From a virus (taxonomy: Duplodnaviria > Heunggongvirae > Uroviricota > Caudoviricetes): a stretch of DNA of 64,000 bases. The notes under the pieces are model-generated. The model was not told where the DNA came from. It ran no database searches and saw nothing but the letters and a program-made list of their open reading frames with translations. Positions 1-64,000 of this stretch are shown in pieces. The stretch lies in the IMG/VR virus record IMGVR_UViG_3300037279_000046; one strand, 5' to 3'. Position 1 is the stretch's first letter; the number at the start of each line of letters is the position of its first letter. Both the position numbers and the translations under genes were made by a program.

Positions 1-740
1 CTACTACTGCTGGAGCTGGCGGTGGATCTTCTGGTGGACCAGGCGGAAGTATGGTAACTCTTCCATTTGAACTTATCGTCGTTCCAGGGACCTCTTATAC
101 TATAACCATAGGTACTGGTGGTGCAGGTGGTGCAGGTGGTGCAGGTGGTGTAGCAACTGCTGGTGGATCAATTGGAACTGCTGGTGGCGCAGGTTCATCT
201 GGTACTGCAACTACCTTTGACGTCCTTTTATCCTTCCAACCAGGTCGCGGTGGAACTGGCGGTGGAGGCGGAGGAAGTGGTGGACTTAGTGCTACTGCTG
301 GTGCTGGTGGTTTTGGAACTTATGGCATCTTACCGTTTCAACCGTATGGTGTTGGCGGTGGCGGTGGTGCAGGAACGGCGGGTAATGCTGGTCGCACTAT
401 ATATGGTTCTCAATCTCCATTTTTTGTTAGTGGAGCTGGAGGAGCGGGCGGGGCTTCAGGTGGTGCAGGTGGAGGCGGTGGCGGTGGTGGAAGTTCAGCT
501 GCTCCAGCAGGAGATGCGACTGGCCCAAGCAGCAGCGCTGCTGGAGGAAATGGTGGTGCCTCTGGTTCTAATGGAGGAAATGGTGGTGCAGCTTCATCTG
601 CTATATCAGGCTCTGGTGGTGGAGGTGGCGGAGGTGGCGGAGGTGGTGGTACACTTGCAACGACTGGATCCACTGGCGGCATCGGAGCAAATGGAGCAGC
701 TGGAAGTAACGGTCAAATTATTGTTCAGTGGGTTGAATGA
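1..740 (+). CDS. glycine-rich repeat protein, 5' partial (reading frame open to the window start)
   Basis: No in-frame stop upstream of Met51. Composition is almost pure Gly/Ala/Ser/Thr. Motif PFELIVVPGTSYTITIG matches VTVVPGTTYTITIG of the next gene, and the C-terminus GQIIVQWVE is shared. Confidence 0.65.
   Translation, partial: TTAGAGGGSSGGPGGSMVTLPFELIVVPGTSYTITIGTGGAGGAGGAGGVATAGGSIGTAGGAGSSGTATTFDVLLSFQPGRGGTGGGGGGSGGLSATAGAGGFGTYGILPFQPYGVGGGGGAGTAGNAGRTIYGSQSPFFVSGAGGAGGASGGAGGGGGGGGSSAAPAGDATGPSSSAAGGNGGASGSNGGNGGAASSAISGSGGGGGGGGGGGGTLATTGSTGGIGANGAAGSNGQIIVQWVE
121..151. repeat. tandem 9-bp repeat GGTGCAGGT x3 inside the Gly-rich gene
   Basis: Direct tandem repeat visible in the sequence; further imperfect GGN-rich repeats run through both Gly-rich genes. 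Confidence 0.8.
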
Positions 741-824
741 AAAAATACAATTACTTTCAAGTTTTACCTTTGACTGTAGGCCAGAATCTATCCATAATTC
801 ACACATTATATACATTAATGGCGG

Positions 825-1721
825 TTGTCAATGTCTAAATATGTAAAACGAATTTTCACGTCTTCTGGAACCTGGACTTGCCCTGCTGGCATTACGAATA
901 TAACTGTTATCGGGAGAGGTGGCACTGCCGGAGGTAGTGGTGGAGGAGGAGGCGGTGGTGGTGGTGGAAGTTCTAATGGAGGTGGTGGTGGATCTGCTGG
1001 TTCTTCTGGACCCGCTAATATATCTTTACCGTATCCCGTCACTGTCGTTCCCGGAACTACTTATACGATCACTATCGGGGCAGCAGGAACTGCAGGCAGC
1101 GGAGGCGCTGCTGGAACAATAACAGGTCAAGGTGGTACAGGAGGTCAAGGTGGACCAGGTGGCAGTAGTTCTTTTGGGTCTTTGGTTTCATTTTTAGGAT
1201 CTGCATATGATGGTTCCACTGTAGGTGGAGGAGGAACTGCTGCTGGAGTGGGAGCTATTTATTATGACAGCACCTCTCCAAAAGCATTTGGAACATTTCA
1301 ATCATCTGGTCTATCTTTACTATATGCATGTGGAGAAGGTGGTACAGGAGGAGCAGCATCTACTGCAGGTGGCAATGCGACTGATACAACAACATTAGTA
1401 GGAGCACTTTCTCCTTTCTTCTTGGCTGGAAGTGGTGCGTTGGGAGGAACTGCCGGTGGTGTTAACGGAGGCGGAGGTGGTGGAGCTGGTGCGAGTGGCG
1501 GCGCTGGAGATGCACCATCCAATATTGGAGCAGCTGGTGGCAATGGTGGTACCTCTGGAGTTGCTGGTAGTGCGGGAGCAAATGCTTTACCTTCCACCGC
1601 TGGATCTGGTGGACTAGGTGGTGGAGGAGGAGGCGGTGGCGGATCAGGTGCCGCTGGAGGGAAGGGTGGCAATGGTAGTGCGGGAAGTTCTGGACAAATT
1701 GTCGTATTGTGGGTAGAGTAA
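825..1721 (+). CDS. glycine-rich domain protein, paralog of the upstream gene; possible fibre or structural protein
   Basis: TTG start. N-terminal SGTWTCPAGITNITVIGRGG motif typical of phage/viral Gly-rich domain proteins, long GGxGG runs, C-terminal GQIVVLWVE. Confidence 0.7.
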   Translation: MSMSKYVKRIFTSSGTWTCPAGITNITVIGRGGTAGGSGGGGGGGGGGSSNGGGGGSAGSSGPANISLPYPVTVVPGTTYTITIGAAGTAGSGGAAGTITGQGGTGGQGGPGGSSSFGSLVSFLGSAYDGSTVGGGGTAAGVGAIYYDSTSPKAFGTFQSSGLSLLYACGEGGTGGAASTAGGNATDTTTLVGALSPFFLAGSGALGGTAGGVNGGGGGGAGASGGAGDAPSNIGAAGGNGGTSGVAGSAGANALPSTAGSGGLGGGGGGGGGSGAAGGKGGNGSAGSSGQIVVLWVE

Positions 1722-1772
1722 TATGGAGCACAATCCCCTATTGTGTGATGTAGTTTTACAGAGAGGTGGATC

Positions 1773-2309
1773 TTGATTTACGCGCAGATAAGAAATAATA
1801 CAATTGTAAATACATTAGAACTTGAGGATTCAAGTCTTGTATCTTTATTCCAAAATGACTCCAATGGAGTTCCTTATGACTCGGTTCAACAGATAGACGC
1901 TTTGTCTCCTCAACCTGGGATTGGATGGATTTTTGATAATATTGGTTGGAATCCTCCCAACTCAACTACTCCACCACAAAGTGCAGTTCAAATTTATACA
2001 ACACTTGTTCAAAATGCTATTATTTTTGGACAAAATCTAACAATTCAATTTGCAACTCAAAATATTATGTCAGGAATTACTCAATCGGGTAAAACACAAG
2101 CAGTATTAGATTACGCTTCAGACCTTTATACTTACCTTTCTACTGGATCACTCTATGTAGCCATCACAGAAATTCAAACAATGATTGCCGATACAAGCGA
2201 TGCAAAAACTGCTCTTGCCCCTTTTATCACAAATAGCATACTATATTCTTATATGAATCAGATTCAGGGATATCTCAACCTTCCCTTAACCATAAACCCA
2301 GGATCGTAA
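1773..2309 (+). CDS. hypothetical protein
   Basis: 178-aa ORF directly after the Gly-rich genes; Asn/Thr/Gln-rich with no recognisable motif. Confidence 0.5.
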   Translation: MIYAQIRNNTIVNTLELEDSSLVSLFQNDSNGVPYDSVQQIDALSPQPGIGWIFDNIGWNPPNSTTPPQSAVQIYTTLVQNAIIFGQNLTIQFATQNIMSGITQSGKTQAVLDYASDLYTYLSTGSLYVAITEIQTMIADTSDAKTALAPFITNSILYSYMNQIQGYLNLPLTINPGS

Positions 2310-2833
2310 TGAAACAAATTACTATAGGTTTTTCTCGGGCTTGTACAACTTTTCCTATTTTCAGTTGGCTGATCCAATTAGTTCAAAAGACTAACTATTC
2401 GCATGTCTATTTGAAATATCACGATGAATATTTAGGGCAAGATATGATTTTTCAAGCATCGCATAGTGTTGTAAATTCTATGAGTTTGCCAGTGTTTTTA
2501 GCACAAGAAACTGTGGTTAAAGAATTCACATTCAATGTTTCAGATGTCACTTTTCTAAAAACTATGCAGTTTGCGGCAAATCAGGCTGGAAAGCCGTATG
2601 GAGTGCTTGAGATATGTGGACTTGCACTAGTTGAACTATGTGCCCTGATCGGAATAAAGATCCAGAATCCAGTGAAGGATTCTGGCCAGACCTACATCTG
2701 CGATCAATTAGTTGCGGCCATATTGAATGAATGTGAAAATGTTGTGTTGCCAACAAACATTAATAATATGATACCAAAGGATGTATTTGCTTTGGTATCA
2801 ACTCTACCCGCTACATTATCAATCGACAAGTAA
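2309..2833 (+). CDS. hypothetical protein
   Basis: 174-aa ORF whose ATG overlaps the upstream stop (TAATG coupling); a Cys (ICDQL) and a His are present, but a peptidase fold cannot be asserted. Confidence 0.5.
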   Translation: MKQITIGFSRACTTFPIFSWLIQLVQKTNYSHVYLKYHDEYLGQDMIFQASHSVVNSMSLPVFLAQETVVKEFTFNVSDVTFLKTMQFAANQAGKPYGVLEICGLALVELCALIGIKIQNPVKDSGQTYICDQLVAAILNECENVVLPTNINNMIPKDVFALVSTLPATLSIDK

Positions 2834-3202
2834 ATCGCCCAAAGCCATAACATCACTCACTGTGATGCCTTCGACTTTGGTGCCAAGTTCTGCAACGCTA
2901 ATGGCTGGAACTGGAGCATCAATCTGAAGAAGCTCAGAAAGCTCAGCAGCATAAGCTTCTAAATTTACCGGATCAACGTTGATTTTCTTATTTGCATCTT
3001 CAACGAAATTACCCTCTGCATCTTTCGCGGCGTATTTCCTCACCAATTCATTGCGCATCTGCTCATACATGATAGCATGCTCATTAAACTTCAATACGAG
3101 CTTTTTAAGCTTCCATACAGTCGCGATGGGAATGTGCGGCGACTGGACAATCTTTTCTAAAACTTCTTTCGCAGCAGTCGTAGATACAGTCAATAATTTC
3201 AT
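2819..3202 (-). CDS. hypothetical acidic protein (paralog pair with 3351..3725)
   Basis: C-terminal ...PAISVAELGTKVEGITVSDVMALGDLLVD aligns with the C-terminus of the 3351..3725 product. Confidence 0.5.
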   Translation of the reverse strand: MKLLTVSTTAAKEVLEKIVQSPHIPIATVWKLKKLVLKFNEHAIMYEQMRNELVRKYAAKDAEGNFVEDANKKINVDPVNLEAYAAELSELLQIDAPVPAISVAELGTKVEGITVSDVMALGDLLVD

Positions 3203-3350
3203 GGACTCTCCTTGAGAATGTAGGTTTCAAATATCGTACCATACGTCTTATAATAAGTCAAGATTATTTTATTACGTACCCATTCTTTAGTGAAATCATA
3301 TAGTTAAAGGTAAATCTTAATCTTTGGAGTATGTATGGAACTTAATGCAA

Positions 3351-3725
3351 TCACTCAACAAGAAAGTCTAAGAGCATAAGCTCCTCAGACGAGATCGAGA
3401 TATCGTTACCAAGCTCGCTGACAGAAAGCGTAGGGATAGCGATGTCTAGATCTAAGAGTTCGTTCAACTCGTTAACAAACAACTGACCGTTATCGCCTTC
3501 CAAAGGGACATTGCCTTGATCGTCGGTATCTAGGCTACCGTCATCTTTCTTCTTGCCGTAACGGTTCAAAGACGCAAGACGAACTTCATCATACTTGCTG
3601 TACTCTTCGTCGATCTTTTTGATGATGGTCTTGAGTTTAAATGCAGCTTTAAGCGGCAGTTTCTGCGAATTAAGCTGAGTTAGAGTCGCTTTAAATTTAG
3701 GGTCGATCAACCTAGATAACTTCAT
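3351..3725 (-). CDS. hypothetical acidic protein (paralog of 2819..3202)
   Basis: C-terminal ...PTLSVSELGNDISISSEELMLLDFLVE; lengths are similar (124 vs 127 aa). Confidence 0.5.
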   Translation of the reverse strand: MKLSRLIDPKFKATLTQLNSQKLPLKAAFKLKTIIKKIDEEYSKYDEVRLASLNRYGKKKDDGSLDTDDQGNVPLEGDNGQLFVNELNELLDLDIAIPTLSVSELGNDISISSEELMLLDFLVE

Positions 3726-3755
3726 TTAGGCTCCTTTTTCTGATAGGATTATACT

Positions 3756-4076
3756 ATGGGCAATTTCTTCCGCCAACTTTTTAGTGAAAACTCAGGTGTG
3801 AGCATGATGCGAGTCATGTCTCTCCTAGCACTATTTGCGGCAATCGGAATTGGATTCTACGGAATGACAAAACTCCCAGTCGATTATAGTGGAATCACTA
3901 TGTTGACAGGTGTATTCTTGAGTGCTGCCTTCGGTGGTAAGGTTATGCAGAAACGCATCGAAGCTAACGGTGCTAAGTCTGATACCGAGATGACCACACG
4001 CCCTAATGAGGCTATGGCCCCGGTCTCTGAGAAGACTGTCACAAAGATCGACGTTAAGGTCGATAATCCAGACTAA
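3756..4076 (+). CDS. small membrane protein (two predicted TM helices)
   Basis: Hydrophobic stretches LLALFAAIGIGFYGM and ITMLTGVFLSAAFGG followed by a charged tail. Confidence 0.5.
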   Translation: MGNFFRQLFSENSGVSMMRVMSLLALFAAIGIGFYGMTKLPVDYSGITMLTGVFLSAAFGGKVMQKRIEANGAKSDTEMTTRPNEAMAPVSEKTVTKIDVKVDNPD

Positions 4077-4345
4077 AAACGACCGGACCTACCCTAATCG
4101 GATAGGCCCGATCTACTCCTCGGGAGAGTAACCGATGATTGCCATCGATACATATCCCTTGATTCAGATTTCAATCCTATCGCGTTTAAATCGTTCAAAT
4201 GATAAAGATATCATTCGTTCTTGTCGTGTGTTCTTGGACGTCCTAGGGCCATTAGATTGAATTGTTACCAGCCCCCTCCAATAGACTACTGACTAACTAC
4301 TGTTCATGTTAAGATAAGGCTAGGTATCTATAGGGTGGAGTCGAG

Positions 4346-4750
4346 ATGGAAAAGAAAACCGGCAAGTCGCTTGAAGACAAAGTAGACGCTATTAGCGAAC
4401 AGCTCCACAAGATGGACAAGGATTTAGCACTTCAACAGGCTGCATTCGTAGAACTGTCGCGCCACCATGAGCTGCTATATCAAGAACTTAAACGCTCAAA
4501 CGATATCCTAAAAGCTAATACAGACTCTCTCAGAGAGCACATGCACAGAACCGAACTACTCGAGGATCTGGCTAACAAGATGGACGGACGTCTATCACCT
4601 ATCGAAAAAAGACAAATTGAAGAAGACGCTGTTCGCAAGCACAAGCATGAGACCTTAGTCCGTTGGGGCAAGATACTTGCTGCACTTGTTGCATTTAGCG
4701 GTCTTCTAATGTGGGCTAAGCCTTTACTGCTTAAGTTGCTTCTCCCATAA
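4346..4750 (+). CDS. coiled-coil protein with C-terminal TM anchor
   Basis: Charged heptad-like N-terminus and C-terminal ILAALVAFSGLLMWAKPLLLKLLLP. Confidence 0.5.
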   Translation: MEKKTGKSLEDKVDAISEQLHKMDKDLALQQAAFVELSRHHELLYQELKRSNDILKANTDSLREHMHRTELLEDLANKMDGRLSPIEKRQIEEDAVRKHKHETLVRWGKILAALVAFSGLLMWAKPLLLKLLLP

Positions 4751-4772
4751 CTCTGGTATAATGTTATAAATA
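4751..4772 (+). promoter_or_regulatory. T4-type late promoter-like motif TATAAATA, preceded by GGTATAATGT
   Basis: Exact TATAAATA at 4765-4772, about 47 nt upstream of the 4820 ATG; AAGGAG ribosome-binding site 8 nt before the ATG. Confidence 0.45.
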
Positions 4773-4819
4773 GGCCGTGAGACTTACCTCACGCCCAATT
4801 ATCTTCAAAGGAGATAAAT

Positions 4820-5203
4820 ATGGCCCTACTTCCTCCAATTCCGGACAATCAGTCTGGCAACATGGGTGGCAGCTCTTCAGCTCCTAACCGTGCACCTGCT
4901 GCTAAAGTTATTCAAAAAGCTTTGGCAAACACTCGCGTTGCTAACCAAGTTGTCGCCGCTCTTAGCGGTCTTTCAACTCCAGCAGCTATCATCGCTACCC
5001 ATGCTGATGCTACTACTGACTTCGCAGCTCTTATGGTCGGCGACATCGTCCTCCATATTCCTGCGACAGCTGGTAACACGTCTTTCGGCGTTGTTGCTAC
5101 TGCTGGAACTGCTCCTGCAGCTGCAGTTGTTGGTGACTTGTACCTTGTGCACCGTCCAGTAAACTTGGACAGCAACATCGGTACAGCTCCCGCGCTCGTT
5201 TAA
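4820..5203 (+). CDS. small Ala/Gly/Thr-rich protein (late gene; possible virion or decoration protein)
   Basis: Flanked by the late-promoter motif, a strong RBS and a strong terminator; isolated plus-strand gene among minus-strand genes. Confidence 0.55.
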   Translation: MALLPPIPDNQSGNMGGSSSAPNRAPAAKVIQKALANTRVANQVVAALSGLSTPAAIIATHADATTDFAALMVGDIVLHIPATAGNTSFGVVATAGTAPAAAVVGDLYLVHRPVNLDSNIGTAPALV

Positions 5204-5218
5204 TTTCAACTCGTTAAA

Positions 5219-5635
5219 CTAGCTCTTATTGGGTCTGGTGTGTTCCACCAGACCCTTTATTTTTTCAGCCACGTATTCCGGATCGTTAAGTAATCGATTC
5301 AATCCGGAGGGGTGGGGCAATTCATAAAAGTTCACACCTAGCATCTTCAATGCGGTAGCGGCAGTTTTTCCTACAGCTATAATTGGTACATCTTTGTGGT
5401 GTGCAATGATCATTGCAAGATGGTTAAGTCTACCCTTGATCTCTTTCATCGTCAGTTGTCTATTGCCTGGTGTTGGTGTATTGACCAGATTGTGCATAAT
5501 AGATATGTTTATCCCTGCCTTTTCAATCCATTCGTGCAACGTTTTACCACTACCGGTGGACATATCGAATGCTCCATTGCCCTTAGACGCTTGCGATGGA
5601 TTAGATCCAATGAATAAAGCTGTGCGCGGTTTCAC
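5219..5635 (-). CDS. uracil-DNA glycosylase superfamily protein with atypical motif 1
   Basis: HPSGLN matches the UDG family-4 motif B (HPSPLN). Motif A is GSNPS instead of GEGPG, which is more like MUG GINPG. Overall spacing matches the UDG fold. Confidence 0.55.
   Translation of the reverse strand: MKPRTALFIGSNPSQASKGNGAFDMSTGSGKTLHEWIEKAGINISIMHNLVNTPTPGNRQLTMKEIKGRLNHLAMIIAHHKDVPIIAVGKTAATALKMLGVNFYELPHPSGLNRLLNDPEYVAEKIKGLVEHTRPNKS
5231..5266 (+). terminator. Rho-independent terminator
   Basis: Hairpin GGGTCTGGTG-TGTTC-CACCAGACCC followed by TTTATTTTTT. Confidence 0.65.
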
Positions 5636-6732
5636 GATGTCCTCGGTTTAATCTGTAAATGATAAAAATCACCAACCGTAGAGCAATTGATTTCTAAGTC
5701 TAGCATGGCTGAACTATCTTCAAAGTCACTATATTTTTCTTTAAAATAAAACTCACTTATGCCTGCCTGCCACAACATTCTGATACACTTAGTGCAAGGA
5801 GATAGGGTGCAATAAAGTATACAATCACCAGTCTTAACTCCTGATCGCACTGCGTTACATAATAAGTTTGTTTCTGCGTGTATTATATAATTATATTTTT
5901 CTGGACGAGATGTGGGTAGAGAACTGTCTGGTCCACCCCTAACGAACCCATTAAAACCTTCTGCCGTAACCGCTAATGTTTTAGGGTCTATTAATAGGGC
6001 TGCAACTTTAGTATGTATGTCGTGTGACTGTGACGCTATAACTACAGCTCTATCGTGATAGATTTTAAGTTTTTTCTCTGAGATCGGGTTATTGGTTTGG
6101 TTAAACTTGTTATTTTTAACTATTCTCTGTATTTGTTCTAAAAAATGTGTTGCAGAGTAATCTAATTTCATAGTGTTGCAAGTAGCACAACTTGTGACAC
6201 AGTTTGATGTTTGGTACCCAATAGAGTTATCCAATCTATCGATTCCATTGTATTTAACTATTGTGTGTTTATTTTTTTGAATGTTGGCAGGGGAAGCGTC
6301 ACAGTAGAAACAATTTTGAAAAATAAGCCCCTTAAACTCATCTAAGGTTAGATTAAAATCATAATTTCTAGCCTTAGCATTGCCCTTATAATCTAGAAAA
6401 ATATTATTGATAGATGTCGTTTTTAGCTGTTCGTCTGTTCGAGCATATCTATTGCCACAGTGGCCACATCCACTTGAGGTGCCATTAATTAAACTTGCAA
6501 CTTTTATTGACTTAAGAACACCACATTTACACTTTACATCTACATATCGTGTTTTTTTTGATTTTAAGTTTATCTTAATGTAAGGAAGAGACATTATTGT
6601 CCATTTATTTATGACAGAATTTAAGGCAATATTCTCTGTCTTAGATGGACGTTTCATACTCTTATTTAACCTCTGCCTACAAAGGCATTTCTCTATCTTT
6701 GATTCACACGTAGGATAGATACACCGACGCAT
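5632..6732 (-). CDS. HNH endonuclease fused in frame to dCMP deaminase
   Basis: N-terminus has a Cys-rich zinc ribbon plus YNGIDRLDNSIGYQTSNCVTSCATCN (HNH). C-terminus has HAETNLL...LSPCTKC (cytidine/dCMP deaminase Zn motifs H-A-E and PCxxC). No Met separates the two halves. Confidence 0.75.
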   Translation of the reverse strand: MRRCIYPTCESKIEKCLCRQRLNKSMKRPSKTENIALNSVINKWTIMSLPYIKINLKSKKTRYVDVKCKCGVLKSIKVASLINGTSSGCGHCGNRYARTDEQLKTTSINNIFLDYKGNAKARNYDFNLTLDEFKGLIFQNCFYCDASPANIQKNKHTIVKYNGIDRLDNSIGYQTSNCVTSCATCNTMKLDYSATHFLEQIQRIVKNNKFNQTNNPISEKKLKIYHDRAVVIASQSHDIHTKVAALLIDPKTLAVTAEGFNGFVRGGPDSSLPTSRPEKYNYIIHAETNLLCNAVRSGVKTGDCILYCTLSPCTKCIRMLWQAGISEFYFKEKYSDFEDSSAMLDLEINCSTVGDFYHLQIKPRTS

Positions 6733-7538
6733 TACTTTTTCTTCTCTTCGATTGCGGGTTCTTGCGTATATAATATGTAATCTCTGTATTCAAAGACATA
6801 TCTATTATCCCGATGACGACTTGACGTTGAAACCTTATAGGTATATGAAGAGTTAAAGAACGGAGTGAAAGCTTCGCCTTTGCGAGTCATCTCGCGTTCG
6901 CATTCCATGATACATCTAACCATGTAGTCAGACTGAATGTCTTGGGCACTCATAGGAACCTTAACGATCTCGTTAATAACAACTTCTGTTTTATATCTAC
7001 CTGTGAAATCCTGAGTGGTCCAGTATTTATCTCCAACTTTAAGCTTATCGAAGAAGTCATTAAACCCCTGAAGTGTTTTAAACTTCTGACCCTTCTTGCG
7101 GTTGACCTTAGTGATGATCTTGCGTTGCTCTAACGCCTGCGAGTGGATCTTCTTGATGTCAAAGTCGCCACCCAAGAACGTTGCTTCTGCAAACTCAGGA
7201 TCAACTTCAAATCTTGTGGATTTGTAGTCAAAATCAGTCATCGACCAGATCTCTTGACCAAGAGTGCCGTTAGCAACGCGAAGCTGCTTAATATAGCCGA
7301 TACCAAACTCGTCTTCATGGATGTAGACGTAACGCTGAGCCATCTTATTGTCGGAATTTATATTTTCCGTAATCCACTCAGTCTCATCACGAGGCTTATA
7401 TCGAGCCTGTTTACGAATGAGAACGTCGCCGATCTCGAACTTCATGAATTCTTTAATCACCATCCACTTGCGGATAGGATTACTATTCATCTCGCCTTCG
7501 AGTTGCTGTTTCTGTTTATCGTCAAGCTCAACTTTCAT
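6732..7538 (-). CDS. hypothetical protein
   Basis: 268-aa ORF with ATGA-type overlap to the downstream gene; no motif recognised. Confidence 0.5.
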   Translation of the reverse strand: MKVELDDKQKQQLEGEMNSNPIRKWMVIKEFMKFEIGDVLIRKQARYKPRDETEWITENINSDNKMAQRYVYIHEDEFGIGYIKQLRVANGTLGQEIWSMTDFDYKSTRFEVDPEFAEATFLGGDFDIKKIHSQALEQRKIITKVNRKKGQKFKTLQGFNDFFDKLKVGDKYWTTQDFTGRYKTEVVINEIVKVPMSAQDIQSDYMVRCIMECEREMTRKGEAFTPFFNSSYTYKVSTSSRHRDNRYVFEYRDYILYTQEPAIEEKKK

Positions 7539-7622
7539 ACTATCTTCCTGTGTCCGATTTCATAGGTCCGCAAACTTTGCAGACAATACGAGTGCCCTGA
7601 GAATTGCCGTGCTGGTCAACTA

Positions 7623-7772
7623 CTTCTTGCCAGAATCACTGGTGAGGAGGACATTCTTTCTTCTCCACGATAATCTGGTTACCATGAGCAGATCCATCTG
7701 TAGGCTTAGCGGCAGATGCTGCTAGACGTGGAACAATGACTACTAGTGCAAAAATGACGATTAAGACAAATA
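7623..7772 (-). CDS. small membrane protein (49 aa), absent from the ORF track
   Basis: Minus strand reads GGAGGAATAATG then MDFVFVLIVIFALVVIVPRLAASAAKPTDGSAHGNQIIVEKKECPPHQ*; strong RBS and one TM helix. Confidence 0.35.
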
Positions 7773-7781
7773 CAAAGTCCA

Positions 7782-8045
7782 TTATTCCTCCGGATCGAGT
7801 TCAGTTGACGAGATACTATCTTCTTTAGCTTCTAAGTCATCGATGATGCTCTGTGCACCAACAAATACACGATGTGGATCGTGAGTCACCTTCTTAAGGC
7901 GTTTCATTTTAACTTTTTGCTTGATCTTTCCACGGATAGGACAATTAAACTCTACTTCAACTTCCACGATCTCTTCAATTGTCGGGTCTTCGAATACATG
8001 CTTCTTTTTGTTTTTAGCACCCTTGGGTCTAGCCATTATTTCCAC
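7782..8045 (-). CDS. hypothetical basic protein
   Basis: 87-aa ORF, Lys-rich. Confidence 0.45.
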   Translation of the reverse strand: MEIMARPKGAKNKKKHVFEDPTIEEIVEVEVEFNCPIRGKIKQKVKMKRLKKVTHDPHRVFVGAQSIIDDLEAKEDSISSTELDPEE

Positions 8046-8572
8046 TCCGTATCAATAATCTGTTGCAATGCCATTGTGTATGCCTTGATGGGCCCTGGTA
8101 CTTTGCGCGTATACGCGTACGAACACCATTCTTTGTACGATCCTTGAATAATCAAGGTTGTATATATGTTAATGGGGGTAAGGACCTGTGATACAAACGC
8201 ATCTGCGCCATCTGCTTGATAGGCTCTGGGATTGATAAGAAGGGCAGCAGTTGTGCGAGAAATATCATTAGAGATCGCTTGTGCTGTAACGACGTCGCTT
8301 CCTCCAAGCTGAGCTGCCGAAGGGATATATGCTTCTGACTCGACATCTGCATTCTCCGTGTTGATGATCTTAAATGCAAACTTAGATAGGTCTAGCTGAA
8401 CAAACAGTGGACACTTCATAACTACAGTGAGTGACCCCAAGTCTTCAAGAACAGTAGGGTATTTACCAAAGAAGAACTCTTGATCTATATCTCTTAGTTT
8501 CTGAGTGGTATTGCAGCTATCGATAAGGGCAACGAAGCCCTTATCGAGAACTGGTATCTTATTGAGTAGCAT
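8036..8572 (-). CDS. hypothetical protein
   Basis: 178-aa ORF, overlapping start/stop with neighbours. Confidence 0.5.
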   Translation of the reverse strand: MLLNKIPVLDKGFVALIDSCNTTQKLRDIDQEFFFGKYPTVLEDLGSLTVVMKCPLFVQLDLSKFAFKIINTENADVESEAYIPSAAQLGGSDVVTAQAISNDISRTTAALLINPRAYQADGADAFVSQVLTPINIYTTLIIQGSYKEWCSYAYTRKVPGPIKAYTMALQQIIDTEWK

Positions 8573-9051
8573 TACAGGTCCTCGTCTTCCTCTTCGACCT
8601 TAGCTTCTTCTTCTTCTTCTTCTTTTTTCTGAGCAAAAGGATTATTCTCGTTGTCGTCTTCAGCAATACCTGCACGACAAGTGTAATCCTTAACGTCGTC
8701 AAACACGCCATCGAGCATCGACTCAGTAATGATGTCTTGGAAGTGAGCTTCGATATAATCAACCGTGTTCTCGTCCAAGATCTTCATAGCAGCAGCCAGA
8801 TCTTTTTGCAAGATAACAACTTTAGCATGATGCTGGTGATCTTTCCACATGATGCCGACAGTCTCACACATCTCTTCAAATGTGAAGACGCCGCGGATCG
8901 TAGAGGGTAAGAACTTAGCTTTAGAGCGATCGCCTGAGCTAACAGCCACGAGGAATGATTCTGATTTAAGGGAAGAGAGATCCATCGTCTCTAATTCACC
9001 AATGAAATCATCTCCGGTCTTAACTGGCAAGTTCATATTTGGATCAGACAT
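8572..9051 (-). CDS. hypothetical protein with poly-Glu C-terminal tail
   Basis: 159 aa; the (GAA)n run at about 8596-8640 encodes KKEEEEEEAKVEEEDEDL. Confidence 0.5.
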   Translation of the reverse strand: MSDPNMNLPVKTGDDFIGELETMDLSSLKSESFLVAVSSGDRSKAKFLPSTIRGVFTFEEMCETVGIMWKDHQHHAKVVILQKDLAAAMKILDENTVDYIEAHFQDIITESMLDGVFDDVKDYTCRAGIAEDDNENNPFAQKKEEEEEEAKVEEEDEDL

Positions 9052-9245
9052 TTATCACCTCTGGATTATATATTATTTCGGATCTTTTAACTCACCGTAT
9101 GTACGTGGACGCACAGTATACAGGGCAGTATAGCGAAAGCTATCTACCGATAAAGTCTTGATCTTGCCCTTAGAGTCTTGAATCTTAATGAAAGGATCTG
9201 TAGCTTGAAGTCGATTAGCTCTATCTCTAGGTGCAGGCTTAATCT

Positions 9246-9506
9246 CTAAAACAGTGAAGTGGCTCTTAGCTGAACCAGTTCAGCTTGTTCTGCTGGAGTC
9301 AACGGCTGCATGAGCTGGCCAAGCAGTGTCGTAATTTGTGACACAGTTAGAGTACTCGTACCAGTTGTAAGCTGCGGCATACCAAGGCCACCGATATTAT
9401 TGTTGTTGCCGCCAGGAATCGGCTGATTCTGGTTCAACATATCGTTTAGATCTTTTGTAAGCTGATCTATTGGATCGTCTTTTTTATCGAATGGCCACAT
9501 ACTCAC
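9246..9506 (-). CDS. hypothetical protein
   Basis: 86-aa ORF, Asn/Gln/Thr-rich, overlaps the upstream gene end. Confidence 0.35.
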   Translation of the reverse strand: MSMWPFDKKDDPIDQLTKDLNDMLNQNQPIPGGNNNNIGGLGMPQLTTGTSTLTVSQITTLLGQLMQPLTPAEQAELVQLRATSLF

Positions 9507-10300
9507 ACCTCACCGAGCATCTTTTTTACCATCTCTTCGTTCTTCTCATAGATGTGTAAGCTGTGCACAGTGTGAGTGTAATGTCCTTTAGTGAGGTTAG
9601 GATACACATCTTTAAGTTCTGCAACCATCTTATCCATGAGACCGCAGAACCACGGAAGGTCGTATACAAGACCCAGAGTGAGATCGTTCGAGCGCATGAC
9701 GACAGATAGATGTAACTGGTCGTTGCGGATCAAGAAGTTGCCATGCATCGTGCAAGTCTGATCCTTATTGCCGACCCACTGATGTTCTGGAAGAGAGAAA
9801 CGTAGGATAGCCTGACGAGTATCTTTATCAGCAAGAAGAGACTGCTTCGCCCACTCCCAAGGAGTGCGCATAACGTTTTCTTCTACTAGGAAGTGCGCAG
9901 TTTCTCCGTTTTCGTAGACACCTTCGTGGACAACTGTTTGGCGCTCAAAATGAGATCCGCTTGACTTTTTAGACCAGATAAGATGGCCGTACGCGCTGTT
10001 AACAGTGCCGTCAGGGTTAGCGAGACTGAGCCAAAATTTTGAGGCTCGTCCGAAATCCTCTGCAGAATTCGTGCAGGAATCATATAGCTCCACTTCTTTC
10101 CGGGTGTATGAAGCAATAGTTTCGTTGCGCTTTGGATCTCGAGTAACGATAGGATCATCAGTAGGTCCCAAAACCCGGAATGAGTAGTCGAGTACTTCTC
10201 TGCAAGGTTGCCCGCGTGGCGCGCTCTTGACGTCAGGGTTGTAGTAGACATCCGCGAGGGTACCGAGATAGGCTTCCGAGACATTTTTATATACTTTCAT
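9503..10300 (-). CDS. thymidylate-synthase-fold pyrimidine hydroxymethylase/methylase homolog; predicted dCMP hydroxymethylase-like (Asn to Asp specificity switch)
   Basis: Aligns to the ThyA core: QTCTMHGNF vs PCHAFFQF (catalytic Cys), MRSNDLTLGLVYDLPWF vs QRSCDVFLGLPFNIASY. The PFN Asn is replaced by Asp, as at Asp179 of T4 gp42. Confidence 0.75.
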   Translation of the reverse strand: MKVYKNVSEAYLGTLADVYYNPDVKSAPRGQPCREVLDYSFRVLGPTDDPIVTRDPKRNETIASYTRKEVELYDSCTNSAEDFGRASKFWLSLANPDGTVNSAYGHLIWSKKSSGSHFERQTVVHEGVYENGETAHFLVEENVMRTPWEWAKQSLLADKDTRQAILRFSLPEHQWVGNKDQTCTMHGNFLIRNDQLHLSVVMRSNDLTLGLVYDLPWFCGLMDKMVAELKDVYPNLTKGHYTHTVHSLHIYEKNEEMVKKMLGEV

Positions 10301-10326
10301 GCGATCTCCTTACGGAGGCGATTGTA

Positions 10327-11013
10327 CTAATACTCTTTGGTCATTAGTTCTAATTCAGCCGAGTAAATGTTTGAGCGAAGAAGCTCGACGAAGAATACAC
10401 TCTGGTGTGACTCAATCTCAAAACCCTTCTTGATGTATTTAGTGAGGCGACGAATGCTAACCCCACGTGGAACGGGATTGAAGCAGATCTTCTTCTGAGT
10501 GCAGTCTTCCATAGAGCCTGCAACTACATAAAGAACACCTAGATTGGGATCGATCGCCATGGAGCAAGCGCGAATGTCAAAACGAGAGATAAGGTGGGCA
10601 GGCGAAGTGTGCTCTACTCCGTAGATCAAGTTTACTTTCTGTGAACCTAGATGACCGTATGCGCACATAGGATTAGTAAAGTCAAAGTGTGCGGCATTAA
10701 GTTTAGCAAACTCCTGAGCAAGTTCTTTGGTCTGGAAGTATAGATCGATATCGTCGTACGTGAGTATGAGTCCAGCTAGCTGTTTAGCAACGATGCTCAT
10801 TACGTATGAACCAGAGATAAGTGTGCCAAACGGAAACTTAACTCCGGTGTTTATGTTTATAGAACCTTTGCGCACTTCTACGTTAGCATCGTAGTCATCC
10901 ATCAGAAGAGCGCTGCCGAGATGTGACAGTTGCTCTTTATATAGAGCTTCACCCTTTTTGATATCTTGAACAAGAGGAATAAAGAACTTAGGGTTGATTA
11001 AGAAATCGCTCAT
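10327..11013 (-). CDS. hypothetical protein
   Basis: 228-aa ORF with a GS...DxD-like segment (LGSALLMDDYDAN, DIDLYF); a nucleotidyltransferase fold is possible but not established. Confidence 0.5.
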   Translation of the reverse strand: MSDFLINPKFFIPLVQDIKKGEALYKEQLSHLGSALLMDDYDANVEVRKGSININTGVKFPFGTLISGSYVMSIVAKQLAGLILTYDDIDLYFQTKELAQEFAKLNAAHFDFTNPMCAYGHLGSQKVNLIYGVEHTSPAHLISRFDIRACSMAIDPNLGVLYVVAGSMEDCTQKKICFNPVPRGVSIRRLTKYIKKGFEIESHQSVFFVELLRSNIYSAELELMTKEY

Positions 11014-11544
11014 GCTTTCTCCAGATATTGAATAGCTCTGATAAGAGTGTTTATATTCTCTTTAGAGTTGCCAATCATCACGTTGCAATTGAAACATAAA
11101 AGCCCTCTCACTTTACCTGTCGTATGACAATGATCAACATGGAACCTAGAACTAAACTCTGATGCATATCTTTCACAGACTCCGCATTTGTTGTCTTGAG
11201 AATGAAGCAATAGTTCATAGGCCATGATAGCTTCTTTAGGAGATAATTCTGGCCAATACTTAGTTAAGTGGTGACCTTTATTGTTTCTTTTTTTCTTGTA
11301 CGGTATTTAAAGATTTCCAATTTGCTTTTAACTTAGAAATAAACTCTGGATTATTTTCACGATAGTTTTTCGAAGTTTGACAAGTGCATTCGCGACATGA
11401 AGGCTCTAAACCATCTTTTGCTTTTTTCTTTTTATTAAAAAGCTTTAAAGGTTTAGGTGTTTTGCACTTTGTACAAACTTTATTTTTCACTATCATGCTC
11501 CCACAAAGTCTCCTCAATGTTCGCGTGCCACACACCGTATCCAT
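11010..11544 (-). pseudogene. Endonuclease VII-like gene split across two frames (frameshifted copy of the 29241/45050/49887 family)
   Basis: ORF 11278..11544 encodes the Cys-rich N-terminal zinc-ribbon half; ORF 11010..11225 encodes VDHCHTTGKVRGLLCFNCN (the Endo VII core). The two halves are in different frames with a 52-nt gap. Confidence 0.5.
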
Positions 11545-11968
11545 AACGCTTCTTGGTGAGACGCTTCATCATCTGACCAGTGCGATTAAACAAGTGTTGG
11601 AACACAAACGTGGATTCCTTGACAGAGCGACCTTCTTTAGTACGGTAGTTAGGATTGTAATTGTAGAGTGCAATACAAACTTCCGTGCGAAGATGCTGGC
11701 GAATATCATTCAAGGACATACCAGTGTTTCCAAGGGAATTATCCCCTTGACCTTTCTTGGTGTTCGCCTCGTTCCAGTTCTTAGCAACGTTATCGCGGAT
11801 ATACTTTTCGACCATAGGCTCGTACTTAAGAATGTCTTCGTTTGTCAAGGTGCGGTCATACTTGTTAAAGTTCTTAACCGGCTTCTCGTCATTTTCTTCT
11901 TCAGACTCTTCGACTTCTACCCCGAGGTCAATGAGCGTCTCTTCGGTATCAGAATTATCGTTGTTCAC
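11480..11968 (-). CDS. hypothetical protein
   Basis: 162-aa ORF with an acidic N-terminus; its 3' end overlaps the Endo VII N-terminal fragment ORF. Confidence 0.45.
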   Translation of the reverse strand: MNNDNSDTEETLIDLGVEVEESEEENDEKPVKNFNKYDRTLTNEDILKYEPMVEKYIRDNVAKNWNEANTKKGQGDNSLGNTGMSLNDIRQHLRTEVCIALYNYNPNYRTKEGRSVKESTFVFQHLFNRTGQMMKRLTKKRYGYGVWHANIEETLWEHDSEK

Positions 11969-12458
11969 TATATTTCTCCTCCATAGCTGTTAGTAGCGCG
12001 ATTGCATTGTCCACGTGTGCTTTGCTACCGATATCGGCACGCATGTCGTCGTCTGAGAACGAACGCAAGTATTTATACACAAGTACCAGAGTATCGTTGA
12101 ACTCTGTTGTGTTTGGCATACCTCTGTAGGTCCAGCGGTATAGTTTAGATTGACGCGGGTTCTTCATTCCAATGTTCTTCTCAATGAACCGACCGATAGA
12201 AGATCGGACGACTTCCATGGCCTCTTGAGCGATTTTGTCGGCATCTACGAGAAATTCTTTCGTGCCCAGATCGAATACCTCTGCGAAACGGTCCGTGACT
12301 ATCTCATTGATTACATTGCCTTCTTCGGCAACCGGACGCCACGGATGAACAGGTTCATGGACGTTAAGATCAATACTATCTCCATCCGATGAGAATGTCA
12401 ATCTAAATACTGGACGAGAACGATCAAATGTTTCTGCAACTTCTAATAACTCTTTCAC
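11955..12458 (-). CDS. hypothetical protein
   Basis: 167-aa ORF. Confidence 0.5.
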   Translation of the reverse strand: MKELLEVAETFDRSRPVFRLTFSSDGDSIDLNVHEPVHPWRPVAEEGNVINEIVTDRFAEVFDLGTKEFLVDADKIAQEAMEVVRSSIGRFIEKNIGMKNPRQSKLYRWTYRGMPNTTEFNDTLVLVYKYLRSFSDDDMRADIGSKAHVDNAIALLTAMEEKYSEQR

Positions 12459-13192
12459 TTAATCTCCTCCATAGAATAGATTGGGTCACCTTTGTGAGTC
12501 ATAACTTTAAGGCGGCAGAAGTTTGCATAGGCACGTGCGTCTCCGTCTTGGATGTAACCGCGGATCCAGCTACCCACTTTATTTGCTAACTCTGTATCCT
12601 TGATCTTCCACTCATTGTCTTTGAAGAGTTGTTTCAGACGGCGAGATAAATATGTGCGCTTCTTATATGTAGAGCGAGTCTTCATTCCGTCTTTACAGTT
12701 GCCGAGCAACTCCATGATGTCGTTGCAGCGGTTAATGCTGTCAGTATATAGGCTCATGTTGGAGACCATGTCGCATCCCTCTTTCCCCAGCAGACCCTCG
12801 AGCACCTTCTCGTCCATAGTTGTTGCCAACTTAACGAGTGTGATCTTACCGCCACGGATCTCTTTTTTCTCGAAATCCAACTCAATTCCTTCGCCGTAAG
12901 TTTCTATTTCGAAATTGAATAGGTTGGTTATCGCAGAACGATTGCTATAGCTCATGTAGATCTTAGCTTCGTGTGCGAGAATGTTAACTACACGGTCAAC
13001 AGTAAGATTGAGGCTGCATGAGCTTTCCAGGAACTTACAAAAGAGATCGAATGTAATCTCTACTTGATCTGGTAAAGCAGCTAGAACATCGTTAAGCTGC
13101 GAATCCATTGGCTCGGTCGCTTGCGAGATCCAATCTAACTCTTCGAACTTCTTATCGTCAAATACACCCATATAAGTTCTCCCTACAATCAA
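12455..13192 (-). CDS. hypothetical protein
   Basis: 245-aa ORF. Confidence 0.5.
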   Translation of the reverse strand: MIVGRTYMGVFDDKKFEELDWISQATEPMDSQLNDVLAALPDQVEITFDLFCKFLESSCSLNLTVDRVVNILAHEAKIYMSYSNRSAITNLFNFEIETYGEGIELDFEKKEIRGGKITLVKLATTMDEKVLEGLLGKEGCDMVSNMSLYTDSINRCNDIMELLGNCKDGMKTRSTYKKRTYLSRRLKQLFKDNEWKIKDTELANKVGSWIRGYIQDGDARAYANFCRLKVMTHKGDPIYSMEEIK

Positions 13193-13206
13193 TTATTGGA
13201 TCGGAT

Positions 13207-13389
13207 TTACTTACAGTAGTTGGGATCGTCCGTGTATTCTGCTGCACCCCAAGTTTTAGAGGAGATGCAACCTAGATCAAATAGAAACTCGACGAGTAGC
13301 ATAAACGCTGCCTCGTCGAGTGCTTCTTCATACTGAACGCCGTCATCTTCGGCGTACCCGGGAGGGTATCTATCACTTAGTTGGGACAT
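13207..13389 (-). CDS. hypothetical small acidic protein (internal Met of the 13207..13575 ORF)
   Basis: The 5' part of the long ORF overlaps 13373..13660 out of frame; plausible start at MSQLSDRYPPGY. Confidence 0.3.
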   Translation of the reverse strand: MSQLSDRYPPGYAEDDGVQYEEALDEAAFMLLVEFLFDLGCISSKTWGAAEYTDDPNYCK

Positions 13390-13660
13390 TGAAGCCAGCC
13401 GCTTCAGCGGCTTTAATGGATAGATCGCCGCGCGCCTCGTCTGTGCGACGAGTGCGAACGTAAGAGATATGGTCGAAGGTAACAAACTTGCCGTCAGGAA
13501 CGACGATCTTGTAAACTGTTCCTTCTTCGTCTTGGAAGAATCCGTCAATGCCAACTTCAGCTTTGACTTCTTCAATAGCCAACTTTAAGTTCTCATAGAA
13601 CTTCTTAACTTCAGCCTTTTGTTTCTCAAGAGCAACGAACTTCTTTTGTGCTTCGGTCAT
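13373..13660 (-). CDS. hypothetical protein
   Basis: 95-aa ORF with lysine-rich coiled-coil character. Confidence 0.45.
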   Translation of the reverse strand: MTEAQKKFVALEKQKAEVKKFYENLKLAIEEVKAEVGIDGFFQDEEGTVYKIVVPDGKFVTFDHISYVRTRRTDEARGDLSIKAAEAAGFNVPTK

Positions 13661-13677
13661 AGTGCCTCCACTAAATG

Positions 13678-14160
13678 TTACTTACGCAAACGTTTTACTT
13701 TCTTAATCGGCAGGCGCTTCTTCTTGGCCTTGCCGACCGAAGTAGCTTTCAACTGAACTGCCTTAATGTCTTCTTCCCAGCAGTCTTCGTCTTTTTCTTG
13801 CTTCTCAACAAGTTCTTCCATGTTAACGCCAGCGAGCATACGCTCGAGTGCTGTATCCAGATACAACTGATCGGGCATTTGTTCACGAATCTGTTGAATC
13901 AGATTTGCAAAGACTTTGTGTGCGCTAGCCGCGCCACGGATAATAACTGAGCATTCTTTTTGTTCAGGCTCACGTCCATTTGACGAGTTAGCCTGAGTCT
14001 GCTCAGGGATATAGATAACAGTGATCTGGAAGTACTTATCAACGACGGTGCGATAGCGACCGCTAGTCGAACGTACTTCATGGTGTTGAACTTGTTCATC
14101 CATAGTGATATGGCTGATCTTGTGGGCCAGGATATATTGGTTCTGAGTAACGATTACCAT
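13678..14160 (-). CDS. hypothetical protein with basic C-terminal tail
   Basis: 160-aa ORF ending KAKKKRLPIKKVKRLRK. Confidence 0.5.
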   Translation of the reverse strand: MVIVTQNQYILAHKISHITMDEQVQHHEVRSTSGRYRTVVDKYFQITVIYIPEQTQANSSNGREPEQKECSVIIRGAASAHKVFANLIQQIREQMPDQLYLDTALERMLAGVNMEELVEKQEKDEDCWEEDIKAVQLKATSVGKAKKKRLPIKKVKRLRK

Positions 14161-14490
14161 TTACTTACCTTTCAAGACTACATCTTCGAATGCAGTATCG
14201 ATATATTTATCGTCATACTTTTGTACCTGAGCGATCACAGACTTTGCAAGCTTGGCGAGTGTAGCGTGATCACTGTGGCTACATTTCCATAGCCGAGCCC
14301 CGCGATCCTCAGTAGTCCTATACTTAATTTGTAATTCGTAGTAAGGCTTTTCTATAGTCTTGTACTGAGGAAATAAGCCAAGAAAGTCAGAAGTCTTTAG
14401 GACCTTTTCTTTCTCTGTAGCTGTAATGATCATGCAAGATTGCATCTTGTCCATCTGGAGCATGGTGGTCTCGTTGATGACAATTGTCAT
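14161..14490 (-). CDS. hypothetical protein
   Basis: 109-aa ORF. Confidence 0.5.
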   Translation of the reverse strand: MTIVINETTMLQMDKMQSCMIITATEKEKVLKTSDFLGLFPQYKTIEKPYYELQIKYRTTEDRGARLWKCSHSDHATLAKLAKSVIAQVQKYDDKYIDTAFEDVVLKGK

Positions 14491-14499
14491 GCTTACTCC

Positions 14500-15021
14500 T
14501 TAGTGAGTGGTTCCGCTACCGTCGTCTTTGCCACCCTTATGAACAGTAAACTTACCCACGACGCTAGATTTAGAAGGCGGAGTAGGTACTGAAGGCTTAG
14601 GTGCAACAAGTACCATTTCAGCCATGAAGTCAGACAGGAACATCTCAGTGACTACGCCAGCTGGATCCATAGTGGTAATCTTAGGATCATGTCCGTCTGC
14701 AAGAATGCTTTTGAGAAGATCGCTCTTCTCTTGTTCGATCTCTTTTATCGCAGAATTAAGAGAGTTCTTGTATTTACCGTCAAGACCGTTCTTCTGCGGT
14801 TGATCCAGTTGACCGATAAGGTCTAACTGCTCATTGGTCAAATCTTTGACACGCTTCATTCGTTTCTCGATCTCAGAGCGAGTAACTTTCTTTGGCTCAG
14901 CTGGCTTACCGCTCTTATTTTTAACTGGGCGACTGCCGATATACATGATGGCCGCAACTACGCCAGCTGCACCAGTTAATAATCCAAGGAAATAGAAAGT
15001 TAATGCAGTCACCATAGTCAT
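14500..15021 (-). CDS. membrane-anchored coiled-coil protein
   Basis: N-terminal TM helix (ALTFYFLGLLTGAAGVVAAIMYIG) followed by a charged helical region. Confidence 0.5.
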   Translation of the reverse strand: MTMVTALTFYFLGLLTGAAGVVAAIMYIGSRPVKNKSGKPAEPKKVTRSEIEKRMKRVKDLTNEQLDLIGQLDQPQKNGLDGKYKNSLNSAIKEIEQEKSDLLKSILADGHDPKITTMDPAGVVTEMFLSDFMAEMVLVAPKPSVPTPPSKSSVVGKFTVHKGGKDDGSGTTH

Positions 15022-15521
15022 TTGCTTCTCCCGCGCAATTTTAGATACTTCTTATGCTTGCTGACAACTAGGTTCTTCTTCACCGGTCCCAGTTGGTCGA
15101 TGTATAGTTTACCGTTGAGGTGATCGACCTCGTGTTGAACCGCTGCAGCCGTAAACCCTTTATACTCCTGCGTTTGCTCTTCAAAGTTCTCATCAAGATA
15201 CTTGAGTGTGAGGACTTGAGCTCGCTCTGTATCAGAGAAGGTTCCAGGAATAGATAGGCAACCTTCTTGGAATGGAAGCATCTCACCTATCGCAGTTATC
15301 TCAGGGTTGATATAGAGTTTAGATTCATCAGTCTCTAAGTTCTTCAAGATAAAGAATCGCTTAGAGATGCCTACTTGATTTGCTGCAAGACCTGCGCCTT
15401 CAGCCTCATTCATTGTGGTGATCATTTCTGGGACTAGGGACTTAACGTAATCTAACTCTTCACGAGTAACAGGCTCTGTGACCTTGCGTAGAACAGGGTC
15501 AGTCATCATTGCTATCTTCAT
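15018..15521 (-). CDS. def: peptide deformylase
   Basis: Motifs GLAANQVG, EGCLSIPG and QHEVDHLNG (the three PDF motifs). Start set at the internal Met (MKIAMMTDPVLRKV), which has a GGAGG RBS 7 nt upstream. Confidence 0.85.
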   Translation of the reverse strand: MKIAMMTDPVLRKVTEPVTREELDYVKSLVPEMITTMNEAEGAGLAANQVGISKRFFILKNLETDESKLYINPEITAIGEMLPFQEGCLSIPGTFSDTERAQVLTLKYLDENFEEQTQEYKGFTAAAVQHEVDHLNGKLYIDQLGPVKKNLVVSKHKKYLKLRGRSK

Positions 15522-15756
15522 CGCAAGCCTCCTGTTTATGTTTATCATCAGGCAGGGCAGGACCATAGTAGAAGATCGGGCTTCCACCAGCAATATACTT
15601 CTCCTGAGCTCCAGGAAGATGGATCTCCATGTATCCGCGGACAATGTTAAGAACTTCACCCCACTGTAAATCGTGGTCGCAGCACATCTCCATGATGATG
15701 TCTTCAAGGTCTAGGGTGATGTCACCCATTGGACGAAGCTTCTTTTTCTTGGGCAT
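15499..15756 (-). CDS. hypothetical acidic protein
   Basis: 85-aa ORF whose 3' end overlaps the def start by about 23 nt. Confidence 0.4.
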   Translation of the reverse strand: MPKKKKLRPMGDITLDLEDIIMEMCCDHDLQWGEVLNIVRGYMEIHLPGAQEKYIAGGSPIFYYGPALPDDKHKQEACDEDSNDD

Positions 15757-15974
15757 TAGACCCTCACGTAGCTGCTATCTTCAGAGATAACTTCGCCATC
15801 TTGCAACAGCTTAACAGTTACACGAAGACGATCTGAGCCGTGCTCTTTAACCTTCTCTAGGTTAACAGAGACTGAGAGTCCAGATTTTGGGGATGTAGGG
15901 ATATTTTCTTGCTCTGCAGCTTGTGCGGGAGCAACGGATTCTTTCTTGCTTTTCTTTGCCATGCTTTTCTCCAA
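15756..15974 (-). CDS. hypothetical protein
   Basis: 72-aa ORF. Confidence 0.4.
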   Translation of the reverse strand: MEKSMAKKSKKESVAPAQAAEQENIPTSPKSGLSVSVNLEKVKEHGSDRLRVTVKLLQDGEVISEDSSYVRV

Positions 15975-15989
15975 TATAGAAACTTATAC

Positions 15990-16364
15990 TTATTTCTTTA
16001 ACAAAGCGTCCTCGAAAGCCTCATTGACTCTATTAGGAAAAGCCTTCATGATGGCCTCATTCTGTTTTCGTTCTATTGTGATCGCTTCAGCGTTGTCTAT
16101 TAAGTAGCGAATAGCATTTCTTAATCTTTTGATTTTTCGGTGTTTCCACGGGAAGATGGAGGTGTGAAAGTTGTCGCCACTAAGGTTAGCTATTTCCATA
16201 GCAATGGAGTTACGCTCAAAGTCTATCTTCACGTCATAGTAAGAACCTTTGCGGACCTTATATTCGCGATATCCTCCGTAGAAACCTAAGTTATCTGCTC
16301 CTTTAGCTAAGTCAGATAACACTTCACCTAGAACAATAATGATTTTATCTTCTGCCCACACCAT
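15990..16364 (-). CDS. hypothetical protein
   Basis: 124-aa ORF. Confidence 0.5.
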   Translation of the reverse strand: MVWAEDKIIIVLGEVLSDLAKGADNLGFYGGYREYKVRKGSYYDVKIDFERNSIAMEIANLSGDNFHTSIFPWKHRKIKRLRNAIRYLIDNAEAITIERKQNEAIMKAFPNRVNEAFEDALLKK

Positions 16365-16396
16365 GGAACCTCTCTTAAAATGAGATTATACTTGTG

Positions 16397-16470
16397 TGGC
16401 AAACCGCCCAGGAATCGAACCCGGTCTAAGAGGTTTGGAATCTCTTGTGCTACCGTTACACCAGCGGAAT
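16397..16470 (-). tRNA. tRNA-Trp (anticodon CCA) candidate
   Basis: Minus-strand read has D-arm GTGT/GCAC, anticodon arm AGAGA-TTCCAAA-CCTCT, T-arm CCGGG-TTCGATT-CCTGG and an encoded CCA. The acceptor stem has two U-U mismatches. Confidence 0.5.
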
Positions 16471-16674
16471 GTGGTTATCTTTCTCTTCAACAATGTTAAA
16501 TACTTCATCGACCATAATCATCTTAGTTCCTCAAGAGCTATGCGCATGTCGGTTTCACGAGTGCGCACGTTGAGTTTATATAGTAAGCGCAATAGTTGAA
16601 TTTTGATGCGATTCTGCTTCTCGTAAGCTCGCTTCTCTTTCCAGTAGTCAGACATTGCATCGCTCATGGGGTGT

Positions 16675-17238
16675 TTATACTTTCTTGTATCCCGGAAGTT
16701 TCTTGCCTTTTACACGGCAGAGTTTGAGTGCCTTTTCGATGCTGGCACTAGAGAATGGATTAGCGACGGATTTCATGTTCTTCCTGAGCATCTGTGCCCA
16801 GTAGAACTCTGCGAAAGGAATAGTAGACTTGTCGAAGCCACCCAACTCACGTACCATCCAAGCGAGTGAACGGTAAGGGTTATCAGACATACAGCGGATG
16901 TCAGCAGGCAGATCATACGGACTATGGGGACCTTTACCGAAGGCGTCATATAAGAAGACATACTTCATCTTCTTCATCTTTGCCCAGAATTTCTTCTTGC
17001 CCATCTTAGAGTAGTCGGCTTTTACTTCAACCACTACATGACGGTGGCCACATTCCCACATAGCTCTAACATAGTGATGGTGGTCGATTAGATACATCAA
17101 TCCACCAGGTCCTACGATGACTGGAACTTTCTTCTCAGAGTTATGTTCTCCGCGTTTTACCTTGGCGATCTTGTCATCAACATCTTTGAATCCTAGAGAG
17201 AACTGGGTAGGTTTTAGATCTAGAAGTAGTTTCTTCAT
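16675..17238 (-). CDS. ParB/sulfiredoxin-fold nuclease-like protein
   Basis: KIAKVKRGE...PVIVGPGG...YLIDHHH resembles the ParB N-terminal nuclease/NTP-binding motif (DGHHR-like). Confidence 0.6.
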   Translation of the reverse strand: MKKLLLDLKPTQFSLGFKDVDDKIAKVKRGEHNSEKKVPVIVGPGGLMYLIDHHHYVRAMWECGHRHVVVEVKADYSKMGKKKFWAKMKKMKYVFLYDAFGKGPHSPYDLPADIRCMSDNPYRSLAWMVRELGGFDKSTIPFAEFYWAQMLRKNMKSVANPFSSASIEKALKLCRVKGKKLPGYKKV

Positions 17239-17498
17239 TACCAGCCTCTTTCGTATGCAAGACCACTTGCTGTTCTGATGTTAAGCTTGCGAAGCAGTGT
17301 CAACACTTTCATTTGATGGTATTCGTCCATAGAACCGACATAGCCTGGGCGCTCACCGTAGTAAGACCACCAACTATGATCTTCGTCATCCCAGTAATAG
17401 GGATACCAACAATCAGTCTCCTGCTCTACAATCTGTAGCCAGTACTCATTGTGCTCTGATCTATTGTATTTATCTGTTCGATCACTGCGCCAGCTCAT
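17238..17498 (-). CDS. hypothetical Trp/Tyr-rich small protein
   Basis: 86-aa ORF, WYPYYWDDEDHSWWSYYGERPGY. Confidence 0.4.
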   Translation of the reverse strand: MSWRSDRTDKYNRSEHNEYWLQIVEQETDCWYPYYWDDEDHSWWSYYGERPGYVGSMDEYHQMKVLTLLRKLNIRTASGLAYERGW

Positions 17499-17510
17499 CT
17501 AAGCATTATA

Positions 17511-17541
17511 CAGTGAGAAAGGCCCCGGCTTGGAACCGGGG
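17511..17541 (-). terminator. putative Rho-independent terminator (weak U tract)
   Basis: Minus-strand hairpin CCCCGG-TTCCAAG-CCGGGG followed by CCTTTCTC, immediately 3' of the 17550..17783 gene. Confidence 0.35.
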
Positions 17542-17549
17542 TCGGGAAC

Positions 17550-17783
17550 TTAGTACTTGAATACGTAGAACTCGTTATCGCTTGCTGCTGTCTTTTTAAC
17601 GGCATACTGTGTGATCATGGGGGCTTCAGCTGTAATGTGAATGCTGTACCCTTCCTTTGCAACGATCTCAATATCAACAAGATCTGCTTTAGCTAGGTTC
17701 TCAACCAAGGGCACCGGCAAACAGACAGTGCGGGTTGCCAGATAACGAGAGCTTGAACGGGTCTTATATACGATGGTCGCCAT
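17550..17783 (-). CDS. hypothetical protein
   Basis: 77-aa ORF. Confidence 0.45.
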   Translation of the reverse strand: MATIVYKTRSSSRYLATRTVCLPVPLVENLAKADLVDIEIVAKEGYSIHITAEAPMITQYAVKKTAASDNEFYVFKY

Positions 17784-17784
17784 A

Positions 17785-19212
17785 TTACACCTTTACAGGA
17801 TAAGCACGAGCACGCACTTGATCCAGAGTTGATTGGTTAGTCAACACACCGTTCAAGAAGACCTGCTCAAGCAGTCCACCTTTTTCGTCAGCAGCAGATA
17901 CTTGATCTGTTGTGACGTAACGACCGTTGATGAAATCAAGACGCATTCTACCCTTGTGCGATTTCTTGCCCGAGTCAGTAATAGGGTCCTTAACGATGTC
18001 GCGCTCTTCTCCATTAACTTCTACGTAAGTGGTCTTAACAGCGAAGCCTTGGTCGTCACGGCTGTGCGATTGCAACAGCAATCCACCAACACCGATAACG
18101 AGATTAGAAGACGCAAATCCCATGCCCTTTAGACGCGCGAGGATGCACTCGTAACGGTCAAAATACATTCCGTCGCCGTAGATCAGGCCTACTTTAGGAT
18201 TCAATTCTTGGAAGCCTAATGCGTTCGTTGTCGTACCGAACTGGCGAGCCAACAGACGCATAGCACCGAGGTTCTCAGCAGAACCAGCAGGAGCAGACGG
18301 GTTTCCACAGATGATGAGCTCTGGGTCACCAGAGTCCGGGCGGAATACCACTTTGCCGTCACGAGCCATGATGCGCTTGTAAAGTACCTGAGTGAAGTTC
18401 TCAAGAACATTCCACAGGTTATAGGTATCAGACACGATAGAGACGATGCCGGTAGGGTAAGTGTTGAGCATGTGCTCAAACGCCTTCAACTCATGTTCCT
18501 GACCGTACGAACACATAACTGAGTGCTCAGATGCAGGGACAGAAGCACCGATAAGGCCAGTCGCAGCGTAGTTCTCCATCAAGAACTTAACAGCCGGAAC
18601 GGTATCTGTTCCACGGAAGTTGATCAAGTGAGCAGCACCAGAGATAGCCGCAGTCTCCTCAGACGAGCAACCACGGTATCCGAAGTCATGGACAGCCCAA
18701 TCGCAGTGGAGACGGTTGCCTACAGTTTCATCCGCGTATGTGTCTACAAGGTTACGCAACTTCATAGAGTACGAACCAACAGTTGTCGGGTTCCATACTT
18801 TAAGAACGAGCGACTCAAAGAAGCCAACTGTCCAAGCGAAGTCAGGATGAGTATTGGTCATCGTGAGAAGAACGTTCTTAACGGGCAGAACAGTTCCTTC
18901 TGGAACAGCTTTGATCTCCAAGGGGATATAACCAAGGTCTGCCAATGCGTGCATCTTTTCAAAGATGTGGCGCGGGGTAGGTCCGAGAATCGATTCACGT
19001 ACCTGCAAGAACTCGTTCACCATTGGGTGAGTGATCTTCTGTGCCAAGTAGTTCTTCAAGATAGGCTGAAGCCCATTGAAGAGCGTGAACGGAATCTTCT
19101 TGTCGGAGCGAGCAACGAGATAGGCGTAGGCCTTAGTGATCCCCTCTGGGAACTGCTCCATGTGCCCCATCTTATATACGTCAGTGCAAAGTAATACGTT
19201 ATCGTTAATCAT
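17785..19212 (-). CDS. nadV: nicotinamide phosphoribosyltransferase (NAMPT/NadV family)
   Basis: 475 aa with DFGYRG, GTDTV and FRPDSGDP, the hallmark NAMPT/NAPRT type II PRT motifs. Confidence 0.85.
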   Translation of the reverse strand: MINDNVLLCTDVYKMGHMEQFPEGITKAYAYLVARSDKKIPFTLFNGLQPILKNYLAQKITHPMVNEFLQVRESILGPTPRHIFEKMHALADLGYIPLEIKAVPEGTVLPVKNVLLTMTNTHPDFAWTVGFFESLVLKVWNPTTVGSYSMKLRNLVDTYADETVGNRLHCDWAVHDFGYRGCSSEETAAISGAAHLINFRGTDTVPAVKFLMENYAATGLIGASVPASEHSVMCSYGQEHELKAFEHMLNTYPTGIVSIVSDTYNLWNVLENFTQVLYKRIMARDGKVVFRPDSGDPELIICGNPSAPAGSAENLGAMRLLARQFGTTTNALGFQELNPKVGLIYGDGMYFDRYECILARLKGMGFASSNLVIGVGGLLLQSHSRDDQGFAVKTTYVEVNGEERDIVKDPITDSGKKSHKGRMRLDFINGRYVTTDQVSAADEKGGLLEQVFLNGVLTNQSTLDQVRARAYPVKV

Positions 19213-19220
19213 GTTTCTCC

Positions 19221-19463
19221 TTAAAAGTTAAATGTAGCTGTTACGTAGAAGCGGACTTCGCCCTCGTCTTCTTCTACTGAGTAGTCGAACGTTGTACCAT
19301 CATCAAAATGTTCTGCGAGAGCATCAACCTTAGCCTGCGCAAGAGTGTGCTCCACAGACATATCAACCCCTGGGATCTTCTTCACAACGTGAATTGGTTT
19401 CTTCTTCTTAGGGTCGATGGTATCGCTCACGCTTCCACCATATCTGGATCGCAGACGATCCAA
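19221..19463 (-). CDS. hypothetical protein
   Basis: 80-aa ORF between nadV and the macro gene; overlaps the macro gene 3' end. Confidence 0.4.
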   Translation of the reverse strand: MDRLRSRYGGSVSDTIDPKKKKPIHVVKKIPGVDMSVEHTLAQAKVDALAEHFDDGTTFDYSVEEDEGEVRFYVTATFNF

Positions 19464-19936
19464 TTGATTCTTGGATAATCTTTTAAGAGGATTTCAAGGA
19501 TAAGTTCTGAGTCTTTCCAAGGTACAGCGAACAGACCAGAGTTAAACTTATTAGAGTAGACGTCGATCTGTGGGTACGTGTCGCTTGGGTGGGCGAGATA
19601 GATCTTACGTAAGAGATCACGGAGAGCTAGAGTTGTATTGATCTTGATCTCTTCTACGCCGTCTTTCTTAGGTCCGTAGTCATGAGATGTAACGATCCAG
19701 CCGACCCAGTGAGCTTCGGATTCAGGGAACGATGATAGACCAGCAAGACCTACAGCCGTTCCACGCTGCATGTTAGCAGACTCGCAGAACATCTTGTAGT
19801 CGAGAAAGCTCTGAAGATACTTCTCTTTGAAAGGCTTGGCAATGCCAGAACCCCAGACACCCTGCGAGTTGCAGGCATGAATGATTACACTCTCACGAGG
19901 AGCGTCAAAGAGACTCATCTTCTTGTGGGTTACCAT
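19427..19936 (-). CDS. macro domain protein (ADP-ribose-binding or -processing)
   Basis: VIIHACNSQGVWGSGIAKPF matches the macro-domain N-x6-GGGVxxAI-type motif. Confidence 0.7.
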   Translation of the reverse strand: MVTHKKMSLFDAPRESVIIHACNSQGVWGSGIAKPFKEKYLQSFLDYKMFCESANMQRGTAVGLAGLSSFPESEAHWVGWIVTSHDYGPKKDGVEEIKINTTLALRDLLRKIYLAHPSDTYPQIDVYSNKFNSGLFAVPWKDSELILEILLKDYPRINWIVCDPDMVEA

Positions 19937-20754
19937 ACTTTATATCCTTCCGGGTTCCTGAGCAGAGAGTTCGTGGTGTGAATATCACGGATCCCTGCAT
20001 CAAATAATACCTGCTTCCCTTTTGAGAATAGTCCGTGTGAGACTGCTAGGTCGATTGGTCCTGTCTTATATTCTTTAAGTGCTTCAGCTACTTTGATGAA
20101 GGTCATCCCGCCGTCGCAGATGTCGTCGATGATTAGGACACTCTTGCCGTAGAGATCCTGGTGAGATGTATTAACTTTAAGTCCAGTGATCTCGCCCGTC
20201 TGCTGGTTGCGAACCTTCTCGCACCAGATGAACTGCTTACCAGTGGTCTTAGCGTAGCGCTCAGCTGCGCCTTTGTCTGGGTAACATACAAAGTCATAAC
20301 CGATGGTGTTAAACAGAGTCTGATGAAACTCTTTGGGAGTTGTAGACTCCATTGGAAAGACGAGATCAGACTTGGAGTGTGGGTCAAAAGCCTCGATGCG
20401 CGTGATACCTGCGTTATATAGGATCTCTGTGAATGTCTTGAGCGCGAAGCTCAACTTATTGTTTACTTCCTTATCTTGACGAGCGTAAGGAAGATAAGGA
20501 CATACAAGATCAACACTGGTATCGAAAACGTCATAGCATAACTGCGCCACTTGGCATACTTGGATTAACTCAGCTTCATTCTCAAACAGCCATAGTATAT
20601 ATGTGACGCTGTTCGGATCCATCTTTGACTCATCAATCTTCCAGACCTGGGAAGTTCCATCTGGAAAGATGGTTATCGTAAAACTTACTTCTTCGCCGTC
20701 GCTGATGAGCTTAATCATGTGTTCTCTCCCAGTAAGAAATCTAAGTGGCGCCAC
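19930..20754 (-). CDS. prs: ribose-phosphate pyrophosphokinase family (PRPP synthetase or ADPR-pyrophosphokinase-like)
   Basis: PRPP-binding loop VLIIDDICDGGMTF plus LPYARQDK. Confidence 0.85.
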   Translation of the reverse strand: MAPLRFLTGREHMIKLISDGEEVSFTITIFPDGTSQVWKIDESKMDPNSVTYILWLFENEAELIQVCQVAQLCYDVFDTSVDLVCPYLPYARQDKEVNNKLSFALKTFTEILYNAGITRIEAFDPHSKSDLVFPMESTTPKEFHQTLFNTIGYDFVCYPDKGAAERYAKTTGKQFIWCEKVRNQQTGEITGLKVNTSHQDLYGKSVLIIDDICDGGMTFIKVAEALKEYKTGPIDLAVSHGLFSKGKQVLFDAGIRDIHTTNSLLRNPEGYKVW

Positions 20755-21215
20755 ATAGCATCGTGCTCGCCGTCTTTCTTGAGCATCAGCTTGAAGTGCG
20801 GATACTCTTTCTTGTACATGTCAAGCTGTTTCGCTTGATCTAGTACAGACCGTTCTACGTTTGCTATACGGTCAGCCAGCTTCAGGGTCGTAGCCTCTCT
20901 AGAGGCTTGAATCTTAGGGTAGGTCTTTTCGTGACGCTCTTTGCGGTTCTTACCAGGCTCGTTTGTTACTCGGTGAACTAGATCTGCTACATGCCTACCG
21001 AATGTAATCTCGATCTGGAACACTGTTGCATCTGTGTCTTCGACTACATCATGCAACCAGGCTGCGACCTGAAGGTCCTCGCTATCAAACTTGAAGCGGC
21101 GCAAGACTTCAGCTACGGCAGCGAGATGCTCTGTGTAGGGAGAATTCTCCCCGTATTTCTGGTCTTTGTGCTTTGCTGCTGCAAATGCCGCTGCTGCTTG
21201 AATAGCGAGGCTCAT
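20715..21215 (-). CDS. HD-domain phosphohydrolase, SpoT/Mesh1-like (p)ppGpp-hydrolase-type
   Basis: KDQKYGENSPYTEHLAAVA...AAWLHDVVEDT matches the RelA/SpoT HD hydrolase pattern. Confidence 0.6.
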   Translation of the reverse strand: MSLAIQAAAAFAAAKHKDQKYGENSPYTEHLAAVAEVLRRFKFDSEDLQVAAWLHDVVEDTDATVFQIEITFGRHVADLVHRVTNEPGKNRKERHEKTYPKIQASREATTLKLADRIANVERSVLDQAKQLDMYKKEYPHFKLMLKKDGEHDAMWRHLDFLLGENT

Positions 21216-21339
21216 ATTAGTCTTTCTTCTGTGTTGCCGCTTCTTTAATCAACTTGATACCAACGTATAGTACGAGAGAAGCTACGCCAAGGATCAATAC
21301 TCCGATACCGATATCAACTAATGCGATCATATTTTCTCC

Positions 21340-21386
21340 TTAAATAAGTCTATCTAGAAAAGGCACCACCCGGAGGTGATGCCTTC
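21340..21386 (-). terminator. Rho-independent terminator
   Basis: Minus-strand hairpin AAGGCATCACCTCC/GGGTGGTGCCTT followed by TTTTCTAGA, just 3' of the SPFH gene. Confidence 0.5.
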
Positions 21387-21396
21387 AAAGATATAC

Positions 21397-22650
21397 TTAG
21401 TTGTCTTCAGACTTGTTTGCTGCAGCAGGCACTTTAGTGCGTGGAGCTTTAGCAGGTTGATCTTTGTTCATGCGATCGTTCAAATCCATGAAGGACTTAA
21501 GACCGATTGCGTCGAAGGGGTTCATTGCCGATTGACCGTTAGATCCACCGCCGATTACCATCATGCCTGGGAACTGAACACCAGCAAGCTCATGTGCTAC
21601 ACCGATGCGAGTCTCTTTGTCGATCGTCGCACGCTCAAGGGGAGTAAGACCTGCTTGAACTTTGAGGCGGTTAACTTCAGCAAGAGCTTTACCGTTCGTT
21701 ACTTCAGCCGCAGCATCTTGTTCAGCTTGTTTGCGTTTCAGCTGAGATACTTCGAACTCTTTCTGAGCGATAGTGACTTCTTTGATCTTCTCAACTTCTT
21801 GCTTAGCTTTCTCAATCGCGATCTGAGCATTACCTTGTTCGCGTGCAGTGATCGCATCTTGCTTAGCTTTTTCAGCGTTAGCTTTAGCGACAACTTTCAT
21901 CTGCTCAGCTTCTTTTTTCTTCTGGATCAGAGCATCGATAGTCTGGTCGAAGTCGATGTCTTTGATAACGAACTGGATGATGGTTACGTTATAAGCTTTG
22001 AGCGGAGAGATCTTGCGAACAACTGGCTGTCCAGCTTTGTCAAGCTTGATGTTGACTTCACGAGTCACGAACTCATTGCCGTCTGCATCTTTCTCTTTGA
22101 ATTCCTTAGCTTCAGTCTCGTAGATCCCGTTCTTTACTTGATCTTCCACAAGTGAAGTGAACTCAGAGCGACGAGTAGAGTACGACTCTTCAGCGCGCAT
22201 CAGAGTAGCCGTCTGCATCAAGGCTTCAGCAACAGTCTGACGAATCAGATCGTGCTTGACGCGCTCGTAAGACTTGAAGTCTTTATGCAGGAGCTTCTGA
22301 GTCTCAGGGTCAGAAGGTAGACGGAATTTGATGCCGCCAGACACCTTCGCAGTACCGCCGTCGTTGAAGCGAATGTCGATCGTGTCTGACTCAGCACCTT
22401 TGCCGCCGTCAAGATCTGACTTCGAGAAGTAGTACATGTCCGACACGTGGTAAGTTGTTACGTTACCGAAGAGCTTCAGATACGTACCTGACTCATTGTG
22501 AACAGTTACATCACCAGTAACAGCTGCCTGTTTAATCTGATAATAGCCTTGGTCATTCGTCGTGAACACTTCACGTCCGACCGTTGCCAGGATAAGAACT
22601 GCGACCAATCCGCCTACGGCGAGACCAATCAATTTAACTCGTGCGTCCAT
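21397..22650 (-). CDS. SPFH/band-7 (prohibitin/HflK-like) membrane protein
   Basis: N-terminal TM helix, SPFH core, and a long EAEQ..AKA..AKQ coiled coil typical of HflK/stomatin/prohibitin. Confidence 0.8.
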   Translation of the reverse strand: MDARVKLIGLAVGGLVAVLILATVGREVFTTNDQGYYQIKQAAVTGDVTVHNESGTYLKLFGNVTTYHVSDMYYFSKSDLDGGKGAESDTIDIRFNDGGTAKVSGGIKFRLPSDPETQKLLHKDFKSYERVKHDLIRQTVAEALMQTATLMRAEESYSTRRSEFTSLVEDQVKNGIYETEAKEFKEKDADGNEFVTREVNIKLDKAGQPVVRKISPLKAYNVTIIQFVIKDIDFDQTIDALIQKKKEAEQMKVVAKANAEKAKQDAITAREQGNAQIAIEKAKQEVEKIKEVTIAQKEFEVSQLKRKQAEQDAAAEVTNGKALAEVNRLKVQAGLTPLERATIDKETRIGVAHELAGVQFPGMMVIGGGSNGQSAMNPFDAIGLKSFMDLNDRMNKDQPAKAPRTKVPAAANKSEDN

Positions 22651-22716
22651 CTATAAAACTCCTTTGTATGAAAAGGCGTTAGCGTTCAAATTTAATTACA
22701 ATCAGGACAGGTTCTA

Positions 22717-22974
22717 CTATCTCCAAACAGTCCATGTCACTCGCTTCTGTTCAGCAGGTGGAAGATGTTCAGTATAGAAGGCGACCATAGATTCGTATGT
22801 TCTAGATAATAGACCTTGAGCGGCAATATAGTCACAGCAATCAGACGCCTCTTGAATAGTCATGTTGCAAGAAGATGCAATCTTGTTCATTCCTGGTTTA
22901 GCTTTCCCGTGCTTACTAATGATGCCTTTAAGGTAGGCCTGAACGATATTAACTTTTACTTGACAGATAGCCAT
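22717..22974 (-). CDS. hypothetical protein
   Basis: 85-aa ORF. Confidence 0.4.
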   Translation of the reverse strand: MAICQVKVNIVQAYLKGIISKHGKAKPGMNKIASSCNMTIQEASDCCDYIAAQGLLSRTYESMVAFYTEHLPPAEQKRVTWTVWR

Positions 22975-23104
22975 ATAAAATCCTTTGTGATGAGTTGTGT
23001 GATTGGATTTTACAGATTAAAAGAATGGAGTCCCACCGCGGTAATTCTCCGCGTTATCTGGGTTTGCAAGCCAGAACATTAATTTTATGTTAGAGGGACA
23101 AGAG

Positions 23105-23192
23105 TGGAGGAGAGCAACGGACTTGCACCGTAAACCTCGAAAGGTCCGTGTTGCTTAGCAGGCAAACCCAGCGCTTCGCCGGTTTACTCTCC
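23105..23192 (-). tRNA. type II (long variable arm) tRNA candidate, anticodon GCU (Ser)
   Basis: Acceptor GGAGAGT/GCTCTCC, anticodon arm TTTGC-CTGCTAA-GCAAC, long variable region, T-arm ACGG-TGCAAGT-CCGT and encoded CCA. Its 5' end abuts the next tRNA. Confidence 0.45.
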
Positions 23193-23193
23193 A

Positions 23194-23263
23194 TGGTAGA
23201 CCTATGAGGAGTCGAACCTCGTTAGCTAGATTAGAAGTCCAGCGACCTTCCTTTGGTAGGTCC
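23194..23263 (-). tRNA. compact tRNA-like gene, anticodon UCU (Arg) candidate, reduced D-arm
   Basis: Acceptor GGACCTA/TAGGTCT (7 bp), anticodon arm CTGGA-CTTCTAA-TCTAG, T-arm GAGG-TTCGACT-CCTC, encoded CCA. Only 14 nt lie between the acceptor and anticodon stems. Confidence 0.4.
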
Positions 23264-23270
23264 ATAAAAC

Positions 23271-23347
23271 TGGTACTCGAGGTGAGACTTGAACTCACAC
23301 TGTGCAGGGTTTAAGTCTGCTGCCTCTGCCAGTTGGGGTAGTCAAGC
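23271..23347 (-). tRNA. tRNA-like gene, anticodon loop CUUAAAC (anticodon UAA if canonical)
   Basis: Acceptor GCTTGAC/CTCGAGT (6 of 7 bp), perfect T-arm GTGAG-TTCAAGT-CTCAC, A73 and encoded CCA. The D-arm is poorly paired and the variable loop is 5 nt. Confidence 0.4.
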
Positions 23348-23348
23348 A

Positions 23349-23437
23349 TGGTGAGTGATGAAGGAATCGCACCATTCGTCGCCTTCCCACATGTTTTATG
23401 ACAACTGTTTTACAGACAGCTTGCGGGGACATCACTC
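23349..23437 (-). tRNA. tRNA-like element with unresolved fold (89 nt)
   Basis: Perfect 7-bp acceptor GAGTGAT/ATCACTC plus A-CCA; packed exactly between flanking tRNAs. A GCTGT-CTGTAAA-ACAGT hairpin is present, but no canonical D/T arms. Confidence 0.3.
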
Positions 23438-23438
23438 T

Positions 23439-23534
23439 TGGAGGAAGGTATCCGATTCGCACGGATGAAACCCAGTGTTAGTGGGTTTACCAGGGTTCAA
23501 GCCTGGCGCAATAATCTATCTCTGCCAACCTTCC
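23439..23534 (-). tRNA. tRNA-Ser (anticodon UGA), type II
   Basis: Acceptor GGAAGGT/ACCTTCC, 3-bp D-stem, anticodon arm CCAGG-CTTGAAC-CCTGG, variable arm AAACCCA-loop-TGGGTTT, T-arm ATCCG-TGCGAAT-CGGAT and encoded CCA. Confidence 0.6.
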
Positions 23535-23535
23535 G

Positions 23536-24063
23536 TTAAAATTTATTCGACTTCTTTAAGTTCTCTTCCCTAGGTAAATGTTGTAAATTCCAGGGCACAT
23601 GTAGTCCACTTACGTTATCACCCTGTAATGGGACTATATGGTCCACATGGTGCCCTTCAGGACGATCTTTATAAATCTGCTTAATGTCGTCCATATTGAC
23701 CCATTTTGGAGTTTGCAACTTAATCAACTTTCTTCTCTGTGTAGCATCGATGGACTCTTTCTGTCTAAATTCTTCGTTGGTTCTGTATTTCTCTCTTCTG
23801 AAGAGTTTAGTTCTTTCTTGCTCTGCTGCTCTATATTCTTCGTTATTGTTATAACGCTTTTTCATGTTTTTTAGATTTTGAGCATTATGTCTAGCTTTAA
23901 CATTCGGATCTTTTAAAGATTCAGTTTTGCGTTTGGCTGAACTCAAAATTCTCTTTTGTCTATAAACAGGATCTGAGTCATACTTCCACTTAATATAATG
24001 GTTTTGACAAAACCCTTTACCCTTATGTTTTCTCTCACAGCCTTCAATACTACACTTCTTCAT
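23536..24063 (-). CDS. HNH homing-endonuclease-like protein embedded in the tRNA array
   Basis: N-terminal Cys/His zinc-finger ([19 protein letters not shown]). C-terminal [31 protein letters not shown] is an HNH core. Confidence 0.75.
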
Positions 24064-24202
24064 AAATTCCCATAAAGCGATCTAAAGAGGAGCGACTATA
24101 CGCGGAGTTCTATCTTTGTGTTATCATCTGTCTTGATGTTATGTTGCCATAACATTCTTTGCCCATAACCCGACTGCTAAGCGAGTAGCCTCATCGCAGT
24201 CC

Positions 24203-24210
24203 TATTTATA
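24203..24210 (-). promoter_or_regulatory. T4-type late promoter-like TATAAATA on the minus strand
   Basis: Plus strand TATTTATA, about 140 nt upstream of the HNH start. Confidence 0.3.
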
Positions 24211-24427
24211 GTTGCTACACATACCCTGTCGCCCGTTTCACCCGTTAGATTTACCCAACGACTCGTCTCTGATGCCGTGACTTACCTTACGGTAGGTGGC
24301 CGTTAACCACTATGTTACTCTATGTAGCTCCGACGTTCTTCTCTCCAACATTGCATTGGTCGAGCGATAACCTGTCGCTCCTCTTTAGATCATAAAATTT
24401 TAGTTTCAGAATCCCCTAAGTAAAGTT

Positions 24428-24503
24428 TGGTCCCACCTGTCCGTTCCGCCCGGACCTCTTCGCTTCTTCAGAGCGACACTTTCACTAGATTGGCTTAAAT
24501 GGG
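24428..24503 (-). tRNA. tRNA-like gene, anticodon GAA (Phe) candidate with non-canonical T-loop
   Basis: Acceptor CCCATTT/AGGTGGG (7 bp, 2 GU), perfect anticodon arm TCGCT-CTGAAGA-AGCGA, T-stem GTCCG/CGGAC with loop GGCGGAA, A73 and encoded CCA. Abuts tRNA-Asn. Confidence 0.4.
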
Positions 24504-24504
24504 A

Positions 24505-24580
24505 TGGCTGACGAGACAGGGTTCGAACCTGTGACCTAACCGTTAACAGCGGTTTGCTCTACCAACTGAGCTACACGTCA
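24505..24580 (-). tRNA. tRNA-Asn (anticodon GUU)
   Basis: Canonical cloverleaf: TA-GCTC-AGTTGGTA-GAGC, anticodon arm AACCG-CTGTTAA-CGGTT, T-arm ACAGG-TTCGAAC-CCTGT, encoded CCA. Confidence 0.8.
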
Positions 24581-24925
24581 ATGAATTATAATGAATGTTT
24601 GGATTTAACGTCTCGCGGACTTACGTATTAGTTTAGCTATTAAAGCAACTAAAATACGAAAAATCATTAATCGCAGAACGCGATAAATTTGATCTCAAAT
24701 ATGATGTATGAGCGAATGCTTTCATAAGGTCTAGCATACCACAAGATTTAGATTAAGAAGTGAATTTATCAACAAATAATTTGTTTGCGCTTATTAGTGG
24801 ATTTATATGGACGGTAATGTCGCAATAGGTCACAAAGTCATCCCAGGATATAACCTTGAGTTTGAACAGTGTGTACATGAGGGCTTTATAGGCAATAATT
24901 TTTTGAGAGTTAACTATTCCACCCC

Positions 24926-25393
24926 TCATGCCCAGCTCGGTTTCTGCCGGTTAGTCCACTTGGGAGGACGCTTGTCGTGGTTCCACTTGTCTCGAAGAGT
25001 TAGCTTATAAGCATCGAATATACCTGTGTTTTTGTAGGTACTGCAGTTTGCAAACGGGGTAATTTGACCTGGAGGCATGAGCTTTGTACCACCACAGAGA
25101 GTGTTGAAGATGTCGTATGATTTATGTCCTTTGCCAGTACGATTATGACGTTCCTCTACGAGATCAGACATGTAGAGAAGTGTCCATCGATAATTCTCAC
25201 TAGACTCGCGAACCCACACAGCGCAAGGATGATTTACATGCGTAGACTTATAGATATCATTTCCAGTGTATCCTTGAACACGCATCGCTGTGCTAAGCAA
25301 CTGTGCGGTCTCGATAATCATCTTGTTGAGACGTAGATCGTCAAGTGCTTTTGCACATTCCATTGTGTCTTCACTTACAACAAAGATGTTCAT
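24926..25393 (-). CDS. hypothetical protein
   Basis: 155-aa ORF; conserved-looking IIETAQLLSTA...HPCAVWVRES but no family assignable by eye. Confidence 0.5.
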   Translation of the reverse strand: MNIFVVSEDTMECAKALDDLRLNKMIIETAQLLSTAMRVQGYTGNDIYKSTHVNHPCAVWVRESSENYRWTLLYMSDLVEERHNRTGKGHKSYDIFNTLCGGTKLMPPGQITPFANCSTYKNTGIFDAYKLTLRDKWNHDKRPPKWTNRQKPSWA

Positions 25394-25565
25394 AAAACTC
25401 CCTAGTATTTCTGTCTTGCTCTCAATTCAGGATTAGCGCGATTGATTGCTTTGAGTGTCCGCCAAGCAGTGTCACCCTTTAAGAATCCAGACCGCATTAA
25501 GAAATGTAACAGTTGTTTCTTCATAAAGAAATCACGAAACGCGTCGTCATTACGAGGACCGAAGC

Positions 25566-25997
25566 TCATAACAACTTTAAGTGTTTTGTAAGAGGATCGA
25601 TGACTTCGGGATAGTCAGGTCCAATAGCTACAGCAGTATATGTTGGAACACCATCGAACTCTGTAAGTCCTGCATCTTGAATTAGAGAGCAGAGAATCCC
25701 AGCAGCTTGCGCCTTATTAAAGATGTCGCGAAGCTCTTCTTCAGAATCTACTGATACGCAGATCTTTGTGAACTTGCCGTCAAGCCACTCTTGAATGCGC
25801 TTGAAACCAAGAGTATCTGCACTTAGGAATAAGCCACCCTCATCTGCGAAATCTGTATCTGGATCACTAGGAATAGAACGCGACTCCAAAAGATTAACAA
25901 TAACTGCCATTGATGCATGAGCACCTTGAGCAACCATCTTGCCCTTGCGCATGTTTAGATCTTTACGTAAGATGATGACCTGCTTTGGTGCCGACAT
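25566..25997 (-). CDS. peptidyl-tRNA hydrolase, PTH2 family
   Basis: KQVIILRKDLNMRKGKMVAQGAHAS ... TEFDGVPTYTAVAIGP matches the Pth2 pattern. Start set at the internal Met MSAPK. Confidence 0.75.
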   Translation of the reverse strand: MSAPKQVIILRKDLNMRKGKMVAQGAHASMAVIVNLLESRSIPSDPDTDFADEGGLFLSADTLGFKRIQEWLDGKFTKICVSVDSEEELRDIFNKAQAAGILCSLIQDAGLTEFDGVPTYTAVAIGPDYPEVIDPLTKHLKLL

Positions 25998-25998
25998 A

Positions 25999-26289
25999 TT
26001 ATTCCTTATAGTAAGCGTTCGTCTTATCTGTGTGATCCGTGATATCAACCACATGATTGATAGATGGATCAAAGTTCATGATGTGGTTCTTCACCAGCAT
26101 GTTGAGCGTGTACTTAGCGCCAGCACAACCTCGACATCCGCCGATCATCTTTACATAAGCGATAACGAAGTAATGTTCAGCATTGTCGCCACGATTTATC
26201 TCTGTGATCTCAACACGACCACGATGTTGACCAAGTAGAGTATTTACACTCTCGTCAAGCATCGCTTGTACTTCTTGAACTGTTTTCAT
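25999..26289 (-). CDS. Nfu/NifU-C-type Fe-S cluster scaffold-like protein
   Basis: MIGGCRGCAGAKYTL matches the Nfu GGCxxC...TL motif. Confidence 0.6.
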   Translation of the reverse strand: MKTVQEVQAMLDESVNTLLGQHRGRVEITEINRGDNAEHYFVIAYVKMIGGCRGCAGAKYTLNMLVKNHIMNFDPSINHVVDITDHTDKTNAYYKE

Positions 26290-26496
26290 TTAATCCTTCT
26301 TACTTACAGAACCAGTGCCCCTAAATGCAGAAGCTAACAATGCAAACCCAAATGCTTCCAACCAGCTAAGGTCTGCAAGGTGAAACACTGGAACCATAAA
26401 TAGTGCCCAGCCAATCTTAATCATGATGAGGCTGATAAGGGTGAATACCACCATGATACCAAGAATCGCGAACATTGCAGCTATTAACTTATCCAT
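26290..26496 (-). CDS. small membrane protein
   Basis: 68 aa with two hydrophobic helices. Confidence 0.4.
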   Translation of the reverse strand: MDKLIAAMFAILGIMVVFTLISLIMIKIGWALFMVPVFHLADLSWLEAFGFALLASAFRGTGSVSKKD

Positions 26497-26770
26497 TGTT
26501 ATCTCCTTTTAATACGGTTTCTTCAAACACGTCGTTTACTGTCATCTTCGTAATGTTTATATCAACACCAGAAGTAATCATGATCTCGACATTTTGTAAA
26601 CCCTTAGTCTTAAGCCATATTTCTAATTTACGGCGCATGTTCTCTATATAGCTTTGACTTACTGCTCCGCCTTCTGGTGCAGTAAGCGTCATCACTAAGA
26701 AATCTCCGTCACTTACCTTCAGGTTTGATATCACTTGGAATACCCCATCTGCTATCTTTAGCAGGATCAT
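26489..26770 (-). CDS. hypothetical protein
   Basis: 93-aa ORF. Confidence 0.4.
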   Translation of the reverse strand: MILLKIADGVFQVISNLKVSDGDFLVMTLTAPEGGAVSQSYIENMRRKLEIWLKTKGLQNVEIMITSGVDINITKMTVNDVFEETVLKGDNNG

Positions 26771-27128
26771 TGATGTCTAGAAAGATAGGAGCTTTCATCC
26801 AGGCCGTTGCATGTAAGTCGTCAACATACCAATTAGGCTTATCCATAACTAGATCAACCAGATTCTCAATGCCGAGCGTCTTAACTACAGACTCAGCCCA
26901 CTCGTGTCCACCCTGACTCCAGACTACAACCGTATGTCCGCGGGCTTTAAACCGTCTCATCAACTCTATGTGTCTAAGGTGAGGAAGAACGAGCTCAGAG
27001 CAGGCGCCATCAGGGTTGACTATTGATATAAGACCGACACCGCTTGGGTTTACTGCTTTCCAGTCCCAGATCACTAGTGTGTCGTCAACGTCAAAGAATA
27101 CTGATCGTGTAGCTCTGATTACTTTCAT
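26709..27128 (-). CDS. HAD-superfamily phosphatase-like protein
   Basis: FFDVDDTLV (HAD motif I DxDxT) near the N-terminus. Confidence 0.6.
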   Translation of the reverse strand: MKVIRATRSVFFDVDDTLVIWDWKAVNPSGVGLISIVNPDGACSELVLPHLRHIELMRRFKARGHTVVVWSQGGHEWAESVVKTLGIENLVDLVMDKPNWYVDDLHATAWMKAPIFLDINDPAKDSRWGIPSDIKPEGK

Positions 27129-27463
27129 CTGTTCTTCTTCATACTCTCGACCTGCTTGATCAGATCTTCAAGGGACATATCGACTGCATCATTAGCGTCG
27201 ATTTTAAAGGTTGCTTTTGAATTAGCTTTCTTTGTTGTAGTTTTAGTGGTCGTTTTCGACTGTTCGAATAACTCAGCAAGAGACTGAGCCTTCTGACGAG
27301 CCGTTTGCGGAGGAGCTGGTACAGACTTAGGCGGACGTGAGTTTCTCAATGCCGCACGCTGATCAGCCTGTTTCTGTTTTGCTACCTTCAAGGCGTCGTG
27401 AAACATCGTTACTGCGACACCTACGATAAACAGTACGAATCCGAGGATGATTAGGGTTAACAT
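27125..27463 (-). CDS. membrane protein with basic cytoplasmic domain
   Basis: N-terminal TM helix LTLIILGFVLFIVGVAV. Confidence 0.45.
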   Translation of the reverse strand: MLTLIILGFVLFIVGVAVTMFHDALKVAKQKQADQRAALRNSRPPKSVPAPPQTARQKAQSLAELFEQSKTTTKTTTKKANSKATFKIDANDAVDMSLEDLIKQVESMKKNR

Positions 27464-28005
27464 TACCAGTCACTCCCACCAGAAGAGTCAGACGATCCAC
27501 TGTCATAGCTCGAACTATCGTCTGATGAAGATGAATCATCGCTAGAAGAGCTGTCGTCAGAGCTATCATCCGATGAATCGTCGCTGTCGTTTGAATCAGT
27601 TGTATCTGGAGTAGGGTCGATGTTGTGTTCTGTGTGGCTTGACTCAGCAAGCTCAGAACCTACAAGAGCGCCTAAAAAGTCTCCACCGATAAGTCCGCCT
27701 GCTACAGGAGAACCGGTAAGAGCACCGATAACAGCTGATGTAGCGAAGCTTCCACCACTATCGTGGTCGTGAAGTTCTTGTTGGTTGTTTGCGTTATTGA
27801 CTGATGCGTCTTTACGGATCTGATATACGTCTGCGCCGACTGGAAGTACAGGAGTCGTTAAAGGCTGCTGAGCTTGCTGCTGAGCTTGCTGCTGAGCTTG
27901 AAATTCTGCTTCGCGAGCATTCTGAATCTTAACTGCACGTTCTTTGAAGTAAGCGACGATCGAAATAAAGCCGAATGCACCGGCCAAAATAAGTACTAAT
28001 TCCAT
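27463..28005 (-). CDS. membrane protein with Gln/Ala repeat and Ser/Asp-rich low-complexity tail
   Basis: N-terminal TM helix, QAQQQAQQQAQQ, C-terminal DSSDDSSDDSSSSDDSSSSDDSSSYDSGSSDSSGGSDW. Confidence 0.45.
   Translation of the reverse strand: MELVLILAGAFGFISIVAYFKERAVKIQNAREAEFQAQQQAQQQAQQPLTTPVLPVGADVYQIRKDASVNNANNQQELHDHDSGGSFATSAVIGALTGSPVAGGLIGGDFLGALVGSELAESSHTEHNIDPTPDTTDSNDSDDSSDDSSDDSSSSDDSSSSDDSSSYDSGSSDSSGGSDW
27866..27900. repeat. tandem repeat (GCTGAGCTTGCTGCT-like, about 3 copies) encoding the QAQQQ repeats
   Basis: Direct repeats visible at 27866-27900. Confidence 0.6.
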
Positions 28006-28045
28006 TGAATGCCTCCTGTTGAAGGCATTCTACAATCAGATTATT

Positions 28046-29236
28046 CTATGTCTCTTCTGGTTCTATTTTAGGTGCTTCTTGAGGCTTAACTGGGTTTGCG
28101 TAATCATACATTCCAGGCTTAACAGTAAAATGCATGTGATCAGGTGCTGCGTGGTGCGAAGCCAGTTCGCGCATTTGTTTATTTGAGCCTGAATTATTAC
28201 TCTGACCTGGGAGTCTAGATCCTATAGTCTGAATGTGAGATACTGGAACCCATGCAGAGTGAAGATCGCCGTACGTCTTAGCTGCATCCTCGTTAGTCCA
28301 CCAGCCTTCGCCTTTGTGACCTACTTTTCCATCTTTAACTTCAAAGAGAGAATCTTTCCAGTCAGGACCGTAGTTTTCTTCAGAGGCCGCTTCATCATAG
28401 TTCATGCCGCGATGAAGCTTCAAATGAAGCTCTGGCTTACCAGTAGCAGAGTTGGTGCGTGTCTGAAAATGGCTCTTAGCGTCTGGTTGGCCATTAAAAT
28501 ATTTAACTGCCGCTAACTGTGTTCGCTTTTCCTCTGATGGATCATTAGTACGAGGATTATGCTCTAATGTACTAGCACTTCTAGGAAAAAAGTCATCTTC
28601 ATTCTTGATTGGGTTTACAGGCTTGGGGGCAAGGCGACGCATAGCACCTTTTTCCAAGCCATCAGACTTTGGGTCTTCACTCTCCTGGTCGCGATCAAAC
28701 AGCTCAATAAAGTCAGAGAGACCTTGAGGAGATAGGGACTTGATGAGGTCAGAGAGCTGAGCGTCATCTTGGAACTTCGCCTTCATCAGAGTGTAGAGTT
28801 CATCTACAGTGATGTCGTTCTTCTTGAGGCGTTTCTTCCAGGCGCGAAGCTTCTTAGGGTCAACATGATGACGACCACGGTTAAGCTTCTCAGGGACTGC
28901 ACGGGTGTTAGATGCTGCGTAGCCCTTGCTGTTATCTTTACGATCTGGAGAGAGTTTCTCGCCGGTCTTCTTCTCAGCAGTTTGAATCTGCTTCACGATG
29001 CTCTTACGTGAACCAAGTCCTGATGACTTCTTAGAAGCCGTACCGTTCTTGCCCTTTTGGCGGCGAAGAGCGTCATCAGCTTTAGTCTGAGCACGTTGTG
29101 AAGAACCTGGCTTCTTCTTAGCAGCGGCAAGTTTCTTTAAGCAAGCTGAGCAGCGGCCACTAGGGTTTCCCTTAGAGGCAGAGGCGCCACCACAGCGAGG
29201 ACATTTCTTTTCGAGAACTTCAGTGAATTCACTCAT
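28046..29236 (-). CDS. zinc-ribbon protein with long basic disordered region
   Basis: N-terminal CPRCGG...CSAC, about 150 aa of Lys/Arg/Ser-rich low complexity, and an unassigned C-terminal domain. Confidence 0.5.
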   Translation of the reverse strand: MSEFTEVLEKKCPRCGGASASKGNPSGRCSACLKKLAAAKKKPGSSQRAQTKADDALRRQKGKNGTASKKSSGLGSRKSIVKQIQTAEKKTGEKLSPDRKDNSKGYAASNTRAVPEKLNRGRHHVDPKKLRAWKKRLKKNDITVDELYTLMKAKFQDDAQLSDLIKSLSPQGLSDFIELFDRDQESEDPKSDGLEKGAMRRLAPKPVNPIKNEDDFFPRSASTLEHNPRTNDPSEEKRTQLAAVKYFNGQPDAKSHFQTRTNSATGKPELHLKLHRGMNYDEAASEENYGPDWKDSLFEVKDGKVGHKGEGWWTNEDAAKTYGDLHSAWVPVSHIQTIGSRLPGQSNNSGSNKQMRELASHHAAPDHMHFTVKPGMYDYANPVKPQEAPKIEPEET

Positions 29237-29240
29237 GATA

Positions 29241-29714
29241 CTATTCTACCGCACTATGCTTCTCAACATATTCGGCTAGGCGTCTAATAACTTCAGGATC
29301 ACTTCTAAGATAACCTTCTGCCCTATTACACGCATCACACAGTAAGCCTCTAATTTTATTAGTCTTATGGCAATGGTCAACGGCTAATTGTTTAACGGTT
29401 CCATTTTTATGAGTAGAAGTCTCTGGTCTTAAACACACAGCGCATACATAATTTTGCTTTATTAGCATTTCATTATATTGAGATAAAGAGATCCCATACA
29501 ATCTCTTGAATCGAGCGTTATCTCCTTTTCTCGGATTCTGCTTATATAACTCTTTTGCTCTTACAGAATAATAGTCTTTATAGTTTTTTCTCACTCTAGC
29601 TGCAACACAGATTTTACATGAAGATTGCAGCAAATTTGAATTCTTACCTCTTTTAGAGAATTCGTTGTTTGGTTTGCTTAACTTGCATTTATTACAAATT
29701 TTATGGCCAAGCAT
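29241..29714 (-). CDS. Endonuclease VII-like (T4 gp49 family) protein with N-terminal Cys-rich extension
   Basis: YVCAVC...VDHCHKTNKIRGLLCDACN; compare T4 endo VII HLDHDHEL..KVRGLLCNLCN. Confidence 0.7.
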   Translation of the reverse strand: MLGHKICNKCKLSKPNNEFSKRGKNSNLLQSSCKICVAARVRKNYKDYYSVRAKELYKQNPRKGDNARFKRLYGISLSQYNEMLIKQNYVCAVCLRPETSTHKNGTVKQLAVDHCHKTNKIRGLLCDACNRAEGYLRSDPEVIRRLAEYVEKHSAVE

Positions 29715-30408
29715 AAATAACTTCTTTTGTATCTAAATTGACAGCACAAAGTGGCGCCTTAGGTGAGCATCCGCATCCTGAGTCCAAATAGTAATGATGA
29801 TCGTAGAATCTAGGTGCCATAATGCCTTTACGTAGTTGGTGTATGTGTCCTGATACACCTATGATTCCGTTGCCATGGTTGCGTGCAACACCTTTTTCAT
29901 CTGAGTGATAGGTCCACATAAGTTCATCTGGGCTAAATTCTGGCTGACCTCTATCTAAGATGTTGCGAGCCCACTCAGCTGGTGCTGGTGCATGACTTAT
30001 AAAGTAGTTTCGCTCTTCATGTTTTAGTGGGAGCTTAGAGAGCCACACTACATGGTCGTTGATCATGTCGCTGTAGCCCATGTACTGATAAGACTCGATA
30101 GTCTGAATCCCACCATTCCTAAACCACAGGTCAGTATCGCTAGCATTCTTACCTCTAGCATAGTACATGATGGCGATCCACTCGTGGTTGCCCGCCAAGC
30201 AGATAACGTTGTTTGGATGTGTCTCTTGTAAGTCTTTAAGGAAAGCTACAACTCCATAAGACTCAGGTCCTCGGTCAACATAGTCACCAGTGAAGATGAC
30301 CTTATCCGATGTGAGGTCTAATGCGTGGTTAGTAAGAAGATCGTTCCAGAGTTTCTTCAGGAGATCTAGGCGTCCATGGATGTCTGCAATAGCGAATAGT
30401 CTATTCAT
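29701..30408 (-). CDS. calcineurin-like metallophosphoesterase (lambda PPase/ApaH-like)
   Basis: ADIHG, GDYVDRG, GNHE and GH motifs in canonical order. Confidence 0.8.
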   Translation of the reverse strand: MNRLFAIADIHGRLDLLKKLWNDLLTNHALDLTSDKVIFTGDYVDRGPESYGVVAFLKDLQETHPNNVICLAGNHEWIAIMYYARGKNASDTDLWFRNGGIQTIESYQYMGYSDMINDHVVWLSKLPLKHEERNYFISHAPAPAEWARNILDRGQPEFSPDELMWTYHSDEKGVARNHGNGIIGVSGHIHQLRKGIMAPRFYDHHYYLDSGCGCSPKAPLCAVNLDTKEVIYAWP

Positions 30409-30883
30409 CTTTCTTTGGACCTTTCAAAACTTGTTTGATGAGGTCTTTATACATCTTAGGTGTGCGAGTTGGTGGAGCTTCAAAGTCAGGCAAAGTGGAT
30501 CCACCGAGAAGCTGCTTCTCAACGATCATCTCTACGATCTTGTCTGTGTCCATGAACGAGGAGTTCTCAGGGAATGTGGCTTCAGCGATACCTGAGATAG
30601 AGGGCGCAGTAACATACTGACGTGTCTGTGGATTCCAGGTGTGCTGAGTCTTCTGACCCTTCACTAGGATCTTAACGGGAATAGCTGTACCTGGGTAAAG
30701 AAACTTAATCTCTTTCCGCATGCTCTGCCCAATCATATTCTTAGCACCAACTAAGAATACTTCCTTACAGAAGTCATAGAAGAAACCGATGATCTCGTCA
30801 GTCGGCTGCTTTGTTACCTGTTGTATCAAGTACATCAGGCCGGTGTCCGGTCGGAATGACAGTTGTTTCTCGTTGAAATTCAT
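30401..30883 (-). CDS. hypothetical protein (paralog of 31373..31843)
   Basis: Shared N-terminal LxYLIQQVTK..EI(I/L)G(F/Y)FY signature. Confidence 0.5.
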   Translation of the reverse strand: MNFNEKQLSFRPDTGLMYLIQQVTKQPTDEIIGFFYDFCKEVFLVGAKNMIGQSMRKEIKFLYPGTAIPVKILVKGQKTQHTWNPQTRQYVTAPSISGIAEATFPENSSFMDTDKIVEMIVEKQLLGGSTLPDFEAPPTRTPKMYKDLIKQVLKGPKKDE

Positions 30884-31118
30884 CTACGCGCTCGCTTGTC
30901 AAATAGGCTTCGGCTAAAGCTTCTTCTAGTTCTTTAATGCGATCTTCATAGACCTTAACTTGGTCAATGAGTCCATCGCATTCGTCAGTAAGCTCTTTGT
31001 TTTCAGCTTCAAGCTTAGTGACTTGGTCTTCTAGATTTTCTATCTCTGAGGTAAACTCATCGGCAGCATCTCTAAGACCTTCTACAAGTTTGCGTAAATC
31101 TCGGTCACCGATAGCCAT
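30798..31118 (-). CDS. coiled-coil acidic protein
   Basis: Heptad-like LEDQVTKLEAENKELTDECDGLIDQVKVYEDRIKELEEALAEA; its 3' end overlaps the next gene out of frame by about 86 nt. Confidence 0.4.
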   Translation of the reverse strand: MAIGDRDLRKLVEGLRDAADEFTSEIENLEDQVTKLEAENKELTDECDGLIDQVKVYEDRIKELEEALAEAYLTSERVDEFQRETTVIPTGHRPDVLDTTGNKAAD

Positions 31119-31119
31119 C

Positions 31120-31404
31120 TTAGTTCTCTTTTGTACCAGTTAGAGCTAGTTCAGCGACCTTCTCTTGAATCAGTGTATCATGAGCTTTCAGTGCAGCGAT
31201 CAGGACATCTTGCATCTCAACGATGCGGGCGAATATAGTACTCATCTCTCCAGTAGGCTTGTATGGAGACATAGTAGAGCTACGAGCATAGTGATCTTCT
31301 TTAGGCTTCTGCATATAGACATGCATCAGCGCGTGCATGCGCTCCAGCTCGTTGTCAAGGATTCCATATAGATTAAGTGCTGGACTTTTTGTCTCGCTGC
31401 TCAT
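31120..31404 (-). CDS. hypothetical protein
   Basis: 94-aa ORF. Confidence 0.4.
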   Translation of the reverse strand: MSSETKSPALNLYGILDNELERMHALMHVYMQKPKEDHYARSSTMSPYKPTGEMSTIFARIVEMQDVLIAALKAHDTLIQEKVAELALTGTKEN

Positions 31405-31843
31405 TTTGTGCGATCCTTATCTTACGTAAACATGCCGGGGTTTTTAATTCTGGTTTTTGAAAGAGAGGCATTTCTTCTTCAATTAACCCAAGACCACTCT
31501 CTACTACCTTAGTCATAAGGTCTGTGATGTTTTGGTTCTCTTCAGAGTTAGGGAAGCTAACAGCTATTGTCTGCCGCTTTCTCTCGTGTGAGGCACCAGC
31601 CGGAATACCACCACAGTAGATTCTCAACCTAAATGAGATTGCAGTATCTTTATAGAACAGAACTATATCTTTGTTGACGTAGTTAGCTTTAGATTTCTTG
31701 TAGACATCATCGATAACAAAAGATGATATGCCGTAGAAGTACCCAAGAATCTCTTGAGTTGAATCTTTTGTAACCTGTTGAATAAGATATGCTAGACTCT
31801 TATTAACTTTGAATTCCTGTATTTTCAGCATATTCACTCCCAA
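31373..31843 (-). CDS. hypothetical protein (paralog of 30401..30883)
   Basis: See the paralog; 156 aa. Confidence 0.5.
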   Translation of the reverse strand: MGVNMLKIQEFKVNKSLAYLIQQVTKDSTQEILGYFYGISSFVIDDVYKKSKANYVNKDIVLFYKDTAISFRLRIYCGGIPAGASHERKRQTIAVSFPNSEENQNITDLMTKVVESGLGLIEEEMPLFQKPELKTPACLRKIRIAQNEQRDKKSST

Positions 31844-31853
31844 GATTAGAAAA

Positions 31854-32615
31854 TTATCGAATCGGTATATTGCGACCCTTTAGTTCTTCTAAACTCCAAA
31901 CTTCTACATTGATAGAAGGATAGTCTTGCTTAAGTAATTCATACTTAACTTTGGCGTCATCTTGCCACCAACCTTTTATCTCAACGTAGTGGTCTCTACT
32001 TCTATCATAGAAGTCAATTATATAAGTTCGACCATCAGAAAGATTAAAAGGAACTTGCCAGTCAAAATCTACCTTATTAGTATTTAAGTAGTTAACTACA
32101 TTGCGCTCCCATTTTCCTTTACATTTAAGAATATCTAGTGTCTTCCAATGTTCAACTTCATAGATATTAGAACAGTTAGTGACCCTTTTTAAGATAAGTT
32201 CTGGGTCATGGTTACGAGCTATGATTTTTTCTAAGTTGAGACAACCACAGGATTTAGCATTACCTGAAGTAAGTGAACCTGCTCTGATTGTGGTTTCTTT
32301 GCCACAGTCACACAAACATCTATAAACAACTCCCCTTTTAGGGAGTTGAATTCGTTCTAATGCTAAAAGCCTATTAAGCTTTTGACCAGTGAGATTTTTA
32401 TTGCGTGTTATACGTATCTTCTCTAAGTTTAGACAACCACAAGATTTGGTATTACCGGTTACTAGTCCATAACTTCTTACAATAAGAGAATTACCACAAT
32501 CGCATTTACATTCATAAGCAGTTTTGTCCAAACCACTTTCTTTTCCTGTAAGACGCTTAATTGTAAGTAAACGCCCAAATCTTTTACCTGTATGATCTTT
32601 AGCTCCATTTTTCAT
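31854..32615 (-). CDS. putative homing-type endonuclease: duplicated zinc-ribbon modules plus C-terminal PD-(D/E)XK-like nuclease motif
   Basis: Two copies of YECKCDCGN...GNxKSCGCLNLEKI; C-terminal IIDFYDRSRDHYVEIKGWW (D...E-x-K). Confidence 0.5.
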   Translation of the reverse strand: MKNGAKDHTGKRFGRLLTIKRLTGKESGLDKTAYECKCDCGNSLIVRSYGLVTGNTKSCGCLNLEKIRITRNKNLTGQKLNRLLALERIQLPKRGVVYRCLCDCGKETTIRAGSLTSGNAKSCGCLNLEKIIARNHDPELILKRVTNCSNIYEVEHWKTLDILKCKGKWERNVVNYLNTNKVDFDWQVPFNLSDGRTYIIDFYDRSRDHYVEIKGWWQDDAKVKYELLKQDYPSINVEVWSLEELKGRNIPIR

Positions 32616-32653
32616 ATAACTATTATACTAGATATGGCGATTAAATTAACAGT

Positions 32654-34045
32654 TTATTTTCTATGGCTTGTACTACCATCAGGACATTTTACTGTGTCAC
32701 CCAAATTTTTCATTGGGTGGTCTTCTGTTCCGCCCTTAGAGATAATCCATAGTATTTGAGGAGGATTTTGACCTGGTCTAAGCCATGACTCCCAGTCAAC
32801 CTTACTGTAACATCCATCGGTAATAAAAATATTAAGATCACCTTTGCGCTTAAATACATCCTCAAGCGACTTAGTGAGATCTGTACCACCAGACTGAATC
32901 ATAGATTTGTCAATCTTCGTGCCCATCTTGTACTGCTGACGTCCGTAGAGATCAGTGTGGAAGAACGAGAGGTTACACTTTCGTGCGCCAACCTTCAAGA
33001 ACTGATCCACGATCTCAAGGAATTCATTCAACTCCTCAGTGCTGATAGAACCAGACGTATCGAGGTGAAGCTCAAGCTTAGGCAGATCGCCTACTTTAGT
33101 GCCTGGAGCTTTGAAGCCCAGACGCTTGTTCTTGCGCATCCACGTGCCTTTGCGGTTGTGACCGTTGGCGTGTTTCTTCATCGCCATCAAGATCAACGCT
33201 TTGTAGTTCAACTCAGCACGGCGAGTCTTGATGTCCTCAAGAAGATCTTTGACGTGACCAGGGAGATCGTCGTATGACAGACGAGCTTTAACCATTGCAC
33301 GTTTTACGAGCTCTTCAGTAGCATCGAGCATCTCTTTTTCGTCGCCAGCGCCATCCCACATGTGTTCGTCGATCGTCTGTGGAAGGTCACCAGTCTCAGC
33401 TCCGCCACCAGCATTGCCCTGACCTTCGCCATCGCCATCGCCATCTTCTGGATCTTCAAAGCGCTTGATCAATTTCTCGTAGTAATGTTCCATGGTCTGA
33501 ACAGTCTGCCAAGGAGTCTTGGTGCCAGTCTTTTCATCTACGTCATGGTAATGAGCTACATCGATACACTGGCCTGGGCAAAGCTCATTGGGGCAAGGCT
33601 GACCGTCTTTAGTACACTGTGGGCAACCAGCAGGAAGATCCTTAATGAATTGATTGATCGCCATATCAGCTGCGATGTTCATGAGCATGCGCTTACGAGC
33701 GCTGATCTTCATGAACGGAACGCGCAATGGATGCTTATGTGTGATGTGAGAAAGTTCATGAATAAACACGGCTTTACGCTGAGCTGCGTTCAATTTCTTA
33801 CAGAAGAAGTACGGATTTACCAACATATCCCAGCGCTTAGCATCTGTATTGAACATGATACCGGCTGTAGGAAGTTGGTGGGAATAGGAGATTGTCAAGC
33901 ACTGCAGAACCGATCCTAAGAACGGGTGCGTTTTTGAAGTCTCATAGATGGTAGTGGCCAAGCATTGGGATTTCTCCTCAACTGGCACGAACTCTTTGTC
34001 CATCTGCTTTTTAATCTCTTTAGGATCTCTAATTCTTGATGACAT
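32654..34045 (-). CDS. VWA-domain protein with N-terminal HExxH metallopeptidase-like domain (MoxR partner; CobT/DUF2201-VWA-like)
   Basis: FIHELSHITHKH (HExxH) in the N-terminal half; MIDAS motif DTSGSIS in the C-terminal half; acidic Gly/Asp linker. Confidence 0.7.
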   Translation of the reverse strand: MSSRIRDPKEIKKQMDKEFVPVEEKSQCLATTIYETSKTHPFLGSVLQCLTISYSHQLPTAGIMFNTDAKRWDMLVNPYFFCKKLNAAQRKAVFIHELSHITHKHPLRVPFMKISARKRMLMNIAADMAINQFIKDLPAGCPQCTKDGQPCPNELCPGQCIDVAHYHDVDEKTGTKTPWQTVQTMEHYYEKLIKRFEDPEDGDGDGEGQGNAGGGAETGDLPQTIDEHMWDGAGDEKEMLDATEELVKRAMVKARLSYDDLPGHVKDLLEDIKTRRAELNYKALILMAMKKHANGHNRKGTWMRKNKRLGFKAPGTKVGDLPKLELHLDTSGSISTEELNEFLEIVDQFLKVGARKCNLSFFHTDLYGRQQYKMGTKIDKSMIQSGGTDLTKSLEDVFKRKGDLNIFITDGCYSKVDWESWLRPGQNPPQILWIISKGGTEDHPMKNLGDTVKCPDGSTSHRK

Positions 34046-34094
34046 ATAATTGTCTCCCTCGTTACACTACTATTGTATCAGCACGAGTCGCCCC

Positions 34095-34149
34095 CGGTTA
34101 AAGAAAAGGAACCAACCTGGGTGCTAGGGAGGAGTCACACCCAGGTTGG
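34095..34149 (-). terminator. Rho-independent terminator/attenuator between the AAA+ and VWA genes
   Basis: Minus-strand 12-bp hairpin CCAACCTGGGTG...CACCCAGGTTGG followed by TTCCTTTTCTTTAA. Confidence 0.5.
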
Positions 34150-34160
34150 TATAGTCGCTA

Positions 34161-35300
34161 TTACTTAGTCTTTTTATCGACGCCAGTAGCACGACTGATT
34201 TTGATATTGTCTTTAAGGACTTTAACCAGTTCAGGATGGCGGCCAGTGAACTCTTTGAAGAAGTTCGTGATCTGACCTTTCGACTGCTTGTAACCACATT
34301 GTTTGATGAGGTTTACAGCGTGATCGGCAGGGATGATCTTGGCAACTTCTGCCATTATATCCTCGTCGATCTGGTCAGCCTTACAATCTTTCTTCAAACC
34401 ACCGTAGTATTTCTCGATGGACTCAACAGTTGCAGCGATCATATCGCCTTGGTATGTCTGTGGATCCGACATAGAGACGAGACGCTTCATTGCTGCAGAA
34501 CGATCTTTCAACAAATCCTGAGCAGTAACCGGAGCCGAGTCGTAGCAGAACTTGTGGTATTCGTTACCGATGTCTTTACCGAGGATCGAGCAGACAGTCA
34601 AACGGTGAAGAGCGCGGTTCTGATTGACACCAGCAAGCTCAGCAGCGTTAACTTTCGACCAAGTACGTGAAGAGATGTACTTGCCGTCTTTACCGATCTC
34701 TTTCGTGGACTTGTAAGTCCAGATACCAGAAGACACGAACATTTGGACAGAATCATGCCAGTTGGCAGCGTCCATGAAATCGATGAACGCAACGTGGTCG
34801 AATTCAACTTCGAACTCAACGAAACGATCTTTAAGAGCAGCATCCATTGTGTTGACATCGTACTCAGACGAGTCAGGGTTGATACATGAAGCAATCATCC
34901 AACCTGCGGGAACTGTGTAGTTGTGGACTTTGAAATCGGTCAACAGCTGCATTAAACAATTCATGACGCCAGTTGTTCCACGATTCGGTTCTTCAAGAAG
35001 GATCAAGCCTTCACCTTCAGTTGGCCAGAATTCAGGGAGCAAATGCTTCGTACGAGCAAGACCGTTCACGTCAACGCCTTCTGAAGGGAACCCGATCAAA
35101 TCCGGTGCCTCCATGTATGCGATACGAAGATCGATGAATCCGAAGTTCGGATTACGCTTCTGCTCTTTTTTCACCCATGCTTGGGTGATCTCAGATTTAC
35201 CGAGACCAGCTTCGCCGGTGAAGATAGGGTTGATTGTTTTGCCCATAAGGCGTGACTTATATGCCAGATCCAATACTGCGAAAATGTTACTAGGTTTCAT
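34161..35300 (-). CDS. cobS: MoxR-family AAA+ ATPase (CobS-like, AAA_5)
   Basis: Walker A GEAGLGKS, Walker B ILLEEPNR, sensor/arginine region ALKDRF; the size and architecture match phage cobS genes. Confidence 0.8.
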   Translation of the reverse strand: MKPSNIFAVLDLAYKSRLMGKTINPIFTGEAGLGKSEITQAWVKKEQKRNPNFGFIDLRIAYMEAPDLIGFPSEGVDVNGLARTKHLLPEFWPTEGEGLILLEEPNRGTTGVMNCLMQLLTDFKVHNYTVPAGWMIASCINPDSSEYDVNTMDAALKDRFVEFEVEFDHVAFIDFMDAANWHDSVQMFVSSGIWTYKSTKEIGKDGKYISSRTWSKVNAAELAGVNQNRALHRLTVCSILGKDIGNEYHKFCYDSAPVTAQDLLKDRSAAMKRLVSMSDPQTYQGDMIAATVESIEKYYGGLKKDCKADQIDEDIMAEVAKIIPADHAVNLIKQCGYKQSKGQITNFFKEFTGRHPELVKVLKDNIKISRATGVDKKTK

Positions 35301-35348
35301 CTAATCTCCTCCAAAGAGATGTTTCGTTATTTTAATATAATTTCAGAA

Positions 35349-35756
35349 TTAGTGCACGTCTCTCGACAGCGGTTCAGGCATTTTTACACAATCCGCTAGC
35401 TTAGTCGCAAAAGCATTACTAAGTTGCCAGCGTGCTTGCAAGATCTTGAATGTCGGTGCATCATCTTTAGTTGCAGCTTCCATAGCAAGACTCTCAAATG
35501 TCTTAGTCACGATCGACATAAGGTTAGCAAACGTAAGCAGGTCAGACTCGCTAATAGCGATACTCACCATGCCAGGATCAAGTTGTTGCCGCGGCTTGGG
35601 AAGGACTTCCTCAACCTTTGCGGGTGGAACCTCCGCCGCTGGTGGATTCGTCTTCGGTTTCTTCAAGTTCTTCTTCGTAATCTTCGCCATCAGTTTCCTC
35701 TCTAATTTTCGCCAGTATCTTCTCCCGTAAAGCAGGAGGAAGCGCATTGAGATCAA
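35349..35756 (-). CDS. hypothetical protein (start uncertain; overlaps the upstream ORF out of frame)
   Basis: 135-aa ORF; internal Met candidates would shorten it to about 73 aa. Confidence 0.3.
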   Translation of the reverse strand: MISMRFLLLYGRRYWRKLERKLMAKITKKNLKKPKTNPPAAEVPPAKVEEVLPKPRQQLDPGMVSIAISESDLLTFANLMSIVTKTFESLAMEAATKDDAPTFKILQARWQLSNAFATKLADCVKMPEPLSRDVH

Positions 35757-35991
35757 TGCTGAACGACGACTTGGCTTTCTTCGTTTTCAGCTTCTTCGTT
35801 TCACCGAAGAACAGATCTGCTTCCTCAAGAGTCAGAAATACAGCAGGACCACCATTGGTTGTCTTACGTGTAACATCTGGTTGCTTCTCTTTAGAGGACG
35901 CCGGAACAAACTGGATAGATCCGCCGCGAGCAAGATATTCTGCTACGGTTTCTACCTTCTTACGAGATTTCACTTTGGTGTTATCCGACAT
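35611..35991 (-). CDS. hypothetical acidic protein
   Basis: 126-aa ORF with a Glu-rich C-terminus. Confidence 0.45.
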   Translation of the reverse strand: MSDNTKVKSRKKVETVAEYLARGGSIQFVPASSKEKQPDVTRKTTNGGPAVFLTLEEADLFFGETKKLKTKKAKSSFSIDLNALPPALREKILAKIREETDGEDYEEELEETEDESTSGGGSTRKG

Positions 35992-36050
35992 CTAAATCCT
36001 CCGTTTACAGGACCATCTAATATCGGATTATACGTACCAAAACTGTAGCT

Positions 36051-36518
36051 CTATTTGAACAGTTCGTCGGTACCAGTCGTGGGGAAGATAGCGTTTAGCT
36101 TCTTCATGTAGTCGAGGTATTCTTTTTCGTTCTTGCGAGCGATTAAATCTCTTCGCAAGCGCATGAACATGCGATAGGATCTATTGAAAGACAGGGGAAG
36201 ATGCTGGTGATATTGTACGACGGCAGACGTATCAGCGTGGCCGGAGTAGCTCATAGTGTTGATTTCTTTATTATAAATCTGACAGGTTAGCTGTCGCGCA
36301 ATAGAGTTATAGCTCACTATGATAGTCTTAGTTGAATTAAGCGGATCAGATATGAACTTATTCGCTTCGACTTCGACCTTGAATTGCCAGATCACAGTTG
36401 GTCCGGGAAATCCGTTACTGCCAGTGCTAGGATCCTCAAGACGAAAGTTCTCTGGAGTAGTCTTGAGTGACTCGCAGAGTGACTTCAGTGTGATATGGAC
36501 CAATTCCTCTTTTGTCAT
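36051..36518 (-). CDS. hypothetical protein
   Basis: 155-aa ORF. Confidence 0.5.
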   Translation of the reverse strand: MTKEELVHITLKSLCESLKTTPENFRLEDPSTGSNGFPGPTVIWQFKVEVEANKFISDPLNSTKTIIVSYNSIARQLTCQIYNKEINTMSYSGHADTSAVVQYHQHLPLSFNRSYRMFMRLRRDLIARKNEKEYLDYMKKLNAIFPTTGTDELFK

Positions 36519-36581
36519 GCAATCCCTTGTCAGGTATAATGTAAATACCTAAGTCTATCTTATCAGAGGAACTAGTTATTT

Positions 36582-37412
36582 ATGGCTGCAATCACTGAGC
36601 TAACAGATAATCTGGCATACGGAGTCGATGTAAAAAATCGCCGAATCTACTTTGGTGTTAACTTAGATACAGCAGAGTCCACTGAAGCCACCGACTTTAC
36701 TTTAGCCTCGGTAGAGATGGCTGTTAGAGCCATGCATAGAATGGCTTCGGATGCACCTAATAAACCTATTGAACTACACATGTCTTCGTATGGTGGAGAC
36801 ACGTACGCGATGCTCCGGTTGCACGACGAGATCTTGGCATGCCCTTGTCAGGTTCGCTTCTTCGGAAGCGGTCCTATCATGTCCTCGGCCACTTTTATAA
36901 TGTCTGTCTGTGACGAGCGTAATCTGCATGCTAACACCGTTGTAATGGTTCATGAACTTACTTCTGGTGGCGGTGGAAAACACACTGACATTAAGATCGA
37001 CGCTGCTGAGAACATGCGACTCATGGACCAACTCTGTGGTATCTATGAAGCCAACTCTCGTATGCCCAAGGAGTTCTGGTTAGACATCTGTCAACGGGAC
37101 GTGTACCTGACGGCCGGCGAAGCAGTGTCATTAGGTCTCGCCGATCGCATCTTAGAACCTAAGAAACGTGGTAACTTACGTAAGGCTCGCCAAGTAGCTA
37201 TGCGTAAAGAAGTAGATGTTAAAGAGATGAAGGACTTAGTGAAGAGCTTGTATGAGCGTACGAGCCGCACTCGTATTCCTAAGCTAGAATTCAACGAGAT
37301 CAAGAAAGAAGTAGCTGATCCACATCTGTTCGTAGATGAAAGCAAAACGCCTGAGAAATCCGTCTTGGATGCTCAGGCGCCCATCGTTCAGCTAGATGTA
37401 AAGAAAGATTAG
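36582..37412 (+). CDS. ClpP-fold serine protease paralog 1 (S14/S49-like)
   Basis: IELHMSSYGGDTYAMLRLHDEI ... GSGPIMSSATFIM ... VVMVHE aligns to ClpP INSPGG / GxAASMG / MIHQP. GGTATAATGT motif about 45 nt upstream. Confidence 0.75.
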   Translation: MAAITELTDNLAYGVDVKNRRIYFGVNLDTAESTEATDFTLASVEMAVRAMHRMASDAPNKPIELHMSSYGGDTYAMLRLHDEILACPCQVRFFGSGPIMSSATFIMSVCDERNLHANTVVMVHELTSGGGGKHTDIKIDAAENMRLMDQLCGIYEANSRMPKEFWLDICQRDVYLTAGEAVSLGLADRILEPKKRGNLRKARQVAMRKEVDVKEMKDLVKSLYERTSRTRIPKLEFNEIKKEVADPHLFVDESKTPEKSVLDAQAPIVQLDVKKD

Positions 37413-37469
37413 ACAGTGCGGTCCTCCAAAGCTTTTGCCGCCATTATTAAGCTTCTGTCTAAAAATTGA

Positions 37470-37718
37470 TTAAGCGTTACGAACCAGAGAGATGAGGATG
37501 CTTTTTGCATCCGAACCTTCAGCGTATTTGAATACGTCACGAAGATTGCTAACACCAACCACGGACTTCAATGCAGCAACTTTAGCACTGCGCAATCCTA
37601 CGCGCGGGCTAAGTGCAGTTGCCAGTGTGTTAAAGCTAGAGAAGTTGTTCGCACCCAATTTGCGAAGTTCTTTAGCAAGCACCGGACGAGTGTACTTTTT
37701 AGTCGAGAAATTAGCCAT
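37470..37718 (-). CDS. hypothetical protein
   Basis: 82-aa ORF. Confidence 0.45.
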   Translation of the reverse strand: MANFSTKKYTRPVLAKELRKLGANNFSSFNTLATALSPRVGLRSAKVAALKSVVGVSNLRDVFKYAEGSDAKSILISLVRNA

Positions 37719-38009
37719 TCATTACTCCTGTTTTAATTTAGCGGACATTTGAAATATCATTATACGAATCATCTTTAGAGGGTTAAGGAATAGCGGGTTT
37801 GATGTCATCGCCCCCGCACCAGTCAACCCATTCATCTTTTAACAAGTACGCCATAATTCCCCAGCCGTTCAGACTGCTCCAGCTAGTTTACCGGTGGTTT
37901 CCCGACATGCCTATATGGTTTGGTCCTACTCTACAGCATGCTACTCGTGTAGGCCATTCCACCGTAAATTTAGTACAGGAAGCGGGTGGACGCGCTTCAT
38001 CCCTGTATT

Positions 38010-38261
38010 TTAGGCTAATAAAAGTCTTTCAACTTTTGCCATAATTGTCTTGAATTTATACTTTGCTTGTTTCTTAGCGTATTTATAGTCTCTGTATGTG
38101 CCGACTACTCTTCCATCTGGATCATGTAGCTCAAACTTCCACCAAGCATAGTCATCACTGAATATATCATCATTCCACTCTTCTTGTGGAATATCTATCT
38201 GAACTATCTTGTAGTAGTCTGACCACTTCATAGTCTCGCCTTGAGAATGATCTCGTAACAA
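38010..38261 (-). CDS. hypothetical protein
   Basis: 83-aa ORF; first gene after a 290-nt noncoding stretch. Confidence 0.4.
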   Translation of the reverse strand: MLRDHSQGETMKWSDYYKIVQIDIPQEEWNDDIFSDDYAWWKFELHDPDGRVVGTYRDYKYAKKQAKYKFKTIMAKVERLLLA

Positions 38262-38431
38262 CCGTCGTAGTCTTTAACATAGGTCAGGACTTTAAGGTAA
38301 TCAAGCATCTCTAAAAGAAGATGTCGCTTAAATACATCCTCTAAGACTTTATCTGACGGATCGAGGTCGCCTAAATGATGGAAGTAACGATAATAAAGGT
38401 TACCGTCAAAGCCTTCTATCGGTTGCCACAT
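38228..38431 (-). CDS. hypothetical protein
   Basis: 67-aa ORF. Confidence 0.35.
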   Translation of the reverse strand: MWQPIEGFDGNLYYRYFHHLGDLDPSDKVLEDVFKRHLLLEMLDYLKVLTYVKDYDGCYEIILKARL

Positions 38432-38682
38432 ATCCTTATTCCATCCAGACCTTCATATACATAGTCGCACTCAACAACCTTTAAAAGGTGTAGCAGATAT
38501 AGAAGGTTTCGAGTCTCTCTAATAATTTCATGGTCATCAAACGTATACATCCAAGTACTTCCCTGCGGAGGGTTATGCTCCGCCCAGAAGTCATTGTTAG
38601 GACCGTAGTGCCAGAAATTTCTAGTCATCGTCTCCGCCGAAGCCAAGACCCAAGCGGCCTTTTGCTTTCTCTTCGAAGTCAC
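38416..38682 (-). CDS. hypothetical protein
   Basis: 88-aa ORF. Confidence 0.4.
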   Translation of the reverse strand: MTSKRKQKAAWVLASAETMTRNFWHYGPNNDFWAEHNPPQGSTWMYTFDDHEIIRETRNLLYLLHLLKVVECDYVYEGLDGIRICGNR

Positions 38683-39628
38683 GCTTGAAGAGCTTAGAGT
38701 GTTCGACGATCTCTTTCACAACCTGCATATAGGTCTTGTCATCGAGCTCTGCACGGACAGCGATCTCTTCCAAGTGGGCAACCGAGAACTCTTCAGTTCC
38801 CTTTGTGCCAAGGCATTCCTTCTCGTCTTCAGTGAGATCACGCTTGCTGATGAATGTCATCAGGCTGATCTTCTCGTCATGACTCGGAGGAGCGAGCTTC
38901 AACATGAGGTCAAAGCGACCTGGGCGATCTGCGAGAGATGCCAACAGGCTCTGTGGATGGTTAGTAGTAGCTACAATGAACGTAGGGAGGCTGAATACAA
39001 CCCCAACGCCATCAAGGAGGTTCAACATTCCCGAGTCAACACCCGAGTTAGAGCGATGACGCTCGCTGTCGCCTCCACCGATGTCCTCGATGACGAGGAT
39101 CATGCGGGTGCAATCCGCAGTGTACTTGCTGTTAGTAGACAGGAGCTTGGCGATATCATCAGCCTCGATCTCTGAGGTCGGCCACATGATAACTACTGTA
39201 CCTGGATCTTCAGCGATGAGGTCAGAACAGAACTTCTCGATAGCAGAGCTCTTACCCATACCTGGGGCAGAGTAGAGCAATACGCCACGCTTCTTAAGGC
39301 GACCAAGCTTCTCGTACACGTGGAGACGCGAGAAGAACTTGTTGGCTTCAGCCATGATCTTAGTGGTGTTCGTAACCGTCTCAAGGAGGTTACGCTTCTT
39401 AAACTCGATTGGACGAAGTCCAAGACCAGCCATCGTCTTAGTGAAGACGAAAGTGCCAGGCTTGATCTCGTACTGGCGCTCGTCTTCAGGCTTCTCAAAC
39501 TTATACTGATAGATGAACTGACCATCCTGGAAGCAGAGATCCGACTCAGGGAGCTCGTTCTCTAGACCAGCGTTCATGTCGTTAAAGGATGTTTTCTTCT
39601 TCAGTACGAACTTGCCTTCGTCAATCAT
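38621..39628 (-). CDS. classic AAA-family ATPase with unassigned N-terminal domain
   Basis: Walker A GVLLYSAPGMGKSS, Walker B ILVIEDIGGG, and the second region of homology ATTNHPQSLLASLADRPGRFD. Confidence 0.8.
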   Translation of the reverse strand: MIDEGKFVLKKKTSFNDMNAGLENELPESDLCFQDGQFIYQYKFEKPEDERQYEIKPGTFVFTKTMAGLGLRPIEFKKRNLLETVTNTTKIMAEANKFFSRLHVYEKLGRLKKRGVLLYSAPGMGKSSAIEKFCSDLIAEDPGTVVIMWPTSEIEADDIAKLLSTNSKYTADCTRMILVIEDIGGGDSERHRSNSGVDSGMLNLLDGVGVVFSLPTFIVATTNHPQSLLASLADRPGRFDLMLKLAPPSHDEKISLMTFISKRDLTEDEKECLGTKGTEEFSVAHLEEIAVRAELDDKTYMQVVKEIVEHSKLFKRDFEEKAKGRLGLGFGGDDD

Positions 39629-39924
39629 TATGAGCTCCCTCTGCCATTCACTTTTTCTTGTTTGTAGTGAACATAACCACTCTTGCCGTGGGCTCTGTTC
39701 TTCTTTTTCATTACATCTTTACGAAGAAACTCATCGTTAGGACCGGAACCAACAACTCGAGGGTTTCTCGCGATGTCTGCATTCCATAATCTTCTCGATA
39801 CCTTATGTGTTTCCTTTAATGTGTTATACTCTAATCCATATCCTGGGTCACCCCAGCGGAACACTCTCTTGCCCTCAGCTAGAGCCTTCTTAAACTTATT
39901 GAGTAGCCCAAGTAAACTGCTCAT
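39628..39924 (-). CDS. hypothetical basic protein
   Basis: 98-aa ORF. Confidence 0.45.
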   Translation of the reverse strand: MSSLLGLLNKFKKALAEGKRVFRWGDPGYGLEYNTLKETHKVSRRLWNADIARNPRVVGSGPNDEFLRKDVMKKKNRAHGKSGYVHYKQEKVNGRGSS

Positions 39925-40181
39925 GCTTCTTCATTCTTACCTACATGGTTACCATCAAAGTTAATCCCTTGCGAAGATATTAACCATGTTTTCTTATTGA
40001 TGCCATAGCTACCAGAAGTTCCATCAACATATCCTACATAAGCATGATCAGAATGAAACATTAACGAGTTAGGTGACACACTATAGTCATTAGACATCCA
40101 ATTAGCTTTATTAGGACGATGTCCTTCCCACTTGTCGCCATATCTACGCTTGTAATCAACTACCCGATTTGCCATTTTCAT
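39921..40181 (-). CDS. hypothetical protein
   Basis: 86-aa ORF. Confidence 0.45.
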   Translation of the reverse strand: MKMANRVVDYKRRYGDKWEGHRPNKANWMSNDYSVSPNSLMFHSDHAYVGYVDGTSGSYGINKKTWLISSQGINFDGNHVGKNEEA

Positions 40182-40971
40182 CTTGATCCTTATTCTTTAG
40201 AACTGTATCTTCGAAGATCTTTTGTTGCAGAGCTTGTAGATCAATCCCCATCTCTTTCATGACCTTGCGGTAAGTCGTTTTCTTTAGAGTTACTGTTCTC
40301 TTACCGTTATACTCACCATACGTAACTGAAACAGAGTCGGGATTGTATTCATTCTCAATGTTATAAGAGACACCTGCATCCCAGAATGACTCAAGGGGTG
40401 TGTAAGCACCTTTCATAGCAATCTTGATCTCACAGATGCGAACCTGCTTCTCTACATATTCCTCGTATGCATCAGGAGTATGAAAGTAGCAGTGAAGCGT
40501 TCCGTACTTCTCTTTCAGCTGACCAAGAGTGATCTTGGGCTTATCAATCTTATTGAGTATAGGGTTAACATACTTAATCTTAAGAGCTTTTGCGCCATAG
40601 AAATAGCTATGGAAGAAGCTACTGATAACTTTGCCAATCGCCTTAATGGGGTTTTTCTCTCGGTACTTGCCGTGCTTACCAAAACCCAATTGAGTCTTAA
40701 TAGCGTGGAACATGTTCTTCCAGGGTTCAACGATAAACCAAGCTCCGGCTCCGCTTCGGATATAGTAACCGCGCATAGTAGATTCATTGCGCTTGAAGCC
40801 TAATTCCTTCTGGAGCAGATCCATCATCTCAAGTACTTCTGGTGCCCAAGCTAGTGGACAATCAGGTGAGCACTCAGATTTACTGAAGTACTTACGCTCT
40901 AGCTCTGCAAGAGCCTTCTCGTTCTCAGGTGTCTTCCACTTATCGTGGTAAGTAACTTCATTATTAAACAT
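40156..40971 (-). CDS. hypothetical protein
   Basis: 271-aa ORF. Confidence 0.5.
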   Translation of the reverse strand: MFNNEVTYHDKWKTPENEKALAELERKYFSKSECSPDCPLAWAPEVLEMMDLLQKELGFKRNESTMRGYYIRSGAGAWFIVEPWKNMFHAIKTQLGFGKHGKYREKNPIKAIGKVISSFFHSYFYGAKALKIKYVNPILNKIDKPKITLGQLKEKYGTLHCYFHTPDAYEEYVEKQVRICEIKIAMKGAYTPLESFWDAGVSYNIENEYNPDSVSVTYGEYNGKRTVTLKKTTYRKVMKEMGIDLQALQQKIFEDTVLKNKDQDENGKSGS

Positions 40972-41387
40972 TAGTCGATCTCTCTTTCGTACTCAGTGAT
41001 CCACATCAGGATGAATCCAACTACTGCCATGCCGACAGCAGTGCCTAGAGCCATAGTTGTTCCGCTCACACCGAGAGTGTGATACAAGATGGAGCAGATT
41101 ACGCCAACCTCTGCATCAGCTTTCGATCTCATCGCTCCTTTATAGGCTGAATCTATGCAATTTTTCTCAATGTTGTACTGAGGTTCACCTTTGTCAGGAT
41201 AGTAGCGACATTCCCAGTCAGAGTATTTTGCGAACTGTTCAATCATATCTTTACCAAAGTCGCCAGTAACGTAATGCGTATCATCTATAGTAACAGCTTT
41301 GTATCCATCTGTTAAAAACAGGAATAGGCCACCAATAAAGAACATAATTAAAAGTAATGAATTAAGTCTTACTAAAAACTGCTTCAT
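40971..41387 (-). CDS. membrane protein
   Basis: N-terminal TM helix LLLIMFFIGGLFLFL and C-terminal TM helix VGMAVVGFILMWI. Confidence 0.5.
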   Translation of the reverse strand: MKQFLVRLNSLLLIMFFIGGLFLFLTDGYKAVTIDDTHYVTGDFGKDMIEQFAKYSDWECRYYPDKGEPQYNIEKNCIDSAYKGAMRSKADAEVGVICSILYHTLGVSGTTMALGTAVGMAVVGFILMWITEYEREID

Positions 41388-41399
41388 GTCTAGTCTCCT

Positions 41400-41642
41400 C
41401 TATTCGCATGTTTCGCTGGAGTAAACTACAGTCTTGTCATTAAGAGTGTACTTGCATCCATCCCACTCAGTTAGATCGCAGGTAACATTAGAACACTTAG
41501 TGTATTTAATATCTTTCTTAGATACGATCTGCTCGGTACGAAGATTAGATGTACCGTGATCAGTGCATGAAAGAACTTGTTTGTTTCCATGCTGGGTCAT
41601 AGTACAGACCAGAACAGCAACAGTTAAAAATCCCATTAGCAC
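41400..41642 (-). CDS. small secreted Cys-rich protein
   Basis: Signal-peptide-like MLMGFLTVAVLVCTMTQ and 6 Cys in 80 aa. Confidence 0.45.
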   Translation of the reverse strand: MLMGFLTVAVLVCTMTQHGNKQVLSCTDHGTSNLRTEQIVSKKDIKYTKCSNVTCDLTEWDGCKYTLNDKTVVYSSETCE

Positions 41643-41830
41643 CTCTGAATGTTTATATATTCAGATTACTTATACTTTTGTCTGTAAATGAAAAGTCTGA
41701 CATTATCCATTGTTAGGTAGCGATCGCCTTTAATAACTTTGAGTTGGCGGAGTAGAGGCATCATAGCGCTAGTGGCATTTTCTTTCTTAAGATATTCTGC
41801 AGGATGAATAGGTTTCATAGAAAGATGGTT

Positions 41831-41902
41831 GCGGGGGTGAGACTTGCACTCACATCATTTTGGCTTATGAGGCCAAGCTGGCACTTCTTCCAGTCACCCC
41901 GC
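41831..41902 (-). tRNA. tRNA-Met/fMet/Ile2-type (anticodon CAU) candidate
   Basis: Acceptor GCGGGGT, D-arm CTGG-AAGAAGTG-CCAG, anticodon arm TTGGC-CTCATAA-GCCAA, T-arm GTGAG-TGCAAGT-CTCAC. CCA is not encoded. Confidence 0.6.
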
Positions 41903-41911
41903 GAAGACATA

Positions 41912-42109
41912 TTATACACGTGTTGGTGGTTTCCCCAAAGGGGAATGTTTCATTATGAAACTGTGCGAACTAAAAACTGAGTCACCTAAGTTGACAGCAT
42001 TTAGCTTGTGAAGGAATAGACGCAGGTTCATTATATGTGCCTTTATCTCTTCTAGCTTCTCATCCACGGCTTGCATTCGAATAGACTTAAGATACTCTGA
42101 TCCTGTCAC
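41912..42109 (-). CDS. hypothetical protein
   Basis: 65-aa ORF. Confidence 0.35.
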   Translation of the reverse strand: MTGSEYLKSIRMQAVDEKLEEIKAHIMNLRLFLHKLNAVNLGDSVFSSHSFIMKHSPLGKPPTRV

Positions 42110-42501
42110 ACTAGAGTCCTAGCGTAGTCAGCTAACTCTTGTGGCAATAGGTCAGGGTTCACACCTTTGGGCACGATTTTCGCTTTGACTCGGATCGTGC
42201 GAGGAACTGGATCGCTGATGCTAACAGGAGTACTAGTAAAGCTGTTTCCACCGTTTAATTCCTTGGCTTTCTTAATGTGGTTCATCACCATGCTTCGTGC
42301 ATAGCTACGGACTTCGCCGTGGTTGTTTCTATCTTTAGAGTAGTCGATGAGACCATTGATGATACCATTCATCACGTTAGCTTTCACCGTCTCAAGTTGA
42401 GCAGAACTAAGAGCAATAAGAGCGTTATCAACATACTTATTAAACTGCGGCACCTGAAGTAAAATCTCAGCAATAACCGCTTCTTTTTGACCTAAGCTCA
42501 T
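42106..42501 (-). CDS. hypothetical protein
   Basis: 131-aa ORF. Confidence 0.45.
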   Translation of the reverse strand: MSLGQKEAVIAEILLQVPQFNKYVDNALIALSSAQLETVKANVMNGIINGLIDYSKDRNNHGEVRSYARSMVMNHIKKAKELNGGNSFTSTPVSISDPVPRTIRVKAKIVPKGVNPDLLPQELADYARTLV

Positions 42502-42612
42502 TTTAAACTCCCAATGAACCCGTTCAAGTGTACGTGGATTCCGAGCGTATTAAATGAAAAGCCCACTAGGCAAATGTAAATAACAAAAGCAAGAAATAAA
42601 AGTCTCAGCATA

Positions 42613-42939
42613 TCAGCCTCCAAACGTAAATTCTTTTTGATTCCTATCAGTAATAATAAAGACTCTAATGTTCTCTACAGGAAGCACTGTCCACTCGTAT
42701 TGACAGAGCTGAAGTTTACCTGCAGCTTTGAGACCAGAGAGTAGCTTCTGCACCTCTTTAGCATGGTCTGGCTGCTGCTTTACTGTACGAATAACACCAT
42801 CATCGATGAGAAGTTCTTGTTTCAGAAAGTAAATGATTTCATCTAGCTGCTGAGTCGTTTCCTGCAACCTCTGTAAGCACTGAATCTCTCTAGATACTTT
42901 CCCGTGTACGCTCACATCATCTCCATCAGCTTCATCCAC
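42613..42939 (-). CDS. hypothetical protein
   Basis: 108-aa ORF. Confidence 0.45.
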   Translation of the reverse strand: MDEADGDDVSVHGKVSREIQCLQRLQETTQQLDEIIYFLKQELLIDDGVIRTVKQQPDHAKEVQKLLSGLKAAGKLQLCQYEWTVLPVENIRVFIITDRNQKEFTFGG

Positions 42940-43478
42940 ACAGCCATAGTGGCTTGCGTGTCGTACTTCGCCTCGTGTACTTCACCAGGTATTACGATCT
43001 TGAAGTATTCTACCAATGAGCCTAAAGACAGACCAAGGTCTGGCGGAAGCTTACCCTTAATCAGAAGACTGAATGCAATGCCAGTGATATCAACTGTGCG
43101 ATAAGACACGAACTTATCCATCGTTTTCTTGCCCAGCAAATGCTCCTGCAACCAGGCTACATCGCGATGGACCTGCTTACCGACAGGAATTAACTGGATC
43201 TTGCCGTCATTAGAGTTCTTCTGTAAGAACCGGAACAACTTCTGTCCTGCCTCAGAGTAAGTGATAGAGACTTTGTCGTGGTTCACAAGATTGATCTTGT
43301 TGATCTCAAGACCACCAGCTTCAACGTGGTAGACTCCATCGTTAGGCTTGACGAACATAGACAGACAGTCTACTACTTCCAGCTTAGTGTTCACTACTTC
43401 AAGATAGGTAGAGAGCAGGGAAACACCCTTGCTCAATCCACCTGTCTCATTGTCCATCGGTAAGAATAAGAACTCCAT
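42912..43478 (-). CDS. DEDDh 3'-5' exonuclease (DnaQ/DexA-like)
   Basis: N-terminal FLFLPMDNETGGL (Exo I, D-x-E) and C-terminal EVHEAKYDTQAT (Exo III, H-x4-D). Confidence 0.7.
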   Translation of the reverse strand: MEFLFLPMDNETGGLSKGVSLLSTYLEVVNTKLEVVDCLSMFVKPNDGVYHVEAGGLEINKINLVNHDKVSITYSEAGQKLFRFLQKNSNDGKIQLIPVGKQVHRDVAWLQEHLLGKKTMDKFVSYRTVDITGIAFSLLIKGKLPPDLGLSLGSLVEYFKIVIPGEVHEAKYDTQATMAVWMKLMEMM

Positions 43479-43792
43479 TAGATCTCCCCAGGCTCTTTGC
43501 CGTCAATAACCATATTCTCGATACCTAGCTGCAGCTCTAGCTCGTCTCTCTGCTTGCGTAGGTCCTCAATGCACTCGATAAGCTTTACCATGTTGTTCAT
43601 TGCAGCTGCAGCAAACTGAGCGTCATCGCCGCACCATGCAACATGTTGCTTATACTGTTCTGGCACATCTGTAACATTGAACCATCTATTGAATGGTCCA
43701 CGTACTGTACCGCCATTGGCATACCACTCATTAACTTTAGTGGACGCAGCAGCGATTGCTTTAAGCTTCTCTAACTCTGCGATTGAGATCAT
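43478..43792 (-). CDS. hypothetical protein
   Basis: 104-aa ORF. Confidence 0.45.
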   Translation of the reverse strand: MISIAELEKLKAIAAASTKVNEWYANGGTVRGPFNRWFNVTDVPEQYKQHVAWCGDDAQFAAAAMNNMVKLIECIEDLRKQRDELELQLGIENMVIDGKEPGEI

Positions 43793-43862
43793 TAGTTCAC
43801 CAATACAAAGAGTACCAATAGAGTTGGTTCAAGGTAAAGATACAGGAAGTAGGTTGCAAACA

Positions 43863-45011
43863 TCATAACTCATCCTTAAACCGCTCGCCGACGGGGAAGA
43901 TTGGGATACCGTACTTAGAGATATACTGGTACTTAACAACAAGGGTTTTACCCTGCCACAATGAATGGTCGTTGAAGAAGTCCATTAGGCGTTCTTTAGG
44001 ACCGCGCATCTTAACATCAAACGTGTCCTCACCTTTGGGTGCAGTAGGCGAATGACATACGAAGATGGCGCAGCCAGCATAGCCGCCACGACCCTCTTTA
44101 ATACCGACGATTTGGAAGTCTGCGTCTTGAAACTCTTTAATCTTCTGTAGTCCATAGCTACGCTTACCTTGGTACTCGCCCTCGATATTGCGAGCCATTC
44201 CGCCTTCATATCCACGCTTCAAGAAAGACTCAAACGCATTCATCATGTCGTCTTCAGTCTTAACAGATACAGTCTCAGTAACGAATATGTAGTTGCACAT
44301 ACCGTTGACCATCTCGTAGCAATGAACGCTAGTGCGAAGGTTTTCAAATCTAGTAGCAAAACCATCCTTAGATGGCTTGTCGTACACGTGGTATTGAACC
44401 TCAGTACAGTTCTTCGCAGGCACTTCTTGACGAATCAATGAAGCAAGCTCTTCGAAGTTATCTTTGTAGGCGTGATTGTAAAGCTCTCCGTCGATCTCGT
44501 GGTATCCAGTAGTGAAGATCTTTTGAAGCTCCTCTACGATATGAGGACAGCTTGTGATGGGCTTGCGAGTACGAGACCAGAGCTTAGCAACACCGTCTTT
44601 AATGGTAGCAAGACAACGGTGACCGTTCAACTTAGGTTGAGTGTACGCTGGATACTTGATCTTATGGCCGTGGTCTGCGAACTTGTGAGCAAGCATGCAG
44701 TCATATCCACCGTCGATGTCTTTTTCGCCAGCTTCAGCACGGGAAACGTCTTCAACGTATCCCTTCTTGATCTTGCCTTCCCACTTTGCAGTGGCTTCGG
44801 CTAATGCTTGTTGTTCAGGAGTAGTAGCGTTCGCACGACCGGCATTCTTGCCCTCTTTGATTACTTCTTCAGTGCGTTGAATCTTACCGTCTTGTTGCCC
44901 AAAGTTAACAATAATGTTATTGCCATCAACACCAATTGACCACATTTGAGTCTTACCAGAACTAGCTTTTTTATACAAAACCGGCAAAGTTTTCATGTAT
45001 TTCACCACCAT
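43863..45011 (-). CDS. ATP-dependent DNA ligase
   Basis: Adenylation motif I PKLNGHRC (KxNGxR variant), motif III EIDGELY, motif IV EGGMARN and motif V FDVKMRG. Confidence 0.85.
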   Translation of the reverse strand: MVVKYMKTLPVLYKKASSGKTQMWSIGVDGNNIIVNFGQQDGKIQRTEEVIKEGKNAGRANATTPEQQALAEATAKWEGKIKKGYVEDVSRAEAGEKDIDGGYDCMLAHKFADHGHKIKYPAYTQPKLNGHRCLATIKDGVAKLWSRTRKPITSCPHIVEELQKIFTTGYHEIDGELYNHAYKDNFEELASLIRQEVPAKNCTEVQYHVYDKPSKDGFATRFENLRTSVHCYEMVNGMCNYIFVTETVSVKTEDDMMNAFESFLKRGYEGGMARNIEGEYQGKRSYGLQKIKEFQDADFQIVGIKEGRGGYAGCAIFVCHSPTAPKGEDTFDVKMRGPKERLMDFFNDHSLWQGKTLVVKYQYISKYGIPIFPVGERFKDEL

Positions 45012-45049
45012 AAGATCAAATTTATCCAGTTATATGATATAATCAGAAT

Positions 45050-45571
45050 ATGAAAAATTGTTCCAATTCTAGTTGTACACAAGTAAATCCTCAACCATTA
45101 ATTAACTTTGCTAAAAATCAAAAGAGCAAAGATAAACTACAACCATGGTGCAAATTATGTTGTAAAAGGCGACAAGCTGAATATCAAGTACAAAATAGAG
45201 AAAGTGTCAACAAAACTGCAAGAGAGTGGTGTAGACGCAATAAAGAAAAAACCAACAAGAAATGCAAAGAATATTATGACAATAATCCAGATAAAGTTAA
45301 AGACTATAAGTTGCGAACTAGTTTTGGCATAACATTAGAACAATATAGGAAAATGTCTGCAAGTCAGAATCACACTTGTGCTATATGTAAACAGCCAGAA
45401 ACTTCTAAAGATCATAGAGGGAAGTTGAGATATTTAGCAGTCGATCACTGTCATAAAACAGGTAAAATTAGAGGCCTATTGTGTCAAAAACATAATAGAA
45501 TGCTTGGTCTTGCAAACGATGAACAACATATACTGTTGGCAGCTGCAGATTACGTTAGTAAAAATAAATAA
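45050..45571 (+). CDS. Endonuclease VII-like protein with Cys-rich N-terminal extension
   Basis: HTCAICKQPE...VDHCHKTGKIRGLLCQKHN; TATAAT-like box 8 nt upstream. Confidence 0.7.
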   Translation: MKNCSNSSCTQVNPQPLINFAKNQKSKDKLQPWCKLCCKRRQAEYQVQNRESVNKTAREWCRRNKEKTNKKCKEYYDNNPDKVKDYKLRTSFGITLEQYRKMSASQNHTCAICKQPETSKDHRGKLRYLAVDHCHKTGKIRGLLCQKHNRMLGLANDEQHILLAAADYVSKNK

Positions 45572-45994
45572 TCATTTAAACTTCTCCACTGCTCTGATTG
45601 CAGAGCTAGAAATATGAACCAAAGTGCGATCACAGATGAAATATACGATCGGAATCGTAAGTCCAAGGTCCTCACACCAGTACTGCTGAGTCTTCTCTGC
45701 ATCTAGATCTTTGCCGTCACGTAGGCCACGAATGATTGCTACTGCGTCAACATGTTTTGCAAAGTCAGGAAGTAGTCCGTCATAAGTTTGCACATCAACA
45801 TACTGATCGTTATATCTAACGTGTTCTGGAATCCTAAAGATTGGATTGTTATTGTGAGGGTTATTGAAGTTCTTTTCTGGGTTATTACCAATGCCAATAA
45901 TAACCTTATCGAACAAGAGCAATGACTTATTTAGTATTTCTTCGTGACCTTTATGCCACGGGTTAAAGCTTCCTGGATATATTGCTACTCTCAT
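45572..45994 (-). CDS. cytidylyltransferase-fold adenylyltransferase (PPAT/CoaD-like; candidate NMN adenylyltransferase)
   Basis: MRVAIYPGSFNPWHKGHEEIL (HxGH motif) and ISSSAIR; closely resembles the E. coli CoaD layout. Confidence 0.75.
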   Translation of the reverse strand: MRVAIYPGSFNPWHKGHEEILNKSLLLFDKVIIGIGNNPEKNFNNPHNNNPIFRIPEHVRYNDQYVDVQTYDGLLPDFAKHVDAVAIIRGLRDGKDLDAEKTQQYWCEDLGLTIPIVYFICDRTLVHISSSAIRAVEKFK

Positions 45995-46422
45995 AAGAAC
46001 AGCCCAGCCATAGCAAGAATGGTTAGACCATGCAAGAGCTGATCAAACCCGATTGTGGTGTAAAACAGGTGATCATTCCAGTACTGCCAGTTCTTACCAC
46101 TCTCAGCCATCCACTTATTTTTCTCTTCTTGAGAAATTGTGAAGGCATCAGCTTCTTTCTTGATTCGATAGTAGGCGCTTGCCTTATATAAGCGCCAGAT
46201 GTTCCAATCAATCACGCCATGAATAAGGGAATTTAGTAGGGCAATCTTAAGTGCTATCAACGGATTGACAACGATCATAAGTCCAAATAAGAAGAATGCG
46301 GTTTGAATAGCCAGGTGCTTTGCGAGCCAGATAAACTCTGAACTCTTCTTTTGACCCATCTCACGCGATTGAAATATAAAATCTGCCACAAAATGCAGAA
46401 TAAACATGTATGCGATGATCAT
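45991..46422 (-). CDS. polytopic membrane protein
   Basis: 3-4 predicted TM helices. Confidence 0.5.
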   Translation of the reverse strand: MIIAYMFILHFVADFIFQSREMGQKKSSEFIWLAKHLAIQTAFFLFGLMIVVNPLIALKIALLNSLIHGVIDWNIWRLYKASAYYRIKKEADAFTISQEEKNKWMAESGKNWQYWNDHLFYTTIGFDQLLHGLTILAMAGLFL

Positions 46423-46454
46423 AGACCCTCCTTATAGAGGATTATACGATCAGA

Positions 46455-47147
46455 TTATTCGTCAGTGCCCGAGCATGTATGAGGAGCAAGGTAAGAGATA
46501 TACACGTCGCAATCGAGCTTAACGATCTTCTGAGCGAGGTGTAACTTCACCATCTCTTCAGAGTCAACAGACCATTCGGTATCGGTGATCTTTTTTTCGT
46601 AATCAGCCTTAGACATACCAATCACAGAGTAGATGGCTTCGTCGAACTCATCAGATGATCTCTGTAAGCCCTCGATGGCACGAGTATTGTGAACTAGTTT
46701 AGCAGTTGCGTGTTGCCAGAACATCTCGTGCATAATCATTCTAGAGTTTGCTACGACAAGGCGATGTAGACTGGTTGCTTGGATGTATCCTGCAGCAGAG
46801 CCACAGTACTTACAGATAACTACGACATTGGGGAGTTGAGCTATTAGCTTTCTGAGTACGACTGCTTGGTCGTATTGTCCGCCACCAGAGTTAATAATAA
46901 GGTAGATATTCTGGTCTTGTGGAACCATCACGCGCTTACCAATGATGGCATTGAACCAAGTGTTGACGGATACCGCGGTGAACTCACCCTCGAGCACCAT
47001 CGTATTTTGAGCTGTCATGGTGACTGTTTCAATTGGCTTATTAGGAGTTACGGCTGCGACAACCACTAGGGTGAAGAACAATGACAAGAAAAGAATTGAC
47101 ATTCTTTTAAGGATCTGTCTGACGATCATAATTAACTCCAGGTTCAT
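46455..47147 (-). CDS. ClpP-fold serine protease paralog 2 with N-terminal signal/TM segment (NfeD/SppA-like?)
   Basis: MSILFLSLFFTLVVVAAV leader; YLIINSGGGQYDQAVVL ... CGSAAGYI ... MIMHEM. Confidence 0.7.
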   Translation of the reverse strand: MNLELIMIVRQILKRMSILFLSLFFTLVVVAAVTPNKPIETVTMTAQNTMVLEGEFTAVSVNTWFNAIIGKRVMVPQDQNIYLIINSGGGQYDQAVVLRKLIAQLPNVVVICKYCGSAAGYIQATSLHRLVVANSRMIMHEMFWQHATAKLVHNTRAIEGLQRSSDEFDEAIYSVIGMSKADYEKKITDTEWSVDSEEMVKLHLAQKIVKLDCDVYISYLAPHTCSGTDE

Positions 47148-47179
47148 CTTCTAATGATACCCTGGATAAGGATTAGACA

Positions 47180-48004
47180 CTATTGGTTACCGAGTAGTTC
47201 TCGCACCATTTTGCCAGTCTTAATCGCTGTTGCTTGCGATGTTCCAGTCATGAATGCTTGACCTTCAGCAGATGAATACGAGCGTGCGTTTGTACCAAAC
47301 TCCCACACTTTTACAGTCGAACCATAGTTAGAAGTTGGTGCTCTCTTGCCACTCTCTTCCTTATTGCCGACAACAACGATGCGCTTGTCGTAGTAAGCAG
47401 GATAGTAATGCTTGCCAGCCTGATCGATGTCAGACTTCTCATTGCCTGCAGCAAATACCAGAGTGATACCCTTGTTCAAGGCTTCCTCAACAAGAGCTTT
47501 CTCTTCTGAACTTGAGTCAGTACCGCCACCAGAGATGTTGATAAAGTCTACCTTCTCGTCTATAGCAGCCCTAATAGCCTTTTTCATTGATTCGAGGTTA
47601 TTATTGTAAGGTTTAGTGGGGTCATAATACTTCAGAACCACGATGCAGAAATTAGCTTTCATGTTTGCAATTGTCTTAGGATAGACGCCATAACCTAGGA
47701 ATTTGTTCTTGGCATATTGATCGATGAGACCAGCGATATGAGTGCCATGGCCATGATGATCTGTCAGACCAGTATCAGTGAAGTCCTTGCTTCCGGTCTC
47801 GCAGATCATTGGGGAATAGCGTAAAGAATCGGCGATACCTGTGTCGATAACTGCGATCTTAATAAGATGATGTAGCTTGCTAGCCTGAGTAACCACTTCT
47901 TTAGCCGGAGGCGTGGTATTTGCCTCACTGGCCGAACAGCCAGCGATTATAGCTATACTAGGTATTAGAACCTTTAGGCTTTTCATTCGAAACACCTTCC
48001 GCAA
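47180..48004 (-). CDS. subtilisin-like (S8) serine protease, probable lipoprotein
   Basis: Lipobox-like IIAGCSAS; catalytic triad motifs AVIDTGI, HGHGTHIAG and GTSQATA. Confidence 0.8.
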   Translation of the reverse strand: MRKVFRMKSLKVLIPSIAIIAGCSASEANTTPPAKEVVTQASKLHHLIKIAVIDTGIADSLRYSPMICETGSKDFTDTGLTDHHGHGTHIAGLIDQYAKNKFLGYGVYPKTIANMKANFCIVVLKYYDPTKPYNNNLESMKKAIRAAIDEKVDFINISGGGTDSSSEEKALVEEALNKGITLVFAAGNEKSDIDQAGKHYYPAYYDKRIVVVGNKEESGKRAPTSNYGSTVKVWEFGTNARSYSSAEGQAFMTGTSQATAIKTGKMVRELLGNQ

Positions 48005-48109
48005 GTCTTATTACTCGTGTAAGTATCTCATTTCGGAAACTACATTTAGTCTCGTGCCTAGCAAATTCGGCATATCGTTTGATATATGCCGAATCATAGT
48101 TCATCGACT

Positions 48110-48706
48110 TTAATCCTTCGAAGAGTTCGTAGGCTTCGTTCGATGTCCGGTTTTTGGCCCTAATCCTGTCGTCTTCTGAGAATCCCATTTGTCACGCTCT
48201 TCTTTCCGTTTCTTCTCTTCGATCTCATACGCGTAATGCTCACGCATTAATTCTTCTACCTGTTCGCGTGAATAGGTCGGATAGTTCTTAGGCATCGTCA
48301 TCATTGGAGGCTGTTCATACGGAGCATTAGAAGCAGCAAGAAGCTCTGCAACCTGCTCACGAGTATAAGTTCCATAAGCGCTTGGGCCGTTCTTAGGCTT
48401 GTCGGCGGCTTTCTTATTGATCTTAAACTCTAACTCAGGATCAAACTCAGGTTCTTCATACTTCTCAGGATGAGACTCGCGGAGTTCAAACTCTTCTTCT
48501 TGCTCAGGGGTAAGCTGTCTTTCTTTGAGAGCATCGAGCATAGCCTTTTCGATATCTTTGAACTTAGTTCCAAGTATCTCATGGCAAATAGCCTGTTTAA
48601 GTTCAACAGAGTTGAGAATCTCGTTAGCGCGGAGTACTTTTTCCTCGCGACTTAGTTTATCAAGGCCACAGAGCTGCTGAATTCGACGCTTCAATTTTTT
48701 ACTCAA
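48110..48706 (-). CDS. hypothetical charged protein
   Basis: 198-aa ORF, Glu/Lys-rich. Confidence 0.45.
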   Translation of the reverse strand: MSKKLKRRIQQLCGLDKLSREEKVLRANEILNSVELKQAICHEILGTKFKDIEKAMLDALKERQLTPEQEEEFELRESHPEKYEEPEFDPELEFKINKKAADKPKNGPSAYGTYTREQVAELLAASNAPYEQPPMMTMPKNYPTYSREQVEELMREHYAYEIEEKKRKEERDKWDSQKTTGLGPKTGHRTKPTNSSKD

Positions 48707-48782
48707 GAAGACTCCTCGTTAAGAACATTATATCACCCGGGCCACTAGGACCCAGATGACGGTGTCTAACTAACGGGCACTC

Positions 48783-49130
48783 TTACTTGTTATTAACGTC
48801 GAGCGTCTTCTCCAAGTCTTGGTCGAATTGTAAGTCGAATGATACAGCTGCAGTCTCTTCAACAATCTTATTGAACATCTCATCCTTGAAGGCCTGATGA
48901 TCAGTCTCAGAGATAGCTTTGCAGATCTCCAACTTCACTACTTCTTGGTTCTGCCAAGTTGGATCCTTAGCGAATACATCCATGGCAGCCTGTAAGTTAG
49001 CAGGAATTGGGATATTAAAGTGTCTCCAAAAATCAAGAGCGGCATTGCAATCTTCAGGGGAGATTGCGACCTTTTGATCTACTTCGTTTGTTGCTTTTTG
49101 CTCGTTTTGATCCGACATAGGACCTCCCAT
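48783..49130 (-). CDS. hypothetical acidic protein
   Basis: 115-aa ORF. Confidence 0.45.
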   Translation of the reverse strand: MGGPMSDQNEQKATNEVDQKVAISPEDCNAALDFWRHFNIPIPANLQAAMDVFAKDPTWQNQEVVKLEICKAISETDHQAFKDEMFNKIVEETAAVSFDLQFDQDLEKTLDVNNK

Positions 49131-49846
49131 TAACGTTTCTTAGTATCGGTTTTCTTTTTAGGAGACGATTTGCGTTTTCCAGCAGTCTTTTTACCTGTCG
49201 TAATTGACTGCTTCTGACGTGAAGCAAACGGAGCCTTAATGGGTTGTTTAGTAACTTCGTATTGAACTTTACCAAAGACCTTAGGTGTACCGATAGTGTC
49301 TACGATGCCGAACTTAACAGCTTCTTGGCCGACTAAGTAACGATCAGTTCCGTCTTGTTGCTTGATAACTGAGCGGAATTCATCATAGTTCTTGAAGCCG
49401 CAGTTGCGTGCCAACAGACCCATGAAATACTCGTTTAAGCGAGTAGTCTCATTAACGTCTGCCTTCATGTCGTGTACGTTCCCGCCGGTCCCAGATGAGA
49501 CTTCGTGGACCATGACACGTGAGTGTCGGCCCAAGAAACGGACGTCCCCGTGTGACAATAGGACAGCTCCGCAGCTCATTGCCTTACCCATACAGACAGT
49601 AACAATGGGGTTCGGGACTTCATCAATGGTCTCAATCATCTTGGCCAAGGCGTCTACATAGCCACCATAAGAGTCGATGTGAATAGTAATAGGTCGGCTG
49701 GGGTCAGTTGCAGCGATAGCTATAACTGATGCTCTGAACTTTTGCGCGTGTTCCTCGTCGAATTTGGTAACCCAGATTTCTGGGAGCTTAAGAGTATCGT
49801 CTTCCATTAGAACCACCTTTCCAGTAAAAGAATTGTACTTGGCCAT
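49130..49846 (-). CDS. ClpP-fold serine protease paralog 3 with basic C-terminal tail
   Basis: ITIHIDSYGGYVDALAKMIETI ... GKAMSCGAVLL ... RVMVHEV; C-terminal KKTAGKRKSSPKKKTDTKKR. Confidence 0.75.
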   Translation of the reverse strand: MAKYNSFTGKVVLMEDDTLKLPEIWVTKFDEEHAQKFRASVIAIAATDPSRPITIHIDSYGGYVDALAKMIETIDEVPNPIVTVCMGKAMSCGAVLLSHGDVRFLGRHSRVMVHEVSSGTGGNVHDMKADVNETTRLNEYFMGLLARNCGFKNYDEFRSVIKQQDGTDRYLVGQEAVKFGIVDTIGTPKVFGKVQYEVTKQPIKAPFASRQKQSITTGKKTAGKRKSSPKKKTDTKKR

Positions 49847-49886
49847 AATTCATAACTAATAGAGTTGACATAGTAAAATAGCTAAT

Positions 49887-50360
49887 ATGGTAAAACAATG
49901 TCGTAGATGTAATGAGTCAAAATCTGTCGGTGATTTTCCAAAATGCAAAACCAATAAAGATGGTCTATACTCTTATTGTAAAGAATGCAATTCTCGTAAA
50001 GTTAAAGGCCACTACGTGGTTAAATCAGAAGAAAGAAAAGCATATCAAAGGTCTGTATCTAAGGCAATACAAAAGGATAGGGATCTTAAGTCAGTTTATG
50101 GAATTACTCTCGAGCAATATAAGTTAATGCTGAAAAATCAAGACGGTAAGTGTGCAATTTGCAAACAATATGAGACAAAAGTTAATTCAAAAAGCAAAGA
50201 AACTTTAATGCTCTCTGTGGATCATAGTCATAGAACGGGCAAAGTAAGGGCCTTATTGTGTAATAGATGCAATAGAGGACTTGGTTACTTTAAAGATAAT
50301 CCAGAGTTTTGCATTTCTGCGGCAAATTATCTAACCGAACATAAAGATATAATAGAGTGA
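49887..50360 (+). CDS. Endonuclease VII-like protein with Cys-rich N-terminal extension
   Basis: GKCAICKQYE...VDHSHRTGKVRALLCNRCN; possible TTGACA box upstream. Confidence 0.7.
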   Translation: MVKQCRRCNESKSVGDFPKCKTNKDGLYSYCKECNSRKVKGHYVVKSEERKAYQRSVSKAIQKDRDLKSVYGITLEQYKLMLKNQDGKCAICKQYETKVNSKSKETLMLSVDHSHRTGKVRALLCNRCNRGLGYFKDNPEFCISAANYLTEHKDIIE

Positions 50361-50373
50361 GAACGAGGTCATA

Positions 50374-51174
50374 ATGGATAAAATCGACGCACTCATAAAG
50401 AAACTCCAAGAAGCTAAAGAAGAGCTGTCTAAAGCTGATGTCGTGAAGCCAGACACCGGATACGGAAAGATTACAATCAAGGATAATACTCCGAAGTCGC
50501 AGAAACCTGCTGACCCACAGAAACCCTACGGTAAGGTAATCATCAAGGCTGAATCTGCTCCTGCAGCACCTAAGCCACAAGCCGTTAGCATCGGTAAGCA
50601 CTCCAATGGCAAGTTTAAAGCTTATAACTGGAAGGCAGGCCAAGTAGCTATGCACCCAGAAGAGTTCGACACTCATGATGCAGCTAAGGCTCACTATGAA
50701 GCCAAAGGTCATATGATCAAGTCTGAAGAAGAATTAGAGAAAGATGCAGCTAACCCTAAGCTTGCACCCAAAGAAGTAAAGATCAAAGAACTTCAAGGCA
50801 AGATCGACTCAGGTACCTACAAAATTCCTGCTGCCAAAATTGCTGACAAGATGCTTGGTAAGAGCGACAAAGAGACTGAAAAAGAAGCTATGGACGCTGA
50901 GTTCGGCAAAATGGCTAAAGATGAAGCAATGATGATGGGCGAAGGATGCGGAATGGAAGCTATGGCTATGTCTAAAGACGGCCAATGGTCTTTCAAGAAA
51001 TCTGCATTCAAAGAGCTCGAAAGCAAACTCGAGCATGAAGGCAAGTCGAAAGAATCAGCCGGCGCTATTGCTTACTCTGTAGGCGAGAAGAAATACGGTA
51101 AAGCTGGTATGGAAGCGAAAGCTAAAGCCGGCGAAGCCAAGAAAGGCGACATGGGCGACGGAGAGATGTGCTGA
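50374..51174 (+). CDS. lysine-rich protein with internal FlgM-like (anti-sigma-28) motif
   Basis: KIKELQGKIDSGTYKIPAAKIADKMLG resembles the FlgM consensus I..G.Y.VD..KIAD.LL; the rest is low-complexity KE/AG-rich with a C-terminal Cys. Confidence 0.45.
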   Translation: MDKIDALIKKLQEAKEELSKADVVKPDTGYGKITIKDNTPKSQKPADPQKPYGKVIIKAESAPAAPKPQAVSIGKHSNGKFKAYNWKAGQVAMHPEEFDTHDAAKAHYEAKGHMIKSEEELEKDAANPKLAPKEVKIKELQGKIDSGTYKIPAAKIADKMLGKSDKETEKEAMDAEFGKMAKDEAMMMGEGCGMEAMAMSKDGQWSFKKSAFKELESKLEHEGKSKESAGAIAYSVGEKKYGKAGMEAKAKAGEAKKGDMGDGEMC

Positions 51175-51771
51175 TTACCAAATCAAAGGTCCTCTTAGTA
51201 ACTTGAGGACTTTGATGATTTCTAAGAATTCTGAGTAAGAAACTAAATCAGACTTAAGTCTGTTGCAGCTTTCACAACATGTAACTACGTTTTGTTTAAT
51301 GTATCCAAGCGAAGAGTCTTTTCTATCAAGACCATTATAGACATAAGCACCATTCAGTCTAGAATCGTTCATTAAAGTCGACGGCTTCATGTCGCAATAA
51401 TGACAATCCATTTTAGTTAGAAGACTAAAATCCTCTTTAGAAATCTCAAAGACTAAATCTCTTAACTTTGCTGAACCTTTATAGTTCTTATAGACATAAT
51501 TCATGGCAGCTTCACCAACGGGCTTTGTATGAGCTGGTTGTTTACCTCTTGCTAGGTTGCCAATAAAGCTTTTTAGATGTTCTTTCTTCAGACAGCCACA
51601 GCTCTTCTTGCTTCCGCGTTTTAAATTGCTGGCATTCACCTTAACCTTATTTCCACAAGAGCAAATGCAGTTAGTATAAAGTCGACCTCTCTCGCCTACA
51701 AAAGTAGATTCAACATATAGTCGGCCAAATTGCTTATTTAATACTTCTTCTTTTAGATGCGGATTGTTCAT
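51175..51771 (-). CDS. HNH homing-endonuclease-like protein (same family as the N-terminus of 5632..6732)
   Basis: CICSCGN...SCGCL zinc ribbon plus YNGLDRKDSSLGYIKQNVVTCCESCN. Confidence 0.7.
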   Translation of the reverse strand: MNNPHLKEEVLNKQFGRLYVESTFVGERGRLYTNCICSCGNKVKVNASNLKRGSKKSCGCLKKEHLKSFIGNLARGKQPAHTKPVGEAAMNYVYKNYKGSAKLRDLVFEISKEDFSLLTKMDCHYCDMKPSTLMNDSRLNGAYVYNGLDRKDSSLGYIKQNVVTCCESCNRLKSDLVSYSEFLEIIKVLKLLRGPLIW

Positions 51772-51796
51772 GGTTTAATGATACCACATACGAACC

Positions 51797-52534
51797 TTAA
51801 CTAAAAAGTTCAGTGTAGTTTTCTCTTAAAGATTGAGCTATATCAGGCAACTCTTTTTCAAAAACTTCAAACGCTGCTGCTGCAATTTCTCTATGTTCTA
51901 GTTGAGTTGACTTATCAAGTCTTGTCATAAAATAAGTCATCCACGATCTAATAGATCCACTCATATAGAGTGTAGTTGAGCAACCGAGAGGCAATACAAA
52001 TCTAGCACATTCCTTAGCAATCCCATTGTCAAGCGCCCAAGTATAATGTTCAAATGAACTCTTCCAATTCTGGTCTTGGCGATCGAGCCACTCTTGCTTT
52101 ACTAATTCTGACAGATCGTCTATTGAATTCTGGCGGTTCTTTACGTCTTGTCTTCTTGCAGCATATAGCTGAAGTCCGCCTGCGTCTACCGCCGCATATC
52201 GCTGGCTAAACTCTTGAAATGTAAAAGAACGATGTCTCAATAGTTGAGGACTAATTCCTCTTGAGGTTTTCACTTGAATGGTGAGAGTTCCCATCTCAAA
52301 TGGACTCCAATGTTTATGCTTTAACAGATAATTTATCAACCTAATTGAAGTGTCGAACTTAAGTTGATTTTGTGGCGCAGAAACTCTCGCACAATACACA
52401 ATTAACTCCTGAGCTCCAGGCGTACAAGATAATAATTCGACTAGCTTTTCTGAAGAAGAAACATTCGATAATTCTTCGATAATTTTGTCATCACTCTGCA
52501 TTATTTGGCTCCTCATTTCTGGTAAGATTATCAT
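51797..52534 (-). CDS. thyX: flavin-dependent thymidylate synthase ThyX
   Basis: ThyX signature LLRHRSFTFQEFSQRY (RHRx7-8S). Confidence 0.85.
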   Translation of the reverse strand: MIILPEMRSQIMQSDDKIIEELSNVSSSEKLVELLSCTPGAQELIVYCARVSAPQNQLKFDTSIRLINYLLKHKHWSPFEMGTLTIQVKTSRGISPQLLRHRSFTFQEFSQRYAAVDAGGLQLYAARRQDVKNRQNSIDDLSELVKQEWLDRQDQNWKSSFEHYTWALDNGIAKECARFVLPLGCSTTLYMSGSIRSWMTYFMTRLDKSTQLEHREIAAAAFEVFEKELPDIAQSLRENYTELFS

Positions 52535-52581
52535 ACCGCGAACGACCGCAATTCAAATAAAAAGTTAAAAGGAAATACAAC

Positions 52582-54471
52582 ATGAATGTGAAGACTCCAT
52601 GGGGCGAGATTGGCTATGTTACGTACAAGAGAACTTACTCTCGCAAGATGAACGACACTACGGAAGAATTCACAGACACGGTTGAACGAGTCCTTAACGC
52701 AGCAGACACACAACTCAATGTTGGATTCACTGCAGCTGAGCGTGCGCGAGCTCGAGACTATATGCTCGGACTAAAAGGAATTGTCGCGGGACGTTTCCTC
52801 TGGCAACTTGGAACAAAGACAGTAGAGAAGTTTGGACTCGCATCGCTTCAGAACTGCGCAGTCACTCTCGTAGATCATCCAATTCGTCCTTTCACTTGGG
52901 CATTTGATATGCTCATGCTTGGATCTGGCGTAGGATACAACATCCAACGCGAGTACGTATATAAGATCCCACCTGTAATGGATCGCGAGATCAAGGTCAC
53001 ACGCAAAGATACTAACGATGCTGACTTCATTATTCCTGATTCTCGTGAAGGATGGGTTAAGCTTCTTGAACACACGCTCTCCGCTTATCTCGTAGAAGGT
53101 AAGTCTTTCTCGTACTCTACTGTTCTCGTCCGTGGCAAAGGTGCTCCAATCAAGAGCTTCGGTGGTACTGCATCAGGACCAGAAGAGCTCTGCTGGGGTA
53201 TTGAGCAGATCTGCAAGGTGCTTGACTCTCGTCGTGGCAAACAGGTTCGTCCTATCGATTGCCTAGACATCATGAACATCATCGGATACATCGTTGTATC
53301 TGGTAACGTACGTCGCTCAGCTCAGATCGCTATCGGTGATATGGATGACCTTCAGTTCCTCAATGCTAAGCGTTGGGACTTAGGCAATATCCCTAACTGG
53401 CGCGCGATGTCTAATAACTCGGTTGTATGCAATGACATGGCACTTCTCCCTGAAGCATTCTGGCAAGGTTACATCGGTAACGGTGAACCTTACGGACTCA
53501 TCAATCTTAAGCTCGCCCGTGAAGTCGGTCGCTTAGCAGATGGCGACATGTACCCAGATCAAAAGATCATCGGCTTTAATCCTTGCGCAGAGCAATCGTT
53601 AGAAGACAAAGAGACCTGCTGTCTCGCTGAGATCTTCTTGCCTAACATCGCTTCTAAAGAAGAGCTTATGGACGTTGCTACAATTCTATACAGGATCAAC
53701 AAGCATTCGTTAGCTCTGTCGTGCCATCACCCAGAGACAGAAGAAGTCGTTCACCGCAACATGCGTATGGGCATAGGCATGACTGGTATCCTTCAAGCAT
53801 CTGATGAACAACGCTCGTGGCTGTCTGACTGCTATAAGCATTTACGTCAATATGACGCTCGCTACTCTGCTGAGAAGGGTTGGCCGAAATCTATTAAGCT
53901 TACTACTGTTAAGCCTAGTGGAACACTTAGCACACTCGCTGGGGTTACGTCAGGCGTTCACCCAGCTATCTACCAACACTTCATCCGTCGTATCCGCATG
54001 GCATCAGACTCTCCGCTAATCGCCGTCTGTCGCACCAATGGGTACAAAGTAGAGTACCAGAAGAACTTCGATGGAACAGACGATAAGAACACCATGGTAG
54101 TGGAGTTCCCATGCTCGTATCCTAAAGGAACAGTATTGGCGAACGATACTACAGCTATCGATCAGCTCAAATGGGTTAAGAAGCTTCAAACTGAATGGTC
54201 TGACAACTCTGTCTCTTGTACTGTCTACTACCGCAAGGAAGAGCTTGAAGACATCAAAGCTTGGTTGCTTGCTAACTACAATAACTCCCATAAGACTGTT
54301 AGCTTCTTACTACATAACGACCATGGGTTCACACAAGCTCCGTACGAAGAGATCACTGAAGATCAGTACAATACTCTACGTGCTAACACTACACCTATTC
54401 ATGGTATTGAAGAAGAGTTCGAGTTTATGGATAGTTTAGAGTGCGAAGGTGGCGTGTGCCCAATCAAGTGA
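52582..54471 (+). CDS. nrdJ: ribonucleotide reductase, class II (B12-dependent, NrdJ-like)
   Basis: 629 aa, single chain; active-site FNPCAEQ...CCLAE, C-terminal redox pair CEGGVCPIK; no separate NrdB-like gene nearby. Confidence 0.8.
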   Translation: MNVKTPWGEIGYVTYKRTYSRKMNDTTEEFTDTVERVLNAADTQLNVGFTAAERARARDYMLGLKGIVAGRFLWQLGTKTVEKFGLASLQNCAVTLVDHPIRPFTWAFDMLMLGSGVGYNIQREYVYKIPPVMDREIKVTRKDTNDADFIIPDSREGWVKLLEHTLSAYLVEGKSFSYSTVLVRGKGAPIKSFGGTASGPEELCWGIEQICKVLDSRRGKQVRPIDCLDIMNIIGYIVVSGNVRRSAQIAIGDMDDLQFLNAKRWDLGNIPNWRAMSNNSVVCNDMALLPEAFWQGYIGNGEPYGLINLKLAREVGRLADGDMYPDQKIIGFNPCAEQSLEDKETCCLAEIFLPNIASKEELMDVATILYRINKHSLALSCHHPETEEVVHRNMRMGIGMTGILQASDEQRSWLSDCYKHLRQYDARYSAEKGWPKSIKLTTVKPSGTLSTLAGVTSGVHPAIYQHFIRRIRMASDSPLIAVCRTNGYKVEYQKNFDGTDDKNTMVVEFPCSYPKGTVLANDTTAIDQLKWVKKLQTEWSDNSVSCTVYYRKEELEDIKAWLLANYNNSHKTVSFLLHNDHGFTQAPYEEITEDQYNTLRANTTPIHGIEEEFEFMDSLECEGGVCPIK

Positions 54472-54473
54472 TA

Positions 54474-54683
54474 CTAGTCAACGGCGTTCCCCACGTTTTT
54501 CTGTGGGGAATTCTTACTCCGCTCTGCAAGCCGGTTCGATGCGTTCGGGACTCTTTCCCAATACGTTGACCAGTATCTAAATTCATAATTGTGATTACTC
54601 CTTGATATTCCTAGTTTTTCTAGGAGTTGGAGTAGTTCATATAGATCTGAATTATTGGTCCACATCTTTTTGCCGTCTCTCAT
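54474..54683 (-). CDS. hypothetical protein
   Basis: 69-aa ORF convergent with nrdJ. Confidence 0.35.
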   Translation of the reverse strand: MRDGKKMWTNNSDLYELLQLLEKLGISRSNHNYEFRYWSTYWERVPNASNRLAERSKNSPQKNVGNAVD

Positions 54684-54684
54684 A

Positions 54685-55008
54685 TCAACCCAGCTTCGTT
54701 AAGATAAGACCCAATACAATGAAGACACATCCGGCTAACGTGTAACCCGTTGGCCGGACTCCGTATAGGACTAGTGGCACGAGCACGTATGCTCCCACAA
54801 TCATGGAGTCCCAAATCAAAGCACGCACGTATAGCTGATCCTTAAGCGGAGATTCCTTCGCGATATATAGCCATAAGAAATTTACAATGACCGCAAGAAT
54901 CAAACCTATTGGGAAGAACCAATGTGTTTGCTTAAGACCATTCGAATACGATACAACCACGGATAGGATGTAGATAACGAACCCGACTAGGTATGGTATC
55001 ATCATTGG
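54685..55008 (-). CDS. small polytopic membrane protein (start at internal MMIPYLVG)
   Basis: Three hydrophobic helices; the upstream part of the long ORF looks non-coding. Confidence 0.4.
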   Translation of the reverse strand, partial: PMMIPYLVGFVIYILSVVVSYSNGLKQTHWFFPIGLILAVIVNFLWLYIAKESPLKDQLYVRALIWDSMIVGAYVLVPLVLYGVRPTGYTLAGCVFIVLGLILTKLG

Positions 55009-55054
55009 GACTCCCTTATTACAGGGGTTTATAGCGTCGGGACGCGAGCGGCCC

Positions 55055-55071
55055 GGCGTAGCAGTGTCAGT
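55055..55071. repeat. 17-nt motif GGCGTAGCAGTGTCAGT (copy 1) embedded in a GC-rich hairpin
   Basis: Identical 17-mer also at 63912-63928; here it forms the loop of the hairpin CGGCCC...GGGCCG. Confidence 0.6.
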
Positions 55072-55468
55072 GGGCCGGTGCAATGCGCTCGACGAATTCT
55101 TTCGCTGCGGTAAGCGATTCGTTTGGAGACTGTAGTTTGAGCTTTCGCAACATAGACATGACCTGTCTAGTGCGCTTAACCTTATGGATGAATTGCCTGA
55201 CGTCATCTCTATCTTGGGGAGTTTCTTGTTGTTGATTGTAGTAGTCGTACTTCATCTCAACATAATCCTTAGACTCTTTGAGTCCCCAACCAAACACTTG
55301 CTGAATGAATGGTCCAGATGTTACACCAGGGTCATAATGTGATCTGTAACAAGATGGTATGCGTGTAGCTTTACCAAGGAAGCTGGTGAGCAGGCGAACA
55401 GCTTTGATATCATAAATCTTGTTCTCTACTCGACGGCGAGGTTTATTCTTGATCGGCGATGATGTCAT
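55067..55468 (-). CDS. hypothetical basic protein
   Basis: 133-aa ORF. Confidence 0.45.
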   Translation of the reverse strand: MTSSPIKNKPRRRVENKIYDIKAVRLLTSFLGKATRIPSCYRSHYDPGVTSGPFIQQVFGWGLKESKDYVEMKYDYYNQQQETPQDRDDVRQFIHKVKRTRQVMSMLRKLKLQSPNESLTAAKEFVERIAPAH

Positions 55469-55751
55469 CGATGTCCATCCCTAATAAGATGTAGTCAATT
55501 GAGCGATCCTCGTGCCACTGACGAAACTCTGCTTGAATAGAACCTTGGATATAGGTCATGCCACCGTCTTTGTTCTTCATGTATAGGTTGACAGATCCAT
55601 CCTTCTCTTTTATGGCAGCGATCTTGCCAAACGATGTAGCAGAAGAACTAGTAGCTCTGATCCAGTCAGGAGCAAACCAGTATGGAACACCACGCTTAGA
55701 TACGTGGTCACTTTCTCTTAGAGGCTTTTCGATCTTTGATTTCTTGCTCAC
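55443..55751 (-). CDS. hypothetical protein
   Basis: 102-aa ORF. Confidence 0.45.
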   Translation of the reverse strand: MSKKSKIEKPLRESDHVSKRGVPYWFAPDWIRATSSSATSFGKIAAIKEKDGSVNLYMKNKDGGMTYIQGSIQAEFRQWHEDRSIDYILLGMDIDDIIADQE

Positions 55752-55780
55752 GTTTCTTTAACTCCTCTACTGCGTCTCGC

Positions 55781-56029
55781 TTAGCCATTCTTCTTGTTAG
55801 ATAGTATATCCATGTCCCGTGCACCATGCTCGGATCCGGACTCTTTAACTTCAGCTTCACTAGCAATTTGTAAAGACCTCTTGCGTTCCTCAGCATGTCT
55901 CACTCTCGCAGCATACATCGCAAAGTTAAATTCTTTATTGTCTGGCCAATCCCACGGCAGAATATCTTGTCCTATATCTATTACCTTCAGACGAAATAGC
56001 ACATGAGATAATTTATCAAGTGATTGCAT
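55781..56029 (-). CDS. hypothetical protein (start trimmed to the internal Met to avoid an out-of-frame overlap with RNase H)
   Basis: 82 aa from MQSLDKLSHV. Confidence 0.35.
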   Translation of the reverse strand: MQSLDKLSHVLFRLKVIDIGQDILPWDWPDNKEFNFAMYAARVRHAEERKRSLQIASEAEVKESGSEHGARDMDILSNKKNG

Positions 56030-56045
56030 CTCATTGAGAGTTTTT

Positions 56046-56519
56046 CTACGGGCTGCAAGGAAGTTTTGGTTCAACGAGGCCAGTGGTTCCTTTTCCAAGG
56101 CGAGCTGCTTTAGCCAATCGATCACAGCCTTCATTATGCTCATCACCGGAATGCCCCTTCACCCAACGTGTAGTCGCTTTAGTAGTTCCGTATATGCTTC
56201 TAAGTTTGATATAGAGTGGCGCAAGGTGGAGCGCTTTGCATTGGTATGCTCCGCTTGCATATCCGAGTACAAGCTGTGAGTCAGAGACGAGCACAACTTC
56301 ATGAGGACCCTGTGCGAGTACATCTTGTGTGTTGAGTATCTTGAAGACGTGTTCAAGACCGACGATCGCAGCTGTAATTTCTGCAACATTGTTAGTAGCT
56401 TTCGTGAGGTATCCATTCCCCTCTGAATGCAAGGATCCGTCGATGACGCATCTCCATCCATAGCCACCATCAGAGTCGAATGTATTCCCGGATCCGTCAG
56501 CATATAGTTCAACCTTCAT
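56046..56519 (-). CDS. rnh: ribonuclease H (RNase HI-type)
   Basis: YADGSG, NNVAEITAAIVGLE, VLVSDSQLV and WVKGHSGDEHNEGCDRLA match the RNase H D-E-D-D active-site motifs. Confidence 0.8.
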   Translation of the reverse strand: MKVELYADGSGNTFDSDGGYGWRCVIDGSLHSEGNGYLTKATNNVAEITAAIVGLEHVFKILNTQDVLAQGPHEVVLVSDSQLVLGYASGAYQCKALHLAPLYIKLRSIYGTTKATTRWVKGHSGDEHNEGCDRLAKAARLGKGTTGLVEPKLPCSP

Positions 56520-56760
56520 TATCTTTCCTATTCTGGAGTCGTGTTAACATACGAAGTCCTACTGAGGTTTCATAGTATTGAGGCGCCACTCCAAATTTCC
56601 ATAGTAATTTGTACAGCGCCATCCAAGCATTAATGGCTCTATCGTCTAGGTTTAAATGACCTGTCTTTAGTCTTCCCATAGTATAATAAACCTTACGTAG
56701 GAGATTGTACGAAATGGCAATGCAACCAGATGCTCTCAAAGCTAAGATGAAAGATACCAT
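56509..56760 (-). CDS. hypothetical protein
   Basis: 83-aa ORF. Confidence 0.4.
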   Translation of the reverse strand: MVSFILALRASGCIAISYNLLRKVYYTMGRLKTGHLNLDDRAINAWMALYKLLWKFGVAPQYYETSVGLRMLTRLQNRKDNEG

Positions 56761-56980
56761 CTACAACGGTCTTAAAGCTCAGTTCGGTTCAGCAGCTGGC
56801 AAAGGTGCTAACTACACACCTATCGCAGATGCTCAATGGCAGGCGATGGCTGAAGCAATCTCAGGTATTGCAGCCGACATCGTGATGGAGATCACGACGA
56901 ATGCTACAGTATTACCTGGTATTCCAACTGCTGGATCACCTGCAGCTCAAGTCACTGTTGGACCTGGACAGATCCTTTAA
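56705..56980 (+). CDS. small Ala/Gly-rich protein (plus-strand, late-gene-like)
   Basis: AGGAG RBS; TATAATAAA about 35 nt upstream; likely start at the second ATG (MAMQ). Confidence 0.45.
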   Translation: MYEMAMQPDALKAKMKDTIYNGLKAQFGSAAGKGANYTPIADAQWQAMAEAISGIAADIVMEITTNATVLPGIPTAGSPAAQVTVGPGQIL

Positions 56981-57261
56981 TAGTTCTTCGTGATCTTAAA
57001 CGAATTGATCTTACTAGCACGAGGCTCTTGCTTCTCGTGCTCAGGGTAAATCTCTACTTTCATTCTAGTCTCGCCATCATCATGCTCAGTAGTAGGTTTG
57101 ATTGCCTCGATAGTGAGGCATTCAACCATTGCACCTGTGCCTGGATCCTCTTCACTGATAGTGAGATCAAGAGTAAGGTCTTTACTGTTAGATCCATAGC
57201 CAAGCATCTCGTATCCAATCTTAGACAGGACCATATCAAGCTGTGCCTTAGAGATCTTCAT
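56977..57261 (-). CDS. hypothetical protein
   Basis: 94-aa ORF. Confidence 0.4.
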   Translation of the reverse strand: MKISKAQLDMVLSKIGYEMLGYGSNSKDLTLDLTISEEDPGTGAMVECLTIEAIKPTTEHDDGETRMKVEIYPEHEKQEPRASKINSFKITKNY

Positions 57262-57270
57262 ATTGCTCCC

Positions 57271-57564
57271 TTAAAATAGTTCGTCACCATCGTACACAAT
57301 ACCCTTACCGTTATATCCACGCGGAGCAGCGTCAGATGAACCGGTAATGAATCGAGCTTCAAGTGAGTTGATAAAGTCTAATGCATGATCGACAGCAAGA
57401 TGGTGGTGTGACCGCTCATCTTCCCGCTTATTAAAGAATCGCTTCGGGTATTTCGTATCTGCCTCATCTCTGATGCCTTCGATACGAGCCTTAATCATGT
57501 CCATGCTCTCAAGCCCTTGGCTAACGAAATGAATAGCCTGCTTCATAGCATGATGATAAGCCAT
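57271..57564 (-). CDS. hypothetical protein (start at the internal Met MAYHHAMKQ)
   Basis: The longer ORF would overlap the upstream gene out of frame. Confidence 0.4.
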   Translation of the reverse strand: MAYHHAMKQAIHFVSQGLESMDMIKARIEGIRDEADTKYPKRFFNKREDERSHHHLAVDHALDFINSLEARFITGSSDAAPRGYNGKGIVYDGDELF

Positions 57565-57565
57565 C

Positions 57566-58126
57566 TTACCTTTTGGCGTCGGGATGCGCTTGTATACGAA
57601 CTTCCCCATCGATTTCATCAACACTACCGCGGTCGCCGATACACTTAGGACTGACGTTGAAGAGCTCATCGACTAGATCCTCTCTATTCTTCTTGTAGTA
57701 TGTTGATTCCAATATATGCGGGAACATAATTGAAACCGGACCATCCTTCGTGACTGCTTTGCAGTGTTCGCGAGGTATTAGACAATGACCCATCTCGTGG
57801 AATACTAATTCTTCCCTTTGATACTCATCCATCTTTTTCCAAGACTTCGAATGGATCTTAATAACCATTCTACCTGCCCTGTTTCGCGCACAGTAACCCA
57901 CAGTTCGGTCAGTCCAACTCGTACGAATATCTCCGAAGGACATATTCATCTTGTCGAGACTTACAGGATGCCCTCTCAATCGTGCTTCATATATGAACGA
58001 TTCTATGATCGGATTAAAGGTCTTATCAATGTAGTCTGTCTTGTACTCTATTGGAGTAGGAGAGGCATTTATTGTGGTGCAACTGAGTGAACAACTTAAG
58101 GTGAGGATTAAGAATAGGTAACGCAC
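57566..58126 (-). CDS. secreted zinc metalloprotease (zincin, HExxH)
   Basis: Signal peptide MRYLFLILTLSCSLSCTT; VFHEMGHCL. Confidence 0.65.
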   Translation of the reverse strand: MRYLFLILTLSCSLSCTTINASPTPIEYKTDYIDKTFNPIIESFIYEARLRGHPVSLDKMNMSFGDIRTSWTDRTVGYCARNRAGRMVIKIHSKSWKKMDEYQREELVFHEMGHCLIPREHCKAVTKDGPVSIMFPHILESTYYKKNREDLVDELFNVSPKCIGDRGSVDEIDGEVRIQAHPDAKR

Positions 58127-58292
58127 AGCCCAACTCCGCTATATAATAGACCTATGAACAACTGCAAAATCTGTATCCTAAGTCACATGCAAATGCACCC
58201 AGAACTAGTGTTCTGGATGAAGTGTCCATCTTGTGGCTACACTCAGTACGATGCAGCCTCGCACAAGAGATATCCCAAAGTCTCCCGCTTCT

Positions 58293-58559
58293 TTAGATAC
58301 GACGGAACTGATCTATCGACTCAGCCGGTAGATAAGTCAGAAGTACCAGATGCGGACTCGTCCAGCGCTTCACATAAGGAATAGATCCTTCAGGAGCGTC
58401 AACGTAAAACAACCGGCCTTCAGCTGGTTGTAACGTAAAGAACTCATTATTGGCTTCACCATACGGCATCTCAGGATGCGGCTTTGGTTGACCGTTAACC
58501 TGTATCGTTATCGGCGTCTTCTCATCATTTAGATAGTAGATCTCCATCACCAACTCCAC
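58293..58559 (-). CDS. hypothetical protein
   Basis: 88-aa ORF. Confidence 0.35.
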   Translation of the reverse strand: MELVMEIYYLNDEKTPITIQVNGQPKPHPEMPYGEANNEFFTLQPAEGRLFYVDAPEGSIPYVKRWTSPHLVLLTYLPAESIDQFRRI

Positions 58560-58831
58560 AGCAGTCCAGCTGCTTGCTTCTTAATATCAATGTTCAATAC
58601 TAAATGTCTAGCCAGAGTAATCGCTACAGGCTTACCAGTAGCAACAGCAGCGACTGGTGTTAATGCGAATACGATATACTTATTGTTGTCCGCTATCTTC
58701 TGACCATACTTTTCAATGTTCTTAACTGTTTGCTTTAACTCAACATTCTGTTCGTAATAGGCATTAGTAGCAGATCCGCATCCAGCTCTTCCAGCCAAAC
58801 ATGTACCAACAACTAAAGCCTCTAACAACAT
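58547..58831 (-). CDS. hypothetical protein
   Basis: 94-aa ORF with a signal-like N-terminus. Confidence 0.4.
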   Translation of the reverse strand: MLLEALVVGTCLAGRAGCGSATNAYYEQNVELKQTVKNIEKYGQKIADNNKYIVFALTPVAAVATGKPVAITLARHLVLNIDIKKQAAGLLWSW

Positions 58832-59055
58832 TACTTTGCCTCTGTATGGGAAAACTGCCCATTATCGAAATGCGCTGTCTTGTGGTTCAGTACATGTAGG
58901 TTAATAACTGCTGCATCAACTTCACCATCATCTACTTTAAGATTGTCAACTAAGAAATCACAGGCAGGATCAATGGATAGGAACTTACGGTGTGTTACTT
59001 TACCACTCTCCGCGAATGTTACAACCCATTGAAAGCCATCGAATTTAAGATTCAT
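58831..59055 (-). CDS. hypothetical protein
   Basis: 74-aa ORF. Confidence 0.35.
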   Translation of the reverse strand: MNLKFDGFQWVVTFAESGKVTHRKFLSIDPACDFLVDNLKVDDGEVDAAVINLHVLNHKTAHFDNGQFSHTEAK

Positions 59056-59141
59056 CGCTATCTCCTAACTGGTTTTTCAAAGACATAACTGTCAGTTCGT
59101 CTATCAATTTATCGAACCGGGAAGGAGAGATGACTTTGATT

Positions 59142-59432
59142 CTATACAGGATCCTCAGTAGTTTTGCTATCGCTTGAGCTCTCTGTACGGTCATTGAACG
59201 GGTTGTCATCATAGTCATAATCATCGTAATCCCGCTCATAGTTGTCCCACTCGCATGGACAGTTATCTTTGCGCTGCCGGCACTCTTCGTGACAATCATC
59301 TTCTAATATGTCTTGAACGTGGAACAACTCTTTCTCAGCAGATCGAACCCAACCATGCAATAGCTTTAATAAGCCTTCACATGCTTCCAACGAATCCATA
59401 TCTTCTTCAAGATCAATCTTCCGCTGCTTCAT
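59142..59432 (-). CDS. hypothetical acidic Cys-containing protein
   Basis: 96-aa ORF; the alternative overlapping ORF 59045..59299 is less protein-like. Confidence 0.4.
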   Translation of the reverse strand: MKQRKIDLEEDMDSLEACEGLLKLLHGWVRSAEKELFHVQDILEDDCHEECRQRKDNCPCEWDNYERDYDDYDYDDNPFNDRTESSSDSKTTEDPV

Positions 59433-59565
59433 TTGGGCTCACCTTGTTTTTACGCTTATAGTCTTTCTTAGTCTTATGCCGCTTATTAGAAGGTAGAGTC
59501 AAGCGAACTCCATATAGTCCACGCTTGATCTTCTCTTTAGCTTTCTTTGCCTTCTTCTTGTCCAC

Positions 59566-59763
59566 TTATTCCTCGTATTTGCAGAATGTAGTTTTAAGAT
59601 TACGTAGGCATTCAGCGTAACATATTACTTTAGAGTCCCTAGCGCAAGCTGTCGCTTTTGCATCCAACTGATCGAGTAGAACAGGACTGCAGCTATAGTT
59701 GTCTGGATTACTACGTCCGCAACCAGCAACAGCAAGAAACAATACAGCATATAAAAACCTCAT
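59566..59763 (-). CDS. small secreted Cys-rich protein
   Basis: Signal peptide MRFLYAVLFLAVAGCG; 8 Cys in 65 aa. Confidence 0.4.
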   Translation of the reverse strand: MRFLYAVLFLAVAGCGRSNPDNYSCSPVLLDQLDAKATACARDSKVICYAECLRNLKTTFCKYEE

Positions 59764-59764
59764 G

Positions 59765-60037
59765 TTAATCCTTTTTCTTCTTCTTGGGTTTCTCTACTGG
59801 TTCACAAGGCGGATCGCCCCAAACCAATACAGTCGCACCATTGTGCCCGTGTATATCCATAAGAGCATCTACACTCTTATGTAACTCAAACGATGACTTA
59901 AAAGAAACCCATAGCATGTGTGCTTCGCCATTAGGATACACGGAACCAACAGCAATGATACCAGTTCCAGACATTCCGCTAATATCAGTGATACGGTTCA
60001 GATAAAACGTCCGGATCTTTAGAGATAACATACTCAC
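59765..60037 (-). CDS. hypothetical protein
   Basis: 90-aa ORF. Confidence 0.4.
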   Translation of the reverse strand: MSMLSLKIRTFYLNRITDISGMSGTGIIAVGSVYPNGEAHMLWVSFKSSFELHKSVDALMDIHGHNGATVLVWGDPPCEPVEKPKKKKKD

Positions 60038-60570
60038 TCCTCAATCATCTTGCCAATGGCAAGAGCTAGTCTGTATTGAGCAGCGTGGTCAGCAATCTCT
60101 TTAAGAGTCAGAGGAGTACCGTTGACGCTGATGTTAACTATAGATCCATTATCGTAACGAATACTACCATTAACCCTTTTCAATATCTCTTTTACCCGGT
60201 CTGTTGTCTTGAGAGATAATTCCATGGTCTCATGCTTAGCTAGAGCGTATTCGCCTTCACCTTGTAACTTCAAGGATCTTAGCTTGTGAAGTCCCATTGT
60301 CTGCCATTTAACAGGCTTGGGATGTTTCTTAACCAACCAAGCCATGTGACTTTTAATAGAGTCAATCTTTGCTTGATGCTTATTTTGGTAGTTACGTAAC
60401 TCTAAATGTCTGAGTTCTGAACTAGATTCAGCGTGTGCTTCAACCACTGCAATCGCATGAGCATAATAGTTCTTGCGAAAGCGGGCACGGTGTCTGCGAG
60501 TGTTAATATCATTGCGAGTAACAGCTATATCGCAGAGTTCGCGTACCAGTGGAAGAAGCTCGTTGTCCAT
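60034..60570 (-). CDS. hypothetical protein
   Basis: 178-aa ORF. Confidence 0.5.
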   Translation of the reverse strand: MDNELLPLVRELCDIAVTRNDINTRRHRARFRKNYYAHAIAVVEAHAESSSELRHLELRNYQNKHQAKIDSIKSHMAWLVKKHPKPVKWQTMGLHKLRSLKLQGEGEYALAKHETMELSLKTTDRVKEILKRVNGSIRYDNGSIVNISVNGTPLTLKEIADHAAQYRLALAIGKMIEE

Positions 60571-60571
60571 C

Positions 60572-60763
60572 TTATTCTCCGAAGTGTTTTAGTTGTAAAG
60601 CCATAGGCAATACATCCACTTGTATTTCTACAAACTTCTCTTTTGGCGGAGCGCGTTTACCCTTAGGCTTTTGCGGCTCAAGCTTTGTTACTTGGTTACC
60701 CAAGCTCAAGAACACAGACATTCCAGCTTCTAACTCTTTACGGATCTGTTGACGTGTTTTCAT
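60572..60763 (-). CDS. hypothetical protein
   Basis: 63-aa ORF. Confidence 0.35.
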   Translation of the reverse strand: MKTRQQIRKELEAGMSVFLSLGNQVTKLEPQKPKGKRAPPKEKFVEIQVDVLPMALQLKHFGE

Positions 60764-60800
60764 AATACCTCCCAGTATTACACATTCTTAGGATCAGAGA

Positions 60801-61046
60801 TTAGTTCTTAGCGCAGCCTGATTTGGAGTGTTGTATGGCTTTCTGGATCAGTTGATCCATAGCTTCATCGTTCTTGGAGAACTTATTGAAGTCCTCATTC
60901 TTAATCTTGAACTTAGTCTCGCAGCCATCGATCACAACTCTAACCATCTGAAACTTAGGATCGCCTGAGTTAGGCATATCCACGTCGTAGTCCATGGCTT
61001 GAGCTGTGGTCGATAGCATCGCGATGATTACCAACAGTGCTTTCAT
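60801..61046 (-). CDS. small secreted protein
   Basis: Signal peptide MKALLVIIAMLSTTAQA. Confidence 0.45.
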   Translation of the reverse strand: MKALLVIIAMLSTTAQAMDYDVDMPNSGDPKFQMVRVVIDGCETKFKIKNEDFNKFSKNDEAMDQLIQKAIQHSKSGCAKN

Positions 61047-61381
61047 TACTTCCCCTGTGGTTTATTGTTGTTGATGATAGCCTGAGTCTCAGTCGTGAAC
61101 CGGATACGAGCTACGTCCAATTCCATTGTGGAACCAGATGCGTTGTTTCCTTTAACGAATAAGAGAAGCAGTCCAGCGATCAGTCCAGCAATACCTGTAC
61201 CAAACATAATGAGATACATGATTGGGATGAACTCAATATAGTGGTACTCGTGACCCATGATCCAAGAATCATAGATCCAAGGGATAACGAATAGCACACC
61301 GATAACGGTAAACATAATGCCACGGCTGACATTTGCTGCCCGTTTCTTCTTCTCTTGCTTTTTGAATTGGTTGGTGTCCAT
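61046..61381 (-). CDS. membrane protein
   Basis: Two TM helices. Confidence 0.45.
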   Translation of the reverse strand: MDTNQFKKQEKKKRAANVSRGIMFTVIGVLFVIPWIYDSWIMGHEYHYIEFIPIMYLIMFGTGIAGLIAGLLLLFVKGNNASGSTMELDVARIRFTTETQAIINNNKPQGK

Positions 61382-61476
61382 ATTGTTCTCCTAACAGAAT
61401 TTAGGATCAGATATGGGTAGAAAGTGGGCGGCTTATCCTACCGCCCGTGAGCCAGCATAGCTGGCAAGTTCAATCA

Positions 61477-61992
61477 TTACTTAACGAGATTGCGGAGTTC
61501 AGGAGGCAACGCATTTGTATCGATGTTGACAGTCTTAACTTTAGAAGCTTGGATCTGAGCAACACGATTGTTAATAGCTACTTCAACTTCTTTGCGGTCT
61601 GTATCAGTAGAGAGTGTAGTGAGCAATGCTCGCATAGCCTTCAACTGAGGATCGCTGGAGCCAATACGTGAACCAGGGTTTTTAGCGGAGTAATTAGCCC
61701 CACCATTCAGTCGTTTGTCTTTGCGTAACCAGTTAGACTGGAGACCAGATACGTATCCTTTAAGGTCTGAGTCGCCGCGAGTACTATCAAGTTCGATGGT
61801 GCGAGCAGTGAATCCCTCAAACAGGATAGCATTCACTTGACTGCGTAGTTCTCGGTTCATAAGAGCTCCAACATTGGTTCCTTCAGTAAAGGCAATGTTG
61901 TTCTCCTTCAGAACAGAGATGACTGCATTATAGACCGCTTCCTTCTGTGACATCTTGGACATAAAAGTCCTCCTCATAAAAATAGATAACAT
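61477..61992 (-). CDS. hypothetical protein
   Basis: 171-aa ORF. Confidence 0.5.
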   Translation of the reverse strand: MLSIFMRRTFMSKMSQKEAVYNAVISVLKENNIAFTEGTNVGALMNRELRSQVNAILFEGFTARTIELDSTRGDSDLKGYVSGLQSNWLRKDKRLNGGANYSAKNPGSRIGSSDPQLKAMRALLTTLSTDTDRKEVEVAINNRVAQIQASKVKTVNIDTNALPPELRNLVK

Positions 61993-62016
61993 AATTGTTA
62001 TCTAATAGAAACTAAA

Positions 62017-62589
62017 TTATTCGTTAAATTCACCCGGAAAATCTTCCAATTCTCCGTCTTGTAAATCGTCATCGTCGGTTGATACTAATGGAACGAATTC
62101 ATCTCCGTCCCATTCCCCTTCGATTTCTTCATCAATTTTACCCGCGGTCTCGAGAGCATAGATTTCGTCTTCATCCTCATCGTCAATTGCTGGATTGTAT
62201 TTACTCATCGGCATTTCCTCCTCATTAATTAACATGTTTTCAATATGTTGATTCATCTCAGCCTCAACGACCTGCCGCAATGCCTCAAACGTTTCAGCCT
62301 CTCGTGTTACACCAGGCGTAAGTGTTACATCACCAGCGATGATAGCATCGTAATGCGCATCCAGTACATCTTTATTGTTCATGTATAATGCTTTGGCTGC
62401 AAACCAATTAGCTGCAGCATAACGATCAGGATCTAAGATTTCTTGCTGACGAATATGATCTGGGTGATTAGTATTGAACCTCTGGCGCCACATGACCCAT
62501 GTGGACACTTCTACTGCGGTCTTAAGGCATGTACCTATCATTGACCACATCTCAGCTACGTCAGGTTGTTCATTGCTCATGGTATTCAC
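62017..62589 (-). CDS. hypothetical protein with acidic C-terminal tail
   Basis: 190 aa. Confidence 0.5.
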   Translation of the reverse strand: MNTMSNEQPDVAEMWSMIGTCLKTAVEVSTWVMWRQRFNTNHPDHIRQQEILDPDRYAAANWFAAKALYMNNKDVLDAHYDAIIAGDVTLTPGVTREAETFEALRQVVEAEMNQHIENMLINEEEMPMSKYNPAIDDEDEDEIYALETAGKIDEEIEGEWDGDEFVPLVSTDDDDLQDGELEDFPGEFNE

Positions 62590-62596
62590 CGTACCC

Positions 62597-62998
62597 CTAA
62601 TTTGTATCGGATTGATACTGGTCGCCGAACAGTGCGCGTCTAGTTAGTTCTGACTTAACAGCTTCAAGGACTTTGTCTGTACGTCTAATGAAGCCATTCT
62701 CATGTACAATAATGATGTCTTCTAGCGTCTTGGTATTTGAAATCAGCAAGTTCTCAAGATATTTAGCGCTAGATTGCGCCTTCTTGCCCATGATCTCATT
62801 GTATCGTTCTTCTGCACACAGATCTTTTGCGCCATCTTCTTCAACGTCTTGCATCATAATACATACTTCGCGGTAGTTATCGCTATCTGAACGATCTATG
62901 CCCCACACGTCACATACTGCATCGCGATAGGCGTCACGAGTCAGATCCCTTATCTTTTCTTTCATTCGCTTTGTGCATCGTCGCGTCATAATAGTCAA
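62597..62998 (-). CDS. hypothetical protein
   Basis: 133-aa ORF. Confidence 0.45.
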   Translation of the reverse strand: MTIMTRRCTKRMKEKIRDLTRDAYRDAVCDVWGIDRSDSDNYREVCIMMQDVEEDGAKDLCAEERYNEIMGKKAQSSAKYLENLLISNTKTLEDIIIVHENGFIRRTDKVLEAVKSELTRRALFGDQYQSDTN

Positions 62999-63078
62999 AT
63001 TCCTTATAGCTCATTCGGTCTTCAAAGTCTACACCTAATAGGTGCATAAGCTTGATGAGTGATAGATATGTGGACCAT

Positions 63079-63345
63079 CTATTTAGAGTGCTCACTAATC
63101 TTCTCCATCTGAACATCGATGTCGTCAAGTGTATCCTTGAATGTATCGGCTGCAATAGCACACTTAAGGACCTTGTCATCGGTGAGTGGCTTAGATCCCA
63201 ACTCGCATCCGTAGTAATAGGCATCTCGCATGTCCATCGATTTAAATGGAGCACCCGCCATTACATCCACGAGCACCAAGATTGATGCACAGAGGACAAG
63301 GATGATACTGTACATGGCAATGCGATAGAAGATGGGATGTTTCAT
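63079..63345 (-). CDS. small membrane protein
   Basis: N-terminal TM helix. Confidence 0.4.
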   Translation of the reverse strand: MKHPIFYRIAMYSIILVLCASILVLVDVMAGAPFKSMDMRDAYYYGCELGSKPLTDDKVLKCAIAADTFKDTLDDIDVQMEKISEHSK

Positions 63346-63349
63346 ATAC

Positions 63350-63679
63350 CTACTTTAATAGAGTCCGTTCAATAATACTCGCCTCAATCTCAATCACTAA
63401 CATTCTGTGATAATCGCCATACCAGGGTGGTATAGCTCCACCGCTCTTTAGATCACTCAGAAGAATTTGTAGATATTTAACATTAAGCTTGCGAAGATCA
63501 GTGAGCAAAGCATTAAAGTTTCTCATACCTTCTTCGCTTTGCCCACTATAAGGATGACTGTCAAATATACGCTTATAACGAAATCGACGCTTCTGCAACT
63601 GATGCTTCTTGCGTGCTTGTTGTCTCTGCATCTTGGATGGCATTTCGTGTCTCCGTGATGCGATTATACGTAGGAACAA
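63350..63679 (-). CDS. hypothetical basic protein
   Basis: 109-aa ORF; the start is uncertain because of an out-of-frame overlap with 63573..63890. Confidence 0.35.
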   Translation of the reverse strand: MFLRIIASRRHEMPSKMQRQQARKKHQLQKRRFRYKRIFDSHPYSGQSEEGMRNFNALLTDLRKLNVKYLQILLSDLKSGGAIPPWYGDYHRMLVIEIEASIIERTLLK

Positions 63680-63890
63680 TTGACTCCATTGCTTCGATTG
63701 GATGCGAGTGTTGAGATACTTCTAAGATCTCTCCAGTCTCTTGGTCAATCGCTTCTGCAATCCACTCTGAGTCTTGCACACGAACCTCAAACATAAAACC
63801 GCTGAAGTCGTTACATACCCAGTTCTTATGAGCCTTGTGATTCCACAACATATATGGTTCTCCCTTATCTAGGTATCTTGTATCAGGCAT
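63573..63890 (-). CDS. hypothetical protein
   Basis: 105-aa ORF. Confidence 0.4.
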   Translation of the reverse strand: MPDTRYLDKGEPYMLWNHKAHKNWVCNDFSGFMFEVRVQDSEWIAEAIDQETGEILEVSQHSHPIEAMESIVPTYNRITETRNAIQDAETTSTQEASVAEASISL

Positions 63891-63911
63891 AGCGTCCAGC
63901 GCCTAGGCCGC

Positions 63912-63928
63912 TGGCGTAGCAGTGTCAG
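63912..63928. repeat. 17-nt motif GGCGTAGCAGTGTCAGT (copy 2), preceded by the hairpin CCAGCG-CCTAGGC-CGCTGG
   Basis: Identical to 55055-55071; lies about 20-35 nt upstream of the 63890 minus-strand start. Confidence 0.6.
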
Positions 63929-63944
63929 TTGTAGCGGGTGGGCT

Positions 63945-63986
63945 ACAACAAGGGAAATAAGAAACGGACCGCAGTTGCGGTCCGTT
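63945..63986 (-). terminator. Rho-independent terminator for a transcript entering from beyond the right edge
   Basis: Minus-strand hairpin AACGGACCGC-AACT-GCGGTCCGTT followed by TCTTATTTCCC. Confidence 0.55.
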
Positions 63987-64000
63987 AAAGAAAGATCATC

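What the first reader, a model, noticed from the sequence alone, without database searches (positions are those of the whole stretch)
46455..49846. Three ClpP-fold protease paralogs (one exported) plus an SPFH/prohibitin-like protein: possible NfeD/STOPP-stomatin-type membrane protease system
ClpP-fold genes at 36582 (+), 46455 (-, with signal/TM leader) and 49130 (-, with basic tail) all retain Ser and His catalytic motifs. In cells, membrane-bound ClpP-class NfeD/STOPP proteases are operon partners of SPFH/stomatin proteins, and this phage encodes a large SPFH protein (21397-22650). None of the three lies in an obvious head-morphogenesis module, so they are unlikely to all be prohead proteases. 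Possible roles are a phage-encoded membrane proteolysis or scaffolding system for superinfection exclusion, lysis timing or envelope remodelling, or degradation of host defence proteins.
Basis: inference. Interest (0 to 1): 0.65.

Follow-up and report, generated by a model that had tools for sequence, protein, structure and literature searches.

The report
Phage protease cassette with secreted ClpP-like enzyme
The three ClpP-like protease genes are real but are not a stomatin-partner (NfeD) system: two are atypical cytoplasmic phage peptidases, and the third belongs to an apparently undescribed phage family of secreted ClpP-fold proteases, sitting in a gene slot that sister phages fill with a trypsin-like protease.

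Summary
Observation confirmed. ORFs 46455-47147 (ClpA), 49130-49846 (ClpB) and 36582-37412 (ClpC) all match Pfam Clp_protease and keep the catalytic Ser and His. ClpA has an export leader, ClpB a basic tail, and 21397-22650 is an SPFH protein.

The NfeD/STOPP reading fails every defining test. There is no NfeD OB domain, no multi-pass membrane region and no Ser-Lys dyad, and the SPFH gene lies 14-27 kb away.

What is there is a co-directional cassette: ClpB, orf115, orf198, a 76-aa ORF, an S8 subtilase lipoprotein, ClpA, then DNA ligase after a short insertion. It is conserved in an abundant uncultured phage lineage of about 175 kb. The position just before the ligase always holds an exported serine protease: ClpA in 4 lineages, a membrane-anchored or lipoprotein trypsin-like enzyme in 7.

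ClpA belongs to a phage-borne family with signal peptides, four invariant cysteines and invariant Ser/His. It has no match in 50,697 GenBank phage records.

ClpB and ClpC lack ClpP's N-terminal loops and ATPase-docking pocket, and group with phage ClpP-related proteases, including head-maturation proteases.

Function is inferred: periplasmic proteolysis of envelope proteins by S8 and ClpA. The role of ClpB and ClpC is unresolved, and one of them could still be the prohead protease.

The parts
49130..49846 (-). ClpB: cytoplasmic ClpP-related peptidase with a conserved basic C-terminal tail. First gene of the cassette. Gene callers start it at Met14, giving 225 aa.
   Evidence: Pfam PF00574 at E 1.8e-28. 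S/H/D triad and oxyanion Gly conserved, N-terminal loops absent, and F82E, L114G, L189G in the docking pocket. 580 homologues, many on 172-180 kb contigs. No signal peptide in 0/120 family members, and a conserved basic tail.
48783..49130 (-). orf115: small acidic all-helical protein whose start overlaps the ClpB stop. It always accompanies ClpB in this lineage.
   Evidence: Present next to ClpB in every locus of the lineage. 115 homologues, none with a Pfam domain. Net charge -12. AF2 model is helical at pLDDT 70, with no PDB fold match.
48110..48706 (-). orf198: charged protein of unknown function, conserved between orf115 and the exported proteases.
   Evidence: tblastn matches in L001-L004. 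No Pfam, PHROG or NCBIfam hit.
47958..48188 (-). 76-aa ORF (MGFSEDDRIRAKN...) overlapping the end of orf198 and the start of the S8 gene.
   Evidence: Homologous ORFs at the same position in L001, L002, L004 and L007. No Pfam hit. Gene callers call only 48 aa.
47180..48004 (-). S8 subtilase with a lipoprotein signal (…IAIIAG|CSAS). The likely start is the ATG at 47986, giving 268 aa.
   Evidence: Pfam PF00082 at E 1.8e-24. PHROG 3677 protease at 2.3e-33. D (VIDTG), H (HGTH) and S (GTSQA) motifs and the lipobox were read directly. Homologues in relatives also carry signal peptides.
46455..47147 (-). ClpA: Sec-exported ClpP-fold serine peptidase occupying the exported-protease slot. Gene callers start it at Met7, giving 224 aa.
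   Evidence: Pfam PF00574 at 24.7 bits. AF2 pLDDT 79.5, with best PDB folds all bona fide ClpP. Family invariants are S87, G89, G90, C112, C115, S117, H140, C213 and C225. Signal-peptide-like N-termini in 141/148 family representatives. Same position in L022, L023 and L045. No hit in GenBank phages.
43863..45011 (-). ATP-dependent DNA ligase, the conserved downstream boundary of the slot. In the window, a DUF3307 membrane protein, a cytidylyltransferase and an HNH endonuclease are inserted between ClpA and the ligase.
   Evidence: PHROG 114 at 5.2e-71. Position relative to the slot in 10 loci.
36582..37412 (+). ClpC: second cytoplasmic ClpP-related peptidase, with a conserved C-terminal extension of about 85 aa. 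It is a lone + strand gene within a - strand block.
   Evidence: Pfam PF00574 at E 1.6e-22. Triad conserved and pocket residues changed. Conserved block orf335-orf82-ClpC-orf155-orf126-ATPase379-DUF2201.
21397..22650 (-). SPFH/Band_7 membrane protein. It is not linked to the cassette.
   Evidence: Pfam PF01145 at E 1.5e-12. N-terminal TM segment. No NfeD-like neighbour. Adjacent to ClpC only in L024 and L025.
38621..39628 (-). orf335: soluble classical-clade AAA ATPase, 1.2 kb from ClpC.
   Evidence: Pfam PF00004 at E 4.1e-8. Best PDB sequence matches are the Cdc48/AFG2 D2 domains, YjoB and BCS1. Neighbour of ClpC in the window, L002, L005 and L025.

Best explanation
The three ClpP-fold genes are three separate, deeply diverged lineages, not one system.

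(1) The flagged interval is a tightly packed, co-directional cassette in an abundant uncultured phage lineage of about 175 kb: ClpB, orf115, orf198, a 76-aa ORF, an S8 lipoprotein subtilase and ClpA. This is shown.

(2) S8 and ClpA are exported by the Sec pathway into the host periplasm. S8 would be a lipoprotein and ClpA a soluble or N-terminally anchored, disulfide-bonded Ser-His peptidase. This is inferred from sequence.

(3) The position immediately upstream of the DNA ligase is an exported serine-protease slot. ClpA fills it in 4 lineages and a membrane-anchored or lipoprotein trypsin-like protease fills it in 7. Selection therefore appears to act on having a protease in the envelope, not on the fold. 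The pattern is shown; the reading is inferred.

(4) The most likely job is cleavage of host envelope proteins during infection, for example receptors or entry machinery (superinfection exclusion), envelope-located defence proteins, or outer-membrane tethers. This is inferred, and no substrate is known.

(5) ClpB and ClpC are cytoplasmic ClpP-related peptidases. They keep the catalytic triad but lack ClpP's N-terminal gating loops and its IGF/LGF docking pocket, so they probably do not work with ClpX or ClpA. The sequence features are shown; the consequence is inferred. Their targets are unknown.

(6) The SPFH protein is an independent membrane protein.
For: - **Domain calls:**
- **Cassette and slot:** at least one exported serine protease lies between orf115 and the ligase in all 11 distinct lineages examined. 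These are S8+ClpA in the window, L022, L023 and L045; S8+trypsin-like in L001, L002 and L004; and trypsin-like only in L003, L005, L007 and L009. The window has no trypsin-like homologue.
- **Export of ClpA:** its homologues have AXA-type signal peptides. N-terminal hydrophobic segments occur in 72/76 and 69/72 family representatives, against 0/120 in the ClpB family. Four cysteines are invariant.
- **Fold and active site of ClpA:** AF2 model plus Foldseek, invariant S117 and H140, and 29/33 family members matching PF00574 with none matching S49 or NfeD.
- **Phage-borne family:**
- **ClpB and ClpC features:**
- **Tree:** the ClpA family forms its own clade (89%). ClpB and ClpC fall in a phage-specific clade (100%) apart from cellular ClpP.
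- **Operon structure:** gene spacing read, and no promoter or terminator excess.
Against: - Export is predicted from hydropathy, AXA motifs and cysteine conservation only. No dedicated signal-peptide predictor or experiment was available.
- No substrate, expression-timing or host information exists.
- The acidic third residue of ClpA (E191) is not invariant; it is Ala in P0004.
- Outside this lineage, ClpA relatives have varied neighbours: a secreted HExxH peptidase, Minor_tail_Z, terminase, or a replication module. Context therefore does not pin down a role.
- ClpB and ClpC group with head-maturation proteases in the tree, and only about 72 kb of the roughly 175 kb genome was seen (the 64-kb window plus about 7.7 kb upstream in L043). 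A capsid role for one of them is not excluded.
Confidence: 0.55

Rival explanations
1. One reading: the ClpP-fold proteins are NfeD/STOPP-like membrane proteases that work with the phage SPFH protein, cleaving or scaffolding it as PH1510 does with stomatin PH1511.
For: ClpA is membrane-targeted or exported, and the SPFH protein has an N-terminal TM segment, so both could face the same compartment. In L024 and L025 the SPFH gene lies about 700 bp from ClpC, between the AAA ATPase and ClpC. ClpB gives a sub-threshold NfeD1b_N hit.
Against: There is no NfeD OB domain, no multi-pass TM region and no Ser-Lys dyad. The SPFH gene is 14-27 kb from all three genes in the window. In L024 and L025 it is convergent with ClpC, with a gene in between. 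The SPFH loci L026 and L027 have no Clp gene nearby. The neighbour of SPFH is ClpC, which has no membrane segment, not ClpA. NfeD1b_N is itself a ClpP-like domain, so a weak cross-hit is expected.
Confidence: 0.05
2. ClpB or ClpC is the capsid (prohead) maturation protease of this phage, displaced from the capsid genes as happens in some large phages. Its C-terminal tail or extension would target it into the procapsid.
For: In an NJ tree, ClpB and ClpC fall with 100% support in a phage-specific clade that contains bona fide head-maturation proteases adjacent to portal and capsid genes (Gordonia phage Kiko gp5, Xanthomonas phage MK21). Their best PHROG hits are head-maturation protease families. 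Like prohead proteases, both lack ClpP's ATPase-docking features. Both are conserved core genes of the lineage. ClpC has a conserved 85-aa C-terminal extension and is a lone opposite-strand gene.
Against: Neither gene is next to portal, scaffold or capsid genes, in the window or within 10 kb in relatives. ClpB is co-directional and tightly packed with exported proteases and DNA-metabolism genes. Both score far below the NCBIfam head-maturation cut-off (58 and 61 against 120). Similar stand-alone ClpP-like genes sit in replication or nucleotide modules of Myxococcus phage Mx1, Bacillus phage Kirov and Serratia phage BF. The internal nodes of the tree are weakly supported.
Confidence: 0.25
3. 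ClpC and the neighbouring AAA ATPase (orf335) form a phage-encoded ATP-dependent protease, a classical AAA unfoldase feeding a ClpP-like chamber.
For: The AAA gene is within about 1.2 kb of ClpC in the window and also neighbours it in L002, L005 and L025. orf335 has Walker A and B motifs and arginine fingers, and resembles the Cdc48/AFG2 D2 domains.
Against: The two genes are on opposite strands. L007, L008 and L012 have the ClpC-like gene without the AAA gene. By hand alignment to FtsH, orf335 has no aromatic-hydrophobic-Gly pore-loop motif (sequence). ClpC lacks the canonical docking pocket. BCS1- and YjoB-like AAA proteins are not protease partners.
Confidence: 0.1
4. ClpB and ClpC are ordinary ClpP homologues that hijack host ClpX or ClpA to degrade host proteins, as proposed for ClpP genes in jumbo phages.
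For: ClpP occurs patchily in jumbo phages and has been suggested to act against the host (Iyer et al. 2021, PMC7824862). The best PDB sequence matches of ClpB and ClpC are bona fide ClpPs.
Against: The N-terminal axial loops are absent, and F82E, L114G and L189G are fixed in the ClpB family. ClpC has Y60E, and F82 is replaced by A, H or S in its family. By contrast, Serratia phage BF gp097 keeps the canonical ClpP N-terminus and clusters with cellular ClpP. Scores are far below the TIGR00493 cut-off (73.9 and 51 against 308.6).
Confidence: 0.1

Closest known systems
ClpP (MEROPS S14, Pfam PF00574), the proteolytic core of the ClpXP and ClpAP proteases
   Same: All three proteins have the ClpP fold or profile, the INSxGG oxyanion motif, and Ser and His at the ClpP positions. 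ClpB and ClpC also keep the Asp. The ClpA model superposes best on solved ClpPs.
   Different: ClpB and ClpC lack the N-terminal gating loops and have charged or small residues in the IGF/LGF pocket. ClpA has a signal peptide in place of the N-terminal loops, four invariant cysteines and a variable acidic residue. All three score far below the ClpP equivalog cut-offs.
ClpP-related phage head-maturation proteases (NCBIfam NF045542; for example Gordonia phage Kiko gp5)
   Same: ClpB and ClpC fall in the same phage-specific clade and share the loss of the ATPase-docking features.
   Different: They are not adjacent to portal, scaffold or capsid genes, and they score below the family cut-off. ClpA is outside this clade.
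Stand-alone ClpP-like genes of large phages (Myxococcus phage Mx1, Bacillus phage Kirov gp208, Microcystis phage Mel-JY01; ClpP of Rak2-like jumbo phages)
   Same: They are stand-alone ClpP-fold genes embedded in replication, nucleotide or NAD-salvage regions. Kirov even has an S8 protease, a ClpP-like gene, DNA ligase, PRPP synthetase and NAPRT in one neighbourhood.
   Different: Those phages show no exported ClpP-fold copy, and the Kirov S8 has no signal peptide. The Rak2-like ClpP (Serratia phage BF gp097) is a canonical ClpP, unlike ClpB and ClpC.
NfeD/STOPP long form (PH1510) with stomatin
   Same: It has a ClpP-like protease domain associated with the membrane, and an SPFH protein is encoded in the same genome.
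   Different: The window proteins have no OB-fold NfeD domain, no multi-pass TM region, a Ser-His pair instead of a Ser-Lys dyad, and no operon with the SPFH gene.
SppA/SohB (S49), the envelope-facing ClpP-fold peptidases of bacteria
   Same: They place ClpP/crotonase-fold serine peptidase domains on the periplasmic side of the membrane, as predicted for ClpA.
   Different: S49 enzymes use Ser-Lys and match PF01343. No ClpA family member matches S49, and the family keeps an invariant His at the ClpP position.

Membership tests
NfeD/STOPP long form | Gene forms an operon with an SPFH/stomatin gene (PMC4208085, PMC2636767) | tested here: not met
   SPFH at 21397-22650 is 14 kb from ClpC and 24-27 kb from ClpA and ClpB. 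In L024 and L025, SPFH and ClpC are convergent with a gene between them.
NfeD/STOPP long form | C-terminal NfeD OB-fold domain (PF01957) | tested here: not met
   No PF01957 hit in ClpA, ClpB, ClpC or the SPFH neighbours at E<=0.01.
NfeD/STOPP long form | Several membrane-spanning segments between the protease and OB domains | tested here: not met
   A hydropathy scan gives ClpA one N-terminal segment and ClpB and ClpC none.
NfeD/STOPP long form | Ser-Lys catalytic dyad (Ser97/Lys138 in PH1510) | tested here: not met
   Ser and His align with ClpP S97 and H122 and are invariant in all three families. No conserved Lys was found.
NfeD/STOPP long form | Pfam NfeD1b_N at or above its gathering score | tested here: not met
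   ClpB scores 27.6 bits against a cut-off of 40. ClpA and ClpC give no hit.
[quoted passage not shown] | ClpP fold / PF00574 above its gathering score | tested here: met
   24.7, 100.1 and 80.7 bits against a cut-off of 20.2. The ClpA model matches solved ClpPs with TM up to 0.78 normalised to the target.
[quoted passage not shown] | Ser-His-Asp triad and oxyanion Gly | tested here: met
   ClpB and ClpC keep S, H, D (D/E across the ClpB family) and G68. ClpA keeps S117, H140 and the SGGG motif, but its acidic residue is variable.
[quoted passage not shown] | N-terminal axial loops (residues 1-19) that gate the pore and contact the ATPase | tested here: not met
   This region is deleted in ClpB, unrelated in ClpC and replaced by a signal peptide in ClpA. 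It is present in Serratia phage BF gp097.
[quoted passage not shown] | Hydrophobic IGF/LGF (ADEP) pocket: L48, F49, Y60, Y62, F82, I90, M92, L114, L189 | tested here: not met
   The ClpB family has F82E, L114G, L189G and Y60T/V. ClpC has Y60E, F82A/H/S and L114H/Y. The residue list comes and the E. coli sequence was verified.
[quoted passage not shown] | NCBIfam/TIGR equivalog cut-off (TIGR00493, 308.6 bits) | tested here: not met
   ClpB scores 73.9 bits and ClpC 51 bits. ClpA gives no hit.
[quoted passage not shown] | Heptameric or tetradecameric chamber | not testable with these tools
   No multimer prediction was available.
ClpP-related phage head-maturation protease | NF045542 at or above its cut-off (120 bits) | tested here: not met
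   58, 61.1 and 20.9 bits.
ClpP-related phage head-maturation protease | Gene lies next to portal, scaffold or major capsid genes | tested here: not met
   None was recognised in the window or within 10 kb in relatives. The reference proteases do have this arrangement.
ClpP-related phage head-maturation protease | Phylogenetic grouping with known prohead proteases | tested here: inconclusive
   ClpB and ClpC share a 100%-supported phage clade with them, but the internal nodes are weak. ClpA is outside the clade.
ClpP-related phage head-maturation protease | Presence in procapsids and processing of the capsid protein | not testable with these tools
   This needs proteomics or genetics.
SppA/S49 | PF01343 or TIGR00706 match and a Ser-Lys dyad | tested here: not met
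   There is no PF01343 hit. TIGR00706 gives 20.9 bits against a cut-off of 155 for ClpB only.
Subtilase S8 (ORF 47180-48004) | PF00082 above its gathering score, with Asp/His/Ser motifs | tested here: met
   87 bits against a cut-off of 21.8. The VIDTG, HGTH and GTSQA motifs were read.
SPFH/Band 7 (ORF 21397-22650) | PF01145 above its gathering score and a membrane anchor | tested here: met
   48.4 bits against a cut-off of 23.6. N-terminal TM segment at residues 1-30. No solved relative was found by sequence.

The most novel reading that the evidence does not exclude
The secreted ClpP-fold family could be the first ClpP-type (Ser-His) self-compartmentalising peptidase that works outside the cytoplasm without an ATPase. 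The slot upstream of the ligase could be an arms-race locus in which large phages swap exported proteases of unrelated folds (ClpP, trypsin), next to an S8 subtilase present in some lineages, to destroy host envelope receptors or envelope-based immunity. A cytoplasmic ClpP-like gene paired with a secreted one also recurs in an unrelated SU10-like phage (L036), so the two might be functionally coupled.
Probability: 0.2. Interest if true: 0.75.

Novelty: new variant of a known kind. Interest (0 to 1): 0.5.

Why it matters
Phage proteases are normally thought of as capsid-maturation enzymes or hijackers of host Clp machinery. Here a common, uncultured lineage of large phages reserves a fixed genome position for a serine protease that is sent into the host envelope, and the enzyme's fold is interchangeable. 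This points to a little-studied layer of phage-host conflict in the periplasm.

The secreted ClpP-fold family has hundreds of metagenomic clusters and no match in GenBank phage records. It would extend the ClpP scaffold to an ATP-free, oxidising compartment. It also gives a directly testable candidate for superinfection exclusion, counter-defence or outer-membrane disruption.

The work also shows that 'ClpP' or 'head maturation protease' labels on large-phage genes hide at least three different kinds of protein.

Tried and rejected
- **Near-identity DNA search:** 46000-50400 against GenBank phages gave no match.
- **NfeD hypothesis:** tested feature by feature and rejected.
- **Small NfeD-like partner beside SPFH:** none found in the window or in L025-L027.
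- **orf115:** homologue search, AF2 model and Foldseek against PDB gave an all-helical model with no significant match, so nothing about function.
- **Promoter and terminator scan of the cassette:** fewer promoter-like sites than the shuffled mean and no excess of terminators.
- **The search for related loci with the broad ClpA alignment A2:** failed because no stretch was conserved enough. The narrower A1 found only one IMG/VR locus and one MAG prophage.
- **AFDB fold search:** library unavailable.
- **Extending the view of the genome beyond the window:**
  - Two look-ups failed because of alternative start codons.
  - One returned a 967-bp contig.
  - One reached 7.7 kb further left, where large + strand ORFs had no family match apart from one weak tail-fibre-assembly hit in an ORF that is itself in the window.
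  - The capsid module was therefore not located.
- **Possible fourth ClpP/crotonase-fold gene (2309-2833, PHROG 'enoyl-CoA hydratase-like'):** Pfam gives only a weak C92 amidase hit, so rejected.
- **Megaphage LR756511.1:** it shares only the ClpB-like gene, not the cassette.
- **First bootstrap tree:** timed out and was redone with a faster distance routine.
- **Literature searches for secreted ClpP-like or phage periplasmic proteases:** no direct precedent found.

Full report
**1.

- ORFs 46455-47147(-), 49130-49846(-) and 36582-37412(+) are called ClpA, ClpB and ClpC here. These labels follow window order and have nothing to do with the Clp ATPases.
- All three match Pfam Clp_protease above its gathering score: 24.7, 100.1 and 80.7 bits against a cut-off of 20.2.
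- They are 22-28% identical to each other and to E. coli ClpP.
- Ser and His align with ClpP S97 and H122 in all three. The Asp aligns in ClpB and ClpC, while ClpA has Glu there.
- ClpA has one N-terminal hydrophobic segment. ClpB and ClpC have none.
- ORF 21397-22650 is an SPFH/Band_7 protein with an N-terminal membrane segment.
It is an S8 subtilase (PF00082, E 1.8e-24) with a lipobox (…IIAG|CSAS) and intact Asp/His/Ser motifs (sequence).

**2. Genome context**

- The window has no close DNA relative among GenBank phages.
- Its genes are mostly nucleotide, DNA and NAD metabolism genes. They include NAMPT, a PRPP-synthetase-like gene, ATP-dependent DNA ligase, class II RNR, ThyX, a ThyA-like gene, dCMP deaminase and peptide deformylase. 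Several HNH/Endo VII endonucleases are also present.
- ClpB has 580 homologues at 63-78% identity. Many sit on contigs of 172-180 kb, so this is an abundant uncultured phage lineage of about 175 kb.
- No capsid, portal or scaffold gene was recognised in the window or within 10 kb of the Clp genes in relatives.
- Large unannotatable + strand ORFs begin just left of the window and may be structural.

**3. The NfeD/STOPP reading fails**

Long-form NfeD/STOPP is defined by four features (PMC4208085; PMC2636767):
- an N-terminal ClpP-like protease with a Ser-Lys dyad;
- several membrane spans;
- a C-terminal OB-fold domain;
- an operon with a stomatin gene.

None of these is met.
- There is no PF01957 hit.
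- There is at most one membrane segment.
- Ser and His are invariant at the ClpP positions.
- The only NfeD1b_N hit is ClpB, below threshold at 27.6 against 40.
- The SPFH gene is 14-27 kb from the three Clp genes.

In two related contigs (L024, L025) the SPFH gene lies between the AAA ATPase gene and ClpC. There it is convergent with ClpC and separated from it by a lipoprotein-like ORF. Two other SPFH loci have no Clp gene nearby. That is weak evidence for neighbourhood, not for an operon. The neighbour is also ClpC, which has no membrane segment.

**4. What the flagged interval is**

On the minus strand the genes run: ClpB, orf115 (its start overlaps the ClpB stop), orf198, a 76-aa ORF overlapping both of its neighbours, S8, and ClpA after a 32-nt gap. 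There is no excess of promoter-like or terminator-like sites.

HMMs built from each family were searched against all fetched loci, with L045 taken from its called genes. The pattern was consistent.
- Wherever the ClpB-orf115 pair occurs with enough flank, at least one exported serine protease lies between orf115 and the DNA ligase.
- S8 plus ClpA occurs in the window, L022, L023 and L045.
- S8 plus a trypsin-like protein occurs in L001, L002 and L004.
- A trypsin-like protein alone occurs in L003, L005, L007/8/12 and L009.

The trypsin-like proteins match PF13365 and carry GxSG motifs. They have an N-terminal membrane anchor, or a lipoprotein signal in L007. The window has no trypsin-like homologue.

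The position next to the ligase is therefore a slot for an exported serine protease, filled by either of two unrelated folds. This is non-orthologous displacement.

**5. ClpA belongs to a distinct secreted ClpP-fold family**

- A word-indexed search found only 8 relatives.
- An exhaustive profile search found 2,291 cluster representatives at E<=1e-3, of which 75 were at E<=1e-30. Those listed are about 200-250 aa long when full-length.
- Signal-peptide-like N-termini occur in 72/76 close and 69/72 more distant representatives, against 0/120 ClpB homologues.
- Close homologues show classic AXA cleavage sites.
- Across 33 members (27-44% identity) the invariant residues are S87/G89/G90 (the ClpP INSxGG oxyanion motif), S117, H140 and four cysteines: C112, C115, C213 and C225. 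Conserved cysteine pairs fit an oxidising, extracytoplasmic location.
- The acidic third residue is not invariant.
- The AF2 model (pLDDT 79.5) matches bona fide ClpPs best.
- 29/33 members hit PF00574 and none hits S49 or NfeD.
- The family is phage-borne wherever context was seen:
  - beside a secreted HExxH peptidase in a 58-kb phage contig (L030);
  - near an S8 gene and beside Minor_tail_Z (L035), and beside Minor_tail_Z alone (L046);
  - at the end of a replication module (L037);
  - as a truncated copy in a prophage of a Bdellovibrionales MAG (L031);
  - in an SU10-like phage, again paired with a cytoplasmic ClpP-like gene two small ORFs upstream (L036).
- ClpA has no tblastn match in 50,697 GenBank phage records.
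- The closest BFVD models are unstudied 'ClpP' entries from uncultured phages.
- I found no description of such a family in the searched literature.

**6. ClpB and ClpC**

- Both keep the catalytic triad and the oxyanion Gly.
- ClpB lacks the N-terminal axial loops. ClpC has an unrelated N-terminus.
- Using the ADEP/IGF pocket residue list and a verified E. coli sequence, the ClpB family has F82E, L114G and L189G fixed, and Y60T/V. ClpC has Y60E, F82A/H/S and L114H/Y.
- Serratia phage BF gp097, a jumbo-phage ClpP, keeps the canonical N-terminus.
- An NJ tree was built from 35 sequences, 190 columns and 200 bootstraps.
  - Cellular ClpP and BF gp097 group together (85%).
  - The ClpA family forms its own clade (89%).
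  - ClpB (86%) and ClpC (100%) fall in a 100%-supported phage-specific clade. That clade also holds true head-maturation proteases (Kiko gp5 and MK21, both next to portal and capsid genes) and the stand-alone ClpP-like genes of Mx1, Kirov, Mel-JY01 and L036.
  - Internal nodes are weak.
- ClpB and ClpC are therefore phage ClpP-related peptidases that are unlikely to dock ClpX or ClpA.
- Their setting resembles the stand-alone ClpP-like genes in the replication and nucleotide modules of Mx1, Kirov and BF. Kirov even has S8, a ClpP-like gene, ligase, PRPP synthetase and NAPRT together.
- Iyer et al. 2021 proposed an anti-host role for patchily distributed jumbo-phage ClpP.
- A capsid-maturation role for one of them cannot be excluded, because only about 72 kb of the genome (the 64-kb window plus about 7.7 kb to its left in L043) was visible.
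- The ClpB basic tail, the always-coupled acidic orf115 and the conserved 85-aa C-terminal extension of ClpC are unexplained.

**7. Mechanism**

Shown:
- the gene content and order;
- the conserved slot;
- the fold and active-site conservation;
- the signal-peptide-like N-termini and the invariant cysteines;
- the loss of ClpX/ClpA-docking features in ClpB and ClpC.

Inferred:
- S8 and ClpA are exported and active in the periplasm, S8 as a lipoprotein.
- They cleave host envelope proteins.
- The purpose is superinfection exclusion, removal of envelope-based defence, or weakening of outer-membrane tethers.
- ClpB and ClpC act independently of Clp ATPases.

The soluble AAA ATPase next to ClpC is a possible partner. 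However, by hand alignment it lacks a canonical pore-loop motif, and it is absent from some relatives.

**8. Verdict**

What is present is a new variant of a known kind: a phage protease cassette with an interchangeable exported-protease slot, one occupant of which belongs to an apparently undescribed secreted ClpP-fold family. Interest is moderate, because the biology is unexpected and testable but rests on prediction.

Noticed in passing
window 47958-48188 (-): A conserved 76-aa ORF (MGFSEDDRIRAKN...) overlaps the last 79 nt of orf198 and the start of the S8 gene. Homologues sit at the same place in L001, L002 and L004. In L007 the homologue lies directly upstream of the trypsin-like lipoprotein. 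Gene callers call only 48 aa. It could be translationally coupled to the exported protease or reached by a frameshift from orf198.
   Followed up: partly
window 50374-51174 (+): A 266-aa protein with a FlgM anti-sigma-28 domain (PF04316, E 2.6e-7, above the cut-off) is encoded on the strand opposite to ClpB. A FlgM-domain gene holds the same position between ThyX and ClpB in L022, L023 and L045. It may be a phage-encoded anti-sigma factor.
   Followed up: no
window 38621-39628 (-): A soluble classical-clade AAA ATPase lies 1.2 kb from ClpC. Its best PDB sequence matches are the Cdc48/AFG2 D2 domains, YjoB and BCS1. It also neighbours ClpC in L002, L005 and L025. By hand alignment it has no aromatic pore-loop motif.
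   Followed up: partly
window 32654-35300 (-): A Walker-A/B P-loop ATPase (34161-35300; PHROG 1297 'ATPase', no Pfam hit) sits beside a DUF2201 protein with a putative metallopeptidase N-domain and a VWA-like domain (32654-34045). PHROG labels the latter an HNH endonuclease. The pair is conserved next to the ClpC block in L002, L005, L007 and L025.
   Followed up: no
L024 and L025 (IMG/VR contigs), e.g. L025 3017-8675: In these relatives the SPFH gene lies between the AAA ATPase gene and ClpC. An ORF with a YbiA/NADAR-like sequence (my reading, not run against any profile library) and a lipoprotein-like 158-aa ORF lie in between. In the window the same genes are 14 kb apart, so this part of the genome is rearranged between relatives.
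   Followed up: partly
L036 6850-8747 (55.7-kb SU10-like phage contig, beach sand metagenome): A cytoplasmic ClpP-like gene (190 aa), a 3-TM membrane protein (86 aa), an acidic 110-aa ORF and a secreted ClpP-like gene (248 aa) lie just upstream of the terminase, portal and capsid genes. The pairing of a cytoplasmic and a secreted ClpP-fold gene therefore recurs outside the window's lineage.
   Followed up: partly
L042 (Bacillus phage Kirov, NC_071041.1 78403-86921): This phage has a similar neighbourhood despite a Gram-positive host: an S8 protease (31% identical to the window's S8, no signal peptide), RNA ligase, a kinase-like ATPase, a ClpP-like gene, ATP-dependent DNA ligase, PRPP synthetase and nicotinate phosphoribosyltransferase.
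   Followed up: partly
L031 8642-9235 (Bdellovibrionales MAG JBGSNU010000047.1): A truncated copy of the secreted ClpP-fold gene diverges after the ICKYCGSAAG motif. It lies in a prophage-like region with an integrase and an ORF that I read as capsid-like. This is the only genome-derived hint about possible hosts of phages carrying the family.
   Followed up: no
window 45991-46422 (-): A DUF3307 multi-pass membrane protein with conserved His motifs starts 32 nt downstream of ClpA. A homologue also lies next to the S8 gene in L003. In L022, L023 and L045 it is absent, and the ligase follows ClpA directly.
   Followed up: no
window 9503-10300 (-) and 51797-52534 (-): The window encodes both a ThyA-like thymidylate synthase (PF00303) and a ThyX (PF02511). 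It also encodes a peptide deformylase (15018-15707) and an NAD-salvage set: NAMPT (17785-19212), a PRPP-synthetase-like gene (19930-20754) and an HD-domain protein (20715-21215).
   Followed up: no
window 45050-45571 (+), 49887-50360 (+), 5632-6732 (-), 28046-29236 (-): Several HNH/Endonuclease VII-type homing endonuclease ORFs are scattered through the window. Two flank the protease cassette, and one appears fused to a dCMP deaminase. They may explain insertions relative to sister phages.
   Followed up: no
window 1-5200 (+) and L043 1-10000: The left end of the window continues a run of + strand ORFs of up to 1,094 aa. Of the ORFs in this run checked against profile libraries, only two gave matches. 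These are a weak tail-fibre-assembly hit for 825-1721, and for 2309-2833 a PHROG 'enoyl-CoA hydratase-like' hit plus a weak C92 amidase hit. This is probably the edge of a structural module.
   Followed up: partly
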